Positions 1-64,000 of a stretch of DNA of 64,000 nt are shown piece by piece (positions within the stretch are counted from its first letter, which is position 1; each line of letters starts with the position of its first letter). The stretch comes from a bacterium. GTDB lineage: Bacteria > Patescibacteriota > Microgenomatia > JAMCZE01. The translations under genes and the position numbers were made by a program. The notes beneath the pieces were generated by a model. The model made no database searches and was not told where the DNA came from. It saw only the letters and a program-made list of their open reading frames with translations. The stretch is taken from assembly GCA_021836035.1 (NCBI GenBank), contig JAKBJL010000002.1, positions 151,282-215,281 on the forward strand, read 5' to 3'.

Positions 1-2006
1 GTCGGGTCTCCCGGGGGGTAGGTATTTTTTTGCACTACCAGATGGCCGTTCTGCAAAGAGTTGGTAAAGGTGCAAACTACCGCGTCACCGCTTCCTATTT
101 CGACAGCGTTTAATAAGCCCGGAGAATAAATATTACCGTTTTTAGTACAGTCCAGGGCAGAATTGTAACCCGTTAATCCACCCGTCTCGGAAACATAATA
201 GGTACCCGTATTTACCTTCTTAGCATCGGTCGTTAAAGGATTTCCGCCGCCGGAACCGGTCTGTTGGCTAAAAACTTCACTTCCTCCCGCGGTGGTCCCG
301 ATATTTAAAGTTGTCTGGCTGCCGGTTCCTACCCAAACCTTTTTCAATTCGATAGTTCCCGACTGGCGGGTATTAGTATAATAACAATCGACAATTCCCC
401 CGCCACCTCCGCCGATTGTGATCGTGGCGGTCCGGGAATTTAAATCGGTCAGGGCTTCAGTATCATTACCCGAAACATTGCAAGTTAAACCAGTCAAAGA
501 ATATGTTACTGGGCTATTCTCCGTAACGGTATATACTCCGGGAGAAACAGACAGAAAAGTTCGTGTCCCGCTGTCATCGAGATTAAATCCCGTCGGGGTC
601 AAACCGTTTGTGGTAAATCCGAATCCGCTTCCGCCGGCCGGATCTGTTGTTTTATGAATAGTAATTGTACTTGGGGGAATTATGGCGCTAGCAGCTAGTT
701 GTAAATCTTGGCTGCCGACATTTTTATCAACGCCATTTACCGTCAGAGAAACCTGATGGATATGATATGGAGAACCATCGATATTAATAGCGGAATTACC
801 TATTTGCCAATCACTCTGCGAAGCTATATGACCACCAAAAGCTATAACAACATTGCTGGTGCCGGAGGTATGCGAAGTAGCATCCCAATCAACACGTACT
901 GTAGTCGTGCAATCGGAACTGCCGACATTTTGACTTTCGTAAGTAAAGTGGGTCAGATTTAAACCCCAGGCTTTTATCGAACCCGCTATCTGGCTATCGA
1001 TAAAGGTATTTGATCCGCAGGCAACAGGAAACGAAGTTAAAGTATCATCGTTGGTTACGGAAACCTGGCTAGTCGGTGTAGAAGGAGTACAGGCAACACT
1101 CATGCCGCTAACATCTCCGCAGGGATTGTTTTCATTAGCATGAAGGCTGTTCGGCGAACCTGTTGTTTCCGTGTAATCATAATTTCCCAGATAATCTATA
1201 GCGTGTTTACCGCCTTTGGTTACATCATAGGAAAAAGTATATGAGCCGCTCCCCGATTCCACATTGTTAATAACTACCCTGTAGGAGAGAAAGTCGGCCT
1301 CATTCCAATGAGCTTTTTGTTTGTTTACATCGCCCTTTACCCAGTTACCACCGGAACAACTCTCGGGAGCATTTCCGATACCCCCGTTAGCACATTGGAG
1401 GGGATCAACGCTTAAAGGGCCCCCGCCACCACCCGGACCCCCTCCGAGAAGAATCGTAAAATTATTGTTACCTCCGGAATTTTTATTGCTTTTACCGCGG
1501 AGGACTCCGCTCGTACCCAAAACATCTCCCAAGGTCGCCCCCCCGGTAGAAACCGGGGCTTGCCCCAAACCTTCTTGCTTCGGGGTTGGTTCAGGCGAAA
1601 GAGTTGGCGTAGGTTCTGGCGAAATTGACGGTCCCGGCGTCGGGGTGGGCGTCAGATTTTCCGTCGGCAAGGGCGTTAACGAGGGATCCGGGGAAGGCGT
1701 ATATATAATAGTATCCGTAGGGGTCGGTGTCAGTGATAATTGTGGAGCGGGAGTGAGTTCGGGGGCGGGAGTCGTTTCCGGGGGAGTTACTTCCGGTGTC
1801 GGGCTTATCTTCGCTGTATCGCCGGGGCTTGGGTTTGTACTTGGACTTGGACTAGCACTTATGCTCCCGGTGGGCGTACCTGTCGGCGCATCTTCCGCGT
1901 AAATAATCCTGTTAAAACCGCTGAAAAGGACGGGAGAAAGCAATTGGAATACCAGGAGAAAAATATTGACCGCTGATAAAATCCGGTAAAAGTTTTTCCC
2001 GCGCAC
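1..2006 (-). CDS. Large secreted surface protein, N-terminal ~668 aa only (3' end beyond window start). Signal peptide, Pro/Thr-rich linker, Gly-rich segment, then repeated ~110-aa prealbumin-fold (Cna-B/SdrD-B-like) modules
   Basis: Minus-strand frame stays open from a GTG at 2004-2006 to position 1. It is absent from the ORF track because there is no in-window stop. N-terminus MRGKNFYRILSAVNIFLLVFQLLSPVLFSGFNRIIYA-EDAP looks like a signal peptide. It is followed by a PT-rich stretch, a GGGPGGGGGP run, and repeated units ending ...VxCxYTN / VCTFTN. The plus-strand ORFs 418-1976 are its antisense shadows. Confidence 0.6.
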   Translation of the reverse strand, partial: MRGKNFYRILSAVNIFLLVFQLLSPVLFSGFNRIIYAEDAPTGTPTGSISASPSPSTNPSPGDTAKISPTPEVTPPETTPAPELTPAPQLSLTPTPTDTIIYTPSPDPSLTPLPTENLTPTPTPGPSISPEPTPTLSPEPTPKQEGLGQAPVSTGGATLGDVLGTSGVLRGKSNKNSGGNNNFTILLGGGPGGGGGPLSVDPLQCANGGIGNAPESCSGGNWVKGDVNKQKAHWNEADFLSYRVVINNVESGSGSYTFSYDVTKGGKHAIDYLGNYDYTETTGSPNSLHANENNPCGDVSGMSVACTPSTPTSQVSVTNDDTLTSFPVACGSNTFIDSQIAGSIKAWGLNLTHFTYESQNVGSSDCTTTVRVDWDATSHTSGTSNVVIAFGGHIASQSDWQIGNSAINIDGSPYHIHQVSLTVNGVDKNVGSQDLQLAASAIIPPSTITIHKTTDPAGGSGFGFTTNGLTPTGFNLDDSGTRTFLSVSPGVYTVTENSPVTYSLTGLTCNVSGNDTEALTDLNSRTATITIGGGGGGIVDCYYTNTRQSGTIELKKVWVGTGSQTTLNIGTTAGGSEVFSQQTGSGGGNPLTTDAKKVNTGTYYVSETGGLTGYNSALDCTKNGNIYSPGLLNAVEIGSGDAVVCTFTNSLQNGHLVVQKNTYPPGDP

Positions 2007-2110
2007 TTCCGCAGTTTAGGACAGTAACACTTACCCGATAGTATTCTTAATAAGCTAACTTGTCAAGAACTTAGATAAAATTCCTATTAAAAAAATCCGA
2101 GAAGGAATTA

Positions 2111-2829
2111 ATGAGGAGGTCGAGAAAAGAACCAAGGAAGCCATCGAGAAACACGAAAGTTTAAAATCATTTTCCGCCCTGGTTTTTATTATATTTTTTC
2201 TCCAAGTTCTTCTTCTTAAAATTCCGTCGGTCTATGCCCTTTATTCCTCTACAGTTACCATTACGGGAATAAATATTCAGGTAGAAAATTATATTACCAT
2301 TGATATTAAACCGGGGTCCGACGACAACCCTATTAACCTCAAGGCCCACGGTCTTGTTCCGGTCGCGATTATTAATAATGCGTATTTTGACCCACAGAAT
2401 GTTGATCCCGCATCCGTCAAATTTGCCGGAGCAGCGGCGGAAAAATATAAATTTGATGATGTCGACCACGACGAGGATAAGGATCTCGTCTTCTTTTTTG
2501 ATATTCAAAAGCTCACGGATTTAAACGAAAGCAGCACAAAAGGAAAACTTACCGGGAAAACCAAAGGGGGAATAGATTTCTGGGGTATAGACTCTTTAAA
2601 AATTGTCCCCGATTCATCAAAGTCAGACTCACCCGTAAAATTGGATACAATTTCGCAAATAAATATAACCGAACTTGCCTCTACCGGTTCTGCAACCCCA
2701 CCCGTCCTGACCCCGGTATCCTCGCCGACTCCTGCTCCAGAATCTTCCCCCTCGCCTACTCCCGATGTCTCGCCCACTCCCGCTCAAAACCCTTCTCCCA
2801 CTGCTTCGCCTAGTGCGCAAACGCCCTAA
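2111..2829 (+). CDS. Secreted protein with C-terminal Pro/Thr/Ser-rich tail, interrupted by an apparent 1-nt frameshift near 2155-2162
   Basis: ATG at 2111 preceded by GAGGAGG-like sequence. It encodes MRRSRKEPRKPSRNTKV and then a stop at 2162. Starting at 2158 the adjacent frame encodes SLKSFSALVFIIFFLQVLLLKIPSVYA-LYSS and stays open to the TAA at 2827-2829, with no ATG/GTG/TTG start of its own. Joined by one extra A in acgAAAg, the two give a textbook signal peptide with a positive n-region, h-region and VYA cleavage site. Confidence 0.45.
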
Positions 2830-2860
2830 AAAGCGAACACCCCCGTATTGGAAAAAAGCA

Positions 2861-2894
2861 GCCCGCCGGAATTTAAATCCGCCGGGTTGTTTTT
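2861..2894 (+). terminator. Rho-independent terminator-like hairpin (7-bp GC stem with one mismatch, 9-nt loop) followed by TTGTTTTT
   Basis: gcccgccgg-aatttaaat-ccgccggg then ttgttttt, about 30 nt after the stop of the 2111-2829 gene. Confidence 0.45.
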
Positions 2895-3040
2895 GGGGGA
2901 TCAAAGTTTGTTTTAATTCTTTGGGGATGATTAGATCTATATATCTTAAAATGTCGGACTACTACGCAGTAGCGTAATACTTTTACATTGATATAGTTCG
3001 ATACGGGCAACTTCAAACGCCACCCCTTGTGAAGGTAAAC

Positions 3041-3110
3041 CCCTGTACACACCCACTTGCATACTCGCCGAGTATACTGAGGCGATATCTCCGTACCAAT
3101 AAAGCTTAAC
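3041..3110. repeat. Copy A of a ~45-nt imperfect direct repeat with core GA.T.TACTGAGGCGA.A...CCGTA.CCA
   Basis: cttgcatactcgccgagtatactgaggcgatatctccgtaccaa here, against cttgtgcacccgacgactgtactgaggcgacacccccgtatacca at 3538-3600, about 80% identical. A third partial match gcgaacacccccgtat lies at 2833-2848. Confidence 0.5.
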
Positions 3111-3131
3111 GGGGGCAACTGGTTATAGTTA

Positions 3132-3494
3132 TTATGTGTTTAACTTAGATAGGAACTTAATAAAATCGGTTTGTCTTTTCCCCTCCAACAGAACTCCTTT
3201 CTCTGTTTTCGCATCAGAAAGGTCACTTAACTGCAACCAGAATTTTTTTATACCGTTGGGAATAGGCGGATGGGTCGTTTCCTGACCGTTACTTATCCCG
3301 CGTATCGGATAAAGGTCTTCACAGGCTTGGAGAATCGGGTCGACAAAGGGCATCTTATCCCGCTTCCACTTTCTTATTATTCCACTATCAGATAACCTAT
3401 CCCAAGGTTCAGCCAGATTTCCATCACATATTAACCTAATGCCCGCGCGGATTATCTCAGCTTTCAGATGACTTGAATTTTCTTTATTTGTCAT
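3132..3494 (-). CDS. Hypothetical protein (120 aa), no recognisable family
   Basis: ORF MTNKENSSHLKAEIIRAGIRLICDGN... bracketed by repeat copies A and B. Confidence 0.4.
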   Translation of the reverse strand: MTNKENSSHLKAEIIRAGIRLICDGNLAEPWDRLSDSGIIRKWKRDKMPFVDPILQACEDLYPIRGISNGQETTHPPIPNGIKKFWLQLSDLSDAKTEKGVLLEGKRQTDFIKFLSKLNT

Positions 3495-3537
3495 GCACTG
3501 AGTTTAGTTATAAATTTTTTCAAAAGCAACCGCTTAT

Positions 3538-3600
3538 ACCCGCTTGTGCACCCGACGACTGTACTGAGGCGACACCCCCGTATACCACCGTACTTCCTTC
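3538..3600. repeat. Copy B of the ~45-nt imperfect direct repeat
   Basis: See copy A. It lies between the divergent starts of ORFs 3132-3494 (-) and 3627-3845 (+). Confidence 0.5.
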
Positions 3601-3626
3601 TTCCATAAAAAGTCTATAATTAAATT

Positions 3627-3845
3627 ATGGTGGAGAGATATTTGGGATCGGAAGAGGTAATTTATAAATTAGAAGCCTGGGAAAGCGAACGCTTTTTACA
3701 AAAGACGCTGGCGGCTAATCCCCTCCCTTGTCCGGCCGAAAACGCTACTCCTATACAAATTACCTGCCTGGCGGGGGATATCGAGCGAATCGAAGAGGTA
3801 TTTACGAGAATCGGCCTGACGATAACCCCTATCAGAACCGGTTAA
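3627..3845 (+). CDS. Hypothetical small protein (72 aa)
   Basis: ORF MVERYLGSEEVIYKLEAWESERFLQKTL..., no recognisable motifs. Confidence 0.3.
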   Translation: MVERYLGSEEVIYKLEAWESERFLQKTLAANPLPCPAENATPIQITCLAGDIERIEEVFTRIGLTITPIRTG

Positions 3846-3913
3846 AAATAATATCATCTGGCTACTTGCTATTGATTTGACAAAAGATTAAAAATATTTA
3901 ATACTAAACCGGC

Positions 3914-4696
3914 ATGCTTAAGAAGCTTTTGTGGTTATCCTTAATTCTTATTCTCCTATCGAGTTTCCGACTCTCTCCTGTTGCCGCTAAAAATAACGAG
4001 GGGGAAGACAATACCCCGGAAGTTGACGGTATTTATAATGTTCCCGGCCGCCCGGACCTTAAATTACGCGTATTTGTCCACCGCGGCCGCCCGGATAACG
4101 GGAGTAACAGCTCCTTAACCTGCGGCCTTGCCGATCCCGATTCATCATCCGCCGTCCCCGGCGCGGGCTGGCACCTTCCCGACGGTACTTGGACTTACCA
4201 TCTTAATCTGGCTAAAACTCCCGCTTCTGTCGGAGGAACCAATTTCGTTAATTTAACCGCTGCCGCCTTTAATACCTGGGACGCAACTAAAGTCGGGCAA
4301 CATGTAACTTCTTTTACGCGGGGCAGCGATACTACCCTGACCCGGAAAGCTCTTGACGGCCAAAATATTATTTCCTGGAGCAAACTCGGCGGCGGAACTT
4401 TGGCCGTAACCTATACCTGGTATTACACGGCAAACCAGCAGGTCGCCGAGACCGACACTCTTTTTAATACCCGCTATCCCTGGAGCTGGTCCGGAAACGC
4501 GACCTGCGCCGACCCCAACTCTTACGACGCGCAGAATATTTTAACCCACGAGCTGGGTCATACCATGGGGCTTAATGATGTTTATAGCAAAGAATTTGTC
4601 AACAATACCATGTACGGCTACGGAGCAAAAGGGGAAGCGAAAAAGGATACTCTTACTACGGGAGACATTAACGGAGTAAACACCCTCTATTATTAG
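3914..4696 (+). CDS. Secreted zinc metalloprotease, metzincin of snapalysin (M7)-like type
   Basis: Signal peptide MLKKLLWLSLILILLSSFRLSPVAA. Zinc motif HELGHTMGLND (HExxHxxGxxD, third ligand Asp as in snapalysin) followed by a Met-turn NTMYGY. Confidence 0.75.
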   Translation: MLKKLLWLSLILILLSSFRLSPVAAKNNEGEDNTPEVDGIYNVPGRPDLKLRVFVHRGRPDNGSNSSLTCGLADPDSSSAVPGAGWHLPDGTWTYHLNLAKTPASVGGTNFVNLTAAAFNTWDATKVGQHVTSFTRGSDTTLTRKALDGQNIISWSKLGGGTLAVTYTWYYTANQQVAETDTLFNTRYPWSWSGNATCADPNSYDAQNILTHELGHTMGLNDVYSKEFVNNTMYGYGAKGEAKKDTLTTGDINGVNTLYY

Positions 4697-4742
4697 TCCT
4701 TCGACTGCGCTCAGGACTAGCACCTCGCAAGGTTCGGTGCTA
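4694..4742. terminator. Two overlapping 7-bp inverted repeats (tagtcct..aggacta, tagcacc..ggtgcta) between the convergent genes 3914-4696 (+) and 4740-5006 (-)
   Basis: Perfect 7-bp stems read directly. No U-tract, so the terminator role is inferred from position only. Confidence 0.35.
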
Positions 4743-5006
4743 GTTCACCGGCTTCCCTGTCTGCATCCGTCCCTCCGTCATAATCAGGAGTTTCTCCAAT
4801 TCGGCGACAAACTTTTTTGCGTGGCTCTTACTCATCCCCACCCGGGAAACAATCCGCGTCTGATTGGTATTCCCAATCCGCTGACTAATATCCAGGACGA
4901 CCCCGTCCTCATTGACCGACATAAAAATATTATCCGTGTATAAAATAGGCGTAGTGTCCAAATTTAAATTAACGGCCATTTGCGGTTTATTCGCTTCTTC
5001 GGCCAT
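4740..5006 (-). CDS. DUF3467-family small protein (88 aa)
   Basis: ...PILYTDNIFMSVNEDGVVLDISQRIG....RIVSRVGMSKSHAKKFVAELEKLL matches my recollection of the DUF3467 pattern (..EFVLDF...RI.LTPQHAKRLL.AL). Confidence 0.45.
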   Translation of the reverse strand: MAEEANKPQMAVNLNLDTTPILYTDNIFMSVNEDGVVLDISQRIGNTNQTRIVSRVGMSKSHAKKFVAELEKLLIMTEGRMQTGKPVN

Positions 5007-5132
5007 AAATAATCACCCCCTGCGGCAAGTATACCAGATGGAAAGCGGGATGGTAGAACAGCAGGGCAGCGCTATACCACGATAGCCCAGATTAAATCGG
5101 GGTTAGGAAGTCGGGGAAAAATAGAAATAGAA

Positions 5133-7358
5133 CTAGAACCGAGGGGCAAGAACGCGGTGACGGATGCGGCGGACAATAAGCAAAGCTGCGAAAAGGGGCA
5201 GAAGTAAAAGCAGCCAGGCCAGATTAATTTTTAAGATCTTCTTACCGCCTAAATTAACCGTCGCGGCTAAAGATTTAGCGCTATTGTCAACCCTTGTTCC
5301 CGCGATAAGACTAACAACGCCGTGATATGCCGGAGCGTAACCGGAATTACCCAGTACCTGCCCGGCTGTCGTCGTTACCGGATCGCTTCCGTTACTACCC
5401 GCGCTATTACTTGTATTATTAATACTGGTACTTGAACTGTTACTTGTACCGTTATCACTACTGTTTCCCACACTTATATTATTGCTTGTACTTGTATTTG
5501 AACTATTACTGTTGTTTGCCGGCTTACTTGCTCCCGGCGTTAGAAAATCTCCTACCCAACTGCCGAAAACGTTAACCACCGTGACAAATAATTTCCCGCT
5601 GCCGACAATATTGTTGTCCACAAAATTAACGATATTGGCAATAATTTTTGCGTCACCGGTATGAATGATATTATTCCCGCCCGTGTTTTGGCTGGTATTG
5701 TTGCCGCCGGTATTAGCGGAAAGCGAAAGGTTATTGACAATACTTGCGGAATTGGACTGGACCGTCGTTGTATTGCTGTTTTGGGAAGCACCGGCCGTAT
5801 TGCTCGAGCCGCCGCCGTTGCCTCCGTTAGTAACGCTGATTTGGCCGCCGGGATCCGAGGAAATTTCCATCCCCGGGCTGGCGGCGACATTGCCGTTTTG
5901 ATTTCCCCCGATCAATTGACCGATCCATTGCCCGGCTTTATTAATAATCACCAGAAACCAATTGCCGCCGCTGAGATTATTATTGGCAACATTTACCACA
6001 CCAGCGGATACTTGGGTATTCCCGGTAACGATATCCGTCGCTCCGTTGGTATTCAGGCTCCCAAGGTTATCGCCGGTGTTGGCTGCTAAATTTAAATTAT
6101 TGGTAATCGTCCCGTTATTATTTTGCACCGTGGTATTCGTTGCCGAAGCACTGGCGGTCGCGATATTAGCCGAACCGCTGCCGTTGCCGGAATTATTGGC
6201 CAGAATAGCGCTGGCGGTGGCGTTAGTTGCTCCGCAACAACTGCTCAGCGCCGATTCCGGAAAAATAATATCCCCGACTAAATTTCCGTAAATATTAACA
6301 ACGCCGTAAACTATATTGCCGGAAATATTATTGTTGGCAAAGGTTAAAACGTTGCCGTTGACATTGGCGTTACCGGTAGCAATGGTATTATCCCCGCCCG
6401 TATTTTTACTTGCGGTATTCGAGCCGGAATTAGCCGCTAACACCAGGGTGCTGCCGACATTAGCGTCATTATTTTGAAAACTATTTTGGGTATCCGCCCG
6501 CGCGGTTGTTGCCGCGTTAGTACTGCCAGCCCCGTTATTGGTATTTCCGGCGCTCAAACTGGTACTACCGCAATTTAGGACGCAGTGGGCCGCAAAATTT
6601 AAAACGATATCCCCGGTATGGTTGTCGTTAACATTAAATTCCGCAACGGCAATCCCGTCCACGTTGGTATTGACCGCCGTAATGGCCGTACCCGAGACAT
6701 TAGCGTCACCGGAAGTAATCGTTGAGTTACCGACGTTGCCGGAAGCGGTATTAGCTCCCGTGACCGTTTGCTGGGATAAATTATTATTGATCGTCGCACT
6801 GTTATTTTGCGTACCGGAAATCGTCGCTGAACTGCTGGCTGTCGCCATATTCGTCGAGCCGCTGCCGTTACCGGAATTCGTCGCGCTGGGATCGCTCCCG
6901 GTGTGACCGCCGCCGGTAGTGCTGTTATTGTTCCCTGTGGTTATCGCGGTGACATTATTAGTAGCGCTTCCGGTAGTAATTTGGGCAGCCCCGGTAACTC
7001 CGTTTTGACTCTGGCCGCCGGTTTGGTTTCCGTTTGCGGGCATCGGAGTGGGAGTTGGAGTCGGAGCTTGCCCCGAAGCGCCCTGGTTTGGGGTCGGGGT
7101 GGGCGTAGGACTAACCGTGCCGCCTGCGGCTACGGGTGTAGGGGTTGGGGTAGGAGTAGGGCTGGGCGACAGAGTGAGTGCTTGCGGCGGGGTGGGAGCG
7201 GGAGAGGGAGAAGGGGCAGGACTGGGTGCTGTAGGCGCTGTCGGAGCAACCGGCGGGGTCGGGGTAGGCGTCGTATCGGCCAGAACCGCGCCTAACCCGC
7301 TTTGAACGAAAATCATTGCCGCTAAAGCGATGCTGATAATTAAATTTTTATTTTTCAT
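5133..7358 (-). CDS. Secreted Asn/Gly/Thr/Ser-rich tandem-repeat surface protein (741 aa). N-terminal signal peptide and PT-rich linker, C-terminal hydrophobic anchor with a basic tail
   Basis: MKNKNLIISIALAAMIFVQSGLGAVLA signal. Linker TPTPTPPVAPTAPTAPSPAPSPSPAPTPP. Repeated units with SGNGSGS.N...ASGN.G...TG.AN motifs and paired Cys (HCVLNCG, SSCCGAT). C-terminal KINLAWLLLLLPLFAALLIVRRIRHR. Paralogous to 7488-8723. Confidence 0.8.
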   Translation of the reverse strand: MKNKNLIISIALAAMIFVQSGLGAVLADTTPTPTPPVAPTAPTAPSPAPSPSPAPTPPQALTLSPSPTPTPTPTPVAAGGTVSPTPTPTPNQGASGQAPTPTPTPMPANGNQTGGQSQNGVTGAAQITTGSATNNVTAITTGNNNSTTGGGHTGSDPSATNSGNGSGSTNMATASSSATISGTQNNSATINNNLSQQTVTGANTASGNVGNSTITSGDANVSGTAITAVNTNVDGIAVAEFNVNDNHTGDIVLNFAAHCVLNCGSTSLSAGNTNNGAGSTNAATTARADTQNSFQNNDANVGSTLVLAANSGSNTASKNTGGDNTIATGNANVNGNVLTFANNNISGNIVYGVVNIYGNLVGDIIFPESALSSCCGATNATASAILANNSGNGSGSANIATASASATNTTVQNNNGTITNNLNLAANTGDNLGSLNTNGATDIVTGNTQVSAGVVNVANNNLSGGNWFLVIINKAGQWIGQLIGGNQNGNVAASPGMEISSDPGGQISVTNGGNGGGSSNTAGASQNSNTTTVQSNSASIVNNLSLSANTGGNNTSQNTGGNNIIHTGDAKIIANIVNFVDNNIVGSGKLFVTVVNVFGSWVGDFLTPGASKPANNSNSSNTSTSNNISVGNSSDNGTSNSSSTSINNTSNSAGSNGSDPVTTTAGQVLGNSGYAPAYHGVVSLIAGTRVDNSAKSLAATVNLGGKKILKINLAWLLLLLPLFAALLIVRRIRHRVLAPRF
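5440..7000 (-). repeat. Intragenic tandem coding repeats (~90-aa units) of the 741-aa surface protein; limits approximate
   Basis: The SGNG.GS / NTGG / TGNAN / VNN motifs recur periodically in the translation. The many antisense ORFs across this span are low-complexity artefacts of the same repeats. Confidence 0.5.
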
Positions 7359-7438
7359 TTTAATAAATTATCTAATAAAAATTTTTCCGGACCCCTTCAG
7401 TGATAATTCAGTCTTTAGGCTTATGCTCTTGGCGTAAG

Positions 7439-7468
7439 GTGCTTATCGGAAGTGCACGATAAGCACCC
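7439..7468. other. Perfect 11-bp inverted repeat ggtgcttatcg-N8-cgataagcacc
   Basis: Read directly. It lies about 20 nt past the stop of the 7488-8723 gene on the minus strand and about 85 nt upstream of the 5133-7358 start. No U-tract follows. Confidence 0.5.
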
Positions 7469-7487
7469 TACTAACCAAAAAAGATGC

Positions 7488-8723
7488 TTAACCAAAATGG
7501 AACAGCGTCATCAGATCTTGGAGATCGAAGCTCACGCTCACCCCCCCTAAATCTGCTAAACGACCGAAAACATTTTGATTACCGGTACTGGATACGCTGG
7601 CCGTAGAATTGGAATCGCCGGTCAAAACCATCACCGGATCAAACATGACCGGTCCGGTGTTAGCCGACGCGGCATTGTCTCCGGTTTGGACATCGGTCCC
7701 CAGAGAGTTTAAAAGATCGGCATAATTGCCTCCTTTTTCTCCACTCCCCTGAAAGACCTCGGCGCTGTTGCCCAGATTGACACTGGCAGAGTTAGCCGAG
7801 CCATCTCCGTTACCGGAAGTCTTCGCGGAAACATCCGCCAGACAACCGCAATCTATTTCGGCGACATTGAAATTTACCCTATTGTCAACCGAAGCAGCGG
7901 AATTAGCGTTTCCGGTCAAAACCAGAACGCTGCCCCCGGTATTACCGCCGGTGTTATTGTCTCCGGACTTGGCATAGGAGCTGACCCGATTAGATACCGC
8001 CGCCATGTTATCCTGAGTGATCAGGTTATCATGAGACAAAATGGTATCAATCGAATTTGTGCTCCCGGAGCCGTTTCCGCTTTCCGTAATATCGACTGAA
8101 CCCGTACTCCCGCCATTATTTCCGCCGATTAAAGCGGCATTGGCGTTAGCATTGGTCGAGACGGTGGACTGGATGTTGGCATCGCCGGTTAATATCCGGG
8201 TGGTCCCGCCGGTATTGTTGCCGGCCGTATTTTCTCCGGTTACCGACCGGGAAGTGACACTGTTTTCCACTTCCGCACGGTTAGTCTGGAACAATTGGTT
8301 TGTATTAGCCTGTTCCAAGCTGGCGCTGTTGGCGCTTCCGGCACCGTTGCCGGAGATAGTGGTACTGCTCGTCCCGTTAGTGCAACAACCAACCGCCGCC
8401 CGATTACCGTTTAAGGTATTGGTTACGGTCGTGTCGATATTAGCATTTCCGGTACTCACCGTTACCTCTCCGCCGGTATTCCCCGAGGCCGTGTTATGCC
8501 CGGTTTGCGCACTATTATCAATAGTATTGGTAACAGTGGCCGAGTTATTCTGTACCGCGGTCGTTGTATTGCTATTCGTCAACGAAGTCGTAGAAGTACT
8601 GCCGGCGCCGTTGCCGGAGATAGTGACACTGGTATCAGCTAAAGCCGCAGCGGGAAGCAGGGTATTAGCTACCAGTAGCCCGGTAGCAAAAACACCCGTT
8701 AATTGCTTTTTCAAAGAAATCAT
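7488..8723 (-). CDS. Secreted Asn/Gly/Thr/Ser-rich tandem-repeat surface protein (411 aa), four ~90-aa repeats; paralogue of 5133-7358
   Basis: Signal peptide MISLKKQLTGVFATGLLVANTLLPAAALA and a strong RBS GGAGAGGGGGTG 8 nt upstream. The four repeats begin ISGNGAGS(T/A)NS, ITESGNGSGSTNS, TSGNGDGSANSA... and each carries NTGG..V.V.TG.AN and a Cys pair (GCC, CGC). Confidence 0.8.
   Translation of the reverse strand: MISLKKQLTGVFATGLLVANTLLPAAALADTSVTISGNGAGSTSTTSLTNSNTTTAVQNNSATVTNTIDNSAQTGHNTASGNTGGEVTVSTGNANIDTTVTNTLNGNRAAVGCCTNGTSSTTISGNGAGSANSASLEQANTNQLFQTNRAEVENSVTSRSVTGENTAGNNTGGTTRILTGDANIQSTVSTNANANAALIGGNNGGSTGSVDITESGNGSGSTNSIDTILSHDNLITQDNMAAVSNRVSSYAKSGDNNTGGNTGGSVLVLTGNANSAASVDNRVNFNVAEIDCGCLADVSAKTSGNGDGSANSASVNLGNSAEVFQGSGEKGGNYADLLNSLGTDVQTGDNAASANTGPVMFDPVMVLTGDSNSTASVSSTGNQNVFGRLADLGGVSVSFDLQDLMTLFHFG
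7491..8636 (-). repeat. Four intragenic tandem coding repeats (~270 nt each); limits approximate
   Basis: Periodicity seen in the translation; the plus-strand ORFs 7768-7977 and 8041-8763 are antisense artefacts. Confidence 0.5.
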
Positions 8724-8788
8724 ATTCTTTCACCCCCTCTCCTCTTTAGGCAAACCCCGATAGCGATCGGGGGCACCTCTTTTTTAAA

Positions 8789-8846
8789 CAAAAAAAACGG
8801 AGGCCACAGTATCAAGGAGATTATCCTCGAACTGTTAGCCTCCGTT
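8789..8846 (-). terminator. Intrinsic terminator-like structure inside the presumed 5' leader of the 7488-8723 gene. Long imperfect hairpin (aacggaggc...gcctccgtt, inner acagt/actgt) followed by U8
   Basis: Minus-strand reading: aacggaggcTAacagtTCGAGGATAATCTCCTTGATactgtGgcctccgtt then tttttttt. It sits about 65 nt upstream of the RBS and ATG at 8723. The AT-rich promoter-like region lies further upstream at 8850-9060. Confidence 0.55.
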
Positions 8847-8945
8847 TGCGGTCAGCCTAAAGTTTTATTAAATTGTAAATATGTACTTATACATATCTTA
8901 TAAATATTTTTATAAAATATGTATGTCCATTTTTTACATCATTAT

Positions 8946-8959
8946 CTGTCAATTGTCAA
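8946..8959 (-). promoter_or_regulatory. Tandem TTGACA-TTGACA (attgacaattgaca) within a very AT-rich ~200-bp region. Candidate -35 elements or operator for the 7488-8723 transcript
   Basis: Direct repeat TGTCAAT-TGTCAAT on the plus strand reads TTGACAATTGACA on the minus strand. No clean consensus -10 at 17 bp. Confidence 0.3.
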
Positions 8960-9067
8960 TACCCCAATAGCACTTTTATATAGATGATCATATATATATT
9001 ATGATAGAATTAATAATTATTTTGATACCCTATAGACTAGTAAATTCTTACCGTCTTCTTACTTCAG

Positions 9068-9289
9068 TTATATTGGTGATTCCGTTAAGATCTTCTTGAA
9101 ACTGCCGTTTATTTCCAGGTTGGTTTTTTTAATATGGCGGATGGTAATTTGGGTTATTACTCCGTCCTGAACATAAATTTCCACACTCCCGAAAGATACT
9201 GTCTCCAAAGCTTTGCGTAATTCCTCCAGGGATTCCCCGGTATGCCGGGCCGGGGTTTTTTTAAACTTGCTGCTTAAGGCAGTACTCAT
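9068..9289 (-). CDS. DUF2292 (YezD-like) small protein (73 aa)
   Basis: ...SFGSVEIYVQDGVITQITIRHIKKTNLE resembles the YezD/DUF2292 core (FGSV.I.V.DGKVVQI...K) as I recall it. Confidence 0.4.
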   Translation of the reverse strand: MSTALSSKFKKTPARHTGESLEELRKALETVSFGSVEIYVQDGVITQITIRHIKKTNLEINGSFKKILTESPI

Positions 9290-9290
9290 A

Positions 9291-9911
9291 TTAAAAATTC
9301 AGGGGAATACGCTGCTTTTCCCCGTCTATTTCGCCGATCTGCAAGATAAAATTTTTATCGGTAGTATTTACCGGGAAACCGATCCGGGTATCTTTTGTCG
9401 AGATCGGCTGGATAGTAATGGGATCGTTATGAATATCCGCCGCGTACCATTGGCTTTCGTCACCGTTTACCGCTAAGCGGACATAATCCCGGGTATTCAT
9501 GGTTATCTCCTTGCTTGTATTGTTCACGACATGCAACGAGAGGATAAGAAAAGTCCGGCCCTGAATCGCGGTAGCTTTTTGGCCTTTAACGATAATCTGG
9601 TCGCGCAATTCCGCCGTATCTAAAACATAGCTAACCGTTGCCGCAACGTTTCCTTTGCTGTCCCGGATAGGGAAATCAAAAGAACGGTTAATCTTGGTGG
9701 TAGCTTGGGCTGCAGCAAGATTTACCTGGTCATTTGCGGGCTTTTTGGCGGAGGCGCTTTGAACAATATTCCTGGCCCAAATACCGGCCCCGGCGACAAT
9801 CAAAACCAGGAGAGCAATCGGCAGCGCTTTCCTTAATATCCGGCGTCCGCCGGTTCTGAACCGGACAGTTGCTTTTCCCCCCAGAGGATAATTGCCATTA
9901 TCGGGATTCAT
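9291..9911 (-). CDS. Membrane-anchored extracytoplasmic protein with DUF4352-like beta-sandwich domain (206 aa)
   Basis: N-terminal TM ALPIALLVLIVAGAGIW. C-terminal region ...KGQKATAIQGRTFLILSLHVVNNTSKEITMNTRDYVRLAVNGDESQWYA... fits the DUF4352 pattern. 4-nt overlap with the upstream gene. Confidence 0.45.
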   Translation of the reverse strand: MNPDNGNYPLGGKATVRFRTGGRRILRKALPIALLVLIVAGAGIWARNIVQSASAKKPANDQVNLAAAQATTKINRSFDFPIRDSKGNVAATVSYVLDTAELRDQIIVKGQKATAIQGRTFLILSLHVVNNTSKEITMNTRDYVRLAVNGDESQWYAADIHNDPITIQPISTKDTRIGFPVNTTDKNFILQIGEIDGEKQRIPLNF

Positions 9912-10420
9912 ATGTTCACGCTCGCTCCTCCTCCGCTAGCCTTAGTTATCGAGATGCCAATTGTTACCGGAGCGGCAGCCTCTTTTTGGGAAATCGCCAC
10001 GGAAATGTTCTGCCGACTGTCCGCCCCCACCAGCTTATTCATCACCTTGCCGTTTGCTTTCGTTTGAATAAAAGTTTTGACATTCATATTCAGGGCCGTA
10101 ATTTTTTGCTTGTACCAATCGGTCACGGCGTCGGCGCGATCATTACTGGTGAAGCTCAGGCCGGAAACGCTTTCCCCAACTTGTACTGCGCCGGGATAAC
10201 GCCAGGGACCATAATCCGGTCCGGCAGGATCCGCTGATACCGCCGGAGAAGGCAGAGGCCGAGAAATATTTTTTTCCGGCTTAGGGATTATCAATCCGGG
10301 GATAGGAGCCGGGGAACTTACGGGCGGGAGAACGGGTTTTCTGACGGCAACTGGGGATTGTCCGGTAAGGACGCTTAAAAGGGTGGTTAAAAGAGTGATG
10401 ATTGCCGTAAGAACAGACAT
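9908..10420 (-). CDS. Hypothetical membrane-anchored protein with Pro-rich linker (170 aa)
   Basis: N-terminal TM MSVLTAIITLLTTLLSVLTG, then PVLPPVSSPAPIPGLIIPKPE, then a globular C-terminal domain. ATGA overlap with 9291-9911. Confidence 0.5.
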   Translation of the reverse strand: MSVLTAIITLLTTLLSVLTGQSPVAVRKPVLPPVSSPAPIPGLIIPKPEKNISRPLPSPAVSADPAGPDYGPWRYPGAVQVGESVSGLSFTSNDRADAVTDWYKQKITALNMNVKTFIQTKANGKVMNKLVGADSRQNISVAISQKEAAAPVTIGISITKASGGGASVNI

Positions 10421-10502
10421 TGATAAAGACCTTAGGCCTCTATAGGATTAGCTCTAATAATTGGCTATCCGTGTGTCTATCCCGAAATAAGCGGGCAAGA
10501 AT

Positions 10503-10805
10503 TCAGTAAGTAGGAAGAACCACTTGTTTTCCGGAGATTAGTTTCCCGTTAACCGGAATTTGCAGAGCAAAACCTAAGGCGTTGGCGATCGCTACCCCTA
10601 CCCGCAAACCGGTAAAAGAACCCGGGCCAGTAGCTACCTCGATTTCCGTAATATCCTGCAGGGTAAGATCCTGCATATCCAGTAGCTCTTTAATCATCGG
10701 CAAGACTACCTGCGAGCGCCAAACGGAAGAGTCTTTGACCGTTTCTTTTTCCCCAAGCCATATAATAGTTTTTTGGTTGGAAGAAGTGTCAATAAACAGT
10801 TGCAT
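10503..10805 (-). CDS. tsaB: Mini-TsaB-like protein (N-terminal domain of the tRNA t6A biosynthesis protein TsaB/YeaZ, 100 aa)
   Basis: MQLFIDTSSNQKTIIWLGEK...EIEVATGPGSFTGLRVGVAIANALGFAL carries the TsaB/Kae1-family GPGSFTGLRVG motif. Only ~100 aa against ~230 aa for canonical TsaB. Confidence 0.6.
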   Translation of the reverse strand: MQLFIDTSSNQKTIIWLGEKETVKDSSVWRSQVVLPMIKELLDMQDLTLQDITEIEVATGPGSFTGLRVGVAIANALGFALQIPVNGKLISGKQVVLPTY

Positions 10806-10810
10806 GCTTT

Positions 10811-12808
10811 TTACTTCCCAAAATTGGCAATAACCTGGGACAAATCGAAGATAGAATAATTACTTCCAAAATAATTTAAAACGATTCTTAGGTCATTAAT
10901 GTCTACCTTGCCGTCACCATTAAAATCGCCGCCTAGGGGAGACGGAGACGGCGAGCCCGGATTGGCCACTAAGCTATATAAAGCCGCGACTTCAGCAGGA
11001 TTTAGCGCACGATTATAGATTCTAACTTCATCGACAAAACCATTGTAATGTCGATTATAAGCAAGGTAGGGATGGGTACCGATTTTAAACTGCGCCCCAA
11101 GCGTTTGACTAGGAAGGCCAACCGCCGTCCCGGTTTTTGCTAAGGCGCCGTTAATATATAAGTTATAAATATTATTGGTATAATCATTAACTACTACCAG
11201 ATGCGTCCAGTTCTTCAAATCGTAAGAATAAGAATTAACCCGGCTACCATCACCACCTGATAAACTGATTTCATATCCGTTAGAAGTTGGATCATATATA
11301 AGTTCGTATGAAGCGTTATTATTTGTGCCTCCCCGTGCTTGAGCCAAGATATCCTGCCAGTTACCACCGGTGTCATCTGCTTTAACCCACAAAGAATAAG
11401 AAAAGGTGGGATTAGTAGCGTTAATCATCTGAACGGGTATATTAATATTTTGTCCTGTTCCGTTAAAATAGCCACTATTACCGGAGACACCGACCACTCC
11501 TCCGACAGGGCCGGTACCAGCCGGGCAAGACATACCGTTGTATCCGTTGTTTGAAAAATCTATTACAGTAGGGGTCTGGCAATCATTTATCCACGAACTT
11601 TCATCCATCTTCCAATAACCCGCTAATCCCCGATTAAGATCAACCTGAGCCGGGGTTGGTATAGGCGTAGGACTGGGGTGAATATCATTCGTCCAGGCAT
11701 TTTGAACATTTTTAATAACATTAAAGTTACCTTCAATCGTCGGATCATCATGAATTTGTTGTAATGTCTTACCGAGAAATGAGGTCTCTAAATTAGAAAC
11801 AGCGCTATCTATTTGCGAAGAGCTTGTGCCGATATTATTTTTAAAATCATTAAGGGTCCACGTGCTAAAATTTGTACCGAAAACCGGGTTAACTCCGCCG
11901 ACAAAGACATTGCCGCTAGCCGAAACTCCGGGGAGAGAAGGCAAAGTACTGTTAAGAAAATTTACCGGACCGACCAGGTTGTTGTTGAAAATATAGGAAG
12001 AGGTATAAGGAGGACAATCCGTACCCGTAGAAAAATTGAGAGTTCCCGAATGGTTAGAAATATTCGTACTCCAAAAGATATTTTTGTATGCTTGATGGTT
12101 AAGACCATTCAAGACCAAACTCGCCCAGGAATCAGCGATAAAATTATTACGGATAGTAGTATAGTTTGGCCCATGCCAAAGATGGATACTATATCCTGAA
12201 TTATCAACAAAAATATTCCCATCTATTAAAGTCCCATCAGTTGCCTGCGAAACGGCACAATTATTAATATAAATGGGGTGGTAATATGGAGCACTGCCAT
12301 CAAAAATAAAGCGGTTGTTAATATATTTATTTCTCATATGTGTTCCTTCATTTACCCCACCAAAATAATTAAATAAGGTTAAACCGACTAGCTCCACATC
12401 ATTACCGTGTTGAAAAACATGGTCATATGTGTCTTTTACGGGCGAGCCGAACCAAAGACCCGCTACATGGACAAAACCTCCCACCAGGACATTCGGCGGA
12501 TGCCCTGCTACATCGGTAATAATCGGCCTGGCTCCTGTATCAGCATAAACATACGATCTTGTTGTTGTGCTGGATGGACCAAGGTTTAACCAACCGTTAT
12601 TCACGGTATCAATGGAATAAATTCCGTCTTTCAAAATCAGGGTATCTCCAGGAACCATTTTGGAATTGCCGGTACCAAGATCGTAGGGGTTGTTGCTAGA
12701 GCCATCCCCCGAAGAAGATCCGCTTGGCGAGACAAAATATGTGGCCGCCAATGTCGGTTTAGTTGCCCAAAAAAACAGGCAGATAATAATTAATATAATT
12801 CTTTTCAT
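10811..12808 (-). CDS. Secreted right-handed beta-helix (DUF1565/pectin-lyase-fold) protein with LamG/ConA-like domain and C-terminal dockerin-like module (665 aa)
   Basis: Signal peptide MKRIILIIICLFFWATKPTLAA. DUF1565-like start TYFVSPSGSSSGDGSSNNPYDL...PGDTLILKDGIY. PbH1-like NN.F / NIFVDN repeats. Laminin_G_3-like segment ...WTHLVVVNDYTNNIYNLYINGAL...NGFVDEVRIYNRALNPAEV. C-terminal GDFNGDGKVDINDLRIVLNYFGSNYSIFDLSQVIANFGK. Confidence 0.7.
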   Translation of the reverse strand: MKRIILIIICLFFWATKPTLAATYFVSPSGSSSGDGSSNNPYDLGTGNSKMVPGDTLILKDGIYSIDTVNNGWLNLGPSSTTTRSYVYADTGARPIITDVAGHPPNVLVGGFVHVAGLWFGSPVKDTYDHVFQHGNDVELVGLTLFNYFGGVNEGTHMRNKYINNRFIFDGSAPYYHPIYINNCAVSQATDGTLIDGNIFVDNSGYSIHLWHGPNYTTIRNNFIADSWASLVLNGLNHQAYKNIFWSTNISNHSGTLNFSTGTDCPPYTSSYIFNNNLVGPVNFLNSTLPSLPGVSASGNVFVGGVNPVFGTNFSTWTLNDFKNNIGTSSSQIDSAVSNLETSFLGKTLQQIHDDPTIEGNFNVIKNVQNAWTNDIHPSPTPIPTPAQVDLNRGLAGYWKMDESSWINDCQTPTVIDFSNNGYNGMSCPAGTGPVGGVVGVSGNSGYFNGTGQNINIPVQMINATNPTFSYSLWVKADDTGGNWQDILAQARGGTNNNASYELIYDPTSNGYEISLSGGDGSRVNSYSYDLKNWTHLVVVNDYTNNIYNLYINGALAKTGTAVGLPSQTLGAQFKIGTHPYLAYNRHYNGFVDEVRIYNRALNPAEVAALYSLVANPGSPSPSPLGGDFNGDGKVDINDLRIVLNYFGSNYSIFDLSQVIANFGK

Positions 12809-14100
12809 TTCCCAAAATTAGTAATCACTTTGGATAAATCAAAAATTGTATATGGGGTATCAAAACCTATAAGAGCAATTTTCATATCGTTTATATCTAC
12901 ATAACCGTCTCGATTAAGGTCTCCAGGAATTAAGCCTGCTCCTGCCCAGGCGTCCTGAACAGCTGAAATAATTTTGAAGTTGCTTTCAATCGCTTGGTCG
13001 TCATGGATTTGTTGGAGGGTTTTGCCGGTAAAGGAGTTTTCAATATTGGCAATGACCGTATCCAACTCCGGACCGGAAACTCCTAGTCGGGCGGGAACAT
13101 CGTTTAGGGTTAAAGTCTTTTGATTGTTGCCAAAACCTGGAATATTAACAAAATAATTGTCATCAATAATTACCTGAGGATCATAACTCGTCATCGGAGA
13201 AACCAATCGATTGGCATTGTTTGGGCCTAAAAAATTATGGCGGAAAGTAAAAACATTTTTGCCGTTGTTGGCATCCTGTGGCGGCGGCCAATATTCATTA
13301 TCTGTCGGTAACCAGAGGGCTACATTTTGCCAGCCGCCCGAGCTCCATAAGATATCATCTTGGACACTATTACCTTTGCCCTGAACAACAATACCATAGC
13401 AGACATCACCATAGAAATTATTATGGACGGTGACATAACCAGGATTGTGCCAAAGGTGGGTAGCATAGCCCCCTTCAAAACTCAGAGGCTTTCCGATGTG
13501 GATATTTTTCTCGATTAAAGCACCTTCCCCGGGTTTGGCCATCATATTATTAATATAGATTGAATGGCCCCGGTTATCATGGCCTGAGCGGATAAAACGG
13601 TTGCCGATATATTTGTTTCTCGTACTGCCTCCTTCATTAAGACCGCCAAAATAATTAAAATAGGTATTATTGACTAGCTCAACGTCATTACCGTTTTGGA
13701 TCACGTATTCTGCCGTATCCTTACTAGGCGTCCCGAACCACAAACTTTCCACCCTGGTGAAAGAATTGGTGAAAACATTCGGAGTATGGACGGCAATATC
13801 AGTAATAATTGGTCTCGCATTGATGTCAGCCTTGACAATTGATCTCACTGTGGAACCTGATGGTCCCAAAAACAGCCAACCGCGGTTGACCGTATCTACA
13901 GCGTAGATGCCGTCTTTAAGAATTAAGGTATCCCCCGGTCGCATCCGGGAATTACCGGTCAGTAAATCCCAAGGATTGGACATAGAACCATCGCCCGTTG
14001 AAGAACCGGAAGGAGAAACATAATAGTCAGCGGCAAAGGTTGGGGAAGCAAAGATGCCAAAAACAAAAATAATAGCTAAAAGGAAAAGTATTTTTTTCAT
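12805..14100 (-). CDS. Secreted right-handed beta-helix (DUF1565-like) protein with C-terminal dockerin-like module (431 aa); paralogue of 10811-12808
   Basis: MKKILFLLAIIFVFGIFASPTFAADYYVSPSGSSTGDGSMSNPWDL...PGDTLILKDGIY. C-terminal GDLNRDGYVDINDMKIALIGFDTPYTIFDLSKVITNFGK. ATGA overlap with neighbours. Confidence 0.7.
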   Translation of the reverse strand: MKKILFLLAIIFVFGIFASPTFAADYYVSPSGSSTGDGSMSNPWDLLTGNSRMRPGDTLILKDGIYAVDTVNRGWLFLGPSGSTVRSIVKADINARPIITDIAVHTPNVFTNSFTRVESLWFGTPSKDTAEYVIQNGNDVELVNNTYFNYFGGLNEGGSTRNKYIGNRFIRSGHDNRGHSIYINNMMAKPGEGALIEKNIHIGKPLSFEGGYATHLWHNPGYVTVHNNFYGDVCYGIVVQGKGNSVQDDILWSSGGWQNVALWLPTDNEYWPPPQDANNGKNVFTFRHNFLGPNNANRLVSPMTSYDPQVIIDDNYFVNIPGFGNNQKTLTLNDVPARLGVSGPELDTVIANIENSFTGKTLQQIHDDQAIESNFKIISAVQDAWAGAGLIPGDLNRDGYVDINDMKIALIGFDTPYTIFDLSKVITNFGK

Positions 14101-15494
14101 TTCCCAAAATTAGTAATCACTTTGGATAAATCAAAAATAGAATAGGGATTATTAAAATCGATTAGAACTTTTCTGATATCCATGATATCCACTTTACCGT
14201 CCTGATTCAAATCCCCGGCTAAATTAACAGTTTGAGATATAAAAGCGCCTAAATTCTTACCATCACTGCCAGCATTACTTGCCAAACTACCAGGTAATAA
14301 ACGGAAATCTCCGGCAGCGGCGTTAACAAACAGGGGATCAAAATGCATGGTATGTACCCCCAAAGTATTATTATGCTGGACAAAGTAAGGAGAAATCCCG
14401 TAATTATCAGCCGAAGTAAAATAATCGTCATAGTCGTCGGTATTATACTGAGGATAAGAGTTCATCGAACCGCCAGAATCATAGTCAAGATTATTGCTGC
14501 CATTAAAGACAAACAAATTATTTTTAACGTTATTATAGGCGGCGCCCTCACGAAAATAAAATATTCCCCGGGCGTTGCTGACCGAGGTGTTGTTGAAAAC
14601 CTGGTTGTGGTCGCCGGCGATAATAATTCCACCGGCCCCGTTGCCAAAAGTAATATTTCGTGATAATACCTGCCCGGTGGGATTGCTGTAGGAATGAATG
14701 CCGTAACCGGCATTGTTAAAAATTATATTCCCGTCCACGGTAAAATAACTGGCCGGAACGTAAATCCCGTGGTCGGTGCCCTGGGTTCCGTTTTCAAAAA
14801 CGATATTGCCCTGAATTAGGGCATTTGTTCCACCATGTCCTTCCTCCTTAATCCCACAATGGAGATGATTATAAACGACATTATTAGAAATACGATCTCC
14901 TTGGCCGGCACCATTGAAAAAGATAATACCGACATCACTGTAAGTCTCCTGTGCTGGAGCTCCGGGATATCCCCGATAACCTTCAACAACAAAACCATTG
15001 AACCATACATAGTAAGCGCTGTTCCCCTGGAGGGTAACAATCGGGCCGGCAAGGTAATTATCGGGTGGAAGTATTTTTACTTTTCCTAAGTCACCCGGTG
15101 CGGAACTGATTACCAGAGGATTACTATCACTGGTCCCACCCTTCTGGATTAAGACAGTTTGTTTATAAATTCCGGCAGTGACATAAATAATATCTCCGGC
15201 AGAAGCAACAGCAATTCCTTTATTAATAGTCGCAAAAGGTGATGTTTGAGTTCCAGAGTAATTATCGTTGCCTTTGGCTGATACCCAATAAACTTTTCCC
15301 GCTGTAGGGAAATTTAACTCCGGAACTACCGGGCGGACCAAATTCCAGGTACCACGATCATAAGAAACGGTAATTGTTCTTTGATCAGGAGAGAAGTAAA
15401 TATCAGGGGTCGAATAAGCTTCAGCTATGGGTGTTTTAATTAAAGATAGAAAGGCTGCAAGCAGGAAAACGCCATATTTTAAAATTTGTTTCAC
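14097..15494 (-). CDS. Secreted right-handed beta-helix (DUF1565-like) protein with C-terminal dockerin-like module (~465 aa from GTG start)
   Basis: PbH1-like repeats (GNIVFENG, GNIIFNNAGYGIH, NITFGNGAGG). C-terminal GDLNQDGKVDIMDIRKVLIDFNNPYSIFDLSKVITNFGK. Start placed at GTG 15492-15494 (MKQILKYGVFLLAAFLSLIKTPIAEA signal peptide, matching the paralogues). An ATG at 15545 is the alternative. The ORF-track start at 15683 would overlap tsaE by 70 nt. Confidence 0.65.
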   Translation of the reverse strand: MKQILKYGVFLLAAFLSLIKTPIAEAYSTPDIYFSPDQRTITVSYDRGTWNLVRPVVPELNFPTAGKVYWVSAKGNDNYSGTQTSPFATINKGIAVASAGDIIYVTAGIYKQTVLIQKGGTSDSNPLVISSAPGDLGKVKILPPDNYLAGPIVTLQGNSAYYVWFNGFVVEGYRGYPGAPAQETYSDVGIIFFNGAGQGDRISNNVVYNHLHCGIKEEGHGGTNALIQGNIVFENGTQGTDHGIYVPASYFTVDGNIIFNNAGYGIHSYSNPTGQVLSRNITFGNGAGGIIIAGDHNQVFNNTSVSNARGIFYFREGAAYNNVKNNLFVFNGSNNLDYDSGGSMNSYPQYNTDDYDDYFTSADNYGISPYFVQHNNTLGVHTMHFDPLFVNAAAGDFRLLPGSLASNAGSDGKNLGAFISQTVNLAGDLNQDGKVDIMDIRKVLIDFNNPYSIFDLSKVITNFGK

Positions 15495-15613
15495 GCTCAA
15501 AAATACCCGCAAAATGGCAGGTAAATACCAGCTTAAGATTAACATAAATTTGGTAAATCTAGAATGAGGGGCCCGCTTTTTTGCTTTACGAAACTGGAGA
15601 TACTGCCTGCCGA

Positions 15614-16051
15614 TTATTTCCCGATTCTGGTAATTAATATTTCTCTGGTATTTTCTCCTTCGGTTGTTATTCCAATTTCCCATCTTTTTTCGGGCAAAAA
15701 ACCCTCAATTTTTTCCGGCCACTCAATCAGGACAATATTTTTCGGATCCTGCCAAAGTTCCTCAATACCAACGGCTTTAATATCGTCGACGGAAGTCAAG
15801 CGATATAAATCCACATGCCATAAATAAGCCAATTTAACACAGCGGATAACGGATAGCAGGTAGCGTCTGGTGATAACGAATGTTGGGCTGACAAGCCGGG
15901 ATTTAATTCCTAAACCTTCCGCAACCCCCTGAACAAAAGTAGTTTTACCGACGCCCAGATCACCGTAAAGAGCCACTACTCCTCCGCTTTTAATCTTTCT
16001 GGCAAATTCACTCCCCAATTTCCGGGTTTCCCTGGCCGAGCTGGTTACCAT
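15614..16051 (-). CDS. tsaE: tRNA threonylcarbamoyladenosine biosynthesis ATPase TsaE (YjeE)
   Basis: P-loop GDLGVGKTTFVQG, then SPTF and HVDLYRL motifs typical of TsaE. Confidence 0.8.
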   Translation of the reverse strand: MVTSSARETRKLGSEFARKIKSGGVVALYGDLGVGKTTFVQGVAEGLGIKSRLVSPTFVITRRYLLSVIRCVKLAYLWHVDLYRLTSVDDIKAVGIEELWQDPKNIVLIEWPEKIEGFLPEKRWEIGITTEGENTREILITRIGK

Positions 16052-16117
16052 AGAAATATTTTACTATGAAAAACCTAACTGATCCCAGGCAAGTCAAAGC
16101 AGCCCCAATCAGAACAG

Positions 16118-16486
16118 TTGGTAAGTTTTAGTTTTTGCCGCTGCCGTTTCTACCCCGACAACGCTGACCGTTACCTTCTGCCGCTTCTTTCCCTCGGGGT
16201 ATCTACTCCGACAATTGTTGCTAAATCCTCGCTGTTAGCCGCCACTTTTTCGTCCAATTTTTCTATTTCTGATCCGGTAACGGAAGATTTACCGGTGTGG
16301 GAACGGGCATTGATTTCACCGCTGTCGACATCGGTAATTACTACATTAGCGCATAAATCGGATAGAAAAACCGAAAAGATACCGGTAACCTTAGGCCTTT
16401 TACATTCCCAAATTGCCCACCAAGATTGGTATATCTATAACTTAGCAGGTGTCAACATTGCGGCAGCGATTAAGAGAAAATTTTAA
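16118..16486 (+). CDS. Doubtful ORF (122 aa, TTG start, no RBS) in an otherwise non-coding 430-nt gap
   Basis: The only long frame in the gap. Opposite strand to every neighbour and the translation is featureless. Confidence 0.15.
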   Translation: MVSFSFCRCRFYPDNADRYLLPLLSLGVSTPTIVAKSSLLAATFSSNFSISDPVTEDLPVWERALISPLSTSVITTLAHKSDRKTEKIPVTLGLLHSQIAHQDWYIYNLAGVNIAAAIKRKF

Positions 16487-17691
16487 TTTACGCGGACTAC
16501 ATTAATTACCGAAATATCGCTTAAAGAATATTTAGATTTAAAAGATAAATCATGGCCACTCTCAATATAGGGATCATTCATGATATAGTCATCGCCGTTC
16601 TTAGATTTAAAGACGATAAAATGATCAGGACCGCGGCCGATACCAATAATTACCGGATGCCCAGCTGCTAATTCTTCATCCAGTTTCCCGAAGTCGCGCC
16701 CATAATTTTCGCGACTAAAAGTTACGCCATCAATCTGCCAGGGTTTTAGAAGCATATAAGCTGTATCGGCAAAAAAGGCATCATATGCAGAAGCTACCTG
16801 CGAAGGCTTAACGTGATGACCATAATGACTAAGCACCATAGCCGAAGAGGTTACCAGACAACCGTACTCGGCAAGCGAATCGGCAGAGTGGCCGATCGGC
16901 ATCAGGCCCCACTCGGAATCCCGTTGGTTATAATAACACCCCCAATCATTACAACTGGTTTGACCTGATAAAAGGCTAAAGCCGCCGCGGCTGGTAACGA
17001 AGTTTCTAAACGCTGCCAATTGTGCCTCAGCCTGAGCTAATAATTGCTGATAGCGCGCCTCATCGCTGAGCGTATCATCAAGTAGCTTCTCTTTTTCTCT
17101 TTTTTGCTGTCCCAAGGAAAGGTTATAAGCATCAAGTTGTGCTTTTGCTTCTTCTTTCTTATCCTTCGCCTGCTGCAAATATTCCTTATTAAAATTGTAA
17201 GTTTGTCTTACTATGGTCGTATTTTTTAATATTTCCTGATCATGCTTTTGGACAATTTTAAGGTATTCGATATGAACCACGGCGCTTTCCAGATCGGTGG
17301 TAAAAAACAAAGGTGAGAGCCCTTTATTACTTGCTTCCTTATAATTGCTTACCATACGCGCTATCAAAACCTTCGAGGTTTGCGAGAGCTGGTCTTCTAA
17401 TTTCCCGATTGCTTCTGAGGTAGAAGAGATATTCTCTGTTAGTTTTAATAATTTATCCTTAGTAGTGGTAATTTGAGCTTGAGTTAACTGAATCTGGTTG
17501 TTCAGATAAGAAATACGGTTTGATAATGTTTTTTCTTGGTCTTTGGCAGCAGATATTTTTTGTGTCAGTTCGTCGATCTGTTTCTGACAGCTGTCAGCAT
17601 CGGTACAACTCTGCGCGTAAGTCTCCCCTGCAGCCGTAAAAGTAATTAACGGAAGTAAAGCTAACAAAATTAGCTTTTTAAATAACGCCAT
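16483..17691 (-). CDS. Secreted coiled-coil protein with C-terminal C39-like cysteine peptidase domain. Candidate FtsEX-controlled cell-wall hydrolase/activator (PcsB/EnvC/RipC analogue)
   Basis: Signal peptide MALFKKLILLALLPLITFTAAGETYA. About 200 aa of heptad-rich, Q/K/E/L-rich sequence. C-terminus ...WGLMPIGHSADSLAEYGCLVTSSAMVLSHYGHHV (C39-like CG..S.AMVL.YG) plus a later His (GHPVIIGIGRGPDHFIVF). Directly downstream of ftsX, with a 22-nt overlap. Confidence 0.6.
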   Translation of the reverse strand: MALFKKLILLALLPLITFTAAGETYAQSCTDADSCQKQIDELTQKISAAKDQEKTLSNRISYLNNQIQLTQAQITTTKDKLLKLTENISSTSEAIGKLEDQLSQTSKVLIARMVSNYKEASNKGLSPLFFTTDLESAVVHIEYLKIVQKHDQEILKNTTIVRQTYNFNKEYLQQAKDKKEEAKAQLDAYNLSLGQQKREKEKLLDDTLSDEARYQQLLAQAEAQLAAFRNFVTSRGGFSLLSGQTSCNDWGCYYNQRDSEWGLMPIGHSADSLAEYGCLVTSSAMVLSHYGHHVKPSQVASAYDAFFADTAYMLLKPWQIDGVTFSRENYGRDFGKLDEELAAGHPVIIGIGRGPDHFIVFKSKNGDDYIMNDPYIESGHDLSFKSKYSLSDISVINVVRVN

Positions 17692-18554
17692 ACGGAGAGG
17701 AAACTGCCGATAAATCCGATAAAAATCCCCAAGAGAATTTCGCCTAAACCCCAGATGAGAATATTGGGGGGGGTAATCGCAAAGGGAACGGCGAAATCGG
17801 TCAGTGCCGGAATTGTTCCCAGGGGATTAATCTGTTTAACGATGACAAAATAATAAGAAGCGCCCCAGGCAAAAAGTCCGGCAATTATTCCGTAAAACAT
17901 ACCCTCAAATATAAACGGCCAGCGTATTTGCCAAACGGAAGCCCCGACCAGGCGCATCACCCCGATCTCCTCTTTACGTAAGGCAATTTTTAAAGCAAAA
18001 ACAATGAGAAGCACCAGAATCGTTTCCAATAATAAAACGCTGACTAAAATTGTTCCCGAAAAACGGAGTGAGCGGACCCAATTGACCAAACCCTGGGTTT
18101 CTTCCTGTTGGAAAGCAACATCCTCAACAATCGGGGCGGCTTTCATAATTTTTACTACTTCCGGCAGATCCGCGGCATTGACCGCCGATACCTCCAGACT
18201 CGCCGGGAGAATCGTGGCGGTTACGAGTTCCACCAACAAGGGATCTTTTTGATTTTGTTCCTTATAGCGCTGCAGTGCTTCGTCTTTAGAAAGATAACGA
18301 GTGCTTTTTACTTTAACTGCCGCCTCAATTTCCTTTGTCAGAGAACTCACCTCCTCAGGTTTTGCCTCGTCCTTAAAGAAAGCAATTGCCTGGGGTCTCC
18401 CTTCTAAAGTCGTCAGCATTCTCTGGGCCGAGAGGGCGGAGAGAAAATAGACCGTACTGACAAAAAAAGCAATCGCCATCATGAGAATTGCCGCAAGACT
18501 TTGGTAGGGAGAACGGCGTAATCTTTGGGCAGTACTTTTTAAAGTTTGGTTCAT
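17670..18554 (-). CDS. ftsX: Cell division permease-like protein FtsX
   Basis: Four TM segments with a large first periplasmic loop. 4-nt overlap with ftsE. FtsX topology and its position after ftsE. Confidence 0.8.
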   Translation of the reverse strand: MNQTLKSTAQRLRRSPYQSLAAILMMAIAFFVSTVYFLSALSAQRMLTTLEGRPQAIAFFKDEAKPEEVSSLTKEIEAAVKVKSTRYLSKDEALQRYKEQNQKDPLLVELVTATILPASLEVSAVNAADLPEVVKIMKAAPIVEDVAFQQEETQGLVNWVRSLRFSGTILVSVLLLETILVLLIVFALKIALRKEEIGVMRLVGASVWQIRWPFIFEGMFYGIIAGLFAWGASYYFVIVKQINPLGTIPALTDFAVPFAITPPNILIWGLGEILLGIFIGFIGSFLSVWRYLKS

Positions 18555-19228
18555 CGGTACTTAGCTCCTTTCTTATCGCTGACAATCCTACCGTTTTCCA
18601 AGCGTAAAACCCGTTTTTCTAAGGAATCGACAATATCGGCATTGTGGGTTACCATAATTATGGTAATTCCCGCCTTGTTAGCTTTTTCCAGTATTTTTAT
18701 TATAGCCCAGGAATTTGCCGGATCAACATTTCCCGTCGGCTCGTCGGCCAGAATATACCGCGGATTGCCGACCAGTGCCCGGGCGAGGGCTACCCTCTGC
18801 AGTTCCCCGCCCGCCAGCTGAGCGGGAAACATCCCCAAATGTTCCCCCATTCCGACCAATTCCAAAGCCTCGCGGACATCATCTTTAATCTTTTTCTCCT
18901 TTTCTCCCAAAATCTCCAGGGACAAAGCGACGTTTTCGTAAACGTTGCGGTCCCAAAGCAACTTCAGATCCTGGAAGACAAACCCGATGTCCCGCCGCAG
19001 GCGGACAATATCCCCCGCCTTCATTTTAACCAGTTTCCAATCGCCGACGGTAATCTCCCCCGAACTTGGCAAAAAATCCCGCAGTATCAGTCTTAAAAAG
19101 GTAGTTTTCCCCGCCCCGGAAGGACCAACTAAAAAAACAAATTCGCCGTCGGCACATTCAAAATTGATATCTGCTAAAGCCGCGGTACCGTCGGGAAATT
19201 TTTTAGACACGTCGGCAAATTTGATCAT
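18551..19228 (-). CDS. ftsE: Cell division ATP-binding protein FtsE
   Basis: Walker A GPSGAGKTT, ABC signature LAGGELQRVALARAL, Walker B ILADEPTGNVD. Confidence 0.85.
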   Translation of the reverse strand: MIKFADVSKKFPDGTAALADINFECADGEFVFLVGPSGAGKTTFLRLILRDFLPSSGEITVGDWKLVKMKAGDIVRLRRDIGFVFQDLKLLWDRNVYENVALSLEILGEKEKKIKDDVREALELVGMGEHLGMFPAQLAGGELQRVALARALVGNPRYILADEPTGNVDPANSWAIIKILEKANKAGITIIMVTHNADIVDSLEKRVLRLENGRIVSDKKGAKYR

Positions 19229-19257
19229 TTAAGGTAAGAACGGGCAGCCGGGGAGAA

Positions 19258-19719
19258 TCAATTAACTATTTTGATCCGGCCAATATCCATCAGCCAACCG
19301 GCTTTCTGGCCCTGGAAAGTCTGTCCCCAGACCTGGACTTTTTTCCCAACAAATTTATCGAGGTCAACGACAGAGCTGGTTAAATAAGCATTCTGGGAAA
19401 CATCCCCGCGGACGAGCACATAGCTTCCCTCTTTGGTGATCTTCCCGTCATTAACTTCTAAAGTCCCGGTGGCCGTATCGGGAAATTTGGCGGCATCGAC
19501 GACACCCTCTTCTGTGGGAGAATTAACTACTTTCACCCTTTCCCCGCCGATCCTCACAGTTCCGGATGTCCGCACTTGATAAATGCCGTAACCGGTGGCG
19601 GCTCCGGCGATAATCGCGACAAAAATTACGGCCAGGGCAATCAGTTTACTTCGGTCAGTACCGTTAGATGTCGGGACCATTGGCTGTATCAAAGGCTTCT
19701 CCGTTGGATTATCGACCAT
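19258..19719 (-). CDS. Hypothetical membrane-anchored protein (153 aa)
   Basis: TM LIALAVIFVAIIAGAATGYGIY followed by a soluble domain. Confidence 0.45.
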   Translation of the reverse strand: MVDNPTEKPLIQPMVPTSNGTDRSKLIALAVIFVAIIAGAATGYGIYQVRTSGTVRIGGERVKVVNSPTEEGVVDAAKFPDTATGTLEVNDGKITKEGSYVLVRGDVSQNAYLTSSVVDLDKFVGKKVQVWGQTFQGQKAGWLMDIGRIKIVN

Positions 19720-19811
19720 ACTTTATACAGTAAACCATAGCATATTTGTAAAGAGATTTCTAGCCTTGGGGTTTTTGGGCAACGGCAGGCGGTAGCCTTC
19801 TAAGCCAAAAT

Positions 19812-20816
19812 TTAGCTTTTGGCAAAATAGTGCAATTCCGCCTCAATAAATTTATCCAGTCCTCCGTTAAGAATCGCTTCGGTATCGCTCTCCTCATGTT
19901 GGGTCCGCAGGTCTTTGACCAGATGGTAAGGGTGCAGGACGTAGCTTCTGATTTGGTTTCCCCAGCCCGGGGTAAGATGCTTTCCCCGCAAACGCATTTC
20001 TTCTTCATGCAATTTTTCTTCCCCGATAGCTAAAAGTTTCGCCCGCAGGACTTTTAAAGCCAGTTCCCGGTTCCGGCTCTGATCCCTCTCCTTTTGAGAA
20101 GTAACCACAATTCCCGTAGGTTTATGGGTCAGACGCACTGCCGAGCTGACCTTATTGACATTCTGACCGCCGTGGCCGCCGGAGCGGAAGAAATCCCAAA
20201 CGACATCCTCATCTTTAATTTCGATTTCGGCCGGACCGTTACCCGCTTCTTCCGTCAGGGGCAAAACCTCCATTAAAGCAAAGGAGGTTTGCCGCAGATG
20301 GTCGGCGTTAAACGGTGACAGGCGAACCAGGCGGTGTACCCCGGCTTCATATTTTAAGAGACCATAGGCATAATCGCCTAAAACCTCAAAGGTAACGGTT
20401 TTAATCCCGGCTTCGGTACCGGGTTCGTAATCAATTTCTTCCGTTTGCCAACCTTTGCTAGCCGCATACTTCCCGTACATCCGGTAAAGCATTCCCGTCC
20501 AATCCATCGCTTCCACTCCGCCCTGGCCGGCATGAAGGGAAATAATTGCCGGCAAATGATCGTATGGACCGGAAAGATAAAGCTGCGCTTCCAATTCCTC
20601 TACTAATTCCCCGGCGGGATTTTCCGTTAACCGTTCCAATTTTGTTATTAATTCCTCTAAGGCTGCCAGCTTCTTTGTTTTCGCTGTCGCCTCCGCCCGG
20701 TTAGTCCAAAAATCAGGTCTGGACATTTCCGCTTCCAATTCCCGGGCTTCCCGCCTTTTCGTATCGGGATCTAATTTTTCCAGAATTTTTTTGGCTCTTG
20801 CCTCCAAATCAGCCAT
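19812..20816 (-). CDS. prfB: Peptide chain release factor 2, one uninterrupted frame
   Basis: SPF tripeptide (RLSPFNADH) and GGQ (SGGHGGQNVNK). No +1 frameshift site in the N-terminal region. Confidence 0.85.
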   Translation of the reverse strand: MADLEARAKKILEKLDPDTKRREARELEAEMSRPDFWTNRAEATAKTKKLAALEELITKLERLTENPAGELVEELEAQLYLSGPYDHLPAIISLHAGQGGVEAMDWTGMLYRMYGKYAASKGWQTEEIDYEPGTEAGIKTVTFEVLGDYAYGLLKYEAGVHRLVRLSPFNADHLRQTSFALMEVLPLTEEAGNGPAEIEIKDEDVVWDFFRSGGHGGQNVNKVSSAVRLTHKPTGIVVTSQKERDQSRNRELALKVLRAKLLAIGEEKLHEEEMRLRGKHLTPGWGNQIRSYVLHPYHLVKDLRTQHEESDTEAILNGGLDKFIEAELHYFAKS

Positions 20817-20858
20817 ACTCTTATACTTTAAACCTTAAACTTTTGAGCTTATTCTAAT

Positions 20859-21491
20859 TCAGAGCCGGGAATCTATTTCCTTGGAGAACTCATTGAGGGT
20901 CAGGCCACCGGTAAAGCGTGTCCCGTTAATAAAGAAAGTGGGAGTAGCCGAAATTCCTGCTTTATTTCCGTCCGCCTGATCAGCAAGAACCCGTTGCCTT
21001 ACGGCGTCAGAGTCCAAATCTTTATTAAACTTTTCCGTATTCAAACCCAAGTCTTTAGCGTAAGTTTTCAGGTCGTCCATAGATAACGCCGGGGATTTCT
21101 CAAAAAGTAAATTATGCATCTCCCAGAATTTTCCCTGGAGAGCGGCCGCTTCCGCGGCTTCCGCGGCGGCAAAAGCGTCCGTATGCTGCGGCAGAGGGAA
21201 ATGGCGATAAACAAAGCGAATTTTGTCTTTATATTTAGCCAATATCTGTTCTACCGTCGGTTCGGCCTCTTTACAAGCCGGGCATTCAAAATCGGAAAAC
21301 TCCACCACCGTGACTTTTGCATCCTGCGGCCCTAAGGTGTGGCTGTCAGAGCGCACAAGCACCTCAGCAGCTACCGGCTGATCCGGAGTAGCCGGCGGCT
21401 GGGAACCGCCGCCGGAAAACAGAGTCGCTCCTAAAACAATTAAAAAAGTCGCGGCAATAATGCCAATCGCCAACTTAATTTCTGAATTCAT
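20859..21491 (-). CDS. DsbA-family thiol:disulfide oxidoreductase, membrane-anchored
   Basis: CPAC active site inside a thioredoxin fold; N-terminal TM LAIGIIAATFLIVLGATLF. Start moved to the internal Met (MNSEIK) to avoid a long overlap with the ATPase gene. Confidence 0.7.
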   Translation of the reverse strand: MNSEIKLAIGIIAATFLIVLGATLFSGGGSQPPATPDQPVAAEVLVRSDSHTLGPQDAKVTVVEFSDFECPACKEAEPTVEQILAKYKDKIRFVYRHFPLPQHTDAFAAAEAAEAAALQGKFWEMHNLLFEKSPALSMDDLKTYAKDLGLNTEKFNKDLDSDAVRQRVLADQADGNKAGISATPTFFINGTRFTGGLTLNEFSKEIDSRL

Positions 21492-23937
21492 ACTGTTGAT
21501 TATACAACCTGTTTGCCGGTCGGACAAAAGGTTGTTCCGGTCTTTTCTTGCCGACCTGACCGTAATAAGCAATCTTAAAAATATCCAAAACAAAAAGATA
21601 GATAGCGGTTATAGCGACAATCAGCGCTAAAAGTCGGAAATCCAGCGCGGTAAAATGGAAAACGGCAGCAAAGGGCAGATACGGCAACAGTAAAACAAAA
21701 AGGCAAACCAATAAAGTTGCCGCGGTCAGCACCATCCCCGGCGGCAGCCCCCGGAACATGCTGCCCCTGCGGCGGACGGAAAATATCACTACCAAATTGG
21801 TTAAAGTCAGCAAAACAAACCAGGCGGTTCTTAGCGTTTCGATCGGAAGCGGGTGCAAATAAAAATAGAAGGATAAATTTAAAAGGGTCGTCACCCCGCC
21901 AAGGAGCAGGGGTAAAAGCAAAAGGTCGGCAAGACGATGCTTAGCCGGCCGGTGTAGTTCCTCGTGGTCTACATTATCACTGGCAACCGCCAGCTGCGGT
22001 AAATCGGAAAGCAATCCGGTCAAAATCAGCTGGACAGGTAAGAGCGGCAAAAAATCCGTGACCAGCGAAATAATCGCCACCGCAAAAAAATTGCCCCAAT
22101 TGGATACCATGGTATGCTTTATATACTTATCAATATTGGCAAAAATCCGGCGACCCGATTCAATCCCGTCAATGACCACTTTTAAATCCGGTTTGAGAAG
22201 CAGAATATCCGCCGCTTCCGTAGCGACTTCTGCCGCCCCGCTGACGGCAATACCGACATGAGCCGCTTTCAGAGCCGGGGCATCATTAATTCCGTCACCA
22301 AGGTAACCGACAACATAGCAGCTCTTCAGGGTTTCGATAATCTTATATTTTTGCTCGGGCATAATCCGGGCAAAAACCAATCCTTCCCGGCAAGCCCGGG
22401 TAAATTCCTCTGCGGACATTTTTTCCAAATCCGGGCCGGTAAAACAAAGGTCGTTTTTGTCCAATAAACCCACGTTCACAGCGGCATGACGGGCAACTCC
22501 CAAACTGTCGCCGGAAATAATTTTTACCTGGACAGCCAGTTTCCGGGCCAGGGAAATCGCATTTTGGGCCGTAGGTCTTAGGGGGTCATCGAGACTGAAA
22601 TAGCCCAGATATTCCAGACCGCCGTCATCAAATTGGTTTTCCAGAGTAAAGCTGTTGCTGACCTTTTTATATGCTACTACTAAATGCCGTAAGCCCTCCT
22701 GTTCTTCGCGGTCAATTTTATTTATCCAGATACTTTTCCCGTCATCGGTACATTGCCGGAATACTTCCGCCGGAGATCCCATGACAACCAAAACCCGCTG
22801 TTTGCCGTCGCCAATCAAGGCATAACGCCGCCGTAAGCGCGGATCAAAAGGCAAATAAGCTATAAGCTTCAGGTTTTTGTTCCGGGATACTAGATCCGCC
22901 GGGATTTTTCTTCTCAGAGCGGTATCAATAGTATCTCCCTGCTCCAAACAAAAATAAGAATAAGCAAATAATTTAGCCAAAGTTTTGGATACCGCTTCTT
23001 TGACCGTCAGCATATTCTGGGTAATGGTTCCCGTTTTGTCGGTGCAGAGGACCTCAATGTTCCCTAAGTCTTCTACCGCGGAAAGCCTTTTTACCACCAC
23101 ATGTTCCCGGGCCAGCTTTAACGCCCCGGCCGAAAGAGTCAGAGTCGATATCGCCGGCAAAGCCTCCGGGACTACGGAAATAGCCAGCGCCAGGGTAAAG
23201 AGAAAAACGTTCAGTATGGTAGCCACGCTTACACCCCTGATCCCCAGATGCAGACCGAAAACAAGGGTCAGGGCGATAACGGTTACCAGCATCAAAAAAT
23301 TGCTTAACTGGGCAATATTTTCTTCGTACTGACTTTTTTTCCGGAGAGCCGTACTTAACCCGGCGATTTTACCCAAGCGCGTCTGCATGCCCGTAGCCGT
23401 TACTTCCATTTCCGCATAGCCATGAAGCACCGTCGTTCCCATAAACGCCCGATCGCCTTTGGCTTTGTCTGCCGGGAAGGTCTCGCCGGTCAAGAGCGAC
23501 TCATCAATGGCTAAACCCTCACTGAACTTAATCTCCCCGTCAGCCGGAGCAATATCTCCCTCTTCTAAAATCACGCTATCTCCCGGGACGATTTCCGCTT
23601 CGGGAATTTTTACCACCCGGTTATCCCGCCGGACCGTCGCGGTCTTTTTAATTAGGTTATGCAGCTTTTCGATAAACTTTTCGCTTTTATACTCCTGATA
23701 AAAACTCAGGACGGTATTAACCAGAAGGATTACGGTGATGGTCAGGCCGTCGGCAGGTCCGGAGAGGAAGAAGGAAATAAGAGCTGCCAAAATTAAAAAA
23801 TATACCAACGGGCTTCTGATCTGCTTTCCCAAAGTCCGCCAAATGGAAAGCCGGTAGCCGGTAATAAGGTTGGCGCCATTTTGCTTTAACCGGTCGGCGG
23901 CTTCAGCCGAAGTTAATCCGGGCAGTTGCTGTACCAT
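21475..23937 (-). CDS. Cation-transporting P-type ATPase (type II/III, Mg2+/Ca2+-like)
   Basis: Phosphorylation motif CTDKTGTITQN, hinge GDGINDAPALKAAHVGIAV, TGES-like segment, about 10 TM. Confidence 0.8.
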   Translation of the reverse strand: MVQQLPGLTSAEAADRLKQNGANLITGYRLSIWRTLGKQIRSPLVYFLILAALISFFLSGPADGLTITVILLVNTVLSFYQEYKSEKFIEKLHNLIKKTATVRRDNRVVKIPEAEIVPGDSVILEEGDIAPADGEIKFSEGLAIDESLLTGETFPADKAKGDRAFMGTTVLHGYAEMEVTATGMQTRLGKIAGLSTALRKKSQYEENIAQLSNFLMLVTVIALTLVFGLHLGIRGVSVATILNVFLFTLALAISVVPEALPAISTLTLSAGALKLAREHVVVKRLSAVEDLGNIEVLCTDKTGTITQNMLTVKEAVSKTLAKLFAYSYFCLEQGDTIDTALRRKIPADLVSRNKNLKLIAYLPFDPRLRRRYALIGDGKQRVLVVMGSPAEVFRQCTDDGKSIWINKIDREEQEGLRHLVVAYKKVSNSFTLENQFDDGGLEYLGYFSLDDPLRPTAQNAISLARKLAVQVKIISGDSLGVARHAAVNVGLLDKNDLCFTGPDLEKMSAEEFTRACREGLVFARIMPEQKYKIIETLKSCYVVGYLGDGINDAPALKAAHVGIAVSGAAEVATEAADILLLKPDLKVVIDGIESGRRIFANIDKYIKHTMVSNWGNFFAVAIISLVTDFLPLLPVQLILTGLLSDLPQLAVASDNVDHEELHRPAKHRLADLLLLPLLLGGVTTLLNLSFYFYLHPLPIETLRTAWFVLLTLTNLVVIFSVRRRGSMFRGLPPGMVLTAATLLVCLFVLLLPYLPFAAVFHFTALDFRLLALIVAITAIYLFVLDIFKIAYYGQVGKKRPEQPFVRPANRLYNQQYEFRN

Positions 23938-23949
23938 GATGCGCGAAAA

Positions 23950-24588
23950 TTAAAAAAAGGCTACGGATATCGTCCCCAAAGAGGCTCCCAGAAAGACCCC
24001 GCCAAAGACATCAGAAGTCCAGTGTTCTCCCAAATAGATCCGGCTGACGGCCATGATAAAGGCCGTGAGGATGGCCAAAGCCAAAGCTGCTGTTTTTTGC
24101 TGGCGGTTGCCCAGATAGCGCCAGGCCAAAAAAACTCCGACTACCAGGAGGTATATTGTCCGGCTGACATGGCCCGAAGGGAAACTATAATCCGTCCGCA
24201 CATAAGCTGTGGGAAAAACAAAAGGCAGATTATAGCGGAAAAAAATCGATGGCGGGCCGGGATGGAAAACAAACAATTTACCGATAATTTCAAAAACGAA
24301 AATAAAACCGAAGAGAAGCAGCGCCAAGGGAAGCTTTTTTGTCCGCTGATAAAGTAACCAGGCAAAAAAAAGCAGGATCAGGCTCGTTACCTCTGAACTA
24401 CCAAGCAACGAAAAAAAGGAAAGGGGAATATCCAAAAAGCGGGGGATCAGCCGCTGGACATATTCCGTAATTATAGGATCGATCACGGTGAAATAACGCT
24501 GGATCTCGAGGAACATCAGAAGTAAAAACCCGGCAAACAGTACCCCACCCTTACCCAAAACCACCCGTTTCCCTTTTTTCCATCTCAT
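23950..24588 (-). CDS. PAP2-family membrane phosphatase (undecaprenyl-diphosphatase/BcrC-like)
   Basis: PAP2 motifs SFPSGH and SRIYLGEHWTSD. Confidence 0.7.
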   Translation of the reverse strand: MRWKKGKRVVLGKGGVLFAGFLLLMFLEIQRYFTVIDPIITEYVQRLIPRFLDIPLSFFSLLGSSEVTSLILLFFAWLLYQRTKKLPLALLLFGFIFVFEIIGKLFVFHPGPPSIFFRYNLPFVFPTAYVRTDYSFPSGHVSRTIYLLVVGVFLAWRYLGNRQQKTAALALAILTAFIMAVSRIYLGEHWTSDVFGGVFLGASLGTISVAFF

Positions 24589-24629
24589 CCCTTTTATCTT
24601 ACCAAATCTCCTCCGGAATTTCCCGGCCG

Positions 24630-24953
24630 CTAGTAAACCTTAATAACTTCACCCTGGGGAGACATTTCCACGAAATGATGAGCACGACCTTCACGGAAAT
24701 CGGCGCATTGGTTCTCGGGTCGGTCGTCAAGAGGCTGGCGCGGCAGATGCGCAATATCCAGCACCCAATCATCAGCAATTTTTCCCAGACAGGGACCGTT
24801 TTGCAAATCTTTCTTCTGCGCCACGGCCTGGTTATAGCGTAGCCTTGCTTTGGCTAAAATATCCGGCTTCTGGACTAAAAGCACCCCCCAGCCGACTAAA
24901 GCCAATAAGATTAACAAAATCCCCCCGATAAGCAAAAACGTTTTTCCGGCCAT
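24630..24953 (-). CDS. Hypothetical membrane-anchored protein (107 aa)
   Basis: N-terminal TM FLLIGGILLILLALVGWGVLLV. Confidence 0.4.
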   Translation of the reverse strand: MAGKTFLLIGGILLILLALVGWGVLLVQKPDILAKARLRYNQAVAQKKDLQNGPCLGKIADDWVLDIAHLPRQPLDDRPENQCADFREGRAHHFVEMSPQGEVIKVY

Positions 24954-25091
24954 TTACCCATTTTACCCTAAAGCGCGGGATAATTTTGAACGGGGCGGCA
25001 TTTGTTTCCCTTGCGCGGGAGGTAACAATATTTATACCTATTTTAATTACGACAGTTTGGGTTTTGCTCCGGTAAATACCCTCCGGTTTCG

Positions 25092-26564
25092 TCAAAAGCT
25101 TTCGGGAATGTCATAGCGCAATCTGTAAACGCGCAGGTCAATACCATTGGCAAATTTTTTCTCCTTCAGCATTTGATAATGGGTATCCAGATAGTTGCGG
25201 ATCCGCGATTCGTAACCCTGGTCATAAGACAAAACGAGAAATAACCGGGCGTACTCCGTTTTGTAACTATTCAGCTGGTCGGTTAATCCCGCTAGGGTAA
25301 AAGGGGGAATCGGCCCCTGGACATAACGGTCCCAGTTGGGAATGGTATCGATGCGGGCATGGCCGGTATAAGCATACTCGAGAGGATAAACGGTAAATGG
25401 GGCGCTGACGGCAATAATGTCGCCCGGAGTAGCGTTTTGGGAAAGATAATTAGCCACCCCCCGATAGTTTTCTTCCGCCGGCGTAGAGGAGGTGAAGTCC
25501 TGGTAAAGCAGCAGGCCAACCATAATCACCAGTAAACCGACAATGAGAAAACGCGCCATCCGTCCGCTGAATCCGCTCAGCGACCAGGCAATAAGAAAAA
25601 ATAGGGTCGGGAGAACAAAGATAAGATAGCGTGAAAGATAAACCGGGCGGATAAAAGAAGCCATAAAAACCAGGATAATCGGGGCAAATGTGATCAGAAA
25701 AAAATAATCGATATCCCGTCCGGCAATTTTACCGCCCCGGGTAAAAGTAAAAAAAAGGAAAATAACTAAAAGCGGCCAGAGGGAAACCAGAACTCCTTCA
25801 ATCGTTCGGTTTTGAAAACCGAAAAGAAAATCGCTAAAAGTCTGAAACAGGTTATAAGCGGAAGGCCGGGCAAGTACCGGTTGTGAGCTGGCCGCCAAAC
25901 CATGACTTAAAAAATAGATCGCCCAAGGTAAAAAAATTAAAAAGGGCGGCGTCAGCAAAGCTAGAAACAAGAGGATAAAGCGTTTCTGGGCTAGGCATTT
26001 GAAAAATATATAGACGGTTTGGACAAAAACGACCAGGAGAAAGAAGTAATGCGTATATAAACCCAGGGTGGTTGCCAACAGATAGCCCACTTTCCCCTGT
26101 CCGCCCCGGGAACGGAAAACGCGTAAAAAATATATATTACTCCAGGTAGTAGCCAGAGTAAAAAGCATATACATCCGCGTTTCGCTGCTATACCAGAGGG
26201 CAAAAGGCGAGAGGGCAAAAAGCACTGTGGTCAGATAGGCAACGCTGTACCCGGCCGCTTCTTTCGCCAGAACGAAAATAAACGGCAGGGTCAATAAAAA
26301 AAAGGCCAGGGAAAGCGTGCGGGCAAAAACAATATCCGTACCGAAAACCTGGACCCAAAAGTGTAATAGGAGGTTATAAAGCGGCGGATGGACATCCTGA
26401 GACATTAAATAAAAGATATCCCCGGCCGATTTAGTGGCCACCCAAATCGATTGAGACTCGTCCAGGCGGACCGATTGGGTATAAAGAGAAAAAGCGCTAA
26501 AAAGCACTGAAGCCATAATTAAAAGCACCATCCAAACCGGCAAAGAAAATATTTTTCTAGACAC
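25092..26564 (-). CDS. GT-C fold glycosyltransferase of the PMT_2/GT39/ArnT-like family (multi-TM)
   Basis: N-terminal RLDESQSIWVATKSAGDIFYLMSQDVHPPLYN (DE...HPPLY loop motif) and at least 10 TM segments. Confidence 0.65.
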   Translation of the reverse strand: MSRKIFSLPVWMVLLIMASVLFSAFSLYTQSVRLDESQSIWVATKSAGDIFYLMSQDVHPPLYNLLLHFWVQVFGTDIVFARTLSLAFFLLTLPFIFVLAKEAAGYSVAYLTTVLFALSPFALWYSSETRMYMLFTLATTWSNIYFLRVFRSRGGQGKVGYLLATTLGLYTHYFFLLVVFVQTVYIFFKCLAQKRFILLFLALLTPPFLIFLPWAIYFLSHGLAASSQPVLARPSAYNLFQTFSDFLFGFQNRTIEGVLVSLWPLLVIFLFFTFTRGGKIAGRDIDYFFLITFAPIILVFMASFIRPVYLSRYLIFVLPTLFFLIAWSLSGFSGRMARFLIVGLLVIMVGLLLYQDFTSSTPAEENYRGVANYLSQNATPGDIIAVSAPFTVYPLEYAYTGHARIDTIPNWDRYVQGPIPPFTLAGLTDQLNSYKTEYARLFLVLSYDQGYESRIRNYLDTHYQMLKEKKFANGIDLRVYRLRYDIPESF

Positions 26565-28038
26565 GGTTCTCTCCTTTCATGGCAGCATTAATAAAGGGTA
26601 CAAAGGTAATAATATTAAAAATTTCCCAGGCGACGTTGGTGGCGACCGACGGGTCAATGCCTTCCCGCATAATACCAACCGCCGCCGCGGCCGCGGAGAG
26701 AAATATATAAAAAAGGTGGGGATAAGCTAAGAAGAGAAAATTCCCCCGCTGGGCAGTTTTAGGCGTGACCGTAAAAGCTTTCGCCTCCCGAAAAAGCGCG
26801 GATTTCAAAGCGGAAAGCTGCAGGAACCAACTGCTGTGGGTAAAAGAGATTGCCCGGAAAGTCAAGCTGCCGCGCGAAGCAACACTTAAAGTATACAGAT
26901 TCAAAAACATGAAAGGCACAAAAAAAACGGCAAAATTCGTCGTCGAAGAAACTACCGGCTGGATGCCGGTGAATAAAAAAGCCAGCGGCATGATCATATC
27001 AGCCAAAACAATCAAGCCGTTAAGGTAGAAAAGAGAAGAAGCCAGATATTGGATTTTTTGCGGGAGCAAAAGACCCTTTTTAAAAAGAGGGTTATTATAA
27101 ATTAAAACTCCGAGGTTGCCGTGAGCCCAGCGGATCTGCTGTTTGTAATAGGAAAGCAAATCCTCCGGCCCCAAACCGGCGGATAATACGTCAGTTAAGT
27201 AATAAGATTGCCAGCCCTTGGCGTGAATTAACAAGGAGGTCAGAAAGTCTTCCGCAATATTTTCCTCCTGCATACCGCCGACTTCGAGCAGTGCTTTCCG
27301 CCTGATCGTCACATTGGTACCGCAAATAAATGCCGCATTGACGCTGTCTTTCCCTTCCATCACCGGACCGAAAAAAAATTCCTGCTGTTCCCAAGCTCCC
27401 CCGGCGACGTTACTGTCCGCCGCATTGCGGTAAAACTGAGGAGTTTGTACAAAACCAACCTGTGGGTTTTTAAAATAGGGAACGGTCCTCTTTAAAAAAC
27501 TTTTCTTGGGCGCCATATCCGCATCAAAAATAGCCACTAATTCTCCATCGGTTTGCTGCAGCGCATCGTTGATGTTTCCCGCTTTAGCTCCGTGAGCAAT
27601 CTTCCGGGTAAAACAACGGATATGCATTTCCTGCGCCATGGTTTCGATCTCCTGCCAATTTTCTTTTTTAGCCACATAACCGTCATTTAAAATAAACACC
27701 TGGTGATGGGGATAATCCAGGTTTTTTGCCGCCAGCGCCGTTTGCGCGACAATCTCCAGCGGTTCTCCGGCTACCGGGATAAAAACATCGACTGTCGGAT
27801 AAAAACTGCTGGCAGTGACAAAATCCGGGTGCCGCTTTTTCTGCGGCCAGACGGTGTACCAAAAGGACAAAGCCATCAGTAAATGATAAACTTCTCCGGC
27901 AAAAAGCAAGCCGAAAAGATAAGGATTGCCGATCTTGCCGGGAGCCAGCCACCAGGAAAAATAAACCGCCGCCACCAGAATATTCACCAACAGTAAACTG
28001 CGGGAAACTTGCTGTAAATTGATTGCTTCCTCTGGCAT
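26557..28038 (-). CDS. Processive family-2 glycosyltransferase, cellulose/chitin-synthase-like, without a PilZ domain
   Basis: VAIFDADMAP (DxD), QTPQFY, ICGTNVTIRRKAL, QQIRWAHG (QxxRW), flanked by TM helices. Start moved to the internal Met to avoid overlap with the GH8 gene. Confidence 0.7.
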   Translation of the reverse strand: MPEEAINLQQVSRSLLLVNILVAAVYFSWWLAPGKIGNPYLFGLLFAGEVYHLLMALSFWYTVWPQKKRHPDFVTASSFYPTVDVFIPVAGEPLEIVAQTALAAKNLDYPHHQVFILNDGYVAKKENWQEIETMAQEMHIRCFTRKIAHGAKAGNINDALQQTDGELVAIFDADMAPKKSFLKRTVPYFKNPQVGFVQTPQFYRNAADSNVAGGAWEQQEFFFGPVMEGKDSVNAAFICGTNVTIRRKALLEVGGMQEENIAEDFLTSLLIHAKGWQSYYLTDVLSAGLGPEDLLSYYKQQIRWAHGNLGVLIYNNPLFKKGLLLPQKIQYLASSLFYLNGLIVLADMIMPLAFLFTGIQPVVSSTTNFAVFFVPFMFLNLYTLSVASRGSLTFRAISFTHSSWFLQLSALKSALFREAKAFTVTPKTAQRGNFLFLAYPHLFYIFLSAAAAAVGIMREGIDPSVATNVAWEIFNIITFVPFINAAMKGENRV

Positions 28039-28043
28039 ATGAC

Positions 28044-29225
28044 TCAGTAATGATCCAGCGCTTTCGCATACAGAGCCGCTCCGAACCAAAGCCAATTCTG
28101 ATCATAATAAGGTAGTTCGGAATTAAAACTATTGGTATCGTTGGAATAAAGCCGCACTATTTTTTCATCATAAATTCTTTTAGCCAGAAGGGGATGGACG
28201 GCAAGGAAATAACCTATCGCCGTCGCATACATGGCCGGGCTCTCATGGCCGTTGAGAACCGTTCCGTCATGCGCGTAGGAAGTCGCCAATTTTCCGTTAT
28301 GATTAAAGTCGGAAAGCAATCTGCCGAAATTATTCTGCAGATAAGATAGGGCCTGCGGCTCGTGATTCCACTCCCAATCCAAAGCGATCCGCCAGGGAAT
28401 GCGCATAGCATCAAAGGAGTAATTGGTCGTGAGACTTGGGATATCCGGCGCCCGGGGTTTGCCGGTAGTGCGGTCGACAACTATCCAGTCCGGCGGCAAG
28501 CCCGCGGAGACAGATTTGTCCAGAGGGTCCCGGCTGACTTCTTCTAAAAGACCATATGCCGGTCCGATTAAATCGTTCCAGCGGTGCTCCGGTTTTTTAT
28601 CCGTCTGAGCAAAAATTCTCCAGGCGTAAGGGGCGAAATAAGAAGGGTTGATAACTACCTCCTTATCGTTTTGCGCCCAATTACCTGCTGTCACATAAAA
28701 ATTCCCCGAAACCGTAGCGACCTCCTTGCCCCAAATATCACCCAAAATATTTTGGGCGTCCCGGTCGTAAGTAGTCACGTGCCAACGCCGGTCCGCCAGG
28801 ATTAAGGCAAGAGCAATATCGGTATCCGCATCGCTGGCGCTGTTATTCCCCCCTCCCGAGAGAAAACCGAAACTACCGTCCGGCTTCTTTCCCCACCGCC
28901 AGCCGAACAAATAATCTCCCGGCCGTTTTAAATTTTCCCTGGTCCATTTCCAGATCTGGTCAAATGCCTGCTTATCGTCTACCCATACCGCCCGTAATAA
29001 AGCATAGCTTTGCCCTTCGGAAGTTGTCAGCGAATTATTGCCATAATCAATAACCCGTCCGTCACCGTTAATAAATTGCCTTTTATATTTTTCCCAGGAG
29101 GAAGTTAACAGCGTATAATTCGAAAACGGACGGGTCACTCCGTTATATCCGTTGTTGATGTACAAAACGGAAATAAAGATAATGATACCGATAATAATGG
29201 CGGTATAGCCGAGATATTGGCGCAT
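28044..29225 (-). CDS. Glycoside hydrolase family 8 endoglucanase-like (BcsZ-like)
   Basis: N-terminal TM anchor and the GH8 signature TSEGQSYALLRAVWV. Confidence 0.65.
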   Translation of the reverse strand: MRQYLGYTAIIIGIIIFISVLYINNGYNGVTRPFSNYTLLTSSWEKYKRQFINGDGRVIDYGNNSLTTSEGQSYALLRAVWVDDKQAFDQIWKWTRENLKRPGDYLFGWRWGKKPDGSFGFLSGGGNNSASDADTDIALALILADRRWHVTTYDRDAQNILGDIWGKEVATVSGNFYVTAGNWAQNDKEVVINPSYFAPYAWRIFAQTDKKPEHRWNDLIGPAYGLLEEVSRDPLDKSVSAGLPPDWIVVDRTTGKPRAPDIPSLTTNYSFDAMRIPWRIALDWEWNHEPQALSYLQNNFGRLLSDFNHNGKLATSYAHDGTVLNGHESPAMYATAIGYFLAVHPLLAKRIYDEKIVRLYSNDTNSFNSELPYYDQNWLWFGAALYAKALDHY

Positions 29226-29229
29226 CTTT

Positions 29230-29781
29230 TCAGGTAAAAGTCTGGTTATTTTCTACACTCCCGTTTTCCGGTTTAATTAATATCAGGCCGATAAAGACGG
29301 AAACAGCGGCAATTCCCAAAAGCAAGTAAGTAAAAAGCGTTGGCAATTTGCTGCTTTGGTAGAACTGCTGGGGAACGGCATGTGATAAAAGTACGGCCGG
29401 CGGCTTTAAGAATTCCGGTAAAGGCAGTCTATTAATTCGACGTACCAAGGGATTTTCCACTGCGATCGGGGAAATAGCGGGTGTGGGCACCGGGGTAAGG
29501 AGAATCGCAGAACCGGTAGCAATTAAAGTCGGACTGGGGGTAGCGGAAATTTCCGGGGAGATACCCGGAGTTGCGGAAGGCGAAGAGACAGCCGGAGTCG
29601 GAGTTACCGTTGCCGAAGGGGTAGCCGTAAAAGGAGCCGGCGGAAAGATTGTAACGATCCCGGAGGGGGTAGCATTATCGTCCTGAGAAAGCCGGAGAAA
29701 CCGGACGGCAACAGCTCTCTGCGCTCCCGCAAACAACAAGCCGCCCAGAATAGCCACGATAAAAATAGTTTTCCTGACCAT
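29230..29781 (-). CDS. Hypothetical bitopic membrane protein with PT-rich region (183 aa)
   Basis: Signal/TM at the N-terminus, TATPSATVTPTPAVSSPSATPGISPEISATPSPT, and a C-terminal TM. Confidence 0.45.
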   Translation of the reverse strand: MVRKTIFIVAILGGLLFAGAQRAVAVRFLRLSQDDNATPSGIVTIFPPAPFTATPSATVTPTPAVSSPSATPGISPEISATPSPTLIATGSAILLTPVPTPAISPIAVENPLVRRINRLPLPEFLKPPAVLLSHAVPQQFYQSSKLPTLFTYLLLGIAAVSVFIGLILIKPENGSVENNQTFT

Positions 29782-29929
29782 AATCCGCAGATGACTTTAG
29801 GCTGAATTTCCATAAGATCTTTTTTCCATTCTCTCATAGACGTGATTCGTGTCAAGTACATTTGCCCGGTCTTGCCCGATTCTTACCCTATTAATACGGA
29901 TCACTGCCAAGCCCTGAACCCGGGGGATC

Positions 29930-29959
29930 TTGACAAAATTTACGACCCCGTGTTAGTAT
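29930..29959 (+). promoter_or_regulatory. Near-consensus sigma70-type promoter: TTGACA, 18-nt spacer, TGtTAGTAT (extended -10)
   Basis: TTGACA at 29930-29935 and TAGTAT at 29954-29959, preceded by TG. The predicted TSS is around 29966, just upstream of the GH5 reading frame. Confidence 0.55.
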
Positions 29960-30020
29960 CCGCTCTCTGTCGATAAAACTAAGACTGGTCAGCCTTGTTT
30001 TTGCAGCTCTATTCCTCGGG

Positions 30021-32048
30021 ATGGCTTTCTTTCCTTTTAAAACCCGGGCGGCTGATCCTCCGGCGGTAGTTTTTGCCAACGCCCTTTCCGCCGGTTGGAC
30101 TAATTGGTCCTGGGGGAGCAATGTCGATTTCGGCAATGTCATTACTTTCACACCCGGTCCCTGGGGCGGTCTTTATCTCCATACCGATAATTCTTTAGAT
30201 CCCGCCGATTTCGCCAGCTTAGATTTCAGCCTGAAAGCTACCCGGGACAACCAAAATTTTCGCGTGATTGTTTATAACGCGGACAATCAGGCAATCGGCA
30301 GCAGTACCATCCCGGATGGTGCCCCTCTTTCCGTAGATAACTGGCGGGATTACAGTATTCCCCTGCAAAACCTCGATCCCGATAAAAAGCCCGTTAAGGG
30401 TATAGCCATTCAGGAAATTTCCGGCCAAGCCCAACCCGCTATCTATTTCAATAAAATCCAATTTGCGGCCGCCCCTTCAGGGGGTAATTCCGCGTTAAAC
30501 ATTTTTAATAGTGCTCTGGCTTCCGGTTGGACCAGCTGGTCCTGGGATTCGCAAATAAATTTCGGTCCGGTAATTGCTTATCAGTCTTTCCACCAATGGT
30601 CCGGCATTTACCTGCATAACGAAACCGGAGTTAATCTTCAAAGCTACAGCTACCTGCACTTTTCCGCTAAGGCCGGAAAACCCGGTCAAAAATTTGCCGC
30701 CATAATCTACGACGCCAATAATTCTCCAGCCGGTAATTCCCTGCCTTTAACCAACTACGGCGGTGATCCCGGAGCAGATAACTGGCAGGATTATCAAATT
30801 CCGTTGAGCGATCTGGGCGCCACGGGTAAAACGATAAAAGGAGTTGCGCTCCAGGATATCGGTCCGGTCCAGGACACTCTTTACCTTAATGATTTGGCCT
30901 TCACTTCCCTTCCCCTAACGGATAATCAGCAGGCTGCCGCTAATATTTCCGTCACTCCGACGCCTCAGCCCGCCCCCCCTACCAGTCTTACGGATAGCGG
31001 AGGATTTAATACGGGCAACGGAGCGATTTACCGAAACGGCCAAAAAATTAATCTGCACGGTATTAACTGGTTCGGTTTTGAAACCGATGCCCATGTCGTC
31101 CATGGGCTCTGGGCAAGAAACTATAAAGATATTATTTCCCAAATTAAAAACCTGGGCTTCAACGCCGTCCGCCTGCCTTTTTGCCCTGCCAGTATCCAAG
31201 GTGCGTCTACTTCTTCGATCGATTTCGTGAAAAATCCCGACCTTAACGGGCTGAACAGTCTGCAGGTTTTGGATAAGATCGTGACGGAAATGGACAATCA
31301 GGGTCTTTTTACGCTTCTGGATTCCCACCGGCCCGACTGCAACACCCAATCGGAACTTTGGTATACCGATACATATCCGGAATCACAATGGATTAACGAT
31401 TTAAAAACCCTGGCCGGACGGTTTGCCAATCTAACTAACTTCCTGGGCCTGGATCTGAAAAACGAACCTCATGGAGCAGCAACCTGGGGAACCGGCAATA
31501 TAAGCACGGATTGGAACCTGGCAGCGGAACGCGCCGGCAGCACCGTACTCTCGGTTAATCCCCATATTCTCTTATTTGTCGAAGGAATTGGTGATAATCC
31601 CAACTGCCAGGATAATAACGCCCATTTTTGGGGCGGTAATCTCGCCCCCGTTAAATGTAAAGGTTTAAATTTACCCGGGAACAAAGTGGTTTACTCACCG
31701 CATGTTTACGGTCCCGACGTCTCCTGGCAATCATATTTCGGCGAGAGCGGTTTCCCTAATAACATGCCGGCGATCTGGGATGCCCAATGGGGATATCTTG
31801 CCGGCAGTTATGCGTTAGCTCCCGGGGAATGGGGCGGGAAATACGGCAATAACGGCGGCAACCCGCTGGATGTTACCTGGCAGAATGCCTTTGTCGGTTA
31901 CCTAATAAACAAAAAGATCTGCAGTTCTTTCTATTGGGACTTAAATCCTAACTCCGGCGATACCGGCGGAGTTCTCCAAGACGACTGGACTACCCCCTGG
32001 AGCGATAAACTCTCCCTGCTCCAAAACTATTTCAACTCCTGCCAATAA
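30021..32048 (+). CDS. Secreted GH5 endoglucanase (cellulase family) with two tandem N-terminal ~150-aa CBM-like beta-sandwich modules. The true start is probably upstream at a non-ATG codon
   Basis: GH5 motifs NLHGINWFGFE, acid/base NEPH, nucleophile PGEWGG. Two repeats beginning ALSAGWTNWSWGSNVDFGN and ALASGWTSWSWDSQINFGP. The frame is open back to 29934. The in-frame ATA (29973) or CTG (29967/29985) would give MKLRLVSLVFAALFLGMAFFPFKTRAA-DPP, a good signal peptide. Confidence 0.7.
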   Translation: MAFFPFKTRAADPPAVVFANALSAGWTNWSWGSNVDFGNVITFTPGPWGGLYLHTDNSLDPADFASLDFSLKATRDNQNFRVIVYNADNQAIGSSTIPDGAPLSVDNWRDYSIPLQNLDPDKKPVKGIAIQEISGQAQPAIYFNKIQFAAAPSGGNSALNIFNSALASGWTSWSWDSQINFGPVIAYQSFHQWSGIYLHNETGVNLQSYSYLHFSAKAGKPGQKFAAIIYDANNSPAGNSLPLTNYGGDPGADNWQDYQIPLSDLGATGKTIKGVALQDIGPVQDTLYLNDLAFTSLPLTDNQQAAANISVTPTPQPAPPTSLTDSGGFNTGNGAIYRNGQKINLHGINWFGFETDAHVVHGLWARNYKDIISQIKNLGFNAVRLPFCPASIQGASTSSIDFVKNPDLNGLNSLQVLDKIVTEMDNQGLFTLLDSHRPDCNTQSELWYTDTYPESQWINDLKTLAGRFANLTNFLGLDLKNEPHGAATWGTGNISTDWNLAAERAGSTVLSVNPHILLFVEGIGDNPNCQDNNAHFWGGNLAPVKCKGLNLPGNKVVYSPHVYGPDVSWQSYFGESGFPNNMPAIWDAQWGYLAGSYALAPGEWGGKYGNNGGNPLDVTWQNAFVGYLINKKICSSFYWDLNPNSGDTGGVLQDDWTTPWSDKLSLLQNYFNSCQ

Positions 32049-32162
32049 AAAAGGACTTTTCTTCTAAAGATTCTCCTTTTTTCCGATTTAAATTTTCTTT
32101 ACCTTTTGGCCGGATTTATTTTATAAGGGGAATTACTCCGAATCCAATAATTAACGTTTTAA

Positions 32163-32426
32163 TTAGAGCAGAAAGAAAATCCCCCGTTTTCCCCCGAAGG
32201 CTGATTCGATCAGCTCAGAGAAAAATCCAGTAAGAATTACAGCCATGACGACAAAAACCGTTTTTAAGGTCAGCTTTCCTCCGCCAAGATTAAAGAAAAA
32301 ATAAGAAGCGGCGCCGAAAACCAATGCCTCTATCCAAAGGTTGTTATTATCTTCGAATATTTGGGCTTTTGAACCGGGGATTAATGGAGCAATAACCATG
32401 GCTGCAAATATAAAAGCAACGAACAT
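32163..32426 (-). CDS. Small hypothetical membrane protein (87 aa, about 3 TM)
   Basis: Hydrophobic ORF in an AT-rich spacer. Confidence 0.3.
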   Translation of the reverse strand: MFVAFIFAAMVIAPLIPGSKAQIFEDNNNLWIEALVFGAASYFFFNLGGGKLTLKTVFVVMAVILTGFFSELIESAFGGKRGIFFLL

Positions 32427-32687
32427 TAACGCTACGCCTAACTAGCGAGAAGTGCTAAGAGACACGAATTTTTAACCATAAACTATTTCTACAGCATTTA
32501 GAGCGGTAAATTAAACCTAACGGGCGGGTTCTCCTGCATAATTGGACAACTACCCGGAGTAACAGGCCCTCTTTGCTGCAAAATACTTCAATTCCCGGCA
32601 GTTGATGATTTTTCGCTTGACCTTCAACTTTGAACAGATAAATATTTTATGCCAAGTTAATGTCTATATTTAAGTGCAAAACCTCTT

Positions 32688-32999
32688 ATGGATAATTATA
32701 TAAGTGGCGTAGCCGTATTCCTATTTGTTATTTTCTTGCCCCTTATTAAACTATATCTAATTCATTCTATTATCAAAAACTTATCGAAATTAAAACAGCG
32801 CAGACATCACCAAAACAACATGCTCTTATTTATTTCGGCTATGGTTGTCATAATGTATATAGGTATTATTGTAATAAGCCTCTTTCCTCTGGGCTGGGCA
32901 TGCGTTCCGGTAATCGGACATTTATTCAATTTAGGTTTATCCTGCCAGTTAGGCAAACAGATGGTGGTAGAAATTTTCGGCAGGTTATCGATGTATTAA
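32688..32999 (+). CDS. Small hypothetical membrane protein (103 aa)
   Basis: Hydrophobic ORF in the AT-rich region between the GH5 gene and rplO. Confidence 0.3.
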   Translation: MDNYISGVAVFLFVIFLPLIKLYLIHSIIKNLSKLKQRRHHQNNMLLFISAMVVIMYIGIIVISLFPLGWACVPVIGHLFNLGLSCQLGKQMVVEIFGRLSMY

Positions 33000-33080
33000 C
33001 AAAAGAAGAAACTGTTAAATTACGATAATAAAATTAATCCGCTTCGGGGTTAATGATTACTCTTTTGGGAACTGCTCTTT

Positions 33081-33518
33081 TTAAATAACTACTTTTCCTC
33101 CGGCTTTTTCGATTTTAGTCCTGGCACCTCCGGAGCAGGGAAGTTTAACGAGAAGGGGCACGTTTAATTCCCCGTCCCCCAGGATTTTTACTTTGGAAAC
33201 GCCGCCGTTAATAATCCGCGCTTCCCGCAAAGTTTCCAACGTGACTTCCGTTTTCGGCGCTAAAAAATTTAAATACTTGACATTAACCACCATCGGTCTG
33301 ACCCGCAGCGATTTATTCTTCCCTTTGCCGCGTAGAAGCGGCAGCCTTTTAAGCCATGACGCCTGCAGGGACGAGCCGGCAAAGGTCAGTTTAATATTTT
33401 CCCTGGCTTTCTGCCCCTTGGTCCCACGCCCGGAAGTTTTCACTTTTCCGGATCCATGACCCCGGCCAACTCGCTTAGCTGACCTGGCGGTAGTCTTCGG
33501 TAAATTATTTAATTTCAT
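33081..33518 (-). CDS. rplO: 50S ribosomal protein L15
   Basis: MKLNNLPKTTARSAKRVGRGHGSGKVKTSGRGTKGQKAR. Confidence 0.9.
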   Translation of the reverse strand: MKLNNLPKTTARSAKRVGRGHGSGKVKTSGRGTKGQKARENIKLTFAGSSLQASWLKRLPLLRGKGKNKSLRVRPMVVNVKYLNFLAPKTEVTLETLREARIINGGVSKVKILGDGELNVPLLVKLPCSGGARTKIEKAGGKVVI

Positions 33519-33519
33519 A

Positions 33520-33984
33520 TTACTTTAGCTGTTTGTCATTAGCCCTTAGCTCTTTCAGCGCTTCTATGGTCGCATAAACATTCGTAATTTTATTGTTGGT
33601 ACCCAAAACTTTGCTGCTGATATCCCGAATACCGGCAGCGGAAACCACCGCCCGTACCGCTCCCCCGGCAATTACTCCCGATCCCGCCGGTGCAGGAGAA
33701 AGAATTATTTTTGCCGCGCCGAACTTCTTGTGGATTTCGTGCGGAATCGTGGTTCCCCTGACAGGAACGGTAATCAGATGGCTTTTAGCATAGGTAATGG
33801 CTTTTTTCACTGCGCTGCTTACATCCGTAGCGTGTCCCATCCCTACTCCTACCCGCCCCTTTTTGTCTCCGACAACGACCAGGACACTGAACCCTACCCG
33901 GTTTCCGCCGGCTGTTTTTTTGGAAACCCGGTTGACCTGAACTACTTTTTCGTCAAATTCTTTGACTTCCGGAAAACCGTTCAT
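33520..33984 (-). CDS. rpsE: 30S ribosomal protein S5
   Basis: S5 core GRVGVGMGHATDVSSAVKKA. It abuts rplO, leaving no room for an L30 gene. Confidence 0.9.
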   Translation of the reverse strand: MNGFPEVKEFDEKVVQVNRVSKKTAGGNRVGFSVLVVVGDKKGRVGVGMGHATDVSSAVKKAITYAKSHLITVPVRGTTIPHEIHKKFGAAKIILSPAPAGSGVIAGGAVRAVVSAAGIRDISSKVLGTNNKITNVYATIEALKELRANDKQLK

Positions 33985-33985
33985 G

Positions 33986-34288
33986 CTAAAAATTTACTCC
34001 GCCCTCCCGTACGGCTTCGGCAAAGGCCTTCACTTGGCCGTGATATTTATAACCCGCACGGTCAAAAACAACCTTGTCGATCTTGGCTTTCTTGGCTTTT
34101 TCTGCCAATTCCCTGCCGGCTGCTGCCGGATCGGTCGTTTTATTTACGGAAGCTATAGTATAACCCTTTTGGTCATCAATTATCTGGGCATAAAAATATT
34201 TATGGGAACGAAACACGACCAGGCGCGGGCGGCTTCCGGTTCCCCTTAATGTCTGGCGCATTTTAGCTCGTCTGATATCGCGTCTCAT
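33986..34288 (-). CDS. rplR: 50S ribosomal protein L18
   Basis: RPRLVVFRSHKYFYAQIIDD. Confidence 0.9.
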   Translation of the reverse strand: MRRDIRRAKMRQTLRGTGSRPRLVVFRSHKYFYAQIIDDQKGYTIASVNKTTDPAAAGRELAEKAKKAKIDKVVFDRAGYKYHGQVKAFAEAVREGGVNF

Positions 34289-34304
34289 AATTAAATATTG
34301 ACTA

Positions 34305-34859
34305 TTACTTAGCAGGCCCCCCTACGGCCTTAGCTGCTTTACCGGCTTTGCGGCGAATTACTTCACCGATATATTTTATGCCTTTGCCTTTATAAGGTTC
34401 CGGTGGCCTGATCCGCCGGATTTTTGCCGCCGTCTCACCTACCAACTGCTTATCAATCCCGGAAACATTAATCTGATTTTGGTTAACGGAAAAAGTAATT
34501 CCCGGCGGCGCGGTAAACTTTACAGGGTGAGAAAAACCTACCGACAAAACTAAATTAGCTCCCGAAACTTCAGCCCGGTATCCGACGCCAACCAGCTCCA
34601 ACCCCTTATTCCATCCCTTATCCGTACCCCTAACCATATTCTCAACAAGCGTCCGGGAAAGACCATGCAGCGACTTAGCTTTAGCCGTATCGCCTTCTCT
34701 TTCCACCAGCACCTGATTACCGTCTACTTTTATCGCGACCTCGGGGCGAAAATCGTATGTCAAAGCCCCTTTGGGCCCGCTGACACTAACTTTTTGCCCG
34801 TCCACCTGAACGGTCACGCCTTCGGGAATTTTTACCGGTTTTTTGCCAACCCTGCTCAT
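34305..34859 (-). CDS. rplF: 50S ribosomal protein L6
   Basis: MSRVGKKPVKIPEGVTVQVDGQKVSVSGPKG. Confidence 0.9.
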   Translation of the reverse strand: MSRVGKKPVKIPEGVTVQVDGQKVSVSGPKGALTYDFRPEVAIKVDGNQVLVEREGDTAKAKSLHGLSRTLVENMVRGTDKGWNKGLELVGVGYRAEVSGANLVLSVGFSHPVKFTAPPGITFSVNQNQINVSGIDKQLVGETAAKIRRIRPPEPYKGKGIKYIGEVIRRKAGKAAKAVGGPAK

Positions 34860-34924
34860 AATTTTCAGCGTAAAGCGTTTAGCGTATCGAAATATTCTTT
34901 ACGCTTTCCGCAAACCGCCGATAT

Positions 34925-35305
34925 CTACCATACTTTACAAATTAATTCCCCGCCGATACCTTTTTTCTTAGCTTCCTTGTCAGTCATCAGTCCCTGCGGG
35001 GTAGAAATAACGCTGACCCCCATGCCGCCCAAAACCGTCGGAATTTTATCCTTGCCCACATAGACTCTCAGGCTGGGTTTACTTATCTGCTCCAAATCGG
35101 TCAGAGCCGGAACATGTTGTTCGTATTTGAGTTCCAGAACCAAATTATTCTCTTTTACACTGGCCATTTGCAGATAACCGCTTTTCACCAGCAAATTACA
35201 GATAGCCAGCACCATCCGGGTTTTAGGTACCAGGACCTCTTTCTTGCCGGCCAGATAGCCGTTCTTGATCCTTATTAAAGTGTCCGCGACGATATCGTTT
35301 ACCAT
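34925..35305 (-). CDS. rpsH: 30S ribosomal protein S8
   Basis: [16 protein letters not shown]. Confidence 0.9.
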
Positions 35306-35484
35306 GATGCTTTAACTACCCCGGGCAATTCCCCTTTGTGGGCTAATTCCCGGAAACAAATCCGGCAGATACCAAACCGGCGTAAATAACCGCGGCTTCG
35401 CCCGCAAAGGCTGCAGCGGTTATGCATCCGGCTTGAATATTTCTGCTTTTTTTTAGATTTTACGATAGCGCTTACTTTTGCCAT
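35299..35484 (-). CDS. rpsN: 30S ribosomal protein S14, zinc-binding type Z (61 aa)
   Basis: [48 protein letters not shown] (CxxC...CxxC). Start placed at the internal Met directly after the rplE stop. Confidence 0.85.
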
Positions 35485-35485
35485 A

Positions 35486-36022
35486 TTATTTTTTAAACGG
35501 CATACCCATTGCTTTAAGCAAGGCCAATCCCTCTTCCTTATTTTTTGCCGTAGAAACGATAGTGATTTCCAGCCCACGGAGACGGTCTATTTTATCATAC
35601 TCAATTTCCGGAAAAACGATTTGTTCGCGGATCCCCAGAGTAAAATTCCCCCGCTGGTCAAAACTTGAGGGCGCTACCCCTTGGAAATCCCGGACCCGGG
35701 GGAGAACTACGGTAACCAACCGTTTCCAGAAATCGTACATCTTCTGACCCCGAAGTGTAACGGAAACACCGACCGGATCCCCCTGGCGGAGTTTAAAAGC
35801 GGCAATCGCCACCTTGGCTTTGTTAATTACCGGTTTCTGCCCGGTAATAATCCCCAACTGTTCGCTAACCGCTTCTAAAGTTTTGGGATTGGTAATCCCT
35901 TCCGCTACCCCGACATTTAAAACGATTTTTTGCAACCGCGGTACGGCCATCACATTATTTATTCCCAGTTCTTCCCGTAACCGGGGGGTAACTTTTTTCT
36001 GATATTCTTCCTGTAAATTCAT
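35486..36022 (-). CDS. rplE: 50S ribosomal protein L5
   Basis: [30 protein letters not shown]. Confidence 0.9.
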
Positions 36023-36040
36023 ATTTCCTTAATTTGCAAT

Positions 36041-36346
36041 TTATATCTCCTGTTCACATTTCCGGCAAATCCTGACCTTATCGTGGTCGGTTATCTTATA
36101 GCCGACTCTTGTTAGCTGTTTGCATTTCGGGCAAACCAAAGCTACATCAGACACCGGTAGCGGGCGGACAAAATCAACGATGCCGCCTTTTTGTCCCTCA
36201 GCGCGGGGTTTCATGTGCCGTTTAAAAAGATTGACTCCGGCAATGGTTACCCGGCGGTTTTTCGGCCAAACCCGCTCCACGGCTCCTTCTTTGCCGCTGT
36301 CTTTACCCTTAACTACCCTGACTTTATCGCCCTTCTTTAGTTTCAT
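36041..36346 (-). CDS. rplX: 50S ribosomal protein L24 with a Cys4 zinc-ribbon-like C-terminal hairpin
   Basis: KOW region MKLKKGDKVRVVKGKDSGKEG. C-terminus VCPKCKQLTRVGYKITDHDKVRICRKCEQEI (CxxC-N17-CxxC). Confidence 0.85.
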   Translation of the reverse strand: MKLKKGDKVRVVKGKDSGKEGAVERVWPKNRRVTIAGVNLFKRHMKPRAEGQKGGIVDFVRPLPVSDVALVCPKCKQLTRVGYKITDHDKVRICRKCEQEI

Positions 36347-36348
36347 AT

Positions 36349-36723
36349 TTAGAGAACTTCTGCCGCCATAGAAACTACCTTGTTAAACCCCCTGGCCTTC
36401 AATTCCCTGGCCACCGGACCGAAAACCCGCGTCCCTAGAGGATTTTTATCCTTAGGGCTGTCAATCACAATCCCCGCATTATCATCAAAGCGGATATAAC
36501 TACCGTCATCACGATGCGCTTCTTTATGTACCCGGGCAATTACGCAATAGACCATCTGCGAATCTTTAACCATCCCGTTGGGATCAGCACCGTCGACAAC
36601 GGCCTTGACGACATCACCGAGATAGGAAAACTTGCGCTTCGATCCGCCGTAAAGATGGATTACCCGAAGTTTATAAGCCCCGGTGTTATCAGCTACTTTT
36701 AAAACGGTTCTTCTTTGGATCAT
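36349..36723 (-). CDS. rplN: 50S ribosomal protein L14
   Basis: MIQRRTVLKVADNTGA. Confidence 0.9.
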   Translation of the reverse strand: MIQRRTVLKVADNTGAYKLRVIHLYGGSKRKFSYLGDVVKAVVDGADPNGMVKDSQMVYCVIARVHKEAHRDDGSYIRFDDNAGIVIDSPKDKNPLGTRVFGPVARELKARGFNKVVSMAAEVL

Positions 36724-37067
36724 TTTTTACTCCTTCTCCGGACGGTTACTTTTTTCCCCCTTGCCGGCTTGATAGCCCCGGTAACCTTTTCCGCTCTCTT
36801 TTCCGCTTTGACTTCCTGCGGTTTGGTTTTAGCACCGCCGATTATCTCCATAACCTGGAAATGGATCTCCCGGCTAAAGGGTTTTACCTCCGCGATATTT
36901 ACTTTATCACCAACAAGAACACCCGGAACTTCACAATGCGCTTTGATTTTTGTCGTCCGGATCATAATCTTCCGGTATTTGGGATGCGGCACAAAACGCG
37001 CTATCTCCACCACGACAGCCTTATTCATCTTGTTAGATAAAACCGTACCGGTTAGTTGCTTAGCCAT
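36720..37067 (-). CDS. rpsQ: 30S ribosomal protein S17 with Lys-rich C-terminal extension
   Basis: S17 core VVVEIARFVPHPKYRK plus a ~35-aa K/A-rich tail. Confidence 0.85.
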   Translation of the reverse strand: MAKQLTGTVLSNKMNKAVVVEIARFVPHPKYRKIMIRTTKIKAHCEVPGVLVGDKVNIAEVKPFSREIHFQVMEIIGGAKTKPQEVKAEKRAEKVTGAIKPARGKKVTVRRRSKK

Positions 37068-37266
37068 TTAACATCTCCTTTTCTCTGATTAAAGTTAAAA
37101 CCACGGCTGTTTTACGCCGCAAGTTAGCGACCGTATTGGTATTTTTTACCCGGCGCGCCCCCAACGCCATTTTCGCTTTTTCTGCTTCTTTCTTTATTTC
37201 CGCCAAAACCGTCTGTAATTCCGCGAGGGATTTTTGGCGTAAATCGTTTTTATCTTTGCTTTTCAT
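37060..37266 (-). CDS. rpmC: 50S ribosomal protein L29
   Basis: LRQKSLAELQTVLAEIKKE. Confidence 0.85.
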   Translation of the reverse strand: MKSKDKNDLRQKSLAELQTVLAEIKKEAEKAKMALGARRVKNTNTVANLRRKTAVVLTLIREKEMLNG

Positions 37267-37267
37267 A

Positions 37268-37684
37268 TTATCTGGTCCTGACGATAAACCGGGTTGCTAC
37301 CGGTAATTTATCCCCTGCTCTTCTGATCGCTTGCTCTGCCTGGTCGCGGGTCAGTCCTCCCATTTCGAAAAGAATCTGGCCCGGCCGGACAACCGCAACA
37401 TATTCCGCGACATCCCCTTTACCGCTGCCCATCCGCACGTCCAACGGCTTTTTGCTCACCGGCTTGTCGGGAAAAATCCGGATCCATACCCTTCCGCCTT
37501 TGGCGGTATAGTGCGTCAACGCTTTGCGGGCCGCCTCAATCTGCCGGGCACTTACCCAACCGCGGCTGGCGGCCAGCAGCCCGAATTCTCCGAAATCAAT
37601 ATTGTTGCTCCGCAGAGAATATCCGGGCATCTGCCCTTTGAACATTTTGCGGAATTTTACCCGTTTTGGTGCTAATGTCGCCAT
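37268..37684 (-). CDS. rplP: 50S ribosomal protein L16
   Basis: MATLAPKRVKFRKMFKGQMPG. Confidence 0.9.
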   Translation of the reverse strand: MATLAPKRVKFRKMFKGQMPGYSLRSNNIDFGEFGLLAASRGWVSARQIEAARKALTHYTAKGGRVWIRIFPDKPVSKKPLDVRMGSGKGDVAEYVAVVRPGQILFEMGGLTRDQAEQAIRRAGDKLPVATRFIVRTR

Positions 37685-37688
37685 ATAT

Positions 37689-38336
37689 TTAAGCCTTGCG
37701 GCAAATCCAAACTTTTACTCCGACGTAACCCGACCGCGTCAGGGAAGGTACGGAAGCAAAATCGATATCTTCCCGGATGGTCGACAACGGCAAAATTCCT
37801 GCCTGAGCGTGCTGCACCCGGGCTATTTCCGCCCCGCCGATACGGCCGCCCAGCCGGATACGCACCCCTTTGGCTCCGGCAGACATCACTTTTTCTATCG
37901 CCTGGTCCATAGCCCGCTTAGCCGGAAATCTTTTGGCCAATTGGTCGGCTACCATCTGTCCTACAAGCTGGGCGTCAAGATTCGGTTCCTTGACGGGTTC
38001 GACTTTAATATCGACTTTGGACGCCTTTTTATCGTCCGGATTAATTTTGAGAATATTTTTGACAATATATTTCTTCAAATCCTCCATCCCGGTTCCGCCG
38101 CGCCCGATAACCACCCCGGGACGGGCTACGTGGACTGTAATATCGATTTTGTTAATGGAACGCTCAATTTCTACCCGGGAAATCCCGGCAGTTTTAAGTT
38201 TCCCCATAAGCGCCCTCCGGAGCAGAATATCTTCTTTCAAAAGCTCCTTGTAACGCTTATCTTCGGCAAACCACCGGGAAGACCAGGTGTATAAACTGCC
38301 TAAGCGAAAACCGATCGGATGAACTTTTTTACCCAT
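37689..38336 (-). CDS. rpsC: 30S ribosomal protein S3
   Basis: MGKKVHPIGFRLGSLYTWSSRWFA. Confidence 0.9.
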   Translation of the reverse strand: MGKKVHPIGFRLGSLYTWSSRWFAEDKRYKELLKEDILLRRALMGKLKTAGISRVEIERSINKIDITVHVARPGVVIGRGGTGMEDLKKYIVKNILKINPDDKKASKVDIKVEPVKEPNLDAQLVGQMVADQLAKRFPAKRAMDQAIEKVMSAGAKGVRIRLGGRIGGAEIARVQHAQAGILPLSTIREDIDFASVPSLTRSGYVGVKVWICRKA

Positions 38337-38688
38337 TTTCTCCCTCCAAAATAACTTTAATATGCGCTGTTCTTTTCTGAATAATTCCTCTCTCGGCCCG
38401 CGAACTGTGGCTCGTATCCTGGCGCTTCATCCTGGTCCCCTCATCAACCAGGACATTCTTCACTTTCAAACTTCCCGCTTCCAGCTTGTTGTTGTTCACC
38501 GCGTTAGCTATCGCCGACTTCAAAGTAATAATCAAAGGCTTAACCCCGGCTTTCGATAGCGTCTGCAATTTCGCTAATGCCAACTCCACCGGAAGACCTA
38601 CAACCACTTCCCGGACCAAGCGCAACTTTCGCGGCGACATTCTTACGTGTTTTGAGATTGCTGTTATTTCTGTCATCTTAATTCTCAA
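38329..38688 (-). CDS. rplV: 50S ribosomal protein L22
   Basis: ISKHVRMSPRKLRLVREVVVG. Confidence 0.9.
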   Translation of the reverse strand: MRIKMTEITAISKHVRMSPRKLRLVREVVVGLPVELALAKLQTLSKAGVKPLIITLKSAIANAVNNNKLEAGSLKVKNVLVDEGTRMKRQDTSHSSRAERGIIQKRTAHIKVILEGENG

Positions 38689-38713
38689 CGCTACGCGATA
38701 TGCTTTAGGCTAT

Positions 38714-38998
38714 TTACGTCTTGCTCAGCTCCCTGGCAATTACCCTTCCGTGTCCGTGGAAAGTCCTGGTCGGGGAAAATTCGCCCAAACGGTGACCGAC
38801 CATGCTCTCTGTGATAAAAACCGGGGTATGTACTCTGCCGTTATGAACAGCAATGGTAACCCCGACAAACTCCGGCGGGATCTGGCAGGCGCGGGACCAG
38901 GTCTTAATCGCCTCTTTCGCGCCCCGGTTCTTCGCCGCAATAACCCTGGCCAAAAGTTTTTGGTCTACAAACGGTCCTTTTTTCGATGATCTGGCCAT
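38714..38998 (-). CDS. rpsS: 30S ribosomal protein S19
   Basis: [16 protein letters not shown]...[23 protein letters not shown]. Confidence 0.9.
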
Positions 38999-39000
38999 AT

Positions 39001-39828
39001 TTATTTACTTCTCCTTTGTACGATATATTTGTTGCTGTATTTATTGTGTTTTCTGGTCCTGATTCCCCTCGCCGGTTTGCCCCAGGGAGTTTTAGGTTGC
39101 TTCAGCCCTACTCCGCTCCTGCCCTCTCCGCCGCCATGCGGATGGGTACGCGGATTTTGCGCGGTACCGCGGACTTCCGGCCGGTGGCCCAAGCGCCGGC
39201 TTCTCCCCGCCTTTCCCATTACTACATTTTTCCAATCAACATTTCCGACAGTTCCCACCGTAGCATAATTATCCTTATTAATCAGCCGCATTTCCCCCGA
39301 CGGTAGTTTCAAAGTAACATATCCGCCTTCTTTAGCGGTAACTATTGCCCCGTTGCCCGCGCCCCGGACAATCTGTCCGCCGTGTCCGGAAGACAATTCA
39401 ACATTGTGGACCACCGTTCCGATCGGCAAATTCTCTAAAGGCAAAGCGTTGCCTGTTTTTATTTCGCACTCCGGGCCGGCGGAAACTTTGTCCCCGACTT
39501 TCAGCCCTTCCGGCTGTAAAATATACCGCCGCTCTCCGTCGGCATATTGTATTAAAGCCACATTTGCCGTCCGGTTGGGATCGTACTCAATCGCCAGCAC
39601 GCTTCCGGGAACATTAAATTTATTGCGCTTAAAATCAACCAGACGGTAAAATCTTTTTTGTCTTCCGCCGTGATGCCGGGCGGAAATATGCCCGTAATTA
39701 TCCCGTCCGGACCTCTTCGGTAAAATCATTACCAGCGCTTTTTCCGGTTCCTGCGCCGTCAGTTCAGACCGGTAATCCAGCCCGGTCATAAATCGCCGAT
39801 ACATTGTTCCCCGCAGTTTTTTAAGCAT
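39001..39828 (-). CDS. rplB: 50S ribosomal protein L2
   Basis: [25 protein letters not shown]...[25 protein letters not shown]. Start set at the MLKKLRG Met; the ORF-track start at 39858 overlaps rplW by 38 nt. Confidence 0.9.
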
Positions 39829-40117
39829 TTTTTGCCTCCCCGACGTCAAATAAATCAATCTTTTGTCCCGGCTCTAACCGGACGATTGCTTTCTTCCAGG
39901 CTTTTGCCGGAATCAGTAAGCGCCGGCGTCCCGCCCGGCGGGCCTTGCCCCGAAAATTATTGGTTTTCACATCCAGGACTTTCACCTTAAATGCCTGGGC
40001 TACCGCCTGAGCAATCCCGCGCTTGTTGGTGTCCTTGTCCACTTCAAAAGTAAAGCACCCGGCAGCTGCATCCCGCATTGATTTTTCCGTAATGATTGGC
40101 CTTATCAATATATTCAT
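39821..40117 (-). CDS. rplW: 50S ribosomal protein L23
   Basis: [27 protein letters not shown]. Confidence 0.85.
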
Positions 40118-40120
40118 AAG

Positions 40121-40874
40121 TTATTCCCCTTTTGTCCTTCTGCCTTTCAAAGTCTTTTTAGTTTCTCTCACTTTTTGCGTTTTCCCTGTCTCTGCGTTGA
40201 CCTTCTTTTCTTTGCTTTTCCTCTTCTCCTGTTTCTTATCTTTGAGCTCACTACCCGCTACTTTTGTCCCCTTAGTCGTCTGCGAAATTTTTCTTACCGC
40301 TTCCTCCATGAGCAAAACCTTTCCTGCTTTTAAAACTTCATAAGTATTCAGTTGGTTGAACGGCATAATCGTTACGCCGGCGATATTTCTTCCCGCCCGG
40401 ACAATTTTATCCTGAAAACCGTCCGTCACAATTAAAAAGTTTTCTGTCTGCTTTTCGCTTTCCGCTATACGCTTAATAAACGCGGCGACTTCCTTGGTTT
40501 TTCCCGGTTGTTTTTTCCATTTCCGCAATGACTTTTAGGTTCCCCGCCTTCGCCTGAGCGGAAAGAGCACCGTATAAAGCCAACCGGCGCATCTTCTTAG
40601 ATAATGCCAAACTGTAATCCCGCGGTTTCGGCGCAAAAGCAACGCCGCCACCGACGAAAATCGGCGCTTTCCGGTCTCCATGCCGAGCGCCACCGGTTCC
40701 TTTTTGGCGGTACAATTTTTTTCGCGTCCGCTCTACTTCCGCCCGGGTCTTCGCGTTTTGCGTCCCCTGCCGCTGGTTGGCAAGATATACCCGTACCGCC
40801 TGAGCTAACAGCTGTGGCTTGACTTCCAACCCGAATATTTCTTCCGGTAATTTGGTATTTTCGCTGATTTTCAT
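40121..40874 (-). CDS. rplD: 50S ribosomal protein L4, split into two ORFs (40473-40874 and 40121-40528) by a 1-nt frameshift in a T6/A6 homopolymer at 40511-40516
   Basis: N-terminal ORF ...QKGTGGARHGDRKAPIFVGGGVAFAPKPRDY...KAGNLKVIAEME. C-terminal ORF ...KTKEVAAFIKRIAESEKQTENFLIVTDGFQDKIVRAGRNI. Removing one A from gaaatggAAAAAAcaacc gives the continuous EMEKQPGKTKEV junction. Confidence 0.85.
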
Positions 40875-40908
40875 AATTGATTAAGAATTAGAAATTAGTT
40901 ATTAGAAA

Positions 40909-41511
40909 TTATATTTTGGTAATTTTTACTAATCCCCCTTTTGCTCCGGGAATAAGCCCCCGAATCAGAAGGAGGTTCTCCTCCGGTTTAATGTCAAATA
41001 CCGCTAAATTCCTGACGGTTTTTTGCGTATTTCCCATATGCCCGGCCATACGTTTGCCTTTATAAACCCGGCCCGGAGTGGTTGTTTGGCCAATAGAACC
41101 AGGATGGCGCTGCCGGTCCGACTGGCCGTGAGTTTTCGGGCCGCCGGCAAATCCGTGGCGTTTGACTACTCCGGCAAACCCTTTGCCCTTGCTGATTCCC
41201 GTTGCTTTGACCCGGTCACCGGAATTAAAAACGTCGGCAATCTGTACTTTATTGCCGACACCTTTCGTTTCCCCTTCAGCCATTTTTACCTCCCGGATAA
41301 AGCGGGGTGAAATTTTCTCCTGAATACTTTTCAGCATTCCGGCGGTCGGCTTTTTCAGGTGCTTTTTATGGCCGATCGCTACCTGGACAAAGTTATTGCC
41401 GGCCCGGATTACCGTATGCGGTTCAATTTTGACTATTGTCACCGGCACGCGCCGTCCTTCCTTATCAAAGGCCTGCGATTGATCCAATTTAAAGCCGTAC
41501 AGTGAATCCAC
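40909..41511 (-). CDS. rplC: 50S ribosomal protein L3
   Basis: GRRVPVTIVKIEP...VKRHGFAGGPKTHGQSDRQRHPGSIG. GTG start at 41509-41511 gives MDSLYGFKLDQSQAFDKEG. The ORF-track TTG start at 41544 sits immediately after the terminator U-run and is rejected. Confidence 0.85.
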   Translation of the reverse strand: MDSLYGFKLDQSQAFDKEGRRVPVTIVKIEPHTVIRAGNNFVQVAIGHKKHLKKPTAGMLKSIQEKISPRFIREVKMAEGETKGVGNKVQIADVFNSGDRVKATGISKGKGFAGVVKRHGFAGGPKTHGQSDRQRHPGSIGQTTTPGRVYKGKRMAGHMGNTQKTVRNLAVFDIKPEENLLLIRGLIPGAKGGLVKITKI

Positions 41512-41545
41512 GTTTGTAAGAGTTCTGTAAACCCGACAATACAAT

Positions 41546-41567
41546 AAAAAAGTCCCCGAACGGGGAC
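41546..41567 (-). terminator. Intrinsic terminator: GC hairpin gtcccc-gttc-ggggac followed by UUUUUU, 35 nt upstream of rplC
   Basis: Minus strand reads gtccccgttcggggacttttttatt. Perfect 6-bp stem, 4-nt loop, U6. Confidence 0.6.
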
Positions 41568-41926
41568 TTACCTTTATTCCCTACATCCGGCTACTTCAAG
41601 TAACGAGTTTAGGAAACTCTCTTATCATTACTTAACTGGGGTCTATTTTAACACGAAGCTAACCCAAGGCGCAAGTACAACATCTTTACCTTCGCAGGAC
41701 TCCGTTTACGAAGCTGGACATTCCTAAGGCTATCTTTAAATTTCCCTTCGATTAAAGTGGGAAAATCAAAATCTCCGTCCTTGGCTTATAGAGTAATTTC
41801 CTGCATATTTGCGCAAGTTAACTCTTTAAGATCTGCTTCCACAATTGGCTAAAAATCGCCTTTAGCAAGACTGCCTGAAGCGCCGCTTATGTGACACAAT
41901 CCCGCCTCCAATTGAGCGGGAAATTA
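41568..41926 (-). other. ~360-nt non-coding spacer between rpsJ and rplC. Candidate r-protein leader/attenuator or structured ncRNA ending at the 41546-41567 terminator
   Basis: No ORF of 60 aa or more on either strand, in a genome where neighbouring r-protein genes abut or overlap. rpsJ and rplC are normally adjacent. Confidence 0.3.
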
Positions 41927-42235
41927 CTACATTTTGATCTCAATACCCACCCCTGCGGGCAATTCGAGGTGCATGAGGGAATCAATAGTCTTATCCGTTG
42001 GCTCTATAATATCGATCAGGCGCTTATGTACTTTGACCTGGAAGTGTTCCTGGCTGTCCTTATCGGTAAAAGGGGATTGGCCGACGGTAATTAAGGATCT
42101 GTCTGTCGGAAGGGGAATCGGGCCTACCACTGAAGCGCCGGTACGGATGGCCGTATCCAGAATGAGCTGGCAGGTGCTGTCGAGCACCCGCCCGTCATAA
42201 GCCTTCAACTTAACTCTGATTCTCCCTTTCGGCAT
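41927..42235 (-). CDS. rpsJ: 30S ribosomal protein S10
   Basis: MPKGRIRVKLKAYDGRVLDSTCQLILDTAIRTGA. Start set at the second Met. Confidence 0.9.
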   Translation of the reverse strand: MPKGRIRVKLKAYDGRVLDSTCQLILDTAIRTGASVVGPIPLPTDRSLITVGQSPFTDKDSQEHFQVKVHKRLIDIIEPTDKTIDSLMHLELPAGVGIEIKM

Positions 42236-42320
42236 ATCAAAGAACAAAAAAGATGATAGTTGTAAAGACCCTAGCGAATCGTCAAAGACTTTTCACTACG
42301 CTTCGCTCATTCTATCATCC

Positions 42321-43508
42321 TTATGCTAATATTTTCGTTACGGCTCCCGCTCCGACGGTTTTCCCGCCCTCGCGGATCGCAAAACGCATCCCGTCTTCCA
42401 TGGCTACCGGCTGGATCAGCTTGATTTTCATCTTCGCGTCATCCCCCGGCATGACCATTTCCACGCCCTCCTGTAAAGTTACTTCCCCGGTTACGTCCGT
42501 AGTGCGGATATAAAATTGCGGGCGGTACCCGGAGAAGAACGGAGTGTGCCGTCCACCCTCTTCTTTGGTTAGGATATAAACCTGAGCTTCAAATTCGGTA
42601 TGCGGGGTAATCGAACCCGGTTTGGCAATAACCTGGCCGCGCTCGACCTGGTCTTTTTCGATGCCGCGCAAAAGCAGTCCGACATTATCTCCGGCCTGGC
42701 CTTCATCCAATTGTTTGCGAAACATCTCGACTCCGGTAACGACCGTCTTTTGGGTAGCTTTCAGACCGATAATTTCGACTTCTTCGTTAACTTTGATCTT
42801 CCCGCGTTCAATACGTCCGGTAACTACTGTGCCGCGGCCTTTAATGGAGAAAACGTCTTCTACGGGCATTAAAAACGGTTTATCCAGTTCCCGCACCGGG
42901 GTGGGAATATAGGAATCCACCGCGTCCATAAGCTCCATGATATGTTTTTCCTCTTCGGCATCGCCTTCAACCGCTTTAAGTGCGGAACCTTTGATCACGG
43001 GAGCTTTTTCTCCGTCAAAACCGTATTTCGTTAACAGTTCGCGGACTTCGACTTCGACAAGATCCAGAAGCTCGGGATCAGTTACCATATCGACTTTGTT
43101 AAGAAAAACCACAATCGCGGGAACGTTAACCTGTTTCGCCAGAAGCAAATGCTCGCGGGTTTGCGCCATCGGACCGTCAGCCGCCGATACCACGAGAATT
43201 GCCCCGTCCACCTGAGCCGCACCGGTAATCATGTTTTTAATGTAGTCAGCATGCCCCGGCATATCGATATGAGCATAGTGCCGCTTGTCCGTTTCGTATT
43301 CGACATGGGCGATATTAATCGTAACCCCGCGGGCTTTTTCCTCAGGAGCGCTGTCAATCTCATCGTAATTCATGGCTTTGGAAAGGCCTTTTTTGGCGAG
43401 GACTTTGGTAATTGCCGAAGTTAAAGTTGTTTTTCCGTGGTCCACGTGACCCATTGTCCCGACATTAACGTGGGGTTTGGTCCGTTGGAATTTTGCTTGC
43501 TCAGCCAT
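42321..43508 (-). CDS. tuf: Elongation factor Tu
   Basis: [42 protein letters not shown]. Confidence 0.95.
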
Positions 43509-43710
43509 TTTTTATCTTCCCTTTAATTTTGACCAAAAAGAACATCCTTTGTCAAGGCTATCTTTGATTTTGATCCGTGTTCAGCCGATCGCAATCGGCT
43601 TTAGCTGATTATATTGAGATTACCTTCCCTTTGCAAGAGTCAAAATATATTTCCATAATTTCAGCAATTCAATAAATTACTTAGTTGCGGGGTCACTCTG
43701 ATTTACTAAA

Positions 43711-45840
43711 TCATTTCTTCGTCAGAATCTGTTCCTGAATATTTCTGGGGACTTCTTCATAATGGGATGGTTCCATGTAATACGATGCCCGGCCCTGGGA
43801 CATACTGCGTAGCTTGGTAGCATAGCCGGAAAGCTCCGCCAGAGGCACCATGGCAATAATTACCGTCGCGTTCCCCCGCTGGGAAGTTCCCAATATCTGC
43901 GCCCGTTTTGCCGAAAGATCGCCGATGACGTCCCCCATAAATTCGTCAGGGGTAGTTACTTCCACTTTCATAATCGGCTCAATTAAAACCATATCAGCTT
44001 TTTTCACCGCATCCTGAAGAGCCATAGAGCCGGCTATCTGGAAGGCGATATCCGAGGAATCAACCTCATGATAAGAACCGTCAAACAAAGTAATTTTAAT
44101 ATCCGTCAGCGGAAAGCCGGCTAAAACGCCGTTGGCGGAAGCCTCCTTAGTGCCCTTTTCAATTGAAGGAATAAAGTCGGAAGGAATCGCGCCGCCTTTG
44201 ATGGCGTTAACAAATTCCCAACCTTCTCCGCGGGGCTTCGGCTCCACCCGGAGCAGAGCATGTCCGTATTGCCCCCGGCCTCCGGTCTGGCGGATATATT
44301 TCCCTTCGCCCTCAGCGTTTCTCTTGACGGTTTCTTTATAAGCCACCTGGGGGGCGCCGACATTGGTTTCGACGCTCATCTCCCGGCGCATACGGTCAAT
44401 CCAAACATCCAGTTGTAATTCTCCGATGCCGGAAATAATTGTCTGGCCCGTTTCTTTATCGGATTTCACATGGATTGTCGGGTCTTCTTCCATAATTCGC
44501 TGCAGGGCATAACCGAGCTTCTCCTGGTCCGACTTGGTCTTGGGTTCGATAGCGAGGGAGATAACCGGTTCGGGAAAAGAAATCCCTTCCAAAACAATAG
44601 GATGTGTCTGGTCGCAAATAGAATCTCCGGTCCGGGTTTCTTTAAAACCCACCACCGCCACAATTTCCCCGGCGTAAGCCTCATCAACCTCTTCCCGTTG
44701 GTTCGCATGCATTAAAAGAAGTCTTCCGATGCGCTCCTGTTTATCACGCGAAGAATTATAAATATACGAGCCTGCTTTCAGCGTTCCGGAATAAATCCGC
44801 ACATAATAAAGCTTCCCGACGTGCGGATCCAATTGGATTTTAAAAGCTAAACCGGTCAGAGGAACGCTGGTTTCCTGTTCCCGCGTTTCCTTTTCTCCCG
44901 TCTTGGGATTGACTCCCTCGACCGGAGGCCGGTCCAAAGGACTGGGCAAATAATCGACAATAGCGTCCAAAAGCGGTTGGACCCCTTTGTTTCGCAGCGA
45001 AGTACCCGTATAAATTGGTACCAATTGGTAATTGACAACCGCCTGGCGTAAAGCTTTCTTCAGCTCTTCTACCGTCGGTTTCTCACCGTTGAGATATTTT
45101 TCCAGCAACTTCTCGTCGGTTTCCGCAATTTGCTCGACCAACAGATGCCGGTATTCTTTCACTTTTTCCGGAGAAAGTTCCGGGGGAATTTCTTTTTTCA
45201 CTTCGTATTTAGCCCCCATATCGTCCCCGCCGGGGGTTTCGCCGCCGGGCGATAGCGGGCGGGCCCAGATATAAGCTTCTTCGGCCAGAAGATCATAAAC
45301 TCCCCTAAATGTACTCTCTACGCCAATCGGCAAAACCATAACCGCCGGCTTAACTCCCAGCCGGTTTTTAACCGCTTCCACCGTTTTATAAAAATCAGCG
45401 CCCAGTTTATCGATTTTATTAACAAAAATAATTCTGGGGACTTGATATTTATCCGCCTGGCGCCAAACCGTTTCCGTCTGCGATTGGACCGTTTCTTCCG
45501 CGTCCAGTATGGTCACCGCTCCGTCAAGAACGCGCAAAGAACGTTCTACTTCCGCCGTAAAATCCACATGCCCCGGGGTATCAATAATATTGATGCGGAT
45601 ATCTTTCCAGAAGGTGGTCGTAGCCGCAGAAACGATAGTAATTCCCCGTTCCCGCTCTTGGGGCATCCAATCCATTTGGGTCGTTCCCTCGTCGATATCG
45701 CCGATCTTATAAGTTTTCCCGGTATAAAATAGAATCCTCTCGGTTGTGGTTGTTTTTCCCGCGTCAATATGCGCAATAATCCCGATATTTCTGATTCTAT
45801 CGAGCGGGTAAATCCTTGATTTGGTTTTTCCTTCCGCCAT
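43711..45840 (-). CDS. fusA: Elongation factor G
   Basis: IRNIGIIAHIDAGKTTTTERIL, DTPGHVDF, full five-domain length. Start set at ATG 45838-45840 (MAEGKTK), two codons inside the ORF-track TTG. Confidence 0.95.
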   Translation of the reverse strand: MAEGKTKSRIYPLDRIRNIGIIAHIDAGKTTTTERILFYTGKTYKIGDIDEGTTQMDWMPQERERGITIVSAATTTFWKDIRINIIDTPGHVDFTAEVERSLRVLDGAVTILDAEETVQSQTETVWRQADKYQVPRIIFVNKIDKLGADFYKTVEAVKNRLGVKPAVMVLPIGVESTFRGVYDLLAEEAYIWARPLSPGGETPGGDDMGAKYEVKKEIPPELSPEKVKEYRHLLVEQIAETDEKLLEKYLNGEKPTVEELKKALRQAVVNYQLVPIYTGTSLRNKGVQPLLDAIVDYLPSPLDRPPVEGVNPKTGEKETREQETSVPLTGLAFKIQLDPHVGKLYYVRIYSGTLKAGSYIYNSSRDKQERIGRLLLMHANQREEVDEAYAGEIVAVVGFKETRTGDSICDQTHPIVLEGISFPEPVISLAIEPKTKSDQEKLGYALQRIMEEDPTIHVKSDKETGQTIISGIGELQLDVWIDRMRREMSVETNVGAPQVAYKETVKRNAEGEGKYIRQTGGRGQYGHALLRVEPKPRGEGWEFVNAIKGGAIPSDFIPSIEKGTKEASANGVLAGFPLTDIKITLFDGSYHEVDSSDIAFQIAGSMALQDAVKKADMVLIEPIMKVEVTTPDEFMGDVIGDLSAKRAQILGTSQRGNATVIIAMVPLAELSGYATKLRSMSQGRASYYMEPSHYEEVPRNIQEQILTKK

Positions 45841-45853
45841 AGCCAAAAAATTC

Positions 45854-45890
45854 GTGCCGCATCTACGGCACTATTATGACAATTATAACA
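45854..45890 (-). promoter_or_regulatory. Extended -10 promoter-like TGtTATAAT (45882-45890) followed by hairpin gtgccg-tagatg-cggcac (45854-45871) and a U6 tract immediately before the fusA start
   Basis: Minus strand reads ttttgttataattgtcataatagtgccgtagatgcggcacgaattttttggctATG. No -35 is recognisable. Confidence 0.4.
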
Positions 45891-45985
45891 AAACGCTCCG
45901 GTTAAGGGAATCCCTATTCGATAATTAAACAGGCGCTAATCGCGCCCTTCGCAAGGCCTCCCCTTGCAGGCTTTGATAAGAGGAG

Positions 45986-46576
45986 TTACTGAACTTTTGC
46001 CGTCGCAGCCGCCAGAGATGGTTCTCTGCGTAAGGCAATTTGCTTCAGCTCCCGGGCTACGACAATATTGGGTATTATTTTCCCCCACCACTCTTGTCTG
46101 GCTAAATCCTCTTCTGATACCGGGCGGGGATGAAGGGGTTGTAACTTATCAAAAATATCTATCCCGACTTCCTCGAGCCCTTTATGCGCTAGTTGGCGCA
46201 CAACGCTATCCGCCTTCTGTTTTACCGTACGGGCTGTTTCTGCAAGCGTCGCCCCCGAGAATTTAGCGGCATCGGTTTCCTTTTGCCGGCGTTCTACGCA
46301 CTGCCGCATGGATAAAGCCAGTTTCCCCTTTTTAAAAGGGACCGCTACCGTCAAACCGATTTGGGGGTATTCGCTTAGTAGCGTAGCCATGGCATAAGTA
46401 TCTAGAGGACTGGTGTCTTCGTGTGCCGCAAGTTTAAGAAGATAGAGATACTTATCCTGGGAAGCACTGGGAAATTTCTCCTGGCGGGCATTATATTTGG
46501 CCAAAACTGCCAGGTAAATATTTTGCCATTTCTTAGCCTCCGTAATATCTAAAACCTCTTTTTCCGATAGTTCCAT
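45986..46576 (-). CDS. Hypothetical protein (196 aa) inserted between rpsG and fusA
   Basis: ORF MELSEKEVLDITEAKKWQNIYLAVLAKYNARQ... with no recognisable family. Two small hairpins (gcaagg-ggag-ccttgc, ggcgc-gatta-gcgcc) follow its stop. Confidence 0.5.
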   Translation of the reverse strand: MELSEKEVLDITEAKKWQNIYLAVLAKYNARQEKFPSASQDKYLYLLKLAAHEDTSPLDTYAMATLLSEYPQIGLTVAVPFKKGKLALSMRQCVERRQKETDAAKFSGATLAETARTVKQKADSVVRQLAHKGLEEVGIDIFDKLQPLHPRPVSEEDLARQEWWGKIIPNIVVARELKQIALRREPSLAAATAKVQ

Positions 46577-46682
46577 TAAAGATAATTATATAACGCGCTA
46601 CAAACCATTGCCACGGCTATCGGGTAAAATCGGGCTCAATTGCCATTAAGGCGAAATCATTTTCCAGTCTACTCTCGTCAAC

Positions 46683-46859
46683 GTGAAACCCGCTAGGGTA
46701 TTAGGCATTGTTATCGTCGTCCTTCTTTTGTTTATTGACTGGCTTACTTTTCATGATTTATTAGAACCGCACAACCCTCGCGACTGGTTAACTTTTTTAG
46801 TTTCAGTCATGGTTTTTATCTACTTTGCCGGGGAACTTTTAAAAAAATCCTTACGTTAG
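46683..46859 (+). CDS. Possible tiny 2-TM membrane protein (58 aa, GTG start), antisense to the str operon
   Basis: VKPARVLGIVIVVLLLFIDWLTFHDLLEPHNPRDWLTFLVSVMVFIYFAGELLKKSLR. Below the ORF-track threshold and has no RBS. Confidence 0.2.
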   Translation: MKPARVLGIVIVVLLLFIDWLTFHDLLEPHNPRDWLTFLVSVMVFIYFAGELLKKSLR

Positions 46860-47164
46860 CCGACGCAGGAGTAGAAACTTTCGTGAATCATATAGCCCAA
46901 ACTATATCCGTGTAAAAGCACTACGCCGTTGCATAATGGTTTTACTTTTAAAACGGAGCAAAGGGCGCCATTTGCAAAGCCTGGGGTATTTAATTCTTTT
47001 CGGAAATTTATGTTCGGGGAATATTTTTGGGAAGGATTCGTGGGCTACTCTCATCATCGCGGGCCATCTTTTTCTCCTCGGGAACTTAAAGCCCCAGTCG
47101 GTTAATTAGGTGGGGACCGTTGGCTACCTGGCAGCAGAGATATCCTCTTTAAAACCCAAGTTTT

Positions 47165-47650
47165 TTACCAGCGGAAGTGGGCAAACGCTTTGTTGGCCTC
47201 TGCCATTTTGTGAACCTGGTCGCGTTTTTTAATCGCCCCGCCCTGGCCGGCGAGGACATCGGTAATCTCCGCAGCCAATTTTTCCGCAAAGGTATGATAT
47301 TGCTTGTTGGAGCGGGCCCGGGCGGCATCGATTAACCAGCGCATAGCTAAATGCACTTTCCGTTCACCGCGTACTTCCACGGGAATCTGATAAGAAGCCC
47401 CGCCGACACGGCGCGGGCGGACTTCCATCCGCGGCGCAACCGTTTGAATAGCGGTCTCAAAAGTTTTAACCGGTTCTCCCTCCCCGGGATTCTTAGTTTC
47501 TAAGCTCTTCAGAGCTTCATAAACCTGCTTAGCGGCAGCACCTTTTTTCCCGTCGCGCATTACTTTATTGATAAATTTTCCCAGCAAACGGTTTCCGTAA
47601 ACCGGATCGGGAGTAGCTAGTTTTTTAAATATTTTTTTCGATCTGGGCAT
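47165..47650 (-). CDS. rpsG: 30S ribosomal protein S7
   Basis: MPRSKKIFKKLATPDPVYGNRLLGKFINKVMRDGKK. Confidence 0.9.
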   Translation of the reverse strand: MPRSKKIFKKLATPDPVYGNRLLGKFINKVMRDGKKGAAAKQVYEALKSLETKNPGEGEPVKTFETAIQTVAPRMEVRPRRVGGASYQIPVEVRGERKVHLAMRWLIDAARARSNKQYHTFAEKLAAEITDVLAGQGGAIKKRDQVHKMAEANKAFAHFRW

Positions 47651-47691
47651 AGCTAATTATTTTTATTTCTTATTTCCTATTTTTTATTTGA

Positions 47692-48150
47692 TTATGCGGC
47701 AGAGGCGGGTGCAGCTACCGGGTTTTCCAGGCGCGGACCGGCACCGCCTTTTTTAGCCCCGTATTTGCTGCGACCCTGCATGCGGCCATGCACCCCGGAA
47801 GTATCGAATTTGCCCCGGACAATATGGTACTTAACCCCAGGTAAATCCTTAACCCGGCCGCCACGGACCAATACAATTGAATGTTCCGCCAGCTCGTGAC
47901 CGATCCCCGGAATATAAGCCGTCACTTCCTGCTTATTAGACAACCGGACACGGGCAACTTTTCTCAGCGCCGAATTCGGTTTTTTCGGAGTCATCGTTTT
48001 CACCACGGTGCAAACTCCCCGTTTAAAAGGCGAGGCAATCGTCTTTATCCGCCGTTCCCGAGCGTTAAAAAACTTCCTGAGCGCTGTCGCCCGGACTTTT
48101 TTCGCGTTCGGGTGACGTCCTTTTTTGATCAATTGGTTAATCGTCGGCAT
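47692..48150 (-). CDS. rpsL: 30S ribosomal protein S12 (152 aa; N-terminal insertion and ~20-aa C-terminal extension)
   Basis: [32 protein letters not shown]...[21 protein letters not shown], plus [24 protein letters not shown] near the N-terminus and a [17 protein letters not shown] tail. Confidence 0.9.
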
Positions 48151-48151
48151 A

Positions 48152-51100
48152 TTATTCGCCTATCCTCGCCCGATCCGGTGAGGTCGGGATTAAACGTCCG
48201 ATAATAACATTTTCCTTAATCCCCAGTAAAGGATCTTCATTCTTGCGGCTACCCAAAGCCGTATCCGCCAAAACATTGGTCGTCTGTTCAAAGCTGGCTG
48301 CCGAAAGCCAGGAATCAGTAAATAAAGCAGCCTTAGTAACACCAAGGACGGAAACTTGTGCTGTTGCCGGTTCGCCGCCTTCTGCGAGCACCCGGGCGTT
48401 CTCTTCTTCAAAACGGGATTTTTCTAAAATTTCCCCCGGCAGGAGGTAGGTATCGCCGGCAGTTTCCACGACTACTTTATCCGACATCTTACGGACAATA
48501 ACCTCAAAATGTTTATCATTGATGGGAATTCCCTGCGATTCGTAAACCGCCTGCAACTCTAAAATCAAATAAAGTTGCGCTGCCCGCATCCCCCTGATGG
48601 AAAGAATCTCCTTAACATCCAAAAATCCGCTGGCTAATTGCGTCCCCGGAACAACCAAATCTCCTTCAGCCACTTTGAGTGTCGCCGTCAGGGGGATTAA
48701 ATATTCCCGTTCTTCTACCGGTTTAATATCTACACTCCTGACCCGTACTTTGTAACCGTCGTCGGTGTCGGTAATACTTACTTTCCCGGCAATTTCCGCA
48801 ATCGGGGAGAGAGCTTTGGGCGTCCGGATTTCAAACAGCTCCTCAACCCGCGGCAACCCCTGAGTTACATCCATGGCGACAATACCGCCAGTGTGTTTGG
48901 TCCGTAAAGTCAGCTGAGTTCCCGGCTCCCCGATCGATTGGGCGGCTATAACTCCGACGGGGGTTCCCAACTCCACCATCTCTCGGGTGGAAAGATCCCG
49001 GCCGTAACATTTCCGGCAGAGGCCGAATTTCGACCGGCAGGAAAGCGGCGAACGGACAACCACGCTTTCTACTTTTGCTTCCTCCAACTGCCCTAATTTT
49101 TCCTCATCAATTAACTCCCCGGCGGAAAGTGTTGTTTTTTTACCGACCACCACATCCTGAGCCAATATCCGGCCCAGGATTCTCTGGCCGAAAGTAACCA
49201 TTCTCTTTTCCGCCCGATTTATCTCCACTCCTTCTGTCGTACCGCAATCTTCTTCACGAATAATTAAATCGTGAGATACATCAACCAACCGCCGGGTAAG
49301 ATAACCGGCATCCGCCGTTCTTAAAGCGGTGTCCGCAAGACCTTTGCGGCTGCCGCGCGTCCCGGTCACGTATTCAAATACGGAAAGTCCCTGGCGAAAA
49401 TTGGACTTTGTCGGCATAGGAACAATTTTCCCTGTCGGGTCAGCCATCAAACCCCGCATTCCGGATACCTGTTTAACCGTATCCCGGCTGGCACGGGTAC
49501 CTCCGGAGCTGATAAGCATCTTTACCGGATTGTTTGCCGGATATTTTTCCCAAGTTAAATCCGTAATCCGGTCCGTCGCTTCCAGCCAGTTGTCAATGCT
49601 TAACCTGCGGACCTCGTCGGCAGTAATCAACCCCTGGCTGAAATTGCTTTCAATTTCGATGTCTTTAGCTTCTGCTTCCTTAACAATCTCTTCTTTGTCA
49701 GGTACCATAAGAAGGTCAAAGATACCGACGGAAACTCCGGAAAGAGTGCTGCCCTGGAAACCGAAGTCCTTCAGTTTGTCTGCCAGCAGCGCGACTTCCT
49801 GACGGCTGCATTGATTCATTGCCCGCGCTAAAAGCTTTTTAACCGCGGACAGGGACATCGTCTCGTTGACAAACCGCAGGTTTTCCGGCAAAAGTTCATT
49901 CAGCAGAATCCGGCCGACAGTGGTTTCCAGGAGGTCACCGTCATAAAAGACTTTAATTTTCTGGCGCAATTGGATCTTTTTATTCTGGTATGCCTGAATC
50001 GCTTCGCTAAAATCCGCGAATATAGAATCGTTGACCGGAATATTTTCATCCAGGGTCGTGAGCATATAGGTCCCCAGGACCATTTCTTTGCTGGGAGAAA
50101 TAATCGGCGAACCGTCCGCGGGTTTTAGCAAGTTGCTGTCTGCCATCATTAAATTTACCGCTTCCGCTTTAGAAGCTGAAGAAAGGGGAACATGAACGGC
50201 CATCTGGTCGCCGTCAAAGTCCGCATTAAAGCCGGAGCAAACCAAAGGATGCAGCTGTATGGCAGACCCTTCGATTAATATCGGATAAAAAGCCTGGATA
50301 CCCAATTTATGCAAAGTCGGAGCCCGGTTTAAAAGAACGGGGCGGTTTTTGATTATTTCTTCCAAGATATCAAACACCTCCGGGATGCGCCGCTCCAAAA
50401 CATATTTAGCGCTCCGGACGTTGGGAGCCAGGCCTCTTAAAATCAATTCATGCAAAACAAACGGCTTAAACATCTCCAGGGCCATTTCTTTAGGAAGCCC
50501 GCACTGATTCAATTTCAGGTGCGGCCCGACGACAATTACCGAGCGCCCGCTGTAATCGACCCGCTTGCCCAGTAAATTCTGGCGGAAGCGCCCCTGTTTA
50601 CCGCGAAGCATATCCGATAAAGATTTCAATTCCTGCGCCGCCGCCCGGGTCGTCGGCCGCTGCGAAGCATCAATCAGCGAATCGACCGCCTCCTGGAGCA
50701 TCCTTTTTTCATTGCGGAGAATTATTTCCGGAGCTCCTAAACTCATCAGATGCTTAAGGCGGTTATTGCGGTTTATCACCCGGCGATAGAGATCGTTAAG
50801 GTCCGAGGTGGCGAAACGGCCTCCGGAAAGTTGGACCATCGGCCGAAGATCCGGTGGAATTACCGGTAAAACCGTTAGAATCATCCACTCCGGCCGGATT
50901 TTGGTTCTCCTTAAGCCATCCACAACTCTTAATTGTTTGGTTAGCTTCAGGCGATTCCCGGCGGAAACGGTCATTAGTTGTTCACGCAGATCCGCGGCCA
51001 TTTTATCCAGATTGATCTTGCGAAGCACTTCCAGGAGTGCTTCGGCACCCATACCGACCCGGATAAAGTCCGCAGCCTCGTATTCAACCAGTTTCAGGTA

Positions 51101-51862
51101 TTCATCTTCCGAAAGCTGCGAATGGGGGCGGACTTCCTTTACCAGCTGTCCCAGGGTCTTATAAATCTCGTCCAGCCGTGAAAGTTCCAGCGCTTTCTGG
51201 TCGTTCAACCGCGCCAATTGTTGCCGGCTGTTAACTTCAATTTCGGAAATTGCCAGCCTTAACTGATCCTCACCTTTAATTTTTTTCTGGGTATCCGCGA
51301 TTTTTTCTCTGGTCGCTTTTTCTTCCGCGGCAATAAGGTCCGCAAAATTCTTCTCCAGTTCTTTGTGCCGCCCGTCCATCGTCTGCTTAAGCTGCTTGAG
51401 AACTTTTTCCTTTTGATCCTCCTGAACATCCAGAACCAGAAAGGAAGCAAAGTAGATAACATTTTCCAGAGCCCGCGGCGCGATATCGAGGAGAAGCGAA
51501 ATCTTGGAAGGCGTCCCCTTGAAATACCAAACGTGAGCCGCGGGTGCCGCCAGACTGATATGCCCCATCCGCTCCCGGCGGACCTTGCTCTGAGTTACCT
51601 CCACGCCGCATTTGTCGCAGACAATTCCCCGGTAACGGATGCGTTTATATTTGCCGCAGTAACATTCCCAATCTTTGGTCGGACCGAAAATATTTTCCGA
51701 AAAGAGGCCGTCTTTTTCCGGTTTCAAAGTCCGGTAGTTGATCGTTTCCGGTTTAAGCACCTCCCCGTGCGACCATGAGAGAATCGCTTCCGGAGAAGCC
51801 AGTTCTAACTTCAACCCCCGGAAATCGATAATATTGGCAATGGAATCGTTTGGTTTAACCAT
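48152..51862 (-). CDS. rpoC: DNA-directed RNA polymerase subunit beta'
   Basis: 1236 aa. Zinc-finger [23 protein letters not shown] and the catalytic NADFDGD motif. Confidence 0.95.
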
Positions 51863-51864
51863 AT

Positions 51865-54800
51865 TTATTCCTTATTCGTATTCGTTCCGTCGTTGCCCGC
51901 TGCTTCGCCGGCCTCGCCTTTCGCCTGTTCGACCTCCATTGGTCCCTGATCGGCCGTCAGCTCCCTCGTCGGTACGGCCACCGCCCCGAGTTCCAGTTCC
52001 AATTCTTCCGCTGCCGTCTTCGCTTTTGATTCTTCCGAAAGCTCAGCAAAAGCCGCCGCCCCCGTCTGCTGTTGCGCGGTTATAGCTCCCGTCGGAATAA
52101 TATTTAAACCCAACCCCTGCAATTCTTTAACCAGGACTTTAAAAGACTCCGGAACGGTTGACTGGGGAATATCGACACCCTTAACAATCGCTTCAAAAGC
52201 TTTTGCCCGACCGATGACATCGTCGGATTTAATCGTCAGCATTTCCTGCAAAGTATAGGCAGCACGGTGCGCCTCGAGAGCCCAGACTTCCATTTCTCCC
52301 AAACGCTGCCCGCCCATACGGGCTTTGCCGCCCAGCGGTTGCTGGGTGACCAAAGAGTACGGACCGGTCGAGCGGGCGTGAGTTTTATCCTCGACCATAT
52401 GGGTAAGTTTGAGTATATAAGCTTTACCCACGACGATTTTTTGTTCGAACGGTTCTCCCGACCTTCCGTCAAAAACTTCTATTTTTCCGTCTGCCGGCAA
52501 TCCCGCTTTCTTTAAAGCGTCGACCAGCCAATCTTCGGGAATATTTTCAAATACCGGAACGGAAACGTAACCGGAAATTTTATCCATGGCCCAACCGAGA
52601 TGCGCTTCTAAAATCTGGCCTAAGTTCATCCGGCCGAGAACCGACAGCGGGGAAATAATTATATCGACCGGCGTACCGTCCGCTAAATGCGGCATGTCCG
52701 CGACCGGGACGATCCGGGAAATAACCCCCTTGTTGCCGTGGCGTCCGGCTATTTTATCGCCGACTTCCACTTTCCGCAGCTGCGCTACTTTGACTTTAAT
52801 CAATTTATTGGTTCCCGGCGGCAGTTCGTCCCCCGCTTCTTTATCTAAAATCTGGATCCCGATTATCGTGCCTTTTTCACCGTGCGGCATCCTTAGGGAT
52901 GTATCATGAACTTCGCGTGCTTTTTCGCCGAAAATCGCCCTTAAAAGTCTTTCTTCTGCCGAAAGTTCCGTCTCTCCTTTGGGCTGGATTTTACCGACCA
53001 AAATATCATTCGGGCCGACATCGGTTCCGACAACAACAATCCCCGTTTCGTCCAGGTTTGCCAAATCGCTTTCGCCAACATTGGGAATATCCCGGGTAAT
53101 TTCTTCCGGACCCAGTTTAGTATCGACAACTTCCGCCTGGTACTCTTCGATATGAATGCTTGTTAGGGTATCATCTTCCACTAACCGCTCGGATACGACA
53201 ATAGCGTCTTCATAACCGAAACCTTCGAAATGCATATAGGCGATTGTCAGGTTGGCACCAAGGGCCAGTTCTCCGTTTACCGTTGCCGGCCCGTCAATGA
53301 GAATATCCCCTGTTTTTACCCGATCGCCGGCATTAACTACCGTCCGCTGGCTGTAACAACCGCTATTGGGATTAGTCCGCACAAATTTATTTACCCAATA
53401 AGTTTCCGTATCCTGCCCGTCGAATTTTTTATCCAATTTGACAACTACTTTAATGCCGTCGGAGAAACTAACAGTACCGGCGTGTTCCGCCCGGCGTACC
53501 CAGCCCATCGCCTCGGCAATTTCGCCTTCCATTCCCGTCCCGACCACCGGCCGCTGAGGGGTAACCAAAGGCACGGTTTGCGCCTGCATGTTAGAGCCCA
53601 TTAAAGCCCGGATGCCGTCGTCATGAGCCAGAAAGGGAATAAGCGATGCGGCGGTCCCGACAATTTCCCGGGGAACAATATCCATAAAGTCCGCCTCTTC
53701 TGCCGGAACTTCAATGAATTCCCCGCGGTATCTTACCGGCACCCGCTCGTCGGTTAAAACCCCGTCGGTGCTCAGTCCCACCCCGGCGTGGGTAATTTTA
53801 AAGTTGCGCTCATCGTCCGCGGCCATATAGACAATCTCGTCAGTAATCAGAACCTTTTTCCCCCGCTTTTCCAATTTGCGATAAGGAGCAACCAAAAAAC
53901 CGTACTCGTCGATTTTGGCATAAAGGGACATGTAGGTTACTAAACCGATGTTCGGACCTTCCGGTGAGCGGACGGGACAAATCCGGCCGTATTGGCTGGA
54001 ATTAATATCCCGGATGGAAAAACTGGCTCTCTCCCGGGAAATGCCTCCGGTACCCATCACGGATAATTTACGAAGACTATCCACTTCCGAAAGCGGATTA
54101 GTTTGATCAAGGATCGCTGATAATTGGGAGGTGCGGAAAAATTCGTTGATAGCTGAAATAATCGGCCGGGCGTTGACCACCTGATTCGGCATCGCCTTAA
54201 CCTTGATGTCCAACATGCTCATCCGCTCTTTAACCGCCCGTTCCAGTCTCAAGAGTCCGATCCGAAAAGCGGCGTTGCCGACCAGCTCCCCAACCCGCCG
54301 CACCCGACGGTTGGCCAAATGATCAATATCGTCAACCTCCCCGCTGCCTTGCTGTAACTTAATCAGATATTTAACGGTGGCAATAATATCGTCGCGGGTC
54401 AAAATCCAGCTTTGCTCCTCGTTCGGAGTAGACAATCCCAGCCGCCTGTTGAGTTTATAACGTCCTACTTTGCCTAAGTTATAGCGGCGGGGGTTAAAGA
54501 AAAGGTTTTTAATATACTCCTGGGCGGTTTCCAAAAGCACCGGTTCTCCGGGGCGCATCTTTTTATAAATTTCCATGGTGGCTTCGGCAGAACCCCGGGT
54601 GTTGTCTTTCTTGATCGTATTTTCGACATAGGAAATATCGCCTTTATTATCTACGTCGGCAAAAGTCTTAAATAATTCCTCATCGCTGCCCAACCCCAGA
54701 GCGCGGAGAAATGTAGTCACAGGAAATTTTCTCCGGCGGTCAATGCGGACAGATACAACACCGTTGCGGCTCACGTTAAATTCCAGCCAGCTGCCGCGTA

Positions 54801-55293
54801 GCGGCCTTACCTCCGCAAAGTACAAAGCGCGGCCGGTCACCGGATCGATATCGCCCAGAAAATAAACCCCGGGAGAGCGGACCAATTGGTTGACGACATT
54901 TCTTTCGATTCCGTTGACAATAAAGGTCCCGCGCGGAGTCATCACCGGGATATCGCCTAAAAATACCTCCTGGGTAGTTTTTTCACCGGTTTGTTTGTTC
55001 ATCAAAGTCGCTTCCACTTTAAGAGGCATATCGAAAGTCTGGCCCTTCTCGATACATTCGACAGCGGTTCTTTTGGGAAGACCGAAAGAATGAGCGGCGA
55101 AAGTAAGCGTCCAGTTCTTACCGGTAAAATCTTCAATGGGGGAAATTTCCGCTAACAAATGCGGGATGTCATTTTGCAGGAAATCATCGTACGATTCCCT
55201 TTGCGGTTTAACCAGGTCTAAATTGGGAAGATTGGAAAACTCTTTACCCCAATATAACCTTTTCGGATTACTGTCGGCTGCGGTTTTTTTCAT
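51865..55293 (-). CDS. rpoB: DNA-directed RNA polymerase subunit beta
   Basis: 1142 aa. Conserved beta-subunit blocks (e.g. [19 protein letters not shown]), immediately upstream of rpoC. Confidence 0.95.
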
Positions 55294-55365
55294 TAGTCGT
55301 TAAACGACGACAAATAAAAGCGTACCAACAAAATGTACGCCTAAAAATTTATTCAACTGGAAGCT

Positions 55366-55395
55366 ATTATAGCCTAACGGGAGTTATTTTGTCAA
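55366..55395 (-). promoter_or_regulatory. Consensus sigma70-type promoter for rpoBC: TTGACA (55390-55395), 18-nt spacer, TATAAT (55366-55371)
   Basis: Minus strand reads ggTTGACAaaataactcccgttaggcTATAATagc, about 70 nt upstream of the rpoB ATG. Confidence 0.65.
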
Positions 55396-55405
55396 CCACC
55401 AAAAC

Positions 55406-56368
55406 TTAGAGATATTTGGCAACATTCGCGTTGTGTTCCTGGAGGGTTTTGGCAAAATGGGTCACGCCGTTTTTATCCGATAAATAATAATAGTAGGGGG
55501 TTTTAGCGGGATAAATTACCGCTTTTATGGCAGCCAAACCAGGGTTGCAAATCGGCCCCGGCGGCAGACCCGGATAAAGATAAGTATTGTAGGGCGACCG
55601 AAATTGCAGGTCCTCGGTGGTTAATTCTTTCGGCCACCAGCCGTCACCCTGCGTTTTACCGATGGCGTATTGAACCGTCGCGTCAACCTGCAGCGCCATA
55701 TTTTCTTTCAACCTCTTTAGTAAAATATCGGCGATAATCGGCCGGTCCGCATCGTTTTTCCCCTCCCTTTCCACCAGGGACGCCAGGGTTAATAATTTCG
55801 TCAGGTCCAGATTCTCTTTGTTGGCATCTGATAGCATTTGGGGCGTCACTTTCTTGTTAAAGTTATCCTCAAACATTTTAATAATCTTTGAGGAATCCGA
55901 ATCGCGGGGAATCAGATAGGTATCGGGGAATAGTCGTCCTTCGCTGGCTTTAAAGACCGCGGGATCGGCAGATTGGCTGGCCAAAGCGCCGCTTCCCACC
56001 AATTCCGCAAAAATTTCCTCCGCCCGCCAGCCCTCCGGGATGGTTATCCAAACATCTAAAGTCCCGTGGGTTAAAGCGCTGGCTACCCCGTAAGCACTCA
56101 TCCCGGGTGATAAACGAAAATCCCCTGCCTGGATCTTCTTTTCTAAGCCTTGGAATTTAACCAGCAGAAAAAAAGCGACCTGGTCTTTAATCAATCCTTG
56201 CTCCTTCAGTTTATTGGCCAGATCACGAATCCCCACCCCCTTATCCACAACAAAAATCTTGGTTGTTTTATCCCCTGCTTTGACCGGCTGTAGCGAGAGA
56301 CTCCACCAAAAATACCCGAAGGCCAGCAACGCCACCAGGACAACTAAACCCACAAACACTCTTCTCAT
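55406..56368 (-). CDS. mltG: Endolytic murein transglycosylase MltG (YceG-like)
   Basis: N-terminal TM, then a YceG-like domain (...FPDTYLIPRDSDSSKII...LASLVEREGK...YNTYLYPGLPPGPICNPG). Start set at the internal Met to avoid overlap with the next ORF. Confidence 0.75.
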   Translation of the reverse strand: MRRVFVGLVVLVALLAFGYFWWSLSLQPVKAGDKTTKIFVVDKGVGIRDLANKLKEQGLIKDQVAFFLLVKFQGLEKKIQAGDFRLSPGMSAYGVASALTHGTLDVWITIPEGWRAEEIFAELVGSGALASQSADPAVFKASEGRLFPDTYLIPRDSDSSKIIKMFEDNFNKKVTPQMLSDANKENLDLTKLLTLASLVEREGKNDADRPIIADILLKRLKENMALQVDATVQYAIGKTQGDGWWPKELTTEDLQFRSPYNTYLYPGLPPGPICNPGLAAIKAVIYPAKTPYYYYLSDKNGVTHFAKTLQEHNANVAKYL

Positions 56369-56375
56369 AAAAAGA

Positions 56376-56576
56376 TTAAGCCTCGTCCAGTCTCCCCCGG
56401 CGGAACTTTTTTCCCGCCGTATCAAAAATATAGACTCGGCCGCACTTACAGGTGACTTTTTGACTCCCGTTCTGGAAGTCTTCCGTCCTCCCCCCCGAAA
56501 GGCTGGCGCCGCAACCGACGCACTTGCCCTGAGATAAGAGCCAGGCCTGAACCGGCGAAATAATATTTTTAAACAT
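56376..56576 (-). CDS. Small Cys4 zinc-ribbon protein (66 aa)
   Basis: CVGCGASL...CKCGRVYIF. Confidence 0.4.
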   Translation of the reverse strand: MFKNIISPVQAWLLSQGKCVGCGASLSGGRTEDFQNGSQKVTCKCGRVYIFDTAGKKFRRGRLDEA

Positions 56577-56613
56577 GCAATTTAGCCTTAAACTACGGCA
56601 GGTGGCTTTGAAT

Positions 56614-56970
56614 TTAAGATCTATTTGCTATTTGCTCTAAATATCTTTCTAAAATTACCGCTGCCGCCATAGCGTGTTGTTTCTTTTTATCTTTCTTTCC
56701 CAGGGCCTCTACTTCCCTGCTGGACAAGGTCTCATCGCTAAACTCTACCTCCAATCTTAACATCCCGGCAAGGTGATTGGCAAATTGTCTGGTTTTTTCC
56801 GCCATTCTTCCCTCTGAAATTCCGAAAATTAAAACCTCCGGTTCCAGACGCTTGACTTCGTCAGCAAGCATCTTTTTTTCCACTGCCCCCCAAGGTTCGG
56901 CGATATCTCCCTGGCTAACCGCTAAACCGCACCACCGCTCTCCGAAATCGACCGCGACGAACTTGGCCAT
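56614..56970 (-). CDS. ruvX: Putative pre-16S rRNA nuclease / Holliday-junction resolvase-like YqgF (RuvX)
   Basis: MAKFVAVDFGERWCGLAVSQ... and a C-terminal ...AAAVILERYL; typical YqgF size and motifs. Confidence 0.7.
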   Translation of the reverse strand: MAKFVAVDFGERWCGLAVSQGDIAEPWGAVEKKMLADEVKRLEPEVLIFGISEGRMAEKTRQFANHLAGMLRLEVEFSDETLSSREVEALGKKDKKKQHAMAAAVILERYLEQIANRS

Positions 56971-57747
56971 TTAATTATTTTGGGCAATCCGCGCCCGGAC
57001 AATTAATCTTTTCCAATAAGTCCCAGGCGGTACGCAGGTAACCAGGGCAATATAAGAGTCATCAAAACGCTGTTCTAAAATAGAATAATCATCGGGGTCA
57101 ACCGTCTGCATGTCAAAAACCAGGTATTTGTAAGCGACGCGGTCAGCAAAAATATAAATACTATCACCTTTGTCCAAAGTCGGTAACAGGGAAAATATCG
57201 TCGTATAATTTTTAGGATTATAAAACTGCGGCAGAGCGCTATGGCCAAAAATAATATTGGTACCGGGTATCCCCGGCAGACTGCTGGTTCCCCACCCGAT
57301 CAGGCTCTTTTTTAAATCTTCCCCGCCGAAAGTTACTTCCGCATTCTCAATACGCAATTTCGGAATCGAAAGATTATATGTTATTCCGGCCGACGTAGTA
57401 CTGTTTTGGGAAACCCCGGGATACCAATTACTGGCCCGCAAAAGGTTGTCGCTACTACCCTCCTGTACATTCATCGGCAAACCATTTTCTTCCGCGATCG
57501 CCGGTGAAGCAAAACGCGGTATGGGACTGGCAAAGCGGCTCTGGGGTTGTTTCGGGAGGTATATTATCTGCCATTCAATTAGGGGCCAAATCACATTGCC
57601 TAAAAGCAACACTCCCGCGGAAAACATAATCAGCGAAGCGCTAACCAATAGTGATCGGGGAATTTTCGGCAGAGCCGGAAAACTGACGGTAACAGCGGGA
57701 GCAGTTACCGGCCGACGTTTTAAATAAATGTAGACAAAACTGCCCAT
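56971..57747 (-). CDS. Sortase-family transpeptidase, membrane-anchored
   Basis: N-terminal TM LLVSASLIMFSAGVLLLGNVIW, catalytic His region NIIFGHSA, TLxTC-like motif IALVTCVP, conserved Arg LIVRAR. Confidence 0.7.
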   Translation of the reverse strand: MGSFVYIYLKRRPVTAPAVTVSFPALPKIPRSLLVSASLIMFSAGVLLLGNVIWPLIEWQIIYLPKQPQSRFASPIPRFASPAIAEENGLPMNVQEGSSDNLLRASNWYPGVSQNSTTSAGITYNLSIPKLRIENAEVTFGGEDLKKSLIGWGTSSLPGIPGTNIIFGHSALPQFYNPKNYTTIFSLLPTLDKGDSIYIFADRVAYKYLVFDMQTVDPDDYSILEQRFDDSYIALVTCVPPGTYWKRLIVRARIAQNN

Positions 57748-57773
57748 AAATTCAGTATATCAAAATATGACAT

Positions 57774-60032
57774 TTATCTGCTGATCACTTCAAGCGAAAT
57801 ATTGCGGGAGAGACGGGGAAGAACGGCAAAGCGGGAAAGGATTCCGGGGCTAAGGTTAATATCGCTATCCACCACTCCGGTTAGACTCTTAAGATAGCTT
57901 GCGGCTTGCGTAAAATTCTTTCCTGCCAAGTTTTGGATAGTTTTTCCCTTATCAATCTTCGGCAGCAACCCGGCTTTAAAATGGACGGTTAGGGTAAAAC
58001 CGCCGTCTTGATTTTTACCGGTGTTGATAATATCTACCGTGCTTAACTGCGGATCAAGCTCATATCCTTCCGGGATGCTTCCCGACGCGTTTTTACCCAT
58101 GAGTGCAATTAAACCGCTTTGGTCAAAAAGAATTCCGGTGCAATGCTCGGTGGCTGAGAGCGTAAGATTTTCAGCCTCTGTATCCACCTCCTTATCAAAT
58201 TTTTTCTGGGTAAGAGAGCAGGATACCGCTTTATCCACTAAATTTTGCGAGGCGGATAGTTTAGAACGCAGTGTTTTGGTGGCTTTATCCGCAAGTTCTG
58301 CCGAAAGGGTGGCCGATAACCGATCCTGATCCAGTTTAGTGACCACATCAGCCTGGTGGCTGCTGCCGCCGGAAAAGGCAGTATCATTTTTCCCTTCATA
58401 AGAAATGCTGGGAAAATCGGCAATGGCGAAAATCGTATTGGCCGGTAAATTATAGCTGTCCCCGATTCCGGAAGCGGTAACATTGACGCTGGCTGTGGGT
58501 GTTTGAGAAACCGCACCCGCTTTGGACGCGATATCGACACTGCCGTCCAGAGTGAATTTAAGACCGTTGGCGCTGGCAACCGTTCCTGAGGAAAAAGTTC
58601 TCGCTACGGTAGCGTTACCATAAATTGTCAGCGAACCTTTGGCTTTTTCGCCTACTAATTTTTTGCCGGTAACCACCCCTTTTTTAGACCCCCGTTCATC
58701 GGTTTCAATTAACGTTCCCGGAACCTGGTTGTCCCCGGTTGCTTCTCCGGAGGTGACGACAAGAACCTCCTGATTCGAAGGTTCTAAAACCTGCGGATCA
58801 ACATAAACCGTCACCTTGGCTTTAGTCATAAAACCGGTCGCCGCCCAAACACCGCCTACCCCTAAGAGAACCGCCGCCAAAACAATTAACAGCACCACAA
58901 AAACGCCGCGACCCAAAGCCAGCCGCGGTAACTTCAGGGATCGGAAAAGAGGAGCGATTTTGCTACCCAGCGCGGGAAATCTAATTGCGGGCTTGGAAGG
59001 TGCCTGTATCTCCGCCGATATATTCTCCGGTGGAAAATTCCCGCTTTCCCCGGCAGGTTCCGCAGTTGTAGTCTTTTCCTGGTCTGCGCTCTGTTCCGTA
59101 ACCGCCGGCGGAATATTCTGCGCCACATCCCGTTCTTTAAAAAAACCCACATCGCCCGCTTCCGCGCCTTCCGCCGCCGGAACCGCGTTTGCAACAGCTA
59201 CCGGAACCTCCGCACCCGCCGGTGCCTCTGCTTCTTTTGGCGCCGCAGGTAAAGCCTCGATTTTCCCGCCCATTTCCGTTCCTCCGGCAATCGCGACAGC
59301 CCGCACTCCGCTTTCGCCTTCTATCACCTCCACCTTCGGATAATGTAAAAAGGGCAGCCGCTGGGTCCAGGGATAAGATAAAATCTCTTCCTTCAATTTT
59401 TCTAAATCCAGCGATCCGTCATAAATGAGAATCCGCGAGGGTAAAATTTCCACCCCGATAAATTTTTTGAGAGCTTGCTCTACCAGCTCATTAATCCCGA
59501 TACTTTCCTGGGTTTGCTCCGTTTCCGTCTGAATCACCTTCCCGGCTCTCACCAGCGTCACTGAAAGATTCTCCCCGTCCATGCCGATAAGAATTGCCGT
59601 TAAAGGCACTGTCTCCGTTTGGTGGTAGTAATTGGCAATCGCTTCCGGCAAGACCACAAAACCTAAGGGGGTTAATTCTAACTCTTTACTCAAATTGCGC
59701 AGCTTCAAAAGATAAGGATCTTTAATTTTCCCCCCTTCCGCCCAATTGGGAGGAATGCCAAAAAGGACTTCTTTCGGTTCCGGACTTATGCCTTCAGTAA
59801 CATGCGAAACGACTTTATCGCAAGCCAAGAGCAGTTGCTCCGGATTCCCGGAAGGCAAATCGGTGCTGTCCACTTTGCCGATTTCCACATTACCGTCGGT
59901 GATTTGCCAGGAAGTACTGCTGACGAACTGGGAAGAAACGCGGAGAGCAATAAAATATTTGACGGGTTCCGCTTCCTTGCGAAAACCTTTCAAAATGCCT
60001 TGCAGGGCAGCCGGCAGTGCCATCAAGGACAT
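57774..60032 (-). CDS. Large hypothetical bitopic protein (752 aa): ~290-aa cytoplasmic N-domain, Ala/Pro/Glu-rich linker, single TM, ~370-aa extracellular domain
   Basis: TM GVFVVLLIVLAAVLLGVGGVWAA in mid-protein; no LPXTG-like C-terminus; immediately upstream of the sortase gene. Confidence 0.5.
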   Translation of the reverse strand: MSLMALPAALQGILKGFRKEAEPVKYFIALRVSSQFVSSTSWQITDGNVEIGKVDSTDLPSGNPEQLLLACDKVVSHVTEGISPEPKEVLFGIPPNWAEGGKIKDPYLLKLRNLSKELELTPLGFVVLPEAIANYYHQTETVPLTAILIGMDGENLSVTLVRAGKVIQTETEQTQESIGINELVEQALKKFIGVEILPSRILIYDGSLDLEKLKEEILSYPWTQRLPFLHYPKVEVIEGESGVRAVAIAGGTEMGGKIEALPAAPKEAEAPAGAEVPVAVANAVPAAEGAEAGDVGFFKERDVAQNIPPAVTEQSADQEKTTTAEPAGESGNFPPENISAEIQAPSKPAIRFPALGSKIAPLFRSLKLPRLALGRGVFVVLLIVLAAVLLGVGGVWAATGFMTKAKVTVYVDPQVLEPSNQEVLVVTSGEATGDNQVPGTLIETDERGSKKGVVTGKKLVGEKAKGSLTIYGNATVARTFSSGTVASANGLKFTLDGSVDIASKAGAVSQTPTASVNVTASGIGDSYNLPANTIFAIADFPSISYEGKNDTAFSGGSSHQADVVTKLDQDRLSATLSAELADKATKTLRSKLSASQNLVDKAVSCSLTQKKFDKEVDTEAENLTLSATEHCTGILFDQSGLIALMGKNASGSIPEGYELDPQLSTVDIINTGKNQDGGFTLTVHFKAGLLPKIDKGKTIQNLAGKNFTQAASYLKSLTGVVDSDINLSPGILSRFAVLPRLSRNISLEVISR

Positions 60033-60068
60033 GATAGCCCAGCCACATTAATTTAGCAAGATTATCCG

Positions 60069-61907
60069 CTATATTAATCTGGCGTAAATTCTGCGGATAC
60101 CGGCCCCCGCTGATTCCTCTTTAAAAATTTCCACCTGCCCCAGCTCTTTAGTGTTTTTTACATGGGGGCCGCCGCAAATCTCCCTGGAAAAGGGAGACCC
60201 TGAGCCTGTCGAAGGATCGCCAAAACTGAACACGGTTACTTTTTCCGGATATCTTTCCTTAAAAAATGCCAGAGCTCCGCTCCTAATCGCCTCTTCGTAA
60301 GTCATGGTCTCGACTACTTGCGGTAAGCCATTAGCTATTTGCTCATTAACTAAATCTTCCACCTTTTTTATCTGTTCCTCGGTCATTTTTCCGGGATGCG
60401 AAAAATCAAACCTTAATCTTTCTGCAGTAATGTTCGAGCCCTGCTGATGCACATGTTTTCCTAAAACCTGTCGCAATGCTGCCTGCAATAAATGCGTCGC
60501 TGTATGATATTTTGTCGCTTGCTCCGACCGGTCCGCTAGGCCACCCCGGAATTTCCCCTGACTACCGGACCTTGACTGCTCCTGATGCTTTTGTACTTCC
60601 TTTGCAAACTCCGCTTTCCCCGCAACGGAAAGACCTTTATTTTGCGCTTCTTCCCGGGTAATTTCGTAAGGGAAACCGAAAGACTCATAAAGACGGAAGG
60701 CTTCAGAAGCGGAAATCTTTCCTTTTGGGGCAATTTTTTCCAATTCCCGAAGCCCGTTTGCCAAGGTTTGCTGAAATTTCCTTTCCTCGTTGATAAGCGC
60801 GTCAACAATAGTTTTCTTTTCTTTTAAGACTTCCGGGTAAACCCCTCCGTAAACGGTAAATACGGCGTCGGAAACCGGCTCTATAAAACTTTCCGTAATA
60901 TTTAAGTAACGGCTGAAACGAATTGCCCGGCGAATTAATCGCCGCAGAATATAGCCGCGATCTTTATTAGAAGTCTGTACTCCCGCCGAAATCAGAAAAA
61001 CGGCAGCTTTAATATGGTCGGCAATAATGCGGAAATTCCGATCTGCCAAACTCTCCTGCCCGTACTGTAAATCGGAGGCCAGTTCAATACTTTTAATAAT
61101 CGGAATATAGACATCAGTTTTAAACTGATCCGGTTCATTAAGTATCGCTGCCAGCGTTCTTTCAATACCTCCGCCGAAATCAACATTTTTCTGGGGCAAG
61201 TCCTTAAAACTTCCGTCTTCCTGCTTTTGGTACTGGATAAAAACGGAGTTGCCGATTTCCAGGAACCGGCCGCAGCCGCAAGCCGGATGACACCGCTTTC
61301 CGTATTTAGGGTCATGCGGAATTTGAGTAAATTCATAATAAACTTCGCTATCCGGCCCTCCGATTTCTCCAGCCGGCATTTGTTCCGGGGTTCCGGAGCG
61401 GGACCACCAATTATGTTCTGCGCTGTAAAAATGGATATGGTCGTCGGCAATTCCCAAAGATTTCCAGATCCGGGAAGATTCCCCGTCTTCAGGAATATTT
61501 TTATATCCGGCAAAACAGGAGATATATAATTTTCCCTTTTCCAGACCTAATACTTCCGTTAAAAACTCGTAATACCAGGTAAGTTGTTCTTTCTTAAAAT
61601 AATCACCGAGCGACCAATTGCCCATCATTTCAAAATAAGTATCATGACGGTTATCACCCACTTCGTCGATATCCTGTCCCCGAAAACATTTCTGAATATC
61701 GACGAGCCTCCTTCCTGAAGGGTTAGGGGTCCCTAATAAATAGGGAATCAGCGGCTGCATTCCCGAACCGGTAAATAGCGTGCTGGGATCGTTTTCCGGA
61801 ATCAAAGATGCCGACGGAATGGCCGTGTGGCGGCGCGGCTTCTCCTGCCAAAACCGGAAAAACTTTTCCCGAAGCTCCAAATGGGTCATGAGGAAATTAT
61901 ATGACAA
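60069..61907 (-). CDS. alaS: Alanine--tRNA ligase, short form lacking the C-terminal C-Ala domain (612 aa)
   Basis: Catalytic core FTGSGMQPLIPY...WSLGDYFK, editing-domain HxxxH (HTATHLLQAALRQVLGKHVHQQGS) and CGGPHV near the C-terminus. Confidence 0.85.
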   Translation of the reverse strand: MSYNFLMTHLELREKFFRFWQEKPRRHTAIPSASLIPENDPSTLFTGSGMQPLIPYLLGTPNPSGRRLVDIQKCFRGQDIDEVGDNRHDTYFEMMGNWSLGDYFKKEQLTWYYEFLTEVLGLEKGKLYISCFAGYKNIPEDGESSRIWKSLGIADDHIHFYSAEHNWWSRSGTPEQMPAGEIGGPDSEVYYEFTQIPHDPKYGKRCHPACGCGRFLEIGNSVFIQYQKQEDGSFKDLPQKNVDFGGGIERTLAAILNEPDQFKTDVYIPIIKSIELASDLQYGQESLADRNFRIIADHIKAAVFLISAGVQTSNKDRGYILRRLIRRAIRFSRYLNITESFIEPVSDAVFTVYGGVYPEVLKEKKTIVDALINEERKFQQTLANGLRELEKIAPKGKISASEAFRLYESFGFPYEITREEAQNKGLSVAGKAEFAKEVQKHQEQSRSGSQGKFRGGLADRSEQATKYHTATHLLQAALRQVLGKHVHQQGSNITAERLRFDFSHPGKMTEEQIKKVEDLVNEQIANGLPQVVETMTYEEAIRSGALAFFKERYPEKVTVFSFGDPSTGSGSPFSREICGGPHVKNTKELGQVEIFKEESAGAGIRRIYARLI

Positions 61908-61960
61908 ACATCTTGAATTTACACGAATTGCTTACGAATTTACGCGAAGAGATAAGTTAT

Positions 61961-62341
61961 TTAGAGTTTCTTTCCCGACCTGAGGAAACGACGGGGTTTA
62001 GATACCTCCTGGATTTTCTCACCCAGGGACTCAACTGCAGCGCCCAAATTATTGACTTTTTCTTTAACGGTTATGCTCGCTTCGTCGCTCATACCTGATA
62101 CCTCTTCCTTTATTTTTGCCACTTGCTCGGCAATACTCTCATATTGTTCATCCAAATTTTCCTTCGTATCCTCTAAGACATCATCCAGTTTCGTAAAAAA
62201 TTCCGGATAATTTTCCCGAAAATCCCGGCGCAGTTTTTTCCCCTTTTCTGTCCCGAACAAAAGAGTTGCTCCAGCCCCAATCGCGGCTCCCGCCAAAAAT
62301 CCTAAGACTATACCGCTGGAATGTTTATTATTCTGGCACAT
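61961..62341 (-). CDS. YtxH-like membrane-associated protein
   Basis: GIVLGFLAGAAIGAGATLLFGTEKGKKLRRD matches the YtxH motif, then a coiled-coil tail. Confidence 0.55.
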   Translation of the reverse strand: MCQNNKHSSGIVLGFLAGAAIGAGATLLFGTEKGKKLRRDFRENYPEFFTKLDDVLEDTKENLDEQYESIAEQVAKIKEEVSGMSDEASITVKEKVNNLGAAVESLGEKIQEVSKPRRFLRSGKKL

Positions 62342-62360
62342 ATTTTATCGATTTATTGAA

Positions 62361-62633
62361 TTACTGGTTCGCTGTTTTACCCTCCTCATCCTTTTTAAAG
62401 AATTTCATTAATGCCGCGCCGCCTTTAATCCCTAAAAGCATGGAAGAAAACATATTCGCCGGTTTACTGACCGCTTCGGAAATGACTCCGGTATCATCCA
62501 AAACTTTATTTATTTTCCTGACGGTATTGCGGAACTCTTTAAGTATATAAAAGACCTGCACGCCGATCAAAGTCAGCATGACCGTCAGGGAGATAATCAC
62601 CATCGCCAGGAGTGCCTGGGTAATGTCAATCAT
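62361..62633 (-). CDS. DUF948-like small membrane protein
   Basis: N-terminal TM MIDITQALLAMVIISLTVMLTLIGVQVFYIL followed by an amphipathic region. Confidence 0.45.
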   Translation of the reverse strand: MIDITQALLAMVIISLTVMLTLIGVQVFYILKEFRNTVRKINKVLDDTGVISEAVSKPANMFSSMLLGIKGGAALMKFFKKDEEGKTANQ

Positions 62634-62707
62634 AGGGCAGGAAAGTAAAATCGGCTACTCAGTAAAACAGTAACCCAATAAAGTATAGAATACAACTATC
62701 ATATTTG

Positions 62708-63337
62708 CTACTGTTCGAGTCGTACATGGCGGATAACCTTCGCCTCTTTTTTGAACTTATTTTCCGAGACAATGGTAAATACGTTCAGGCCGGCGTTGAC
62801 CGGAATTTTTACCTGAAAATTGCCGCTTTCATCTAAGGAAACCTGCTGGTCATTAATATTTAATGTCGAAGACGGGTCGGTTTTTCCCGAAACTTCGACG
62901 GGGGATTCGGTAACAACACTATAATCCTTAGGCTGATCAACCGTTAAATACGGCGCTCCGGTAAACATCAAATATTGTCCGAGAAGATAGGCAAAAAAAA
63001 GGATCAATAAAGCGCCCACGCCGATGACCATGAGAAGCCGCGGGGTAAAAGTCAGTTTGGGCGGCAGGGGAACAGTCGCCGTCGGCAAAACCGGTTGTTT
63101 CTCCACGTTCACCTCCCGCCGGTAAAAAGCCAGCATCTCTTCCGGCGGCAGTCCCAGAAAAACAGCATAGTTTTTAATAAAACCGCGGATAAAAGTTTGC
63201 GGCGGCAGGAGATTGTATTGCCCCTCCTCTAAGGCTTCCAGAAATTTTTTCCGGATTTTAGTCGACTTTTCCACGTCCGCCAAGCTCAGCTTTCTTTCCG
63301 TTCTTCTCCTTTTTAACATTTCGCCGACGGTTGTCAT
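62708..63337 (-). CDS. rodZ: RodZ-like cytoskeleton/shape protein (HTH_XRE, TM, extracytoplasmic domain)
   Basis: N-terminal HTH VGEMLKRRRTERKLSLADVEKSTKIRKKFLEALEEGQYNLLP...IRGFIKNYAVFLGL, and TM LLMVIGVGALLILFFAYLLG. Confidence 0.65.
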   Translation of the reverse strand: MTTVGEMLKRRRTERKLSLADVEKSTKIRKKFLEALEEGQYNLLPPQTFIRGFIKNYAVFLGLPPEEMLAFYRREVNVEKQPVLPTATVPLPPKLTFTPRLLMVIGVGALLILFFAYLLGQYLMFTGAPYLTVDQPKDYSVVTESPVEVSGKTDPSSTLNINDQQVSLDESGNFQVKIPVNAGLNVFTIVSENKFKKEAKVIRHVRLEQ

Positions 63338-63457
63338 AAATTTAAGAGGCAGTATAAATTCAAAATACGAATATCAAAATCCGAAACAAATTCAAATGAC
63401 AGAAATTCTAATGTTTAAAACATTGGAGAATTTGGATTTAGATCATTGTTTCGAATT

Positions 63458-64000
63458 CTATTGTGTTTGTCCCTCTCCTCGGATTCTGTTGGCAAAATAT
63501 TCTTCGGCGTTTCTAACCAACACATCCCGCGGCTTACTGCCTTCCCCGGGTCCGACAATTCCCATTTCCTGCAGCTGATCCAAAATCCGGGCCGCCCGCG
63601 CGTATCCTACAGAAAGTTTTCTCTGTAAAAGCGAAGCCGACGCCCGATCAAACTGACAAACGACCTTAATCGCTTCGTCCACCAACTGTTCATCTTTTCC
63701 GCCTCCCGATTGCCCCAAAGCCCCCGGACCTTTATAGGAAAGGGGCATATTGGTAACTTCGTCGGTGTAATTAACGGGAATACCTTTCGCTTTGAAAAAG
63801 CCCACCAGGCGGTTTACTTCCTGTTCGGAAACCAAAGCTCCCTGAATCCGTGAGGGTTTACTTTGGTCCGGCGGAATATACAACATATCACCTCGCCCCA
63901 GTAATTTTTCCGCTCCCGGCATATCAATAATTACCCGGGAATCCACCATCGAAGTGACATTAAAGGCAATCCGGCAGGGAATATTCGCTTTAATAAGGCC
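63458..64000 (-). CDS. ftsK: DNA translocase FtsK/SpoIIIE, C-terminal end (motor tail plus gamma winged-helix domain); 5' part beyond the window
   Basis: Gamma-domain signature DEAIKVVCQFDRASASLLQRKLSVGYARAARILDQLQEMGIVGPGEGSKPRDVL. The frame stays open to the window end. Confidence 0.8.
   Translation of the reverse strand, partial: GLIKANIPCRIAFNVTSMVDSRVIIDMPGAEKLLGRGDMLYIPPDQSKPSRIQGALVSEQEVNRLVGFFKAKGIPVNYTDEVTNMPLSYKGPGALGQSGGGKDEQLVDEAIKVVCQFDRASASLLQRKLSVGYARAARILDQLQEMGIVGPGEGSKPRDVLVRNAEEYFANRIRGEGQTQ

Follow-up and report, generated by a model that had tools for sequence, protein, structure and literature searches.

What do two neighbouring genes for secreted, internally repetitive proteins build on the surface of a Patescibacterium? 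The question is raised by a pair of minus-strand genes, here called A and B, in a 64,000-nucleotide stretch of bacterial DNA (the window), which a sequence-only reading had taken to encode paralogous surface proteins of 741 and 411 aa. The ends of both open reading frames match exactly (5133-7358 and 7488-8723), and the two proteins are indeed paralogous (BLASTP E = 3e-53). Sec-type signal peptides ending in AxA (AALA↓DT in B and AVLA↓DT in A), a composition rich in N, T, G, S and A, with Asn at 13-15%, and a C-terminal hydrophobic anchor with a basic tail in A (TM helix at aa 713-737) were likewise found. The PT-rich stalk ascribed to A was misplaced, as the PT-rich region is N-terminal, at the opposite end of the protein from the anchor; the wall-spanning spacer would therefore be the S/N-rich segment. 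The proteins had also been described as made almost entirely of repeats; four tandem units are present in each, but the repeats of A span only ~aa 114-610.

The proposed repeat consensus agrees with that of the family (ISGNGAxSxN..VxQxNxAxVxNxVxAxAxTGxNxAxxNTGGxVxVxTGxAxxxVxVxNxxNxN). A unit HMM matched the units of B at E = 1e-17 to 5e-25 and those of A at 7e-8 to 5e-13, and the pairwise identity between units is 28-45%. A unit length of ~90 aa is correct for B (~88-91 aa) but not for A (~112-122 aa), where each unit is extended by an extra, nearly invariant hydrophobic hairpin. In the unit alignment, variable outward-facing positions alternate with conserved ones. Cysteine pairs had been placed once in every unit and occur instead once per two units, at C113/114 and C292/294 in B and after units 1 and 2 in A; among 130 B homologues, two cysteines were present at the junction of units 1 and 2 in 107, at the 3/4 junction in two and at the 2/3 junction in none. 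No DNA-level tandem repeat was found in either gene. The long antisense open reading frames, previously read as a sign of periodic DNA, reflect codon composition, as codon-shuffled genes give equally long ones (observed 229 against a shuffled mean of 157, sd 46, for B; 165 against 180, sd 52, for A).

Table 1. Features of the A/B locus, in nucleotide positions of the window and residues of the encoded proteins.
Feature	Nucleotides	Strand	Residues	Description
up	9291..9911	(-)		206 aa; single-pass membrane protein with extracytoplasmic β domain; first cluster gene
DUF2292	9068..9289	(-)		73 aa; small protein, Pfam PF10055, E = 3e-10; second cluster gene
B promoter and leader region	8724..9067	(-)		long, AT-rich
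TTGACA boxes of B promoter region	8954-8959 and 8947-8952	(-)
B leader element	8790-8856	(-)		GCUGACCGCAAAC and terminator-like stem GGAGGC...GCCUCC with U8 run
B leader heptamer	8773-8779	(-)		GAGGUGC
Gene B	7488..8723	(-)		411 aa; secreted, no anchor
B signal peptide			1-29
B repeat units	7554-8633		31-390	four units, ~88-91 aa each
B C-terminal tail			~395-411	conserved, FxLxxLLxxLG-like
RNA hairpin directly after B stop	7418..7482	(-)		stem ~7434-7470; loop GCACUUC 7449-7455
Gene A	5133..7358	(-)		741 aa; membrane-tethered paralogue of B
A signal peptide			1-27
A PT-rich region	7029-7277		28-110	disordered
A N-terminal half unit	6903-7019		114-152
A repeat units	5529-6890		157-610	four units, ~112-122 aa, hydrophobic hairpin closing each
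A spacer	5238-5528		611-707	disordered, S/N/T-rich
A TM helix and basic tail	5136-5222		713-741

The earlier statement that the repeat cannot be assigned to a named domain held in Pfam, NCBIfam, PDB sequences and Foldseek PDB/BFVD. A Pfam scan of A and B at E <= 1 returned 0 families, detecting neither the Curlin repeat (PF07012) nor the chaplin domain (PF03777/DUF320), and NCBIfam gave no match; SLH, CWB2 and other known S-layer anchoring modules were absent from both searches, and pilin, Cna-B and SpaA domains from Pfam and Foldseek. Profile searches against PDB sequences, CsgA included, and a search of phage genomes for the repeat produced no match. Foldseek comparison of both models with PDB and BFVD gave no significant match; the best, non-significant ones were CsgA (8c50, E = 3e-3) and FapC (9u4u, 9nqd), with TM-scores of 0.05-0.1 (8c50: 0.05) and no structural superposition. 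A right-handed parallel β-helix of the pectate-lyase type was rejected, as it had no Pfam match and Foldseek listed β-helix entries only at E > 0.03, with a TM-score of ~0.05 and an rmsd of ~40 Å. On these comparisons the long-β-hairpin repeat is previously unnamed, and no solved structure could be recognized as related. Its own family is large and, as far as seen, confined to Patescibacteria: more than 200 B homologues have 400-430 aa, the family forms 3374 clusters (50% identity) in a 1.8-billion-protein library, and A has 421 homologues at E <= 1e-20, with orthologues of 700-800 aa directly after B in 82 loci.

AlphaFold2 modelled B as an all-β protein (pLDDT 75.7, pTM 0.69), and A and B alike are all-β by AlphaFold2/DSSP, with strands of 31-33 residues. 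Covariation among 1335 unit sequences (Meff ~1240) revealed an antiparallel ladder (i+j ~111) that joins positions 26-51 to 59-85. Model and residue covariation thus agree in predicting a long antiparallel hairpin for every unit, from which it follows that the four units of B would form an eight-stranded β-meander. In full-length B, where Meff is small (277) and same-position couplings between units dominate, neighbouring units are also joined, through arm 2 of unit n and arm 1 of unit n+1: ladder scores were 0.41-0.60 within units and 0.43-0.52 between n and n+1, compared with 0.22-0.29 for non-neighbouring units and 0.07-0.26 for shifted-register controls. The long modelled strands and antiparallel ladders are those of a β-meander of long hairpins and not of the β-solenoid, in its usual parallel sense, that had been suggested from composition. 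The score between arm 1 of unit 1 and arm 2 of unit 4 was 0.37, only slightly above echo level, and hints at closure or head-to-tail edge pairing; intramolecular closure would fit equally.

The order up-DUF2292-B-A-C-sortase-D recurs in ~80 species-level Patescibacteria genomes, where up is a membrane protein, C an LPXTG-bearing paralogue and D a two-unit paralogue; judged by this gene order, A and B form the centre of a cluster of seven genes, a sortase gene among them in most relatives. The sequence-only reading had noticed neither this cluster nor the conserved RNA elements on either side of B. An up orthologue (41-46% identity) lies directly upstream in nearly all related loci, and the DUF2292 gene sits between up and B in almost all. 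DUF4352 was matched in 10 of 23 up members (best E = 3.8e-5), while the window's own up protein shows a weak likeness under the Pfam cut-off. Unit number is fixed for each class, at four in B and in A, three or one in C and two in D. C proteins of other genomes end in LP[AVI]TG or (I/V)LGLSxTS, with a hydrophobic stretch and then a basic tail behind the motif. Relatives thus have up to four paralogue classes, of which the window carries only B and A, in the order up, DUF2292, B, A from 9911 to 5133; C, sortase and D are absent beside A, and one sortase lies 48 kb off among housekeeping genes. Approximately 10 of the 80 loci, plus the window, retain B and A without an adjacent sortase. With its order up-DUF2292-B-A, its class-specific unit number and the family unit motif (~90 aa, SGNGxxSxN...QxNxAxVxN...TGxNxAxxNTGG..TGxA...NxxNxN), the locus in the window belongs to the Patescibacteria long-hairpin repeat family newly defined here. 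Other large surface proteins, with SpaA/SdrD_B, LamG plus dockerin, and β-helix domains, are encoded nearby.

The expression signals of gene B were observed as sequence motifs. The spacer between DUF2292 and B has a median length of 281 nt and a GC content of 0.38 across 71 loci. A TTGACA-N16-18-TAnnnT promoter precedes B in 32 of 79 loci (1.4 expected); GCTGACCGC was present in 49 of the 79 and the terminator-like 3' arm in 44. The leader in the window also holds a small hairpin and a strong Shine-Dalgarno sequence (GAGGAGAGGGGGUGA); across loci, such strong sites precede B in 31-49% and D in 41-71%, compared with 1-2% for A, 4-10% for C and 6% for background genes. An Rfam search with the leader region gave no match. 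Downstream, the spacer after B has a folding dG of -37 in the window (z = -3.9) and a median z of -6.3 across 73 loci. A covariance model of the hairpin found there matched once per locus, 72 times in 1.26 Mb and always directly after B. Paired cells came to 87.9%, against 64% after shuffling, and the hairpin's covariation score of 0.70 was reached by 0 of 500 shuffles (shuffled 0.26; slid controls 0.09-0.16). The hairpin loop (GCACUUC) is complementary to the leader heptamer in 65 of 69 loci, with pair types that vary (G:C 47, G.U 8, A:U 7, A.C 2 and G.A 1; Fisher p = 2.6e-4).

Given the conserved gene cluster, a fibre or coat is the most likely role for A and B. The corresponding part of the sequence-only reading, which had offered a fibre-forming surface layer or adhesin, survives in that these are secreted or surface proteins and a fibre or coat is favoured; its solenoid component does not. 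We propose that A and B represent two classes within a family of secreted structural proteins specific to Patescibacteria, in which consecutive ~90-aa hairpins would pair side by side to give, in B, an eight-stranded β-meander with strands of ~30 residues and one conserved face of small residues (V/A/N/Q/T). B, which lacks an anchor, may be the abundant free building block; its gene has a consensus promoter of its own and a strong ribosome-binding site, and conserved structures lie on both sides of the coding sequence in the mRNA. A would be produced in smaller amounts and anchored in the membrane through its C-terminal helix, with the flexible spacer of ~100 residues carrying its repeat domain beyond the wall. 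It could then act as tether or nucleus, to which B sheets would add by edge-strand pairing, by packing of the conserved faces, or both, and the end product would be a surface fibre or sheet. In most relatives the third paralogue, C, would be fixed to peptidoglycan by the adjacent sortase, and D would be a second free subunit; as C, sortase and D are missing beside A in the window, the anchoring half of the model is carried here by A alone. The model builds on what the analysis shows of strand pairing, repeat anatomy, signals for secretion, anchoring and expression, and conservation of the cluster. It is about an even call whether a surface polymer exists with B as its plentiful free subunit and A as its tether; the abundance, co-assembly, mode of polymerization and biological role of the two proteins are the parts of this model that we infer. 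Against it stands the AlphaFold2 monomer itself, which is fairly confident (pTM 0.69) and might be complete in itself, as a closed barrel or sandwich.

The same anchor-plus-free-subunit data also fit a two-dimensional, S-layer-like lattice. In that reading the paracrystalline outer layer observed on ultra-small bacteria would consist of B together with D, A and C would attach it to membrane and wall, and the elongated β-sheets would make up a palisade, upright or flat on the wall, with no filaments. B shows three features typical of S-layer genes: its promoter is strong, its leader is long and structured, and its 3' structure is stabilizing; the cluster, moreover, is single-copy, widely conserved and set among housekeeping and envelope genes, as expected of a core envelope component. 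Neither A nor B has a known S-layer anchoring domain such as SLH or CWB2, however, and the inter-phylum identity of the family (40-50%) is high for S-layer proteins. We consider such a lattice unlikely, noting that it overlaps the tethered polymer proposed above and differs from it only in the geometry of assembly.

Proteins that do not polymerize at all are a further alternative: A-D could serve an epibiotic cell as adhesins or for contact with its host, singly or in a small complex, with B held non-covalently, for example via its conserved C-terminal tail. Adhesins of fast-evolving type would not be expected to keep unit number, length and core residues as strictly as this family does over many candidate phyla, and four paralogue classes that share one module and three attachment modes have the look of co-assembling systems; a qualitative reading of the unit alignment also finds no obvious negative design in the edge strands. 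What speaks for such proteins is the monomeric AlphaFold2 fold of B, the alternation of variable outward-facing with conserved positions, the large surface proteins encoded by neighbouring genes and the host attachment that part of the literature ascribes to Patescibacteria. On balance this appears quite improbable. A Gram-positive-type pilus, with the repeat proteins as pilins joined covalently by the cluster sortase, is largely refuted for A and B and very improbable: most related loci have a sortase gene alongside and C carries LPXTG, but B, A and D lack an LPXTG-type signal, B ends in ...FDLQDLMTLFHFG (...DLMTLFHFG), A ends in a conserved KINLAW-TM helix that no motif precedes (only KKxIKINLAW is conserved among orthologues), neither has pilin, Cna-B or SpaA domains, and the sortase-free loci keep both genes.

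The proposed tethered polymer resembles known systems in logic and not in ancestry. In the chaplins of Streptomyces, short free forms (ChpD-H) co-assemble with long, sortase-anchored forms (ChpA-C) that bear more copies of the domain (PF03777) and whose C-terminal sortase signal holds a β-rich layer to the surface, and conserved cysteine pairs are present (PMC5618241). The A/B family likewise comprises secreted paralogues with varying copies of one module and conserved cysteine pairs, with B and D free, C sortase-anchored and A membrane-anchored, although the window has only B and A. The chaplins have no sequence relationship to A or B; their domain is hydrophobic and ~40 aa long, in contrast to the ~90-aa, N/G/T-rich long hairpin predicted here, and the present family has an extra TM-anchored class in a host without aerial hyphae. 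Curli (CsgA/CsgB) and Fap share with it Asn/Gln/Gly/Ser-rich repeats, alternating conserved residues and Asn ladders, as well as a secreted major subunit with a cell-associated paralogous nucleator. The rungs of curli, however, are parallel strand-turn-strand elements of ~20 residues, whereas the hairpin strands predicted here are antiparallel and ~30 residues long, and the cluster holds a sortase and no CsgG/E/F or FapF secretion genes, in a presumably monoderm host. With Gram-positive sortase-dependent proteins and pili, the related loci have in common a sortase and an LPXTG family member with hydrophobic stretch and basic tail, but A and B lack the sorting motif and their predicted fold is unrelated to Ig-like pilins. 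For the RNA elements, the nearest parallel is the hbs mRNA of B. subtilis, in which a highly structured 5' UTR, a strong Shine-Dalgarno sequence and an interaction between 5' and 3' UTRs are reported to control ribonuclease access and mRNA stability (PMC5737220). The complementarity of the B hairpin loop to its leader heptamer, with covariation, is similar in kind; it differs in being predicted from sequence, spanning 7 nt and joining a hairpin loop to a single-stranded leader site.

We tentatively put forward the whole, with somewhat less than even confidence, as an undescribed surface polymer system, widespread in Patescibacteria, in which one hairpin-repeat block occurs as free subunits (B, D) and as membrane (A) and wall (C) tethers, and in which the mRNA of B would be a self-contained unit with 5' leader-3' loop pairing. 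Patescibacteria make up a very large share of bacterial diversity and are thought, for the most part, to live attached to other cells, yet hardly any of the proteins in their envelope layers and appendages is known. A large family in a fixed cluster with anchor, sortase and free subunits is a concrete candidate for a core surface structure, and the predicted architecture, antiparallel strands of 30 residues with small residues on one face, would be an unusual way to construct a polymer on a bacterial surface. The RNA elements flanking B are a separate case of predicted end-to-end pairing in an mRNA; if the pairing is real, natural bacterial 5'-3' mRNA pairing would gain a new example. If the polymer model is true, the family could answer the long-standing question of what the surface layer or appendages seen on ultra-small bacteria are made of.

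The two minus-strand open reading frames that the sequence-only reading had drawn were recovered at exactly the same coordinates; they encode A, the membrane-tethered paralogue, and B, the free secreted one. Both open with a Sec-type signal peptide ending in AxA, are N/T/G/S/A-rich, in keeping with the Asn/Gly/Thr-rich composition first described, and are paralogous, as proposed (BLASTP E = 3e-53). Tandem repetition also stood, with four units in each protein, but the suggested unit length of ~90 aa fits B alone. What makes the A units longer is an almost invariant hydrophobic hairpin that follows each one (GVVNIYGNLVGDIIFP, WFLVIINKAGQWIGQ or LFVTVVNVFGSWVGDF). A search with a unit HMM gave E-values of 1e-17 to 5e-25 for the units of B and 7e-8 to 5e-13 for those of A, with no match outside A and B over the 64-kb window. 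Three details of the first description had to be revised. Cysteine pairs, which had been placed in every unit, come once per two units: in 107 of 130 B homologues, the junctions 1-2, 2-3 and 3-4 carry 2, 0 and 2 cysteines. The PT-rich segment of A, taken for a stalk, is N-terminal and far from the C-terminal anchor; the anchor-adjacent spacer is an S/N-rich disordered segment. Finally, the DNA is not periodic. TRF detected no long-period array, and a DNA-level tandem repeat was rejected: recurrence, at 264-282 nt in B, is limited to short islands of motif. The antisense reading frames are explained by a codon-shuffle control, in which they are similarly long.

Positions of the features in the window (nt) and within A and B (aa)
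Feature	Position	Strand	Detail
Giant SpaA/SdrD_B protein, start	1-2006	-	>2022 aa; cut by window start
Secreted protein near the cluster	3914-4696	+	
A	5133-7358	-	741 aa
A, PT-rich segment	aa 28-110		
A, N-terminal half unit	aa 114-152		
A, units	starts near aa 162, 273, 390, 512		112-122 aa each
A, S/N-rich spacer	aa 611-707		
A, TM helix	aa 713-737		
B-A hairpin	7418-7482	-	spacer fold z = -3.9
Hairpin loop	7449-7455		GCACUUC
B	7488-8723	-	411 aa
B, units	starts aa 36, 124, 215, 303		88-91 aa each
Leader heptamer	8773-8779	-	GAGGUGC
Leader stem and U run	8790-8856	-	
TTGACA boxes	8947-8959		
DUF2292 protein	9068-9289		Pfam E = 3e-10
'up'	9291-9911		
PF00814-type protein	10503-10805	-	100 aa
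Secreted protein near the cluster	10811-12808	-	
Secreted protein near the cluster	12805-15683	-	
Sortase	56971-57747	-	258 aa
Gene upstream of sortase	57774-60032		weak Baseplate_J-like match

No named domain could be attached to the repeat, in agreement with the sequence-only reading: neither Pfam nor NCBIfam yielded a domain for A or B, the PT-rich region of A giving only low-complexity noise against TonB and GltJ, and phmmer and profile searches with A/B found no match among PDB sequences. The homologues are annotated as 'hypothetical' in their source records, and literature searches on Patescibacteria sortases, pili, LPXTG proteins and S-layers, and on DUF2292, turned up neither the family nor its gene cluster. 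A phage origin was rejected, as tblastn against 50,697 phage records returned zero matches. The family is large, with more than 200 B-like proteins, nearly all of 400-430 aa, 421 A-like proteins at E <= 1e-20, and, when 1.84 billion representatives were searched exhaustively, 3374 clusters at E <= 1e-3 (1110 at E <= 1e-30). Among the best-scoring matches, the named sources are Patescibacteria throughout; Microgenomates form the majority (Gottesman-, Levy-, Woese-, Ames-, Davies- and Chisholmbacteria) and Parcubacteria a minority. The title 'uncultured Gammaproteobacteria bacterium', borne by many GTDB representative MAGs that carry the cluster (L005, L007, L011, L012 and others, in our numbering of loci), is probably a placeholder or wrong organism name.

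AlphaFold2 modelling of B from a 60-sequence alignment gave an all-β structure (pLDDT 75.7, pTM 0.69), each unit contributing one strand of 31-33 residues and one of ~19. The model of A (pLDDT 61) contains 31-residue strands as in B, disordered PT-rich and S/N-rich regions, and the TM helix. Foldseek comparison of both models with the PDB, and of B with BFVD, found nothing at E <= 1e-3 (TM <= 0.13); the best non-significant entries were the curli subunit CsgA, FapC and assorted β-helices. The topology was tested by covariation, applying mean-field DCA to 1335 distinct units (Meff about 1240) and to full-length B (Meff 277). The units display a long antiparallel ladder (i+j ~111), in which positions 26-51 pair with 59-85, and a short one pairing positions 3-7 with 18-22; in full-length B, a ladder of unchanged register further links arm 2 of each unit n to arm 1 of unit n+1. 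Ladder scores are 0.41-0.60 within units and 0.43-0.52 between unit n and n+1, compared with 0.22-0.29 for non-adjacent units and 0.07-0.26 for shifted-register controls. The ladders within and between neighbouring units make B an eight-stranded antiparallel β-meander built from long hairpins. One face of its sheet carries conserved alternating V/Q/N/A/T residues, while the other is variable. The β-solenoid considered at first sight was not borne out in its parallel form: a parallel solenoid with ~22-residue rungs, prompted by the alternating pattern and by CsgA and FapC among the top matches, was rejected because the covariation is antiparallel. The ladder score of 0.37 for arm 1 of unit 1 against unit 4, arm 2, hints weakly at barrel closure or at intermolecular head-to-tail edge pairing.

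In the full-length DCA the prevailing couplings join equivalent positions of different units (window aa 38/127/217/305, 79/168/258/346 and others in the B family), which are stronger for units 1 with 3 and 2 with 4 than for neighbouring units. We excluded these as contacts and take them as a sign either of composition drift or of a duplicated two-unit module that evolves in concert; the module is indicated by these couplings together with the two-unit paralogue D and the single cysteine pair per two units. Tip-to-tip couplings (unit positions 10-14 with 47-55) were rejected as head-to-tail contacts, since co-variation at these positions extends over all units, which marks an echo or a composition mode.

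A survey of other Patescibacteria genomes, combining homologue look-ups with a scan of one genome per species, yielded 80 further loci in which the gene order is almost invariant. It runs from 'up', a membrane protein of ~200-270 aa with one TM segment and a domain weakly resembling DUF4352, through a DUF2292 protein of 60-80 aa, B (four units), A (four units and the TM anchor), the paralogue C (three units or one) and a sortase, to D, a secreted protein of ~200 aa on the opposite strand with two units and one cysteine pair between them. C proteins end in LP[AVI]TG or a second motif, (I/V)LGLSxTS, then a hydrophobic segment and a basic tail (for example YLRLRSGRSP), which together constitute a predicted sortase sorting signal. 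The form (I/V)LGLS(A/D/N)TS(G/S) replaces LPxTG in C of L001, L027, L029, L031, L037, L042, L061, L062, L064 and L065, and may be an alternative sortase recognition sequence. In the window, the place of C, sortase and D 3' of A is taken by a DUF3467-like gene (88 aa) and one for a secreted M10 metalloprotease, a short form found at ~10 of the 80 loci.

The sortase of the window lies 48 kb from A/B among housekeeping genes, between ruvX/yceG-like and alaS, with no repeat protein adjoining; the gene upstream of it has a weak Baseplate_J-like match. Genes for other secreted proteins are frequent near the cluster: besides the M10 (matrixin-like) metalloprotease, which has a signal peptide, they encode a LamG protein of 665 aa whose C-terminus is dockerin-like, and two β-helix proteins resembling Pel9A. 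The giant protein at the window start, with SpaA/SdrD_B (Cna-B-type) domains (compare L085:16718-21236), is a second, unrelated large surface protein near the cluster. A 100-aa protein whose match to the TsaD/TsaB fold (PF00814) is confined to the N-terminal part of that fold is kept near the cluster in distant genomes (L001:5502-5804) and may be a miniaturised TsaB-like protein.

From its sequence signals, B seems to be expressed independently and strongly. The spacer 5' of B is long (median 281 nt) and AT-rich, and contains a promoter of the form TTGACA-N16-18-TAnnnT at 32 of 79 loci, against 1.4 expected; that of the window has only the TTGACA -35 box, the canonical -10 being absent. Strong Shine-Dalgarno sequences precede B at 31-49% and D at 41-71% of loci, but A at only 1-2% and C at 4-10%; the figure for background genes is 6%. 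The B leader also has a conserved element, GCUGACCGC, 5' of the leader heptamer (see below) and downstream of the TTGACA boxes; a terminator-like stem and U run come next. This part, GCUGACCGCAAAC with the stem GGAGGC...GCCUCC and its U8 run, lies within the presumed B transcript and may serve as an attenuator or 5' stabiliser; GCTGACCGC is present at 49 of 79 loci.

Directly 3' of the B stop codon lies a long hairpin. At 73 loci the B-A spacer folds far better than its shuffles (median z = -6.3), and a covariance model found exactly one hairpin per locus in a constant position (72 matches in 1.26 Mb). Paired cells make up 87.9% of the stem versus 64% after shuffling, and its covariation score, calculated without phylogenetic correction, is 0.70 versus 0.26 for shuffled alignments (reached by 0/500) and 0.09-0.16 for slid controls. 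We rejected a generic terminator, because the hairpin is single-copy in the 64-kb window, occurs once per locus at a fixed position and lacks a U tract. Rfam has no family for this hairpin or for the B leader. The loop is nearly invariant, and its exact complement, GAAGUGC, precedes the B start codon by 40-80 nt, a conserved distance, at 65 of 69 loci; the heptamer of the window fits the loop via a G.U pair. The terminal leader-loop pair co-varies (G:C 47, G.U 8, A:U 7, A.C 2, G.A 1; Fisher p = 2.6e-4, without phylogenetic correction), and an internal A:U to G:C switch occurred in one lineage. G.U pairs outnumber the other mismatches, which speaks for pairing of RNA with RNA rather than for a repeated DNA site. 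These observations suggest that leader heptamer and 3' loop form a 5'-3' pairing in a monocistronic B mRNA.

Taken together, these results are best accounted for by a co-assembling surface polymer with a tether, formed by A, B, C and D, to which we give an even chance. Pointing to this are the single module with fixed copy numbers across paralogue classes; the three modes of attachment, namely none, a TM helix behind a flexible spacer of ~100 residues, and sortase; the confinement of high-expression signals to the unanchored classes; and a β-sheet whose free edges resemble its internal strands and which has one conserved small-residue face. That the proteins instead build an S-layer-like two-dimensional lattice is unlikely, and it would likewise be somewhat surprising if they were non-polymerising adhesins. 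A classical sortase pilus is highly improbable.

By all sequence and fold criteria tested, A and B lie outside the chaplin and curli families. The curli pair CsgA/CsgB follows a similar logic of bulk subunit and tether or nucleus. In chaplins, short free forms co-assemble with long sortase-anchored forms carrying two domain copies, and cysteine pairs are important for function (PMC5618241); the pairing of free subunits with anchored paralogues is shared with B/D and A/C. In a co-assembling polymer of this kind, B (and D) would be the bulk subunits, and A (and C) would act as tethers or nuclei.

Follow-up and report, generated by a model that had tools for sequence, protein, structure and literature searches.

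Three secreted beta-helix proteins with a shared, probably truncated dockerin tail, encoded between tsaE and tsaB

Results

Gene organization of the locus

Within the window, by which we mean the whole 64,000-nt stretch of DNA that was analysed, positions 10503-16051 carry on the minus strand tsaE, three co-oriented genes for secreted beta-helix proteins and a short tsaB (Table 1). An earlier note, made from the sequence, had described three co-oriented genes between the two tsa genes, and the gene calls, together with the matches of the flanking genes to PF02367, TIGR00150 and TIGR03725, agree with it. The P3/P2 and P2/P1 junctions are the ATGA stop/start overlaps that the note had reported; the P1 stop codon lies 5 nt from tsaB, and the gap between tsaE and P3 is 68 nt. 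The coordinates of P3 are those of the NCBI gene call; a 528-aa ORF from the first ATG would run into tsaE, and an alternative GTG start at 15494 would give a more canonical signal peptide. As also noted earlier, each of the three proteins begins with a signal peptide by direct reading of the sequence (the slash marks its end): MKRIILIIICLFFWATKPTLA/A in P1, MKKILFLLAIIFVFGIFASPTFA/A in P2 and ...GVFLLAAFLSLIKTPIAEA/Y in P3. A scan for promoters and terminators over positions 9800-16600 gave counts not above those in shuffled sequence, and so neither supports nor opposes a single transcript; no rRNA or tRNA was found in the 64,000-nt window. We consider the three genes to be probably co-transcribed and translationally coupled.

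Table 1. Genes and sequence features of the locus, in window coordinates.
Feature	Positions	Strand	Description
tsaE	15614..16051	-	145 aa; upstream flank of insertion; PF02367 E=2.9e-36; TIGR00150 111.9 bits (cutoff 60.1)
P3	14097..15545	-	482 aa; secreted right-handed beta-helix and one-loop dockerin; NCBI gene call
P2	12805..14100	-	431 aa; secreted PL9-like beta-helix, helical cap, one-loop dockerin
P1	10811..12808	-	665 aa; secreted beta-helix, PT linker, LamG, PS linker, one-loop dockerin
LamG / ConA-like domain (Laminin_G_3), P1 residues 449-608	10985..11464	-	PF13385 E=1.4e-26, 93.8 bits
P3 one-loop dockerin module AGDLNQDGKVDIMDIRKVLIDFNNPYSIFDLSKVITNFGK	14100..14219	-	
P2 one-loop dockerin module PGDLNRDGYVDINDMKIALIGFDTPYTIFDLSKVITNFGK	12808..12927	-	
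P1 one-loop dockerin module GGDFNGDGKVDINDLRIVLNYFGSNYSIFDLSQVIANFGK	10814..10933	-	Dockerin_1 19.0 bits, under cutoff 22.9
Short tsaB	10503..10805	-	100 aa, N-terminal half only; downstream flank; TIGR03725 78.8 bits (cutoff 69.3)
45-nt run, copy 1	14094..14138	-	P3 tail end, ATGA, first P2 bases; identical to 12802-12846
45-nt run, copy 2	12802..12846	-	P2 tail end, ATGA, first P1 bases

Comparison of the tsaE-tsaB region in relatives

In three related loci (L014, L016 and L017) the short tsaB follows directly after tsaE, and in a fourth (L015) tsaC alone lies between them, which bears out the premise of the earlier note that the two genes are normally neighbours. The gene order downstream of the locus is common to the window and L014, and the upstream order to the window and L015. 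Because relatives have tsaE followed directly by the same short tsaB, P1-P3 appear to be a lineage-specific insertion into the tsaE-tsaB pair. The TIGR03725 score of the window tsaB passes the cutoff, though the match covers model positions 2-89 of 212, and at 100 aa the protein is shorter than a full-length two-domain ASKHA fold (~210-230 aa); short forms, of 86-101 aa, are the rule in the relatives. GC3 is 0.37-0.41 in P1-P3, against 0.47-0.55 in most neighbours, but it is also low in tsaE (0.42) and in a PcsB-like gene (0.39), so that base composition argues only weakly for transfer. We considered and rejected the idea that the enzymes are functionally linked to t6A synthesis, since relatives have the same flanks without the insert; the window holds a cassette of three enzyme genes inserted into tsaE-tsaB that has no obvious relevance to t6A biology.

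Predicted folds of P1, P2 and P3

The note had described a DUF1565-like N-terminus followed by a beta-helix in all three proteins. For P3 this stands, with matches above the Pfam cutoffs to DUF1565 (30.4 bits), NosD (40.4 bits) and Beta_helix (37.3 bits), whereas P1 and P2 gave no beta-helix match, PF22842 included, by hmmscan at E<=0.1. Precomputed matches to the Pel9A-like family PF22842 exist for P2 and P3 and not for P1. The AlphaFold2 (AF2) model of P2 is nevertheless a right-handed beta-helix, and the right-handed parallel beta-helix of the P2/P1 catalytic domain is most similar to PL9 structures, at an identity of only 14% to the PL9 lyases (Dickeya Pel9A, PDB 1RU4; rhamnogalacturonan lyase, PDB 5OLQ). 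The description of the proteins as paralogous fits P1 and P2, which are 52% identical, but less readily P3, which is only ~30% identical to either and belongs to a different beta-helix subfamily; the idea of three recent duplicates was rejected on the same figure.

The LamG domain assigned by the note to the first protein, P1, is confirmed by its PF13385 match (Table 1) and is a probable carbohydrate-binding module. We propose that P1, P2 and P3 are each a Sec-exported right-handed beta-helix enzyme of polysaccharide-lyase type, with the predicted fold of P2 and P1 closest to PL9 and a LamG-type carbohydrate-binding domain added in P1. Outside this genome the nearest homologue by sequence is P0152 (41% identity), which lacks a dockerin and is encoded in an exopolysaccharide-biosynthesis cluster; this context suggests a bacterial glycan as substrate in preference to pectin.

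The shared C-terminal tail

All three proteins end in the same module. It is 38 residues long, counted from the first Asp of the loop through the C-terminal residue, and the window together with ~15 kb beyond it contains exactly three copies. With a profile made solely from the tails of other genomes, these three were recovered at E values between 1.6e-13 and 3.5e-12, against 0.15 for the window ORF that ranked next. Searched against the PDB, the tail profile matched only dockerins at the top, best 2y3n_B (Bacteroides cellulosolvens Cel48, E=1.4e-11), followed by type I and type II dockerins and the Ruminococcus flavefaciens group-2 dockerin 9gvb_B. Repeat 1 is intact, with the loop DxNxDGxVDIxD and its helix, and is followed by an N-P-Y-T/S turn; the 12-residue EF-hand-like loops (DLNQDGKVDIMD, DLNRDGYVDIND and DFNGDGKVDIND) have D or N at ligand positions 1, 3, 5, 9 and 12 in all three tails, and are predicted to bind Ca2+. 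The shared dockerin-type tail of ~40 aa with a single Ca2+ loop, as first noted, is thus supported.

Repeat 2 is present in part. In alignment A3 the segment IFDLSKVITNFGK falls on IFDYNxLVxNFGK, the helix of repeat 2 in two-loop dockerins from this clade, and against these (GDLNGDGKVDIFDYNLLVANFGK...ADIDKNGKVDLFDYNQLVANFGK) the tail has a gap of 12-15 residues, which corresponds to loop 2 and part of the linker; of the second of the tandem ~22-residue segments only the helix is left. The module therefore differs from a standard two-repeat cellulosomal dockerin, as the note had stated, and the alignments indicate that it is a dockerin from which the second Ca2+ loop has been deleted. All three tails fall below the Pfam Dockerin_1 threshold of 22.9 bits (P1 19.0 bits, P3 13.6 bits, P2 no match). 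Modelled alone by AF2 from the three-sequence alignment, the tail had a pLDDT of 66 and helices at residues 18-27 and 37-41, and within P2 helices at residues 403-411 and 422-428, at low confidence (pLDDT <50); a Foldseek search of the PDB with the low-confidence model of the tail alone returned nothing meaningful.

One-loop tails in other genomes

At least 87 one-loop tails, at least 69 of them unique, were found in at least 61 loci from Microgenomates-type metagenome-assembled genomes and groundwater metagenomes. The one-loop tails are a family, then, and not a one-off, and the motif is not confined to the three genes in which it was first noticed. By the taxon labels of the genomes that share the tail family, and by the syntenic relatives, the organism of the window probably belongs to the candidate phyla radiation / Microgenomates. 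In 84 of the 86 complete tails among the matches listed, 0-2 residues separate the tail end from the stop codon, and the consensus is DLNGDGHVNIFDYNLLVSKFGNPYTIFDYNDLVGNFGK. The cargo in relatives is of the kind usual for dockerins and comprises Beta_helix/Pel9A-like domains (including P0154, another Pel9A-like protein with the tail), GH5, GH39, GH2, BNR and DUF4832/DUF4874. Identity to the family consensus is ~50% for the window tails and averages 71% for the family members among the matches listed; the window tails are more alike to each other than to the family and have substitutions at its YN...YN positions. They are a divergent branch, and since the YN...YN residues are replaced, the cohesin linkage of the relatives described below may not transfer to them.

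Standard profiles recover such tails poorly. Dockerin_1 matched at E<=0.001 in 5 of 24 related tail proteins (17 one-loop and seven two-loop), four of the five being identified as two-loop forms, and gave no match in two one-loop relatives scanned singly. When 1.84 billion cluster representatives were searched exhaustively by HMMER with a three-tail profile, the output was swamped by long proteins with 8-36 Ca2+-loop repeats, which matched profile positions 2-17 and made up most of the best 150 matches; single full-length matches among these 150 came only from the window's own three proteins, and the result says nothing about the spread of the tail. A word-indexed search of 5.8 billion proteins with the three-tail profile gave one match, P0001, and also missed the window's own proteins. 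P0001 is a fragment of a two-loop dockerin and was used as a comparator.

Cohesin genes beside the tails of relatives

Cohesin-domain ORFs were found in 16 of the 32 listed tail loci of at least 5 kb (48 ORFs in 398 kb), and none in ~167 kb of control sequence. A cohesin ORF is separated from a tail gene by a median of 16 nt, and the two share a strand in 66 of 70 pairs. PF00963 scored over its gathering threshold in eight of 12 checked cohesin ORFs, and a profile of the relatives' cohesin domains matched only cohesins in the PDB. These proteins have an N-terminal signal or transmembrane segment and PT linkers, and several have a C-terminal transmembrane or sortase-like end; the Pfam Cohesin match is a single stretch in each, and no scaffoldin with multiple cohesins was seen among them.

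The window genome encodes sortases. The profile of relatives' cohesins found no cohesin in the window and ~15 kb flanks (~80 kb; best E=0.94), in agreement with the earlier note, and hhalign gave probabilities of 0.9% and 0.1% for the neighbouring secreted proteins of 206 aa and 170 aa, neither of which is cohesin-like. Because no cohesin was found in these ~80 kb of the genome, we infer binding in this organism from the linkage in its relatives.

Discussion

Proposed role of the module

We consider it reasonably likely, as a whole, that the locus is an insertion of lyase-type enzymes that dock through a truncated dockerin on a cohesin in the cell envelope and have no link to t6A synthesis. 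The module would consist of an intact EF-hand-like loop, D-x-N-x-D-G-x-V-D-I-x-D, with its helix, a tight N-P-Y-(S/T) turn and the repeat-2 helix, and would most probably dock the enzymes, in a Ca2+-dependent manner, on a cohesin-domain protein anchored in the envelope, so that they are displayed on the cell surface as in a minimal cellulosome-like system.

More tentatively, Microgenomates-type bacteria of the candidate phyla radiation may possess a widespread, undescribed minimal cohesin-dockerin system with five features jointly. The dockerin would be reduced to a two-helix hairpin with a single Ca2+ site (consensus DLNGDGxV(D/N)IFDYNLLVSKFGNPYTIFDYNxLVxNFGK); docking would be 1:1, on cell-anchored proteins with one detected cohesin domain each; full two-loop dockerins would be retained mainly on cohesin-bearing adaptor proteins; the ultrasmall cells would display polysaccharide lyases and glycosidases on their surface; and the three enzymes of the window would represent a divergent specificity group.

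The earlier note had suggested that the terminal (I/T)FDLSKVITNFGK could be a signal in its own right, perhaps a new one, for attachment to wall or S-layer or for sorting. The tail would then act independently of cohesin, its conserved terminal helix attaching to the wall, to the S-layer or to a dedicated sorting machine, with a purely stabilizing role for the Ca2+ loop. This would suit the ~80 kb of genome in which no cohesin was found, the half of the listed tail loci of at least 5 kb without one, and the finding that conservation among the three window tails is highest in the last 13 residues; the amphipathic C-terminal helix of some of the relatives' cohesin proteins also hints at a role of its own. 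We nevertheless regard this as unlikely. Ordinary two-loop dockerins have a homologue of the terminal helix, namely the helix of repeat 2, and the window proteins end in ...VITNFGK-stop, with neither the hydrophobic, transmembrane segment nor the charged, basic tail seen in LPXTG/sortase, PEP-CTERM/exosortase and T9SS signals. Moreover, cohesin genes are strongly enriched beside such tails, and because the plug adjoins cohesin genes in relatives we read it as a trimmed version of a known docking system and not as a new sorting signal. Very unlikely, in our view, is a degenerating, functionless dockerin kept by recent duplication alone. One Ca2+ loop is indeed lost, the scores fall under the Pfam threshold and the 45-nt identical run in P3 and P2 shows a recent exchange of sequence, but the same architecture recurs in at least 69 distinct sequences from many genomes, near-invariant at N-P-Y-T-I-F-D and strictly C-terminal. 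In addition, the tails of P3 and P1/P2 are 63-71% identical, though the proteins overall share only ~30%, and outside the 45-nt run the tail DNAs of P3 and P2 agree at only 52 of 79 positions (66%), with the protein motif retained.

Tails might instead pair with one another in the manner of EF-hands, giving hetero-oligomers of the three co-expressed enzymes with or without a shared cohesin. In the CohScaE-Doc2 complex of R. flavefaciens two single-loop dockerins lie antiparallel on one cohesin (PMC12270676), one-loop genes often stand in tandem (three in the window, four in L004, three in L005 and four in L010), and the closer likeness of the window tails to each other would also be in keeping with pairing. 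However, pairing without a cohesin is unsupported, a single tail is present in 42 of the 61 loci among the matches listed (many of these contigs being short), and the cohesin-contacting helices 1 and 3 are both kept, unlike in RfDoc2, so that one module could fill the cohesin site alone. Pairing is accordingly improbable to us, and docking on an envelope cohesin remains the preferred reading.

Since the family falls under the Pfam dockerin threshold it is missed by standard annotation, and cohesin-dockerin surface display has consequently been under-counted in these bacteria. Should binding be confirmed, the tails would supply a set of orthogonal tags, very short ones, with which enzymes could be docked into designed complexes. 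They would then also give a concrete and testable account of the way in which ultrasmall bacteria that depend on a host retain their glycan-degrading enzymes on the cell surface, and would show, as an experiment made by nature, which of the two dockerin halves can be spared.

Comparison with known dockerins

The type I dockerin (PF00404), represented by that of B. cellulosolvens Cel48 (PDB 2Y3N), agrees with the window module residue for residue in repeat 1, including the ...FGK end of the helix (GDLNGDGVINMADVMILAQSFGK versus GDLNQDGKVDIMDIRKVLIDFNN). It likewise stands at the C-terminus, after catalytic domain, linker, carbohydrate-binding module and linker, on secreted polysaccharide-active cargo. 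At ~60-70 aa, however, it has the second Ca2+ loop and the linker, which are missing from the window module of ~40 aa, and the score of the latter is below the Pfam gathering threshold.

Non-cellulosomal cohesin- and dockerin-like modules are said to have been surveyed by Peer et al. in FEMS Microbiol Lett in 2009, reportedly before metagenome-assembled genomes of the candidate phyla radiation became available, and we know of no one-loop N-P-Y-T-I-F-D form in that survey. The likeness to such modules is that dockerin-like domains stand on a variety of non-cellulolytic proteins, that the organisms form no cellulosome and that a cohesin is often not nearby. The survey is reference 42 of PMC10066038.

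The nearest known parallel is found in the single-repeat group-2 dockerins of R. flavefaciens FD-1 (PDB 9GVB; Duarte et al., J Biol Chem 2025, PMC12270676), so that naturally truncated single-loop dockerins that bind cohesin have already been described. These are also C-terminal and of ~40 residues, with one EF-hand-like Ca2+ loop. A helix follows the loop, then a short connector and at the C-terminus a second helix, a succession that is predicted for the window tail as well, and for both forms the ancestor is a two-repeat dockerin within the respective group of organisms; 9gvb_B was matched by the tail profile at E=0.0074. They bind with high affinity to ScaE, a cell-anchored, sortase-linked cohesin (PMC12270676), whereas for the window tails cohesin binding is predicted. 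The two forms differ in what was removed. In RfDoc2 the second helix is the extra helix 4 specific to group-4 dockerins, which leaves one cohesin-contacting helix, so that two modules share one cohesin, whereas the second helix of the window tail aligns with canonical helix 3, the repeat-2 helix of Microgenomates-type two-loop dockerins, and not with helix 4, so that both contact helices are kept and only the second Ca2+ site is lost. Single-repeat dockerins have until now been thought a curiosity, known from five group-2 sequences of one rumen bacterium with a first structure in 2025. The same solution is now seen, in another structural version, in a large natural family of at least 69 unique tails from a different, uncultivated phylum, where the one-loop form almost certainly arose by a truncation independent of that in R. 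flavefaciens.

Results

P1, P2 and P3, the three secreted beta-helix proteins encoded between tsaE and tsaB, end in a common segment of about 40 residues, which reads AGDLNQDGKVDIMDIRKVLIDFNNPYSIFDLSKVITNFGK in P3, PGDLNRDGYVDINDMKIALIGFDTPYTIFDLSKVITNFGK in P2 and GGDFNGDGKVDINDLRIVLNYFGSNYSIFDLSQVIANFGK in P1. Residues 1–22 of this tail make up a complete dockerin repeat, and a profile of the tails, compared with the PDB, found 2y3n_B as its best match (E=1.4e-11, aligning GDLNGDGVINMADVMILAQSFGK), followed by many type I and type II dockerins and then by weaker EF-hand proteins; Pfam Dockerin_1 stays below threshold on the tails. A dockerin of the same clade with two Ca2+ loops, P0001, reads PGDLNGDGKVDIFDYNLLVANFGKTGAAGFSPADIDKNGKVDLFDYNQLVANFGK. 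When the one-loop tails were aligned with two-loop dockerins, IFDLSKVITNFGK fell exactly on the repeat-2 helix (IFDYNxLVxNFGK) of the latter, and the intervening gap of 12–15 residues took out the linker together with positions 1–9 of loop 2, where the tails have N-P-Y-(T/S) instead. This alignment indicates that the module consists of one predicted Ca2+ site and two helices, and that the terminal motif is the repeat-2 helix of a dockerin rather than a separate signal. The interpretation in the earlier note thus divides: its reading of the tail as a non-standard dockerin with a single Ca loop is borne out by the PDB matches and the alignment, whereas its proposal of a new kind of sorting signal is not, because the motif concerned aligns with the repeat-2 helix of two-loop dockerins.

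The tail extends well beyond these three genes. When a single genome was scanned for each species, the same one-loop architecture appeared in an unclassified bacterium, in MAGs carrying the labels Gottesmanbacteria, Microgenomates and Patescibacteria, and in four third-party assemblies deposited under the labels Gammaproteobacteria or Pseudomonadales; a metagenome scan gave at least 79 loci, and many of these bear sample names of groundwater type. Genomes and metagenomes together hold at least 87 one-loop tails (at least 69 unique) in at least 61 loci. One-loop dockerin genes form arrays, together with cohesins, in L004, L007, L010 and L011; these four bear the label ‘uncultured Gammaproteobacteria’ or ‘Pseudomonadales’, which may be wrong, because the gene content resembles that of Microgenomates-type loci. 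Among the matches listed, the tail ends 0–2 residues before the stop codon in 84 of 86 complete tails, and up to four tail-bearing genes stand in tandem at one locus. The family consensus is DLNGDGHVNIFDYNLLVSKFGNPYTIFDYNDLVGNFGK, in which N-P-Y-T-I-F-D is near-invariant, although the search pattern itself fixed a few positions. A profile built from foreign tails only singles out precisely the three tails of the window (E=1.6e-13 to 3.5e-12). These are 63–71% identical to one another and about 50% identical to the consensus, compared with a family average of 71%, and so appear as a divergent branch of the family. Such divergence is what we would expect for a lineage-specific binding specificity, and it also weakens any transfer of conclusions from the relatives. 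The cargo domains of the relatives (Beta_helix/Pel9A-like, GH5, GH39, GH2, BNR and DUF4832/DUF4874) are typical of dockerin-bearing enzymes.

The earlier note saw no cohesin, and we likewise found none in the window or in about 15 kb beyond it; the secreted proteins adjoining P1–P3 are not cohesin-like. In relatives, cohesin genes lie directly beside the tail genes; examples are L006, where a tail gene at 8999–10213 neighbours cohesins at 10742–11761 and 11698–12543, and L009, where the cohesins are at 11625–12182 and 12137–13081. Pfam Cohesin was above threshold in eight of the 12 ORFs checked, and a profile of these cohesin domains matched only cohesins in the PDB. Among the matches listed, this profile found 48 cohesin ORFs in 398 kb of tail loci, distributed over 16 of the 32 loci of at least 5 kb, with a median gap of 16 nt between cohesin and tail genes and 66 of 70 gene pairs co-oriented; control sequence amounting to about 167 kb gave no match. 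In the relatives’ cohesin proteins, an N-terminal signal or TM segment is accompanied by one matched stretch of cohesin and by PT linkers, at times also by a Big_13 domain, and several of the proteins carry a C-terminal hydrophobic anchor, such as ...IPVTGNNWLYITLIVAGLFFIGSGMLIL.

Several of the relatives’ cohesin proteins (L009 12137–13081, L010 9690–10667 (minus), L007 154–1197 and L005 8481–9842) end in a short amphipathic helix with no TM anchor (...NILQSVLNFFRK, ...LDSIQALFSKIFYSGS and ...IYLGWQAIFTQIAKLIFH), others in a hydrophobic, sortase-like signal, and there may be two different modes of anchoring. The window genome itself encodes two sortases (Table). A 411-aa secreted protein of the window with no Pfam match has degenerate repeats (SGNGAGS...N.A.V.N......TG.N.A..NTGG...V.TGDAN) and a C-terminus, ...VSFDLQDLMTLFHFG, with a loose likeness to the dockerin terminal helix; L014 has its orthologue (413 aa) in the same conserved block of genes for 170 aa, 206 aa, DUF2292, 411 aa and 741 aa.

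Features of the tsaE–tsaB region, the sortases and the nearest outside homologue of P2
Feature	Position	Strand	Remarks
tsaE	15614-16051	minus	145 aa; PF02367 E=2.9e-36; TIGR00150 above cutoff
P3	14097-15545	minus	482 aa, NCBI gene call
P2	12805-14100	minus	431 aa
P1	10811-12808	minus	665 aa
tsaB	10503-10805	minus	100 aa; TIGR03725 78.8 bits vs cutoff 69.3
411-aa secreted protein	7488-8723	minus	
Sortase	56971-57747	minus	beside 752-aa protein with weak Baseplate_J match
Second sortase	within L020 1391-8093, ~2 kb beyond window start		beside 2022-aa SpaA/SdrD-like pilin-type protein
P0152	L018 (JGI 3300069939, contig Ga0619461_12179120) 6491-7771		within polysaccharide-biosynthesis/export cluster

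Transcription runs in the order tsaE, P3, P2, P1, tsaB, all on the minus strand, with ATGA overlaps at the P3/P2 and P2/P1 junctions and 5 nt between the P1 stop codon and the tsaB start; gene calls, PF02367, TIGR00150, TIGR03725 and these overlaps uphold the arrangement first described. The window, a part of the 236-kb contig DAHXMT010000003.1 in assembly GCA_027371575.1, contains no rRNA or tRNA. Counted from its first ATG, the P3 ORF would have 528 aa and run into tsaE. The NCBI start adopted here, an ATG at 15545, gives an odd 17-residue extension, while a GTG at 15494 gives a textbook, more canonical signal peptide, MKQILKYGVFLLAAFLSLIKTPIAEA; the start is ambiguous between the two (both minus). 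A terminator-like hairpin (15523–15504) lies just upstream of the GTG, and such sites are no commoner than in shuffled sequence.

Identity is 52% between P1 and P2, and only about 30% between P3 and each of them; the three belong to a single superfamily and are not recent copies of one another, and ‘paralogous’, the word of the earlier note, is loose. For P3, DUF1565, NosD and Beta_helix all score above their Pfam thresholds. P2 gave no match in hmmscan, but has a precomputed PF22842 (Pel9A-like) match on record, and in its AF2 model (pLDDT 79, pTM 0.80) a signal helix is followed by a right-handed beta-helix (25–330), a helical cap (332–386) and a low-confidence tail. Of the features proposed, DUF1565 and the beta-helix are supported for P3 by Pfam, and the beta-helix for P2 by the model, although not by hmmscan. 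In P1 the tail is preceded by a PT linker, a Laminin_G_3 domain (residues 449–608, E=1.4e-26), agreeing with the LamG/ConA-like domain noted before, and a PS linker, the classic layout of catalytic domain, CBM and dockerin. Signal peptides, claimed for all three proteins, are evident by inspection of their N-termini.

The nearest P2 homologue from outside this genome, P0152, is 41% identical and has no dockerin tail. Its cluster encodes Wzz, DegT, ABC-2/ABC transporter, PIG-L, two GT4 and Hexapep proteins, a setting that hints at a bacterial glycan as substrate and suggests that this beta-helix subfamily may act on a bacterial surface glycan.

That tsaB and tsaE normally sit together is supported by relatives (L014–L017) whose TsaE is 52–58% identical to that of the window: a short tsaB directly follows tsaE in L014, L016 and L017, and only tsaC intervenes in L015. 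L014 has the downstream block of the window (about 170 aa, 206 aa, DUF2292, about 411 aa and about 741 aa) and L015 its upstream block (RF-1, FtsE, FtsX and a PcsB-like gene); the three enzyme genes are therefore an insertion. Their GC3 is 0.37–0.41, compared with 0.47–0.55 in most neighbours, and is low in tsaE and the PcsB-like gene too. The window TsaB covers only the N-terminal 89 of the 212 TIGR03725 model positions. The short tsaB of L014, L016 and L017 encodes 61–101 aa, TsaB has 86–101 aa across the window, L014 (6483–6788), L015 (6975–7265) and L016 (6500–6760), and the short form is therefore normal for the lineage. This TsaB, the N-terminal half of the usual protein of about 212 aa and still above the TIGR03725 cutoff, comes from an ORF that is complete and closes cleanly at a stop codon, and it is no fragment.

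An identical run of 45 nt at 14094–14138 and 12802–12846 (minus) marks the P3/P2 and P2/P1 junctions, spanning the last 13 tail codons, the ATGA and the start of the following gene; outside it, the P3 and P2 tail DNA is 66% identical. Candidate causes of this run are gene conversion, a duplication junction and selection at the nucleotide level for coupled translation.

Discussion

The best-supported mechanism, which we consider moderately probable, is that the three secreted PL9-like/beta-helix enzymes would dock in a Ca2+-dependent manner onto a putative cell-anchored cohesin. One-loop dockerins with cohesin genes beside them make up a family that is common among genomes of the Microgenomates type, where it escapes Pfam annotation. 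We found no paper on cohesin–dockerin systems in these bacteria, and the literature mentions their dockerin domains only in passing.

Two-loop dockerins fall disproportionately on the relatives’ cohesin proteins (seven of 12, compared with six of 87 one-loop tails, as raw counts with duplicates included, among the matches listed), a pattern that recalls adaptor and anchoring scaffoldins; enzymes in the loci that encode proteins with both a cohesin and a two-loop dockerin have the one-loop form. Small proteins made of one cohesin domain and a full two-loop dockerin occur at L006 11698–12543, L009 5956–6708, L025 7687–8904 and L084 547–1269.

A precedent for the one-loop form is found in R. flavefaciens, whose group-2 dockerins are about 40 aa long and consist of a single Ca2+ loop followed by a helix, another loop and a second helix at the C-terminus (Duarte et al., J Biol Chem 2025, PMC12270676). 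They are fully functional and bind ScaE, a cell-anchored cohesin, with two modules on each cohesin, and some artificially halved dockerins also keep cohesin binding (PMC12270676). The window module is analogous to these dockerins rather than the same, because its second helix is the repeat-2 helix, whereas that of the R. flavefaciens group-2 dockerins is the group-4-specific helix 4.

Follow-up and report, generated by a model that had tools for sequence, protein, structure and literature searches.

What could a tiny-genome bacterium of the CPR/Patescibacteria make with a compact group of genes that looks like a cellulose operon without BcsB, BcsC and PilZ? Such was the original prediction for this locus, which lies in a stretch of 64,000 nucleotides (the window) and was said to encode a GT-C, a GT2, a GH8 and a GH5. 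All four are present among the window ORFs, at the positions given below. The prediction had counted three co-oriented genes, overlooking a fourth operon ORF; the minus-strand operon comprises genes for a Pro/Thr/Ser-rich (PTS-rich) anchor protein, the GH8, a BcsA-like GT2 and the GT-C, and the GH5 gene is transcribed divergently on the plus strand.

25092..26531, minus strand: glycosyltransferase of GT-C fold (PMT_2) with ArnT-like architecture, 479 aa as called
26557..28038, minus strand: BcsA-like processive GT2 synthase-translocase without PilZ, 493 aa in the source record
28044..29225, minus strand: BcsZ-like GH8 endoglucanase (PF01270), its N-terminus a membrane anchor or signal
29230..29781, minus strand: 183-aa Pro/Thr/Ser-rich protein, C-terminally anchored; first operon gene, 4 nt upstream of GH8
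29782..30020, no strand: divergent intergenic region between the two transcription units (operon and GH5)
30021..32048, plus strand: GH5_1-like endo-beta-1,4-glucanase (PF00150) with two N-terminal CBM8-like modules
30060..30470, plus strand: CBM8-like module 1 (GH5 residues ~14-150)
30489..30908, plus strand: CBM8-like module 2, then a Pro/Thr linker (GH5 residues ~157-296)

Within the operon, gaps of 4-5 nt separate the PTS ORF, GH8 and GT2, and overlaps of -4 nt are found in other loci, so that translation of GH8 and synthase is coupled. No PilZ, GGDEF or BcsB domain was detected in any scanned ORF of the window, which within these 64 kb agrees with the predicted absence of c-di-GMP control and of BcsB, and no conserved BcsB-sized neighbour was found among 80 related loci.

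The system had been viewed as an unexpected oddity of a reduced genome. Instead, the window holds the local copy of a cassette that is conserved in different classes of Patescibacteria. The search patterns were matched by at least 429 species-level genomes. We inspected the 80 related Patescibacteria loci with the best scores (81 where the window's own locus is counted): GH8, GT2 and GT-C are co-oriented in 78, the remaining two being cut by contig ends. The four-gene cassette seems not to have been described previously. Nor is the GT-C just another gene, as had been assumed; it is in fact an obligate partner of the synthase, which changes the mechanistic picture. GT2::GT-C fusions form three separate protein clusters, two of them in independent assemblies, and a single contig carries one GT-C::GH6 fusion. 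The fusion locus L086/L087 has no adjacent GH8.

The longest ORF of the GT2 spans 26557-28095 on the minus strand, with the start probably at 28038, giving 493 aa. The protein matches the CelA model TIGR03030 (E 3e-100; 336.3 bits, below the NCBIfam equivalog cutoff of 699.1 bits) over model positions 59-564 of 714, the PilZ part being absent; the match to NF008558 (234.5 bits) is likewise below its cutoff (992). In profile searches against PDB, BcsA was matched by 7lby (E 4e-80) and 4hg6 (E 1e-75), with the HMM alignment covering the TM region of both structures. Residues D119, D172xD174, E263-D264 and Q300xxR303W304 are invariant in 15 homologues and align with the D, DxD, TED and QxxRW motifs of E. 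coli BcsA; the gating-loop motif F422xV424T425xK427 (FxVTxK) is also invariant in the homologue alignment. The AF2 model (pLDDT 87.2) contains six TM helices together with interface helices, and its TM-scores (TMq) are 0.86 and 0.85 to BcsA, 0.5-0.6 to hyaluronan synthase and ~0.4 to chitin synthase. In this model the chain stops ~6 residues past the last TM helix, and the homologues are all ~500 aa long. Having no PilZ domain, the GT2 is predicted to lack BcsA-type gating by c-di-GMP. The linkage of the polymer cannot be read from homology to BcsA, since curdlan and mixed-linkage synthases are BcsA-like too; we infer a beta-1,4-glucan product in the context of the BcsZ-like GH8 and of the GH5_1, GH6, CBM8 and CBM2 neighbours.

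The GH8 matches PF01270 (E 4e-51, 174 bits, cutoff 24 bits) and the BcsZ model of NCBIfam (E 2e-46; 158.7 bits, under the 299-bit equivalog cutoff), and its best sequence matches in PDB are BcsZ-type glucanases (7f81, 5czl, 1wzz and 3qxf). The catalytic acidic residues E70 (the Glu of the TSEGQS motif), D132 and D272 are kept in 99, 99 and 93% of 71 cassette GH8s, respectively.

The divergent GH5 matches PF00150 over residues 347-645 (E 5e-39, 134.8 bits) and has the catalytic motifs NEP (LKNEPHG) and GEW (GEWGG). Its matches in PDB include 4tuf (Xanthomonas EngXCA, E 1.5e-132), P. horikoshii EGPh and Acidothermus E1, all of which we take to be GH5_1 enzymes. The two tandem CBM-like modules that had been predicted are indeed present and CBM8-like, with 40% mutual identity (E 5e-34); module 1 aligns over its whole length (residues 5-133) with 7t7y (E 1.6e-8), the CBM8 module DdCBM8, for which a W-x-W, an aromatic and a Q are listed as binding residues (PMC9079177). 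By sequence alignment, the putative ligand positions of module 1 correspond to those of 7t7y as WSW to WSW and IQE to IQD. The enzyme had been called a secreted GH5; the family assignment stands, but translation from the called ATG yields no signal peptide. Reading in frame from an ATA further upstream, at 29973, gives MKLRLVSLVFAALFLGMAFFPFKTRA followed by ADPP, and would add one. The GH5 gene probably has its actual 5' end in the intergenic region, which probably also holds both promoters; promoter-like sites scoring 10/12 lie at 29855-29828 (minus strand) and 29930-29959 (plus strand), the number of such sites across the region being not above that in shuffled controls. Taken together, the family calls of the original prediction hold (a PilZ-less processive BcsA-like GT2, a BcsZ-like GH8, a GH5 with tandem CBMs and a GT-C), and none of the contrary outcomes, namely a non-processive GT2, a missing TM pore or other families for the GH8 and GH5, was found.

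In 36 of the 81 loci, the cassette has a GH5, GH6 or GH113 gene in its vicinity, in varying position and on either strand, and GH6, GH113 and CBM2 occur among the neighbours in other loci. The GH5 varies between lineages and is an accessory outside the core of the cassette. These hydrolases could be aimed at foreign cellulose instead of the cassette's own product. On a foraging reading, GH8, GH5, GH6 and GH113 would digest environmental or host beta-glycans as food, GT2 and GT-C would make an unrelated envelope glycan, and their adjacency would reflect a shared 'carbohydrate island'. A GH5_1 with cellulose-type CBMs, GH6 and CBM2 do resemble classical secreted cellulases, and the scattered placement of the accessory enzymes agrees with such a role. 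However, the GH8 is coupled to the synthase and accompanies it in the 78 loci, as BcsZ does in cellulose operons, and in the GT-C::GH6 fusion the partner of the synthase carries a cellulase domain, so we regard foraging as highly improbable.

The GT-C has an alternative start, a GTG at 26564, that would give 490 aa (ORF 25092-26564). PMT_2 (PF13231) is its sole Pfam match (E 1e-6, 29.6 bits, cutoff 26.1 bits), and no sequence match was found in PDB, even with a profile. Its AF2 model (pLDDT 87.9) shows a GT-C fold with a C-terminal extracytoplasmic alpha/beta domain, for which Foldseek ranks ArnT (5ezm) first (E 8e-8, TM 0.63, 14% identity), followed by ALG9/ALG12, STT3/PglB, Pmt4 and AftD. 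The RLDE motif that follows TM1 shows no variation in sets of 60 and 41 homologues (L23-D24-E25 being invariant), and R, H and RY positions are also conserved. The invariant DE motif, these conserved positions and the fold argue for a catalytically intact GT-C, an enzyme rather than a mere scaffold. The earlier label 'PMT/GT39-like' agrees with the fold, the DE motif and the PMT_2 match, but membership in GT39/PMT is not demonstrated: Pfam gave no MIR match, the 479-aa protein has no large lumenal loop, and ArnT is the closest structure.

A possible supply of lipid-linked sugar is encoded in some loci. A GT2 resembling polyprenyl-phosphate-sugar synthases (GtrB/ArnC/PgfS-like) is found nearby in 25 of the 81 loci and is fused into the cassette in L039, L054, L056, L068 and L082. 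Genes for a GtrA-family flippase (PF04138) were found in 9 loci as well as in L082, and L039 has one in fused form; fusions of GT2, GtrA and nucleotidyltransferase were found inside the cassette. This frequent co-location and occasional fusion suggest that a lipid-sugar donor is consumed. In the window, tblastn detected neither GtrB-like nor GtrA genes, which would suit a GT-C that mainly replaces BcsB, stabilising the channel and guiding the chain, or that joins the glycan to an acceptor (lipid or cell wall), with plain cellulose as the polymer. The missing BcsB in the scanned window ORFs, the obligate GT2/GT-C pairing and the existence of fusions fit this reading as well. BcsA-type synthases require a TM partner, BcsB or GlxA; the TM anchor of BcsB alone is enough for BcsA activity, and that of GlxA partners CslA (PMC11022532). 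Nevertheless, the invariant DE motif and the other conserved polar residues favour retained catalysis, and the GtrB-like and GtrA genes imply donor use, so that a mainly structural or anchoring GT-C appears quite improbable.

The 183-aa protein has no match in Pfam or NCBIfam. It consists of an N-terminal signal peptide or TM segment, a low-complexity region and a conserved C-terminal anchor module of the form '[FY]Y..T..-TM helix'. An equivalent co-oriented gene lies directly upstream of GH8 in ~50 related loci, with 25-48% P/T/S; this composition is kept across lineages as the sequence drifts, and in some cassettes the upstream gene is short and only weakly PTS-rich. An HMM of the anchor module, trained on C-termini of Microgenomates-type loci, recovers, at E<0.03, 14 of the 20 upstream genes kept out of training; the few additional matches belong to the cassette as well. 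The same module is fused to the GtrB-like GT2 in L054, L056, L068 and L082.

Such a protein suits a target of PMT- or Pgf-type protein O-glycosylation just as well as a subunit of the glycan machinery. In that case the GT-C would be a PMT/Pgf-type enzyme acting on the adjacent PTS-rich membrane protein, and perhaps on the PT linkers of secreted glucanases, with synthase and GH8 making an unmodified glucan linked to the GT-C only via that glycoprotein. The sole Pfam match of the GT-C and its DE motif, which is common to PMTs, are compatible with this, as are the presence of Pmt4 among its structural matches and the P/T/S richness that survives sequence drift, typical of O-glycosylated linkers. 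In addition, the best NCBIfam match of the small cassette GT2 is PgfS, a component of surface-protein glycosylation in Streptococcus mutans. Fusions to a cellulose-type synthase (in three clusters) and to a GH6 cellulase would, however, be surprising for an enzyme that glycosylates proteins. The GT-C, lacking MIR, is nearer in architecture to ArnT than to PMT, and its only NCBIfam match is the mannosyltransferase model MT1671, which we take to represent the M. tuberculosis Rv1635c enzyme that modifies a glycan (lipoarabinomannan). The short, weakly PTS-rich upstream genes of some cassettes also count against this reading. On this evidence, we consider protein O-glycosylation unlikely.

We regard it as moderately probable that the cassette encodes a c-di-GMP-independent, BcsB-less beta-1,4-glucan synthase-translocase, physically coupled to a GT-C that acts on the emerging glycan from a lipid-linked sugar, with the GH8 trimming the product and GH5, GH6 and GH113 as variable accessories. 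The GT2 would polymerise a beta-1,4-glucan-type chain from a cytoplasmic UDP-sugar and thread it through its own six-helix channel. The GT-C, lying against the synthase (and part of the same polypeptide in some lineages), would use a polyprenyl-phosphate-sugar donor to glycosylate or otherwise process the chain at the outer face, where the membrane-anchored GH8 may trim or free chains as BcsZ does. The small PTS-rich single-pass protein may be an accessory membrane subunit that tethers the lipid-sugar synthase, provides a BcsB-like TM anchor, or both, and the divergent GH5_1-2xCBM8 would be a secreted, lineage-variable remodelling glucanase. To the established family assignments, intact catalytic motifs, conserved gene order and fusions, this scheme adds what we infer: the beta-1,4-glucan product, the glycan as acceptor of the GT-C, the identity of the donor sugar, and a role of the polymer as surface coat or attachment matrix. 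A role in attachment to a host or partner, as originally suggested, is pure speculation. More tentatively, Patescibacteria may possess an unrecognised class of synthase-dependent exopolysaccharide machine, in which a BcsA-type synthase-translocase is hard-wired to a GT-C (at times within a single polypeptide) and the polymer is branched or derivatised from a polyprenyl-phosphate-sugar on leaving the channel. If so, the 'synthase-dependent' and 'three-component Gtr' pathways would be merged in one machine, and the decorated beta-glucan would serve these epibionts as cell coat or host-attachment matrix.

The closest known system is the Bcs core (BcsA-BcsB with BcsZ, types I-III; 4hg6, 4p00, 7lby, 9b8v), which shares the GT2 catalytic domain with its D, DxD, TED and QxxRW motifs, a channel that corresponds to TM3-8, with interface helices and an FxVTxK gating loop (28% identity, TM-score 0.85-0.86), as well as an operonic BcsZ-type GH8. 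Unlike BcsA, the cassette GT2 has only two TM helices before the GT domain and ends just after the last TM helix, without PilZ. BcsB, BcsC and the other Bcs subunits are absent, and the obligate GT-C and the PTS-rich anchor protein are added; we know of no bcs operon type with either. The GT-C fold, the acidic DE motif after TM1 and the PMT_2 match are shared with ArnT (GT83) and PMT (GT39), and the C-terminal extracytoplasmic domain with ArnT, but identity is only 11-16% and the genomic partner is different; in comparison with PMT, the MIR domain is lacking, and ArnT, ALG9 and ALG12 all outrank Pmt4 in Foldseek.

In the Streptomyces apical glucan system CslA-GlxA-CslZ(-LpmP), the synthase is accompanied by a secreted endoglucanase, CslZ, which is a GH6; GH6 also adjoins or is fused into CPR cassettes. 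This system likewise has a Gram-positive-type, BcsB-less cellulose-type synthase that relies on an unrelated partner anchored in the membrane (PMC11022532). That partner is a radical copper oxidase rather than a GT-C, CslA retains a partial PilZ and is c-di-GMP-responsive (PMC11022532), and neither a GH8 nor a lipid-sugar pathway is present.

Many cassettes contain the same trio of polyprenyl-phosphate-sugar synthase-like GT2, GtrA-family flippase and GT-C as the GtrA/GtrB/GtrX (O-antigen) and CsbB/YfhO-type systems and the GT136 pentofuranose system (PMC11127046), and the shared logic would be modification after polymerisation at the outer face. Those three-component systems, however, decorate lipid-linked polymers exported by Wzx/Wzy or ABC transporters, or teichoic acids, whereas the cassette GT-C is tied or fused to a synthase-dependent exporter of the BcsA type, and the window differs from them in having no GtrB-like or GtrA gene. 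A synthase-bound modifying enzyme has its precedent in E. coli BcsG, which has an alkaline-phosphatase-type fold, carries out pEtN rather than sugar chemistry with a donor derived from a membrane lipid, and is not a GT-C. BcsA has been captured in complex with this lipid-donor-dependent pEtN transferase (title of PDB 9fmz). Although BcsG and the cassette GT-C are not homologous, BcsG-BcsA (9fmz, 9b8v) likewise places a membrane enzyme on the synthase to modify nascent glucan at the outer face, as we propose for the GT-C.

The original prediction described a GT-C transferase, a GT2, a GH8 and a divergent GH5 as a stripped-down β-glucan module. All of these ORFs are present with strong family matches, and a fourth operon gene, overlooked there, encodes a small protein rich in Pro, Thr and Ser (PTS-rich). 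The five genes are as follows:

25092–26564, minus strand: GT-C transferase with a PMT_2 Pfam match (479 aa, start 26531, in the source-record annotation)
26557–28095, minus strand: GT2 matching five GT2 and cellulose-synthase Pfam models (493 aa, start 28038, in the source-record annotation)
28044–29225, minus strand: GH8 hydrolase (Pfam GH8, E 4e-51)
29230–29781, minus strand: 183-aa PTS-rich protein, 4 nt upstream of the GH8 gene
30021–32048, plus strand: GH5 hydrolase (Pfam GH5, E 5e-39)

The ORFs are long, match their families strongly and have hundreds of homologues, so chance can be set aside. The nearest named relatives of the window proteins belong to Levybacteria, Microgenomates and other Patescibacteria, and the GT2 family, with proteins of about 500 aa, has more than 1,800 database relatives and was matched in at least 429 species-level genomes. 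We counted conservation over the 80 best-scoring related loci, which come from Levy-, Davies-, Blackburn-, Shapiro-, Dojka- and Doudnabacteria, Saccharibacteria and many Parcubacteria/Paceibacteria groups, and accessory genes over 81, the window's own locus included. Of the 80 loci, 78 have GH8, GT2 and GT-C on one strand within 5 kb, in the order GH8>GT2>GT-C in 71 and GH8>GT-C>GT2 in 7; in the other two, the contig ends exactly where the absent gene is expected. The original observation is confirmed and its interpretation upheld in part, but the cassette is lineage-wide and not an oddity of one genome. Many TPA_asm MAGs that carry it (loci L003, L005, L009 and others) are titled 'uncultured Gammaproteobacteria' or 'Pseudomonadales' and one short cassette-bearing contig 'Verrucomicrobiia'; these records are probably mislabelled or misbinned.

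After the operon, at 21475–24588 (minus strand), lie genes for a P-type cation ATPase and a PAP2 (undecaprenyl-diphosphatase-like) protein. A P-type ATPase also adjoins the cassette in loci L082, L016, L029 and L032 and PAP2 in about five loci; with recurrence in only about 4–5 loci, neither was accepted as a cassette member, and the association is weak and may be coincidental. A downstream 107-aa ORF was likewise rejected, as it recurs near the cassette in 0 loci.

The NCBIfam CelA model matches the GT2 with E 3e-100 over model positions 59–564 of 714 only, so the PilZ region is missing. In the PDB, a 15-sequence GT2 profile matched BcsA of E. coli (7lby, E 4e-80, chain residues 202–701) and of R. 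sphaeroides (4hg6, E 1e-75, chain residues 63–579), and the D, DxD, TED, QxxRW and FxVTxK motifs are among the invariant residues. The AlphaFold model (pLDDT 87.2, pTM 0.87) is laid out as two TM helices, a GT-A domain, an interface helix, two TM helices, a second interface helix, a gating loop and two further TM helices, and fits BcsA with TM-scores of 0.86 and 0.85, compared with 0.72–0.78 for plant CesA, 0.5–0.6 for hyaluronan synthases and about 0.4 for chitin synthases. By these matches, motifs, layout and scores, the GT2 is a BcsA-like synthase-translocase without PilZ; the original call of a processive GT2 holds, and the pore helices whose absence would have spoken against it are present in the model. 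On NCBIfam bit scores (CelA 336, PgaC 74, NodC 45, MdoH 28), together with TM-scores of 0.4–0.6 as against 0.86, chitin, hyaluronan, PNAG, OPG and NodC-type synthases were rejected.

No PilZ, GGDEF or BcsB domain was detected in any scanned ORF of the 64-kb window, and neither Rfam nor tRNA models matched anywhere in it, giving no sign of a riboswitch or RNA regulator of the operon. Gaps of 4, 5 and 25 nt lie between the four operon genes; if the GT-C gene started at its GTG, it would overlap the GT2 gene by 8 nt instead. The 239-bp divergent spacer holds one good promoter-like site per strand; the promoter and terminator scan showed no excess over shuffles, and the two intergenic sites are suggestive only.

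Among PDB sequence matches, the nearest to the GH8 are BcsZ-type enzymes (7f81, 5czl, 1wzz, 3qxf), and its catalytic Glu and Asp are retained among 71 cassette homologues. The catalytic domain of the GH5 is closest to Xanthomonas EngXCA (4tuf, E 1.5e-132), then to P. horikoshii EGPh and Acidothermus E1, all of them GH5_1 endo-β-1,4-glucanases. Its two N-terminal modules share 40% identity, and over their full length they match CBM8 structure 7t7y, from Dictyostelium (E 1.6e-8); the WxW and Gln ligand-binding positions of that structure align with them. As called from the ATG at 30021, the GH5 lacks a signal peptide. In-frame codons ATA 29973, CTG 29967 or ATC 29955 lie upstream (29955–30021, plus strand), the sequence from ATA 29973 reads MKLRLVSLVFAALFLGMAFFPFKTRA|ADPP, a textbook signal peptide, and GH5 homologues have a signal peptide at the equivalent position. 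The true start is probably upstream of 30021, through either a non-canonical start codon or an assembly base error (ATG read as ATA).

In 36 of the 81 loci a GH5, GH6 or GH113 gene, often carrying CBM2, PA14 or other modules, is found near the cassette, with no fixed position or strand; in contrast to the conserved GH8, GT2 and GT-C, the GH5 is a variable neighbour. The hydrolases may be read as foraging enzymes, a view to be set against the glucanase fusion described below. Some loci (L021:13141–14751, L024, L025 and L019) have a second, longer GH8 paralogue of 524–540 aa, placed on the opposite strand right after the GT-C gene or upstream of the cassette. Locus L085 (2265–9911) has a single operon of GH6, GH8, a GT2::GT-C fusion and GH113, with two NTP_transferase (sugar-1-P nucleotidyltransferase-like) genes upstream. 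GH113 is a β-mannanase family, so some lineages may make a heteropolymer of gluco-/manno-type.

The GT-C had been described as GT39/PMT-like. Its PMT_2 match stands, and its structure model (pLDDT 87.9) has a GT-C fold, with ArnT (5ezm, TM 0.63) at the top of the fold search, followed by ALG9/ALG12, STT3/PglB, Pmt4 and AftD, all of them only 11–16% identical. Searches of the PDB by sequence, with a single query and with a profile, returned nothing meaningful, so 'GT39' is only an annotation label. The RLDE motif right after TM1 is invariant, and R71, H161 and R301-Y302 are conserved. A GT-C profile search of 1.84 billion representative proteins yielded three separate clusters of GT2::GT-C fusions of 995–1005 aa (representatives P0253, P0272 and P0281), whose N-terminal halves share 45–47% identity with the window GT2 along its entire length and whose C-terminal halves are the GT-C. 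Independent assemblies exist for each of P0253 and P0281, while P0272 comes from one contig only. The fusion topology is consistent: the six-TM synthase terminates in the cytoplasm, where the GT-Cs start. In P0289, from a single contig, a GT-C::GH6 fusion directly follows a BcsA-like gene. These fusions argue that synthase, GT-C and glucanase would form one working assembly at the glucan exit, and the GT-C is the predicted partner of the synthase. Within that partnership it may be chiefly a BcsB substitute or an anchoring transferase, although its catalytic motif is invariant.

The 183-aa protein consists of an N-terminal signal or TM segment, a PTS-rich region and a C-terminal '[FY]Y..T..' motif with a TM helix. 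In about 50 related loci, GH8 is directly preceded by an equivalent gene that is tightly coupled to it and has a product with 25–48% P/T/S. An HMM of this anchor, built from the C-termini of upstream genes in Microgenomates-type loci and run against 1,387 ORFs, detects 14 of the 20 upstream genes held out from training, which come from Parcubacteria- and Saccharibacteria-type loci (E<0.03), and nearly all its other matches also fall within the cassette. With such a protein encoded alongside, the GT-C may O-glycosylate it, like PMT- or Pgf-type systems. Over this, a BcsB-substituting role and foraging hydrolases, we favour a GT-C that would modify the emerging glucan, in view of the fusions and the invariant catalytic motif.

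In loci L054, L056, L068 and L082, a GtrB-like GT2, distinct from the BcsA-like synthase, is fused to a TM-PTS-anchor module, which ties the window's 183-aa protein to a lipid-sugar synthase. GtrB-like GT2s of roughly 250 aa occur near the cassette in 25 of 81 loci; their best NCBIfam matches, all below curated cutoffs, are the polyprenyl-phosphate-sugar synthases PgfS, ArnC, AglJ, dolichyl-phosphate hexose transferase and PpgS. A GtrA-family protein (a flippase family) is near the cassette in 9 of 81 loci. In L039, a GT2, GtrA-TM and nucleotidyltransferase fusion sits between GH8 and GT-C, and L082 has the full set together: the GT2–anchor fusion, GH8, a GT2::GT-C fusion and a nucleotidyltransferase, with GtrA adjoining. 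Neither GtrB-like nor GtrA genes were found within the 64-kb window. A PF01467 cytidylyl/adenylyl-transferase-like domain lies in the cassette at L039:6911–8488 (fused to GT2 and GtrA) and L082:8995–9474 (as its own gene); its best NCBIfam matches are RfaE domain II (heptose-1-P adenylyltransferase) and TagD, which may hint at an activated sugar or group supplied to the GT-C.

Elsewhere in the window, three large minus-strand genes in series (10811–15683) encode a 665-aa protein with a Laminin_G_3/ConA-like lectin domain, a 431-aa protein without a Pfam match and a 528-aa right-handed β-helix protein (NosD, Beta_helix, DUF1565); they may form another secreted carbohydrate-binding or carbohydrate-active cluster. 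A 258-aa sortase gene, which implies a Gram-positive-type wall-anchoring system, adjoins the gene for a 752-aa protein with a weak Baseplate_J-like match (56971–60032, minus strand; E 1e-5). A 209-aa protein (62708–63337, minus strand) with an N-terminal HTH_25 and a C-terminal 'Glucodextranase domain B'-like domain (E 1e-11) presumably resembles RodZ-like architectures. A 100-aa ORF (10503–10805, minus strand) matching TsaD model positions 30–84 only (E 8.5e-16) is a fragment or else a truncated gene of TsaB/TsaD-like type; TsaE is at 15614–16051. ORFs of 741, 411, 206 and 170 aa (5133–8723 and 9291–10420, both minus strand) have no Pfam match, typical of CPR 'dark' protein content.

Lineage-wide and apparently undescribed, the cassette is best seen as a variant of synthase-dependent glucan export to which a GT-C is coupled. 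In the proposed mechanism, a BcsA-type enzyme, constitutive or otherwise regulated, would make and export a β-1,4-glucan-type chain; the bound GT-C would modify or process the emerging chain from polyprenyl-phosphate-sugar, and GH8 would trim it. The anchor protein would tether the lipid-sugar synthase, supply a BcsB-like TM partner, or both, and secreted GH5, GH6 and GH113 enzymes would remodel the product.

CPR/Patescibacteria account for much of bacterial diversity, and many of them rely on other cells; to our knowledge, their surface chemistry is almost unknown. A conserved, easily recognised cassette predicts a specific surface polymer, and its genes are defined targets for heterologous expression and for work on the few Saccharibacteria that can be cultivated. 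Cellulose research gains from it a natural minimal synthase of about 490 aa without PilZ or BcsB, natural synthase::GT-C fusions fit for structural work and possibly a new way of modifying glucan during export. In glycobiology, it would extend lipid-sugar/GT-C decoration from lipid-linked to synthase-dependent polymers.

In the open-access literature we found no paper linking cellulose synthase to Patescibacteria, CPR, Saccharibacteria, Microgenomates or Parcubacteria, nor any tying BcsA or cellulose synthase to a GT-C partner, an absence that is not proof of novelty. Each single element of the proposed mechanism has a precedent. The BcsB TM anchor alone supports BcsA activity, and CslA is partnered by GlxA in Streptomyces (PMC11022532); BcsG, while bound to BcsA, modifies cellulose, according to the title of PDB entry 9fmz; and polymers are decorated on the outer side of the membrane by three-component systems of the Gtr type (PMC11127046). 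The combination of these elements appears to be new.
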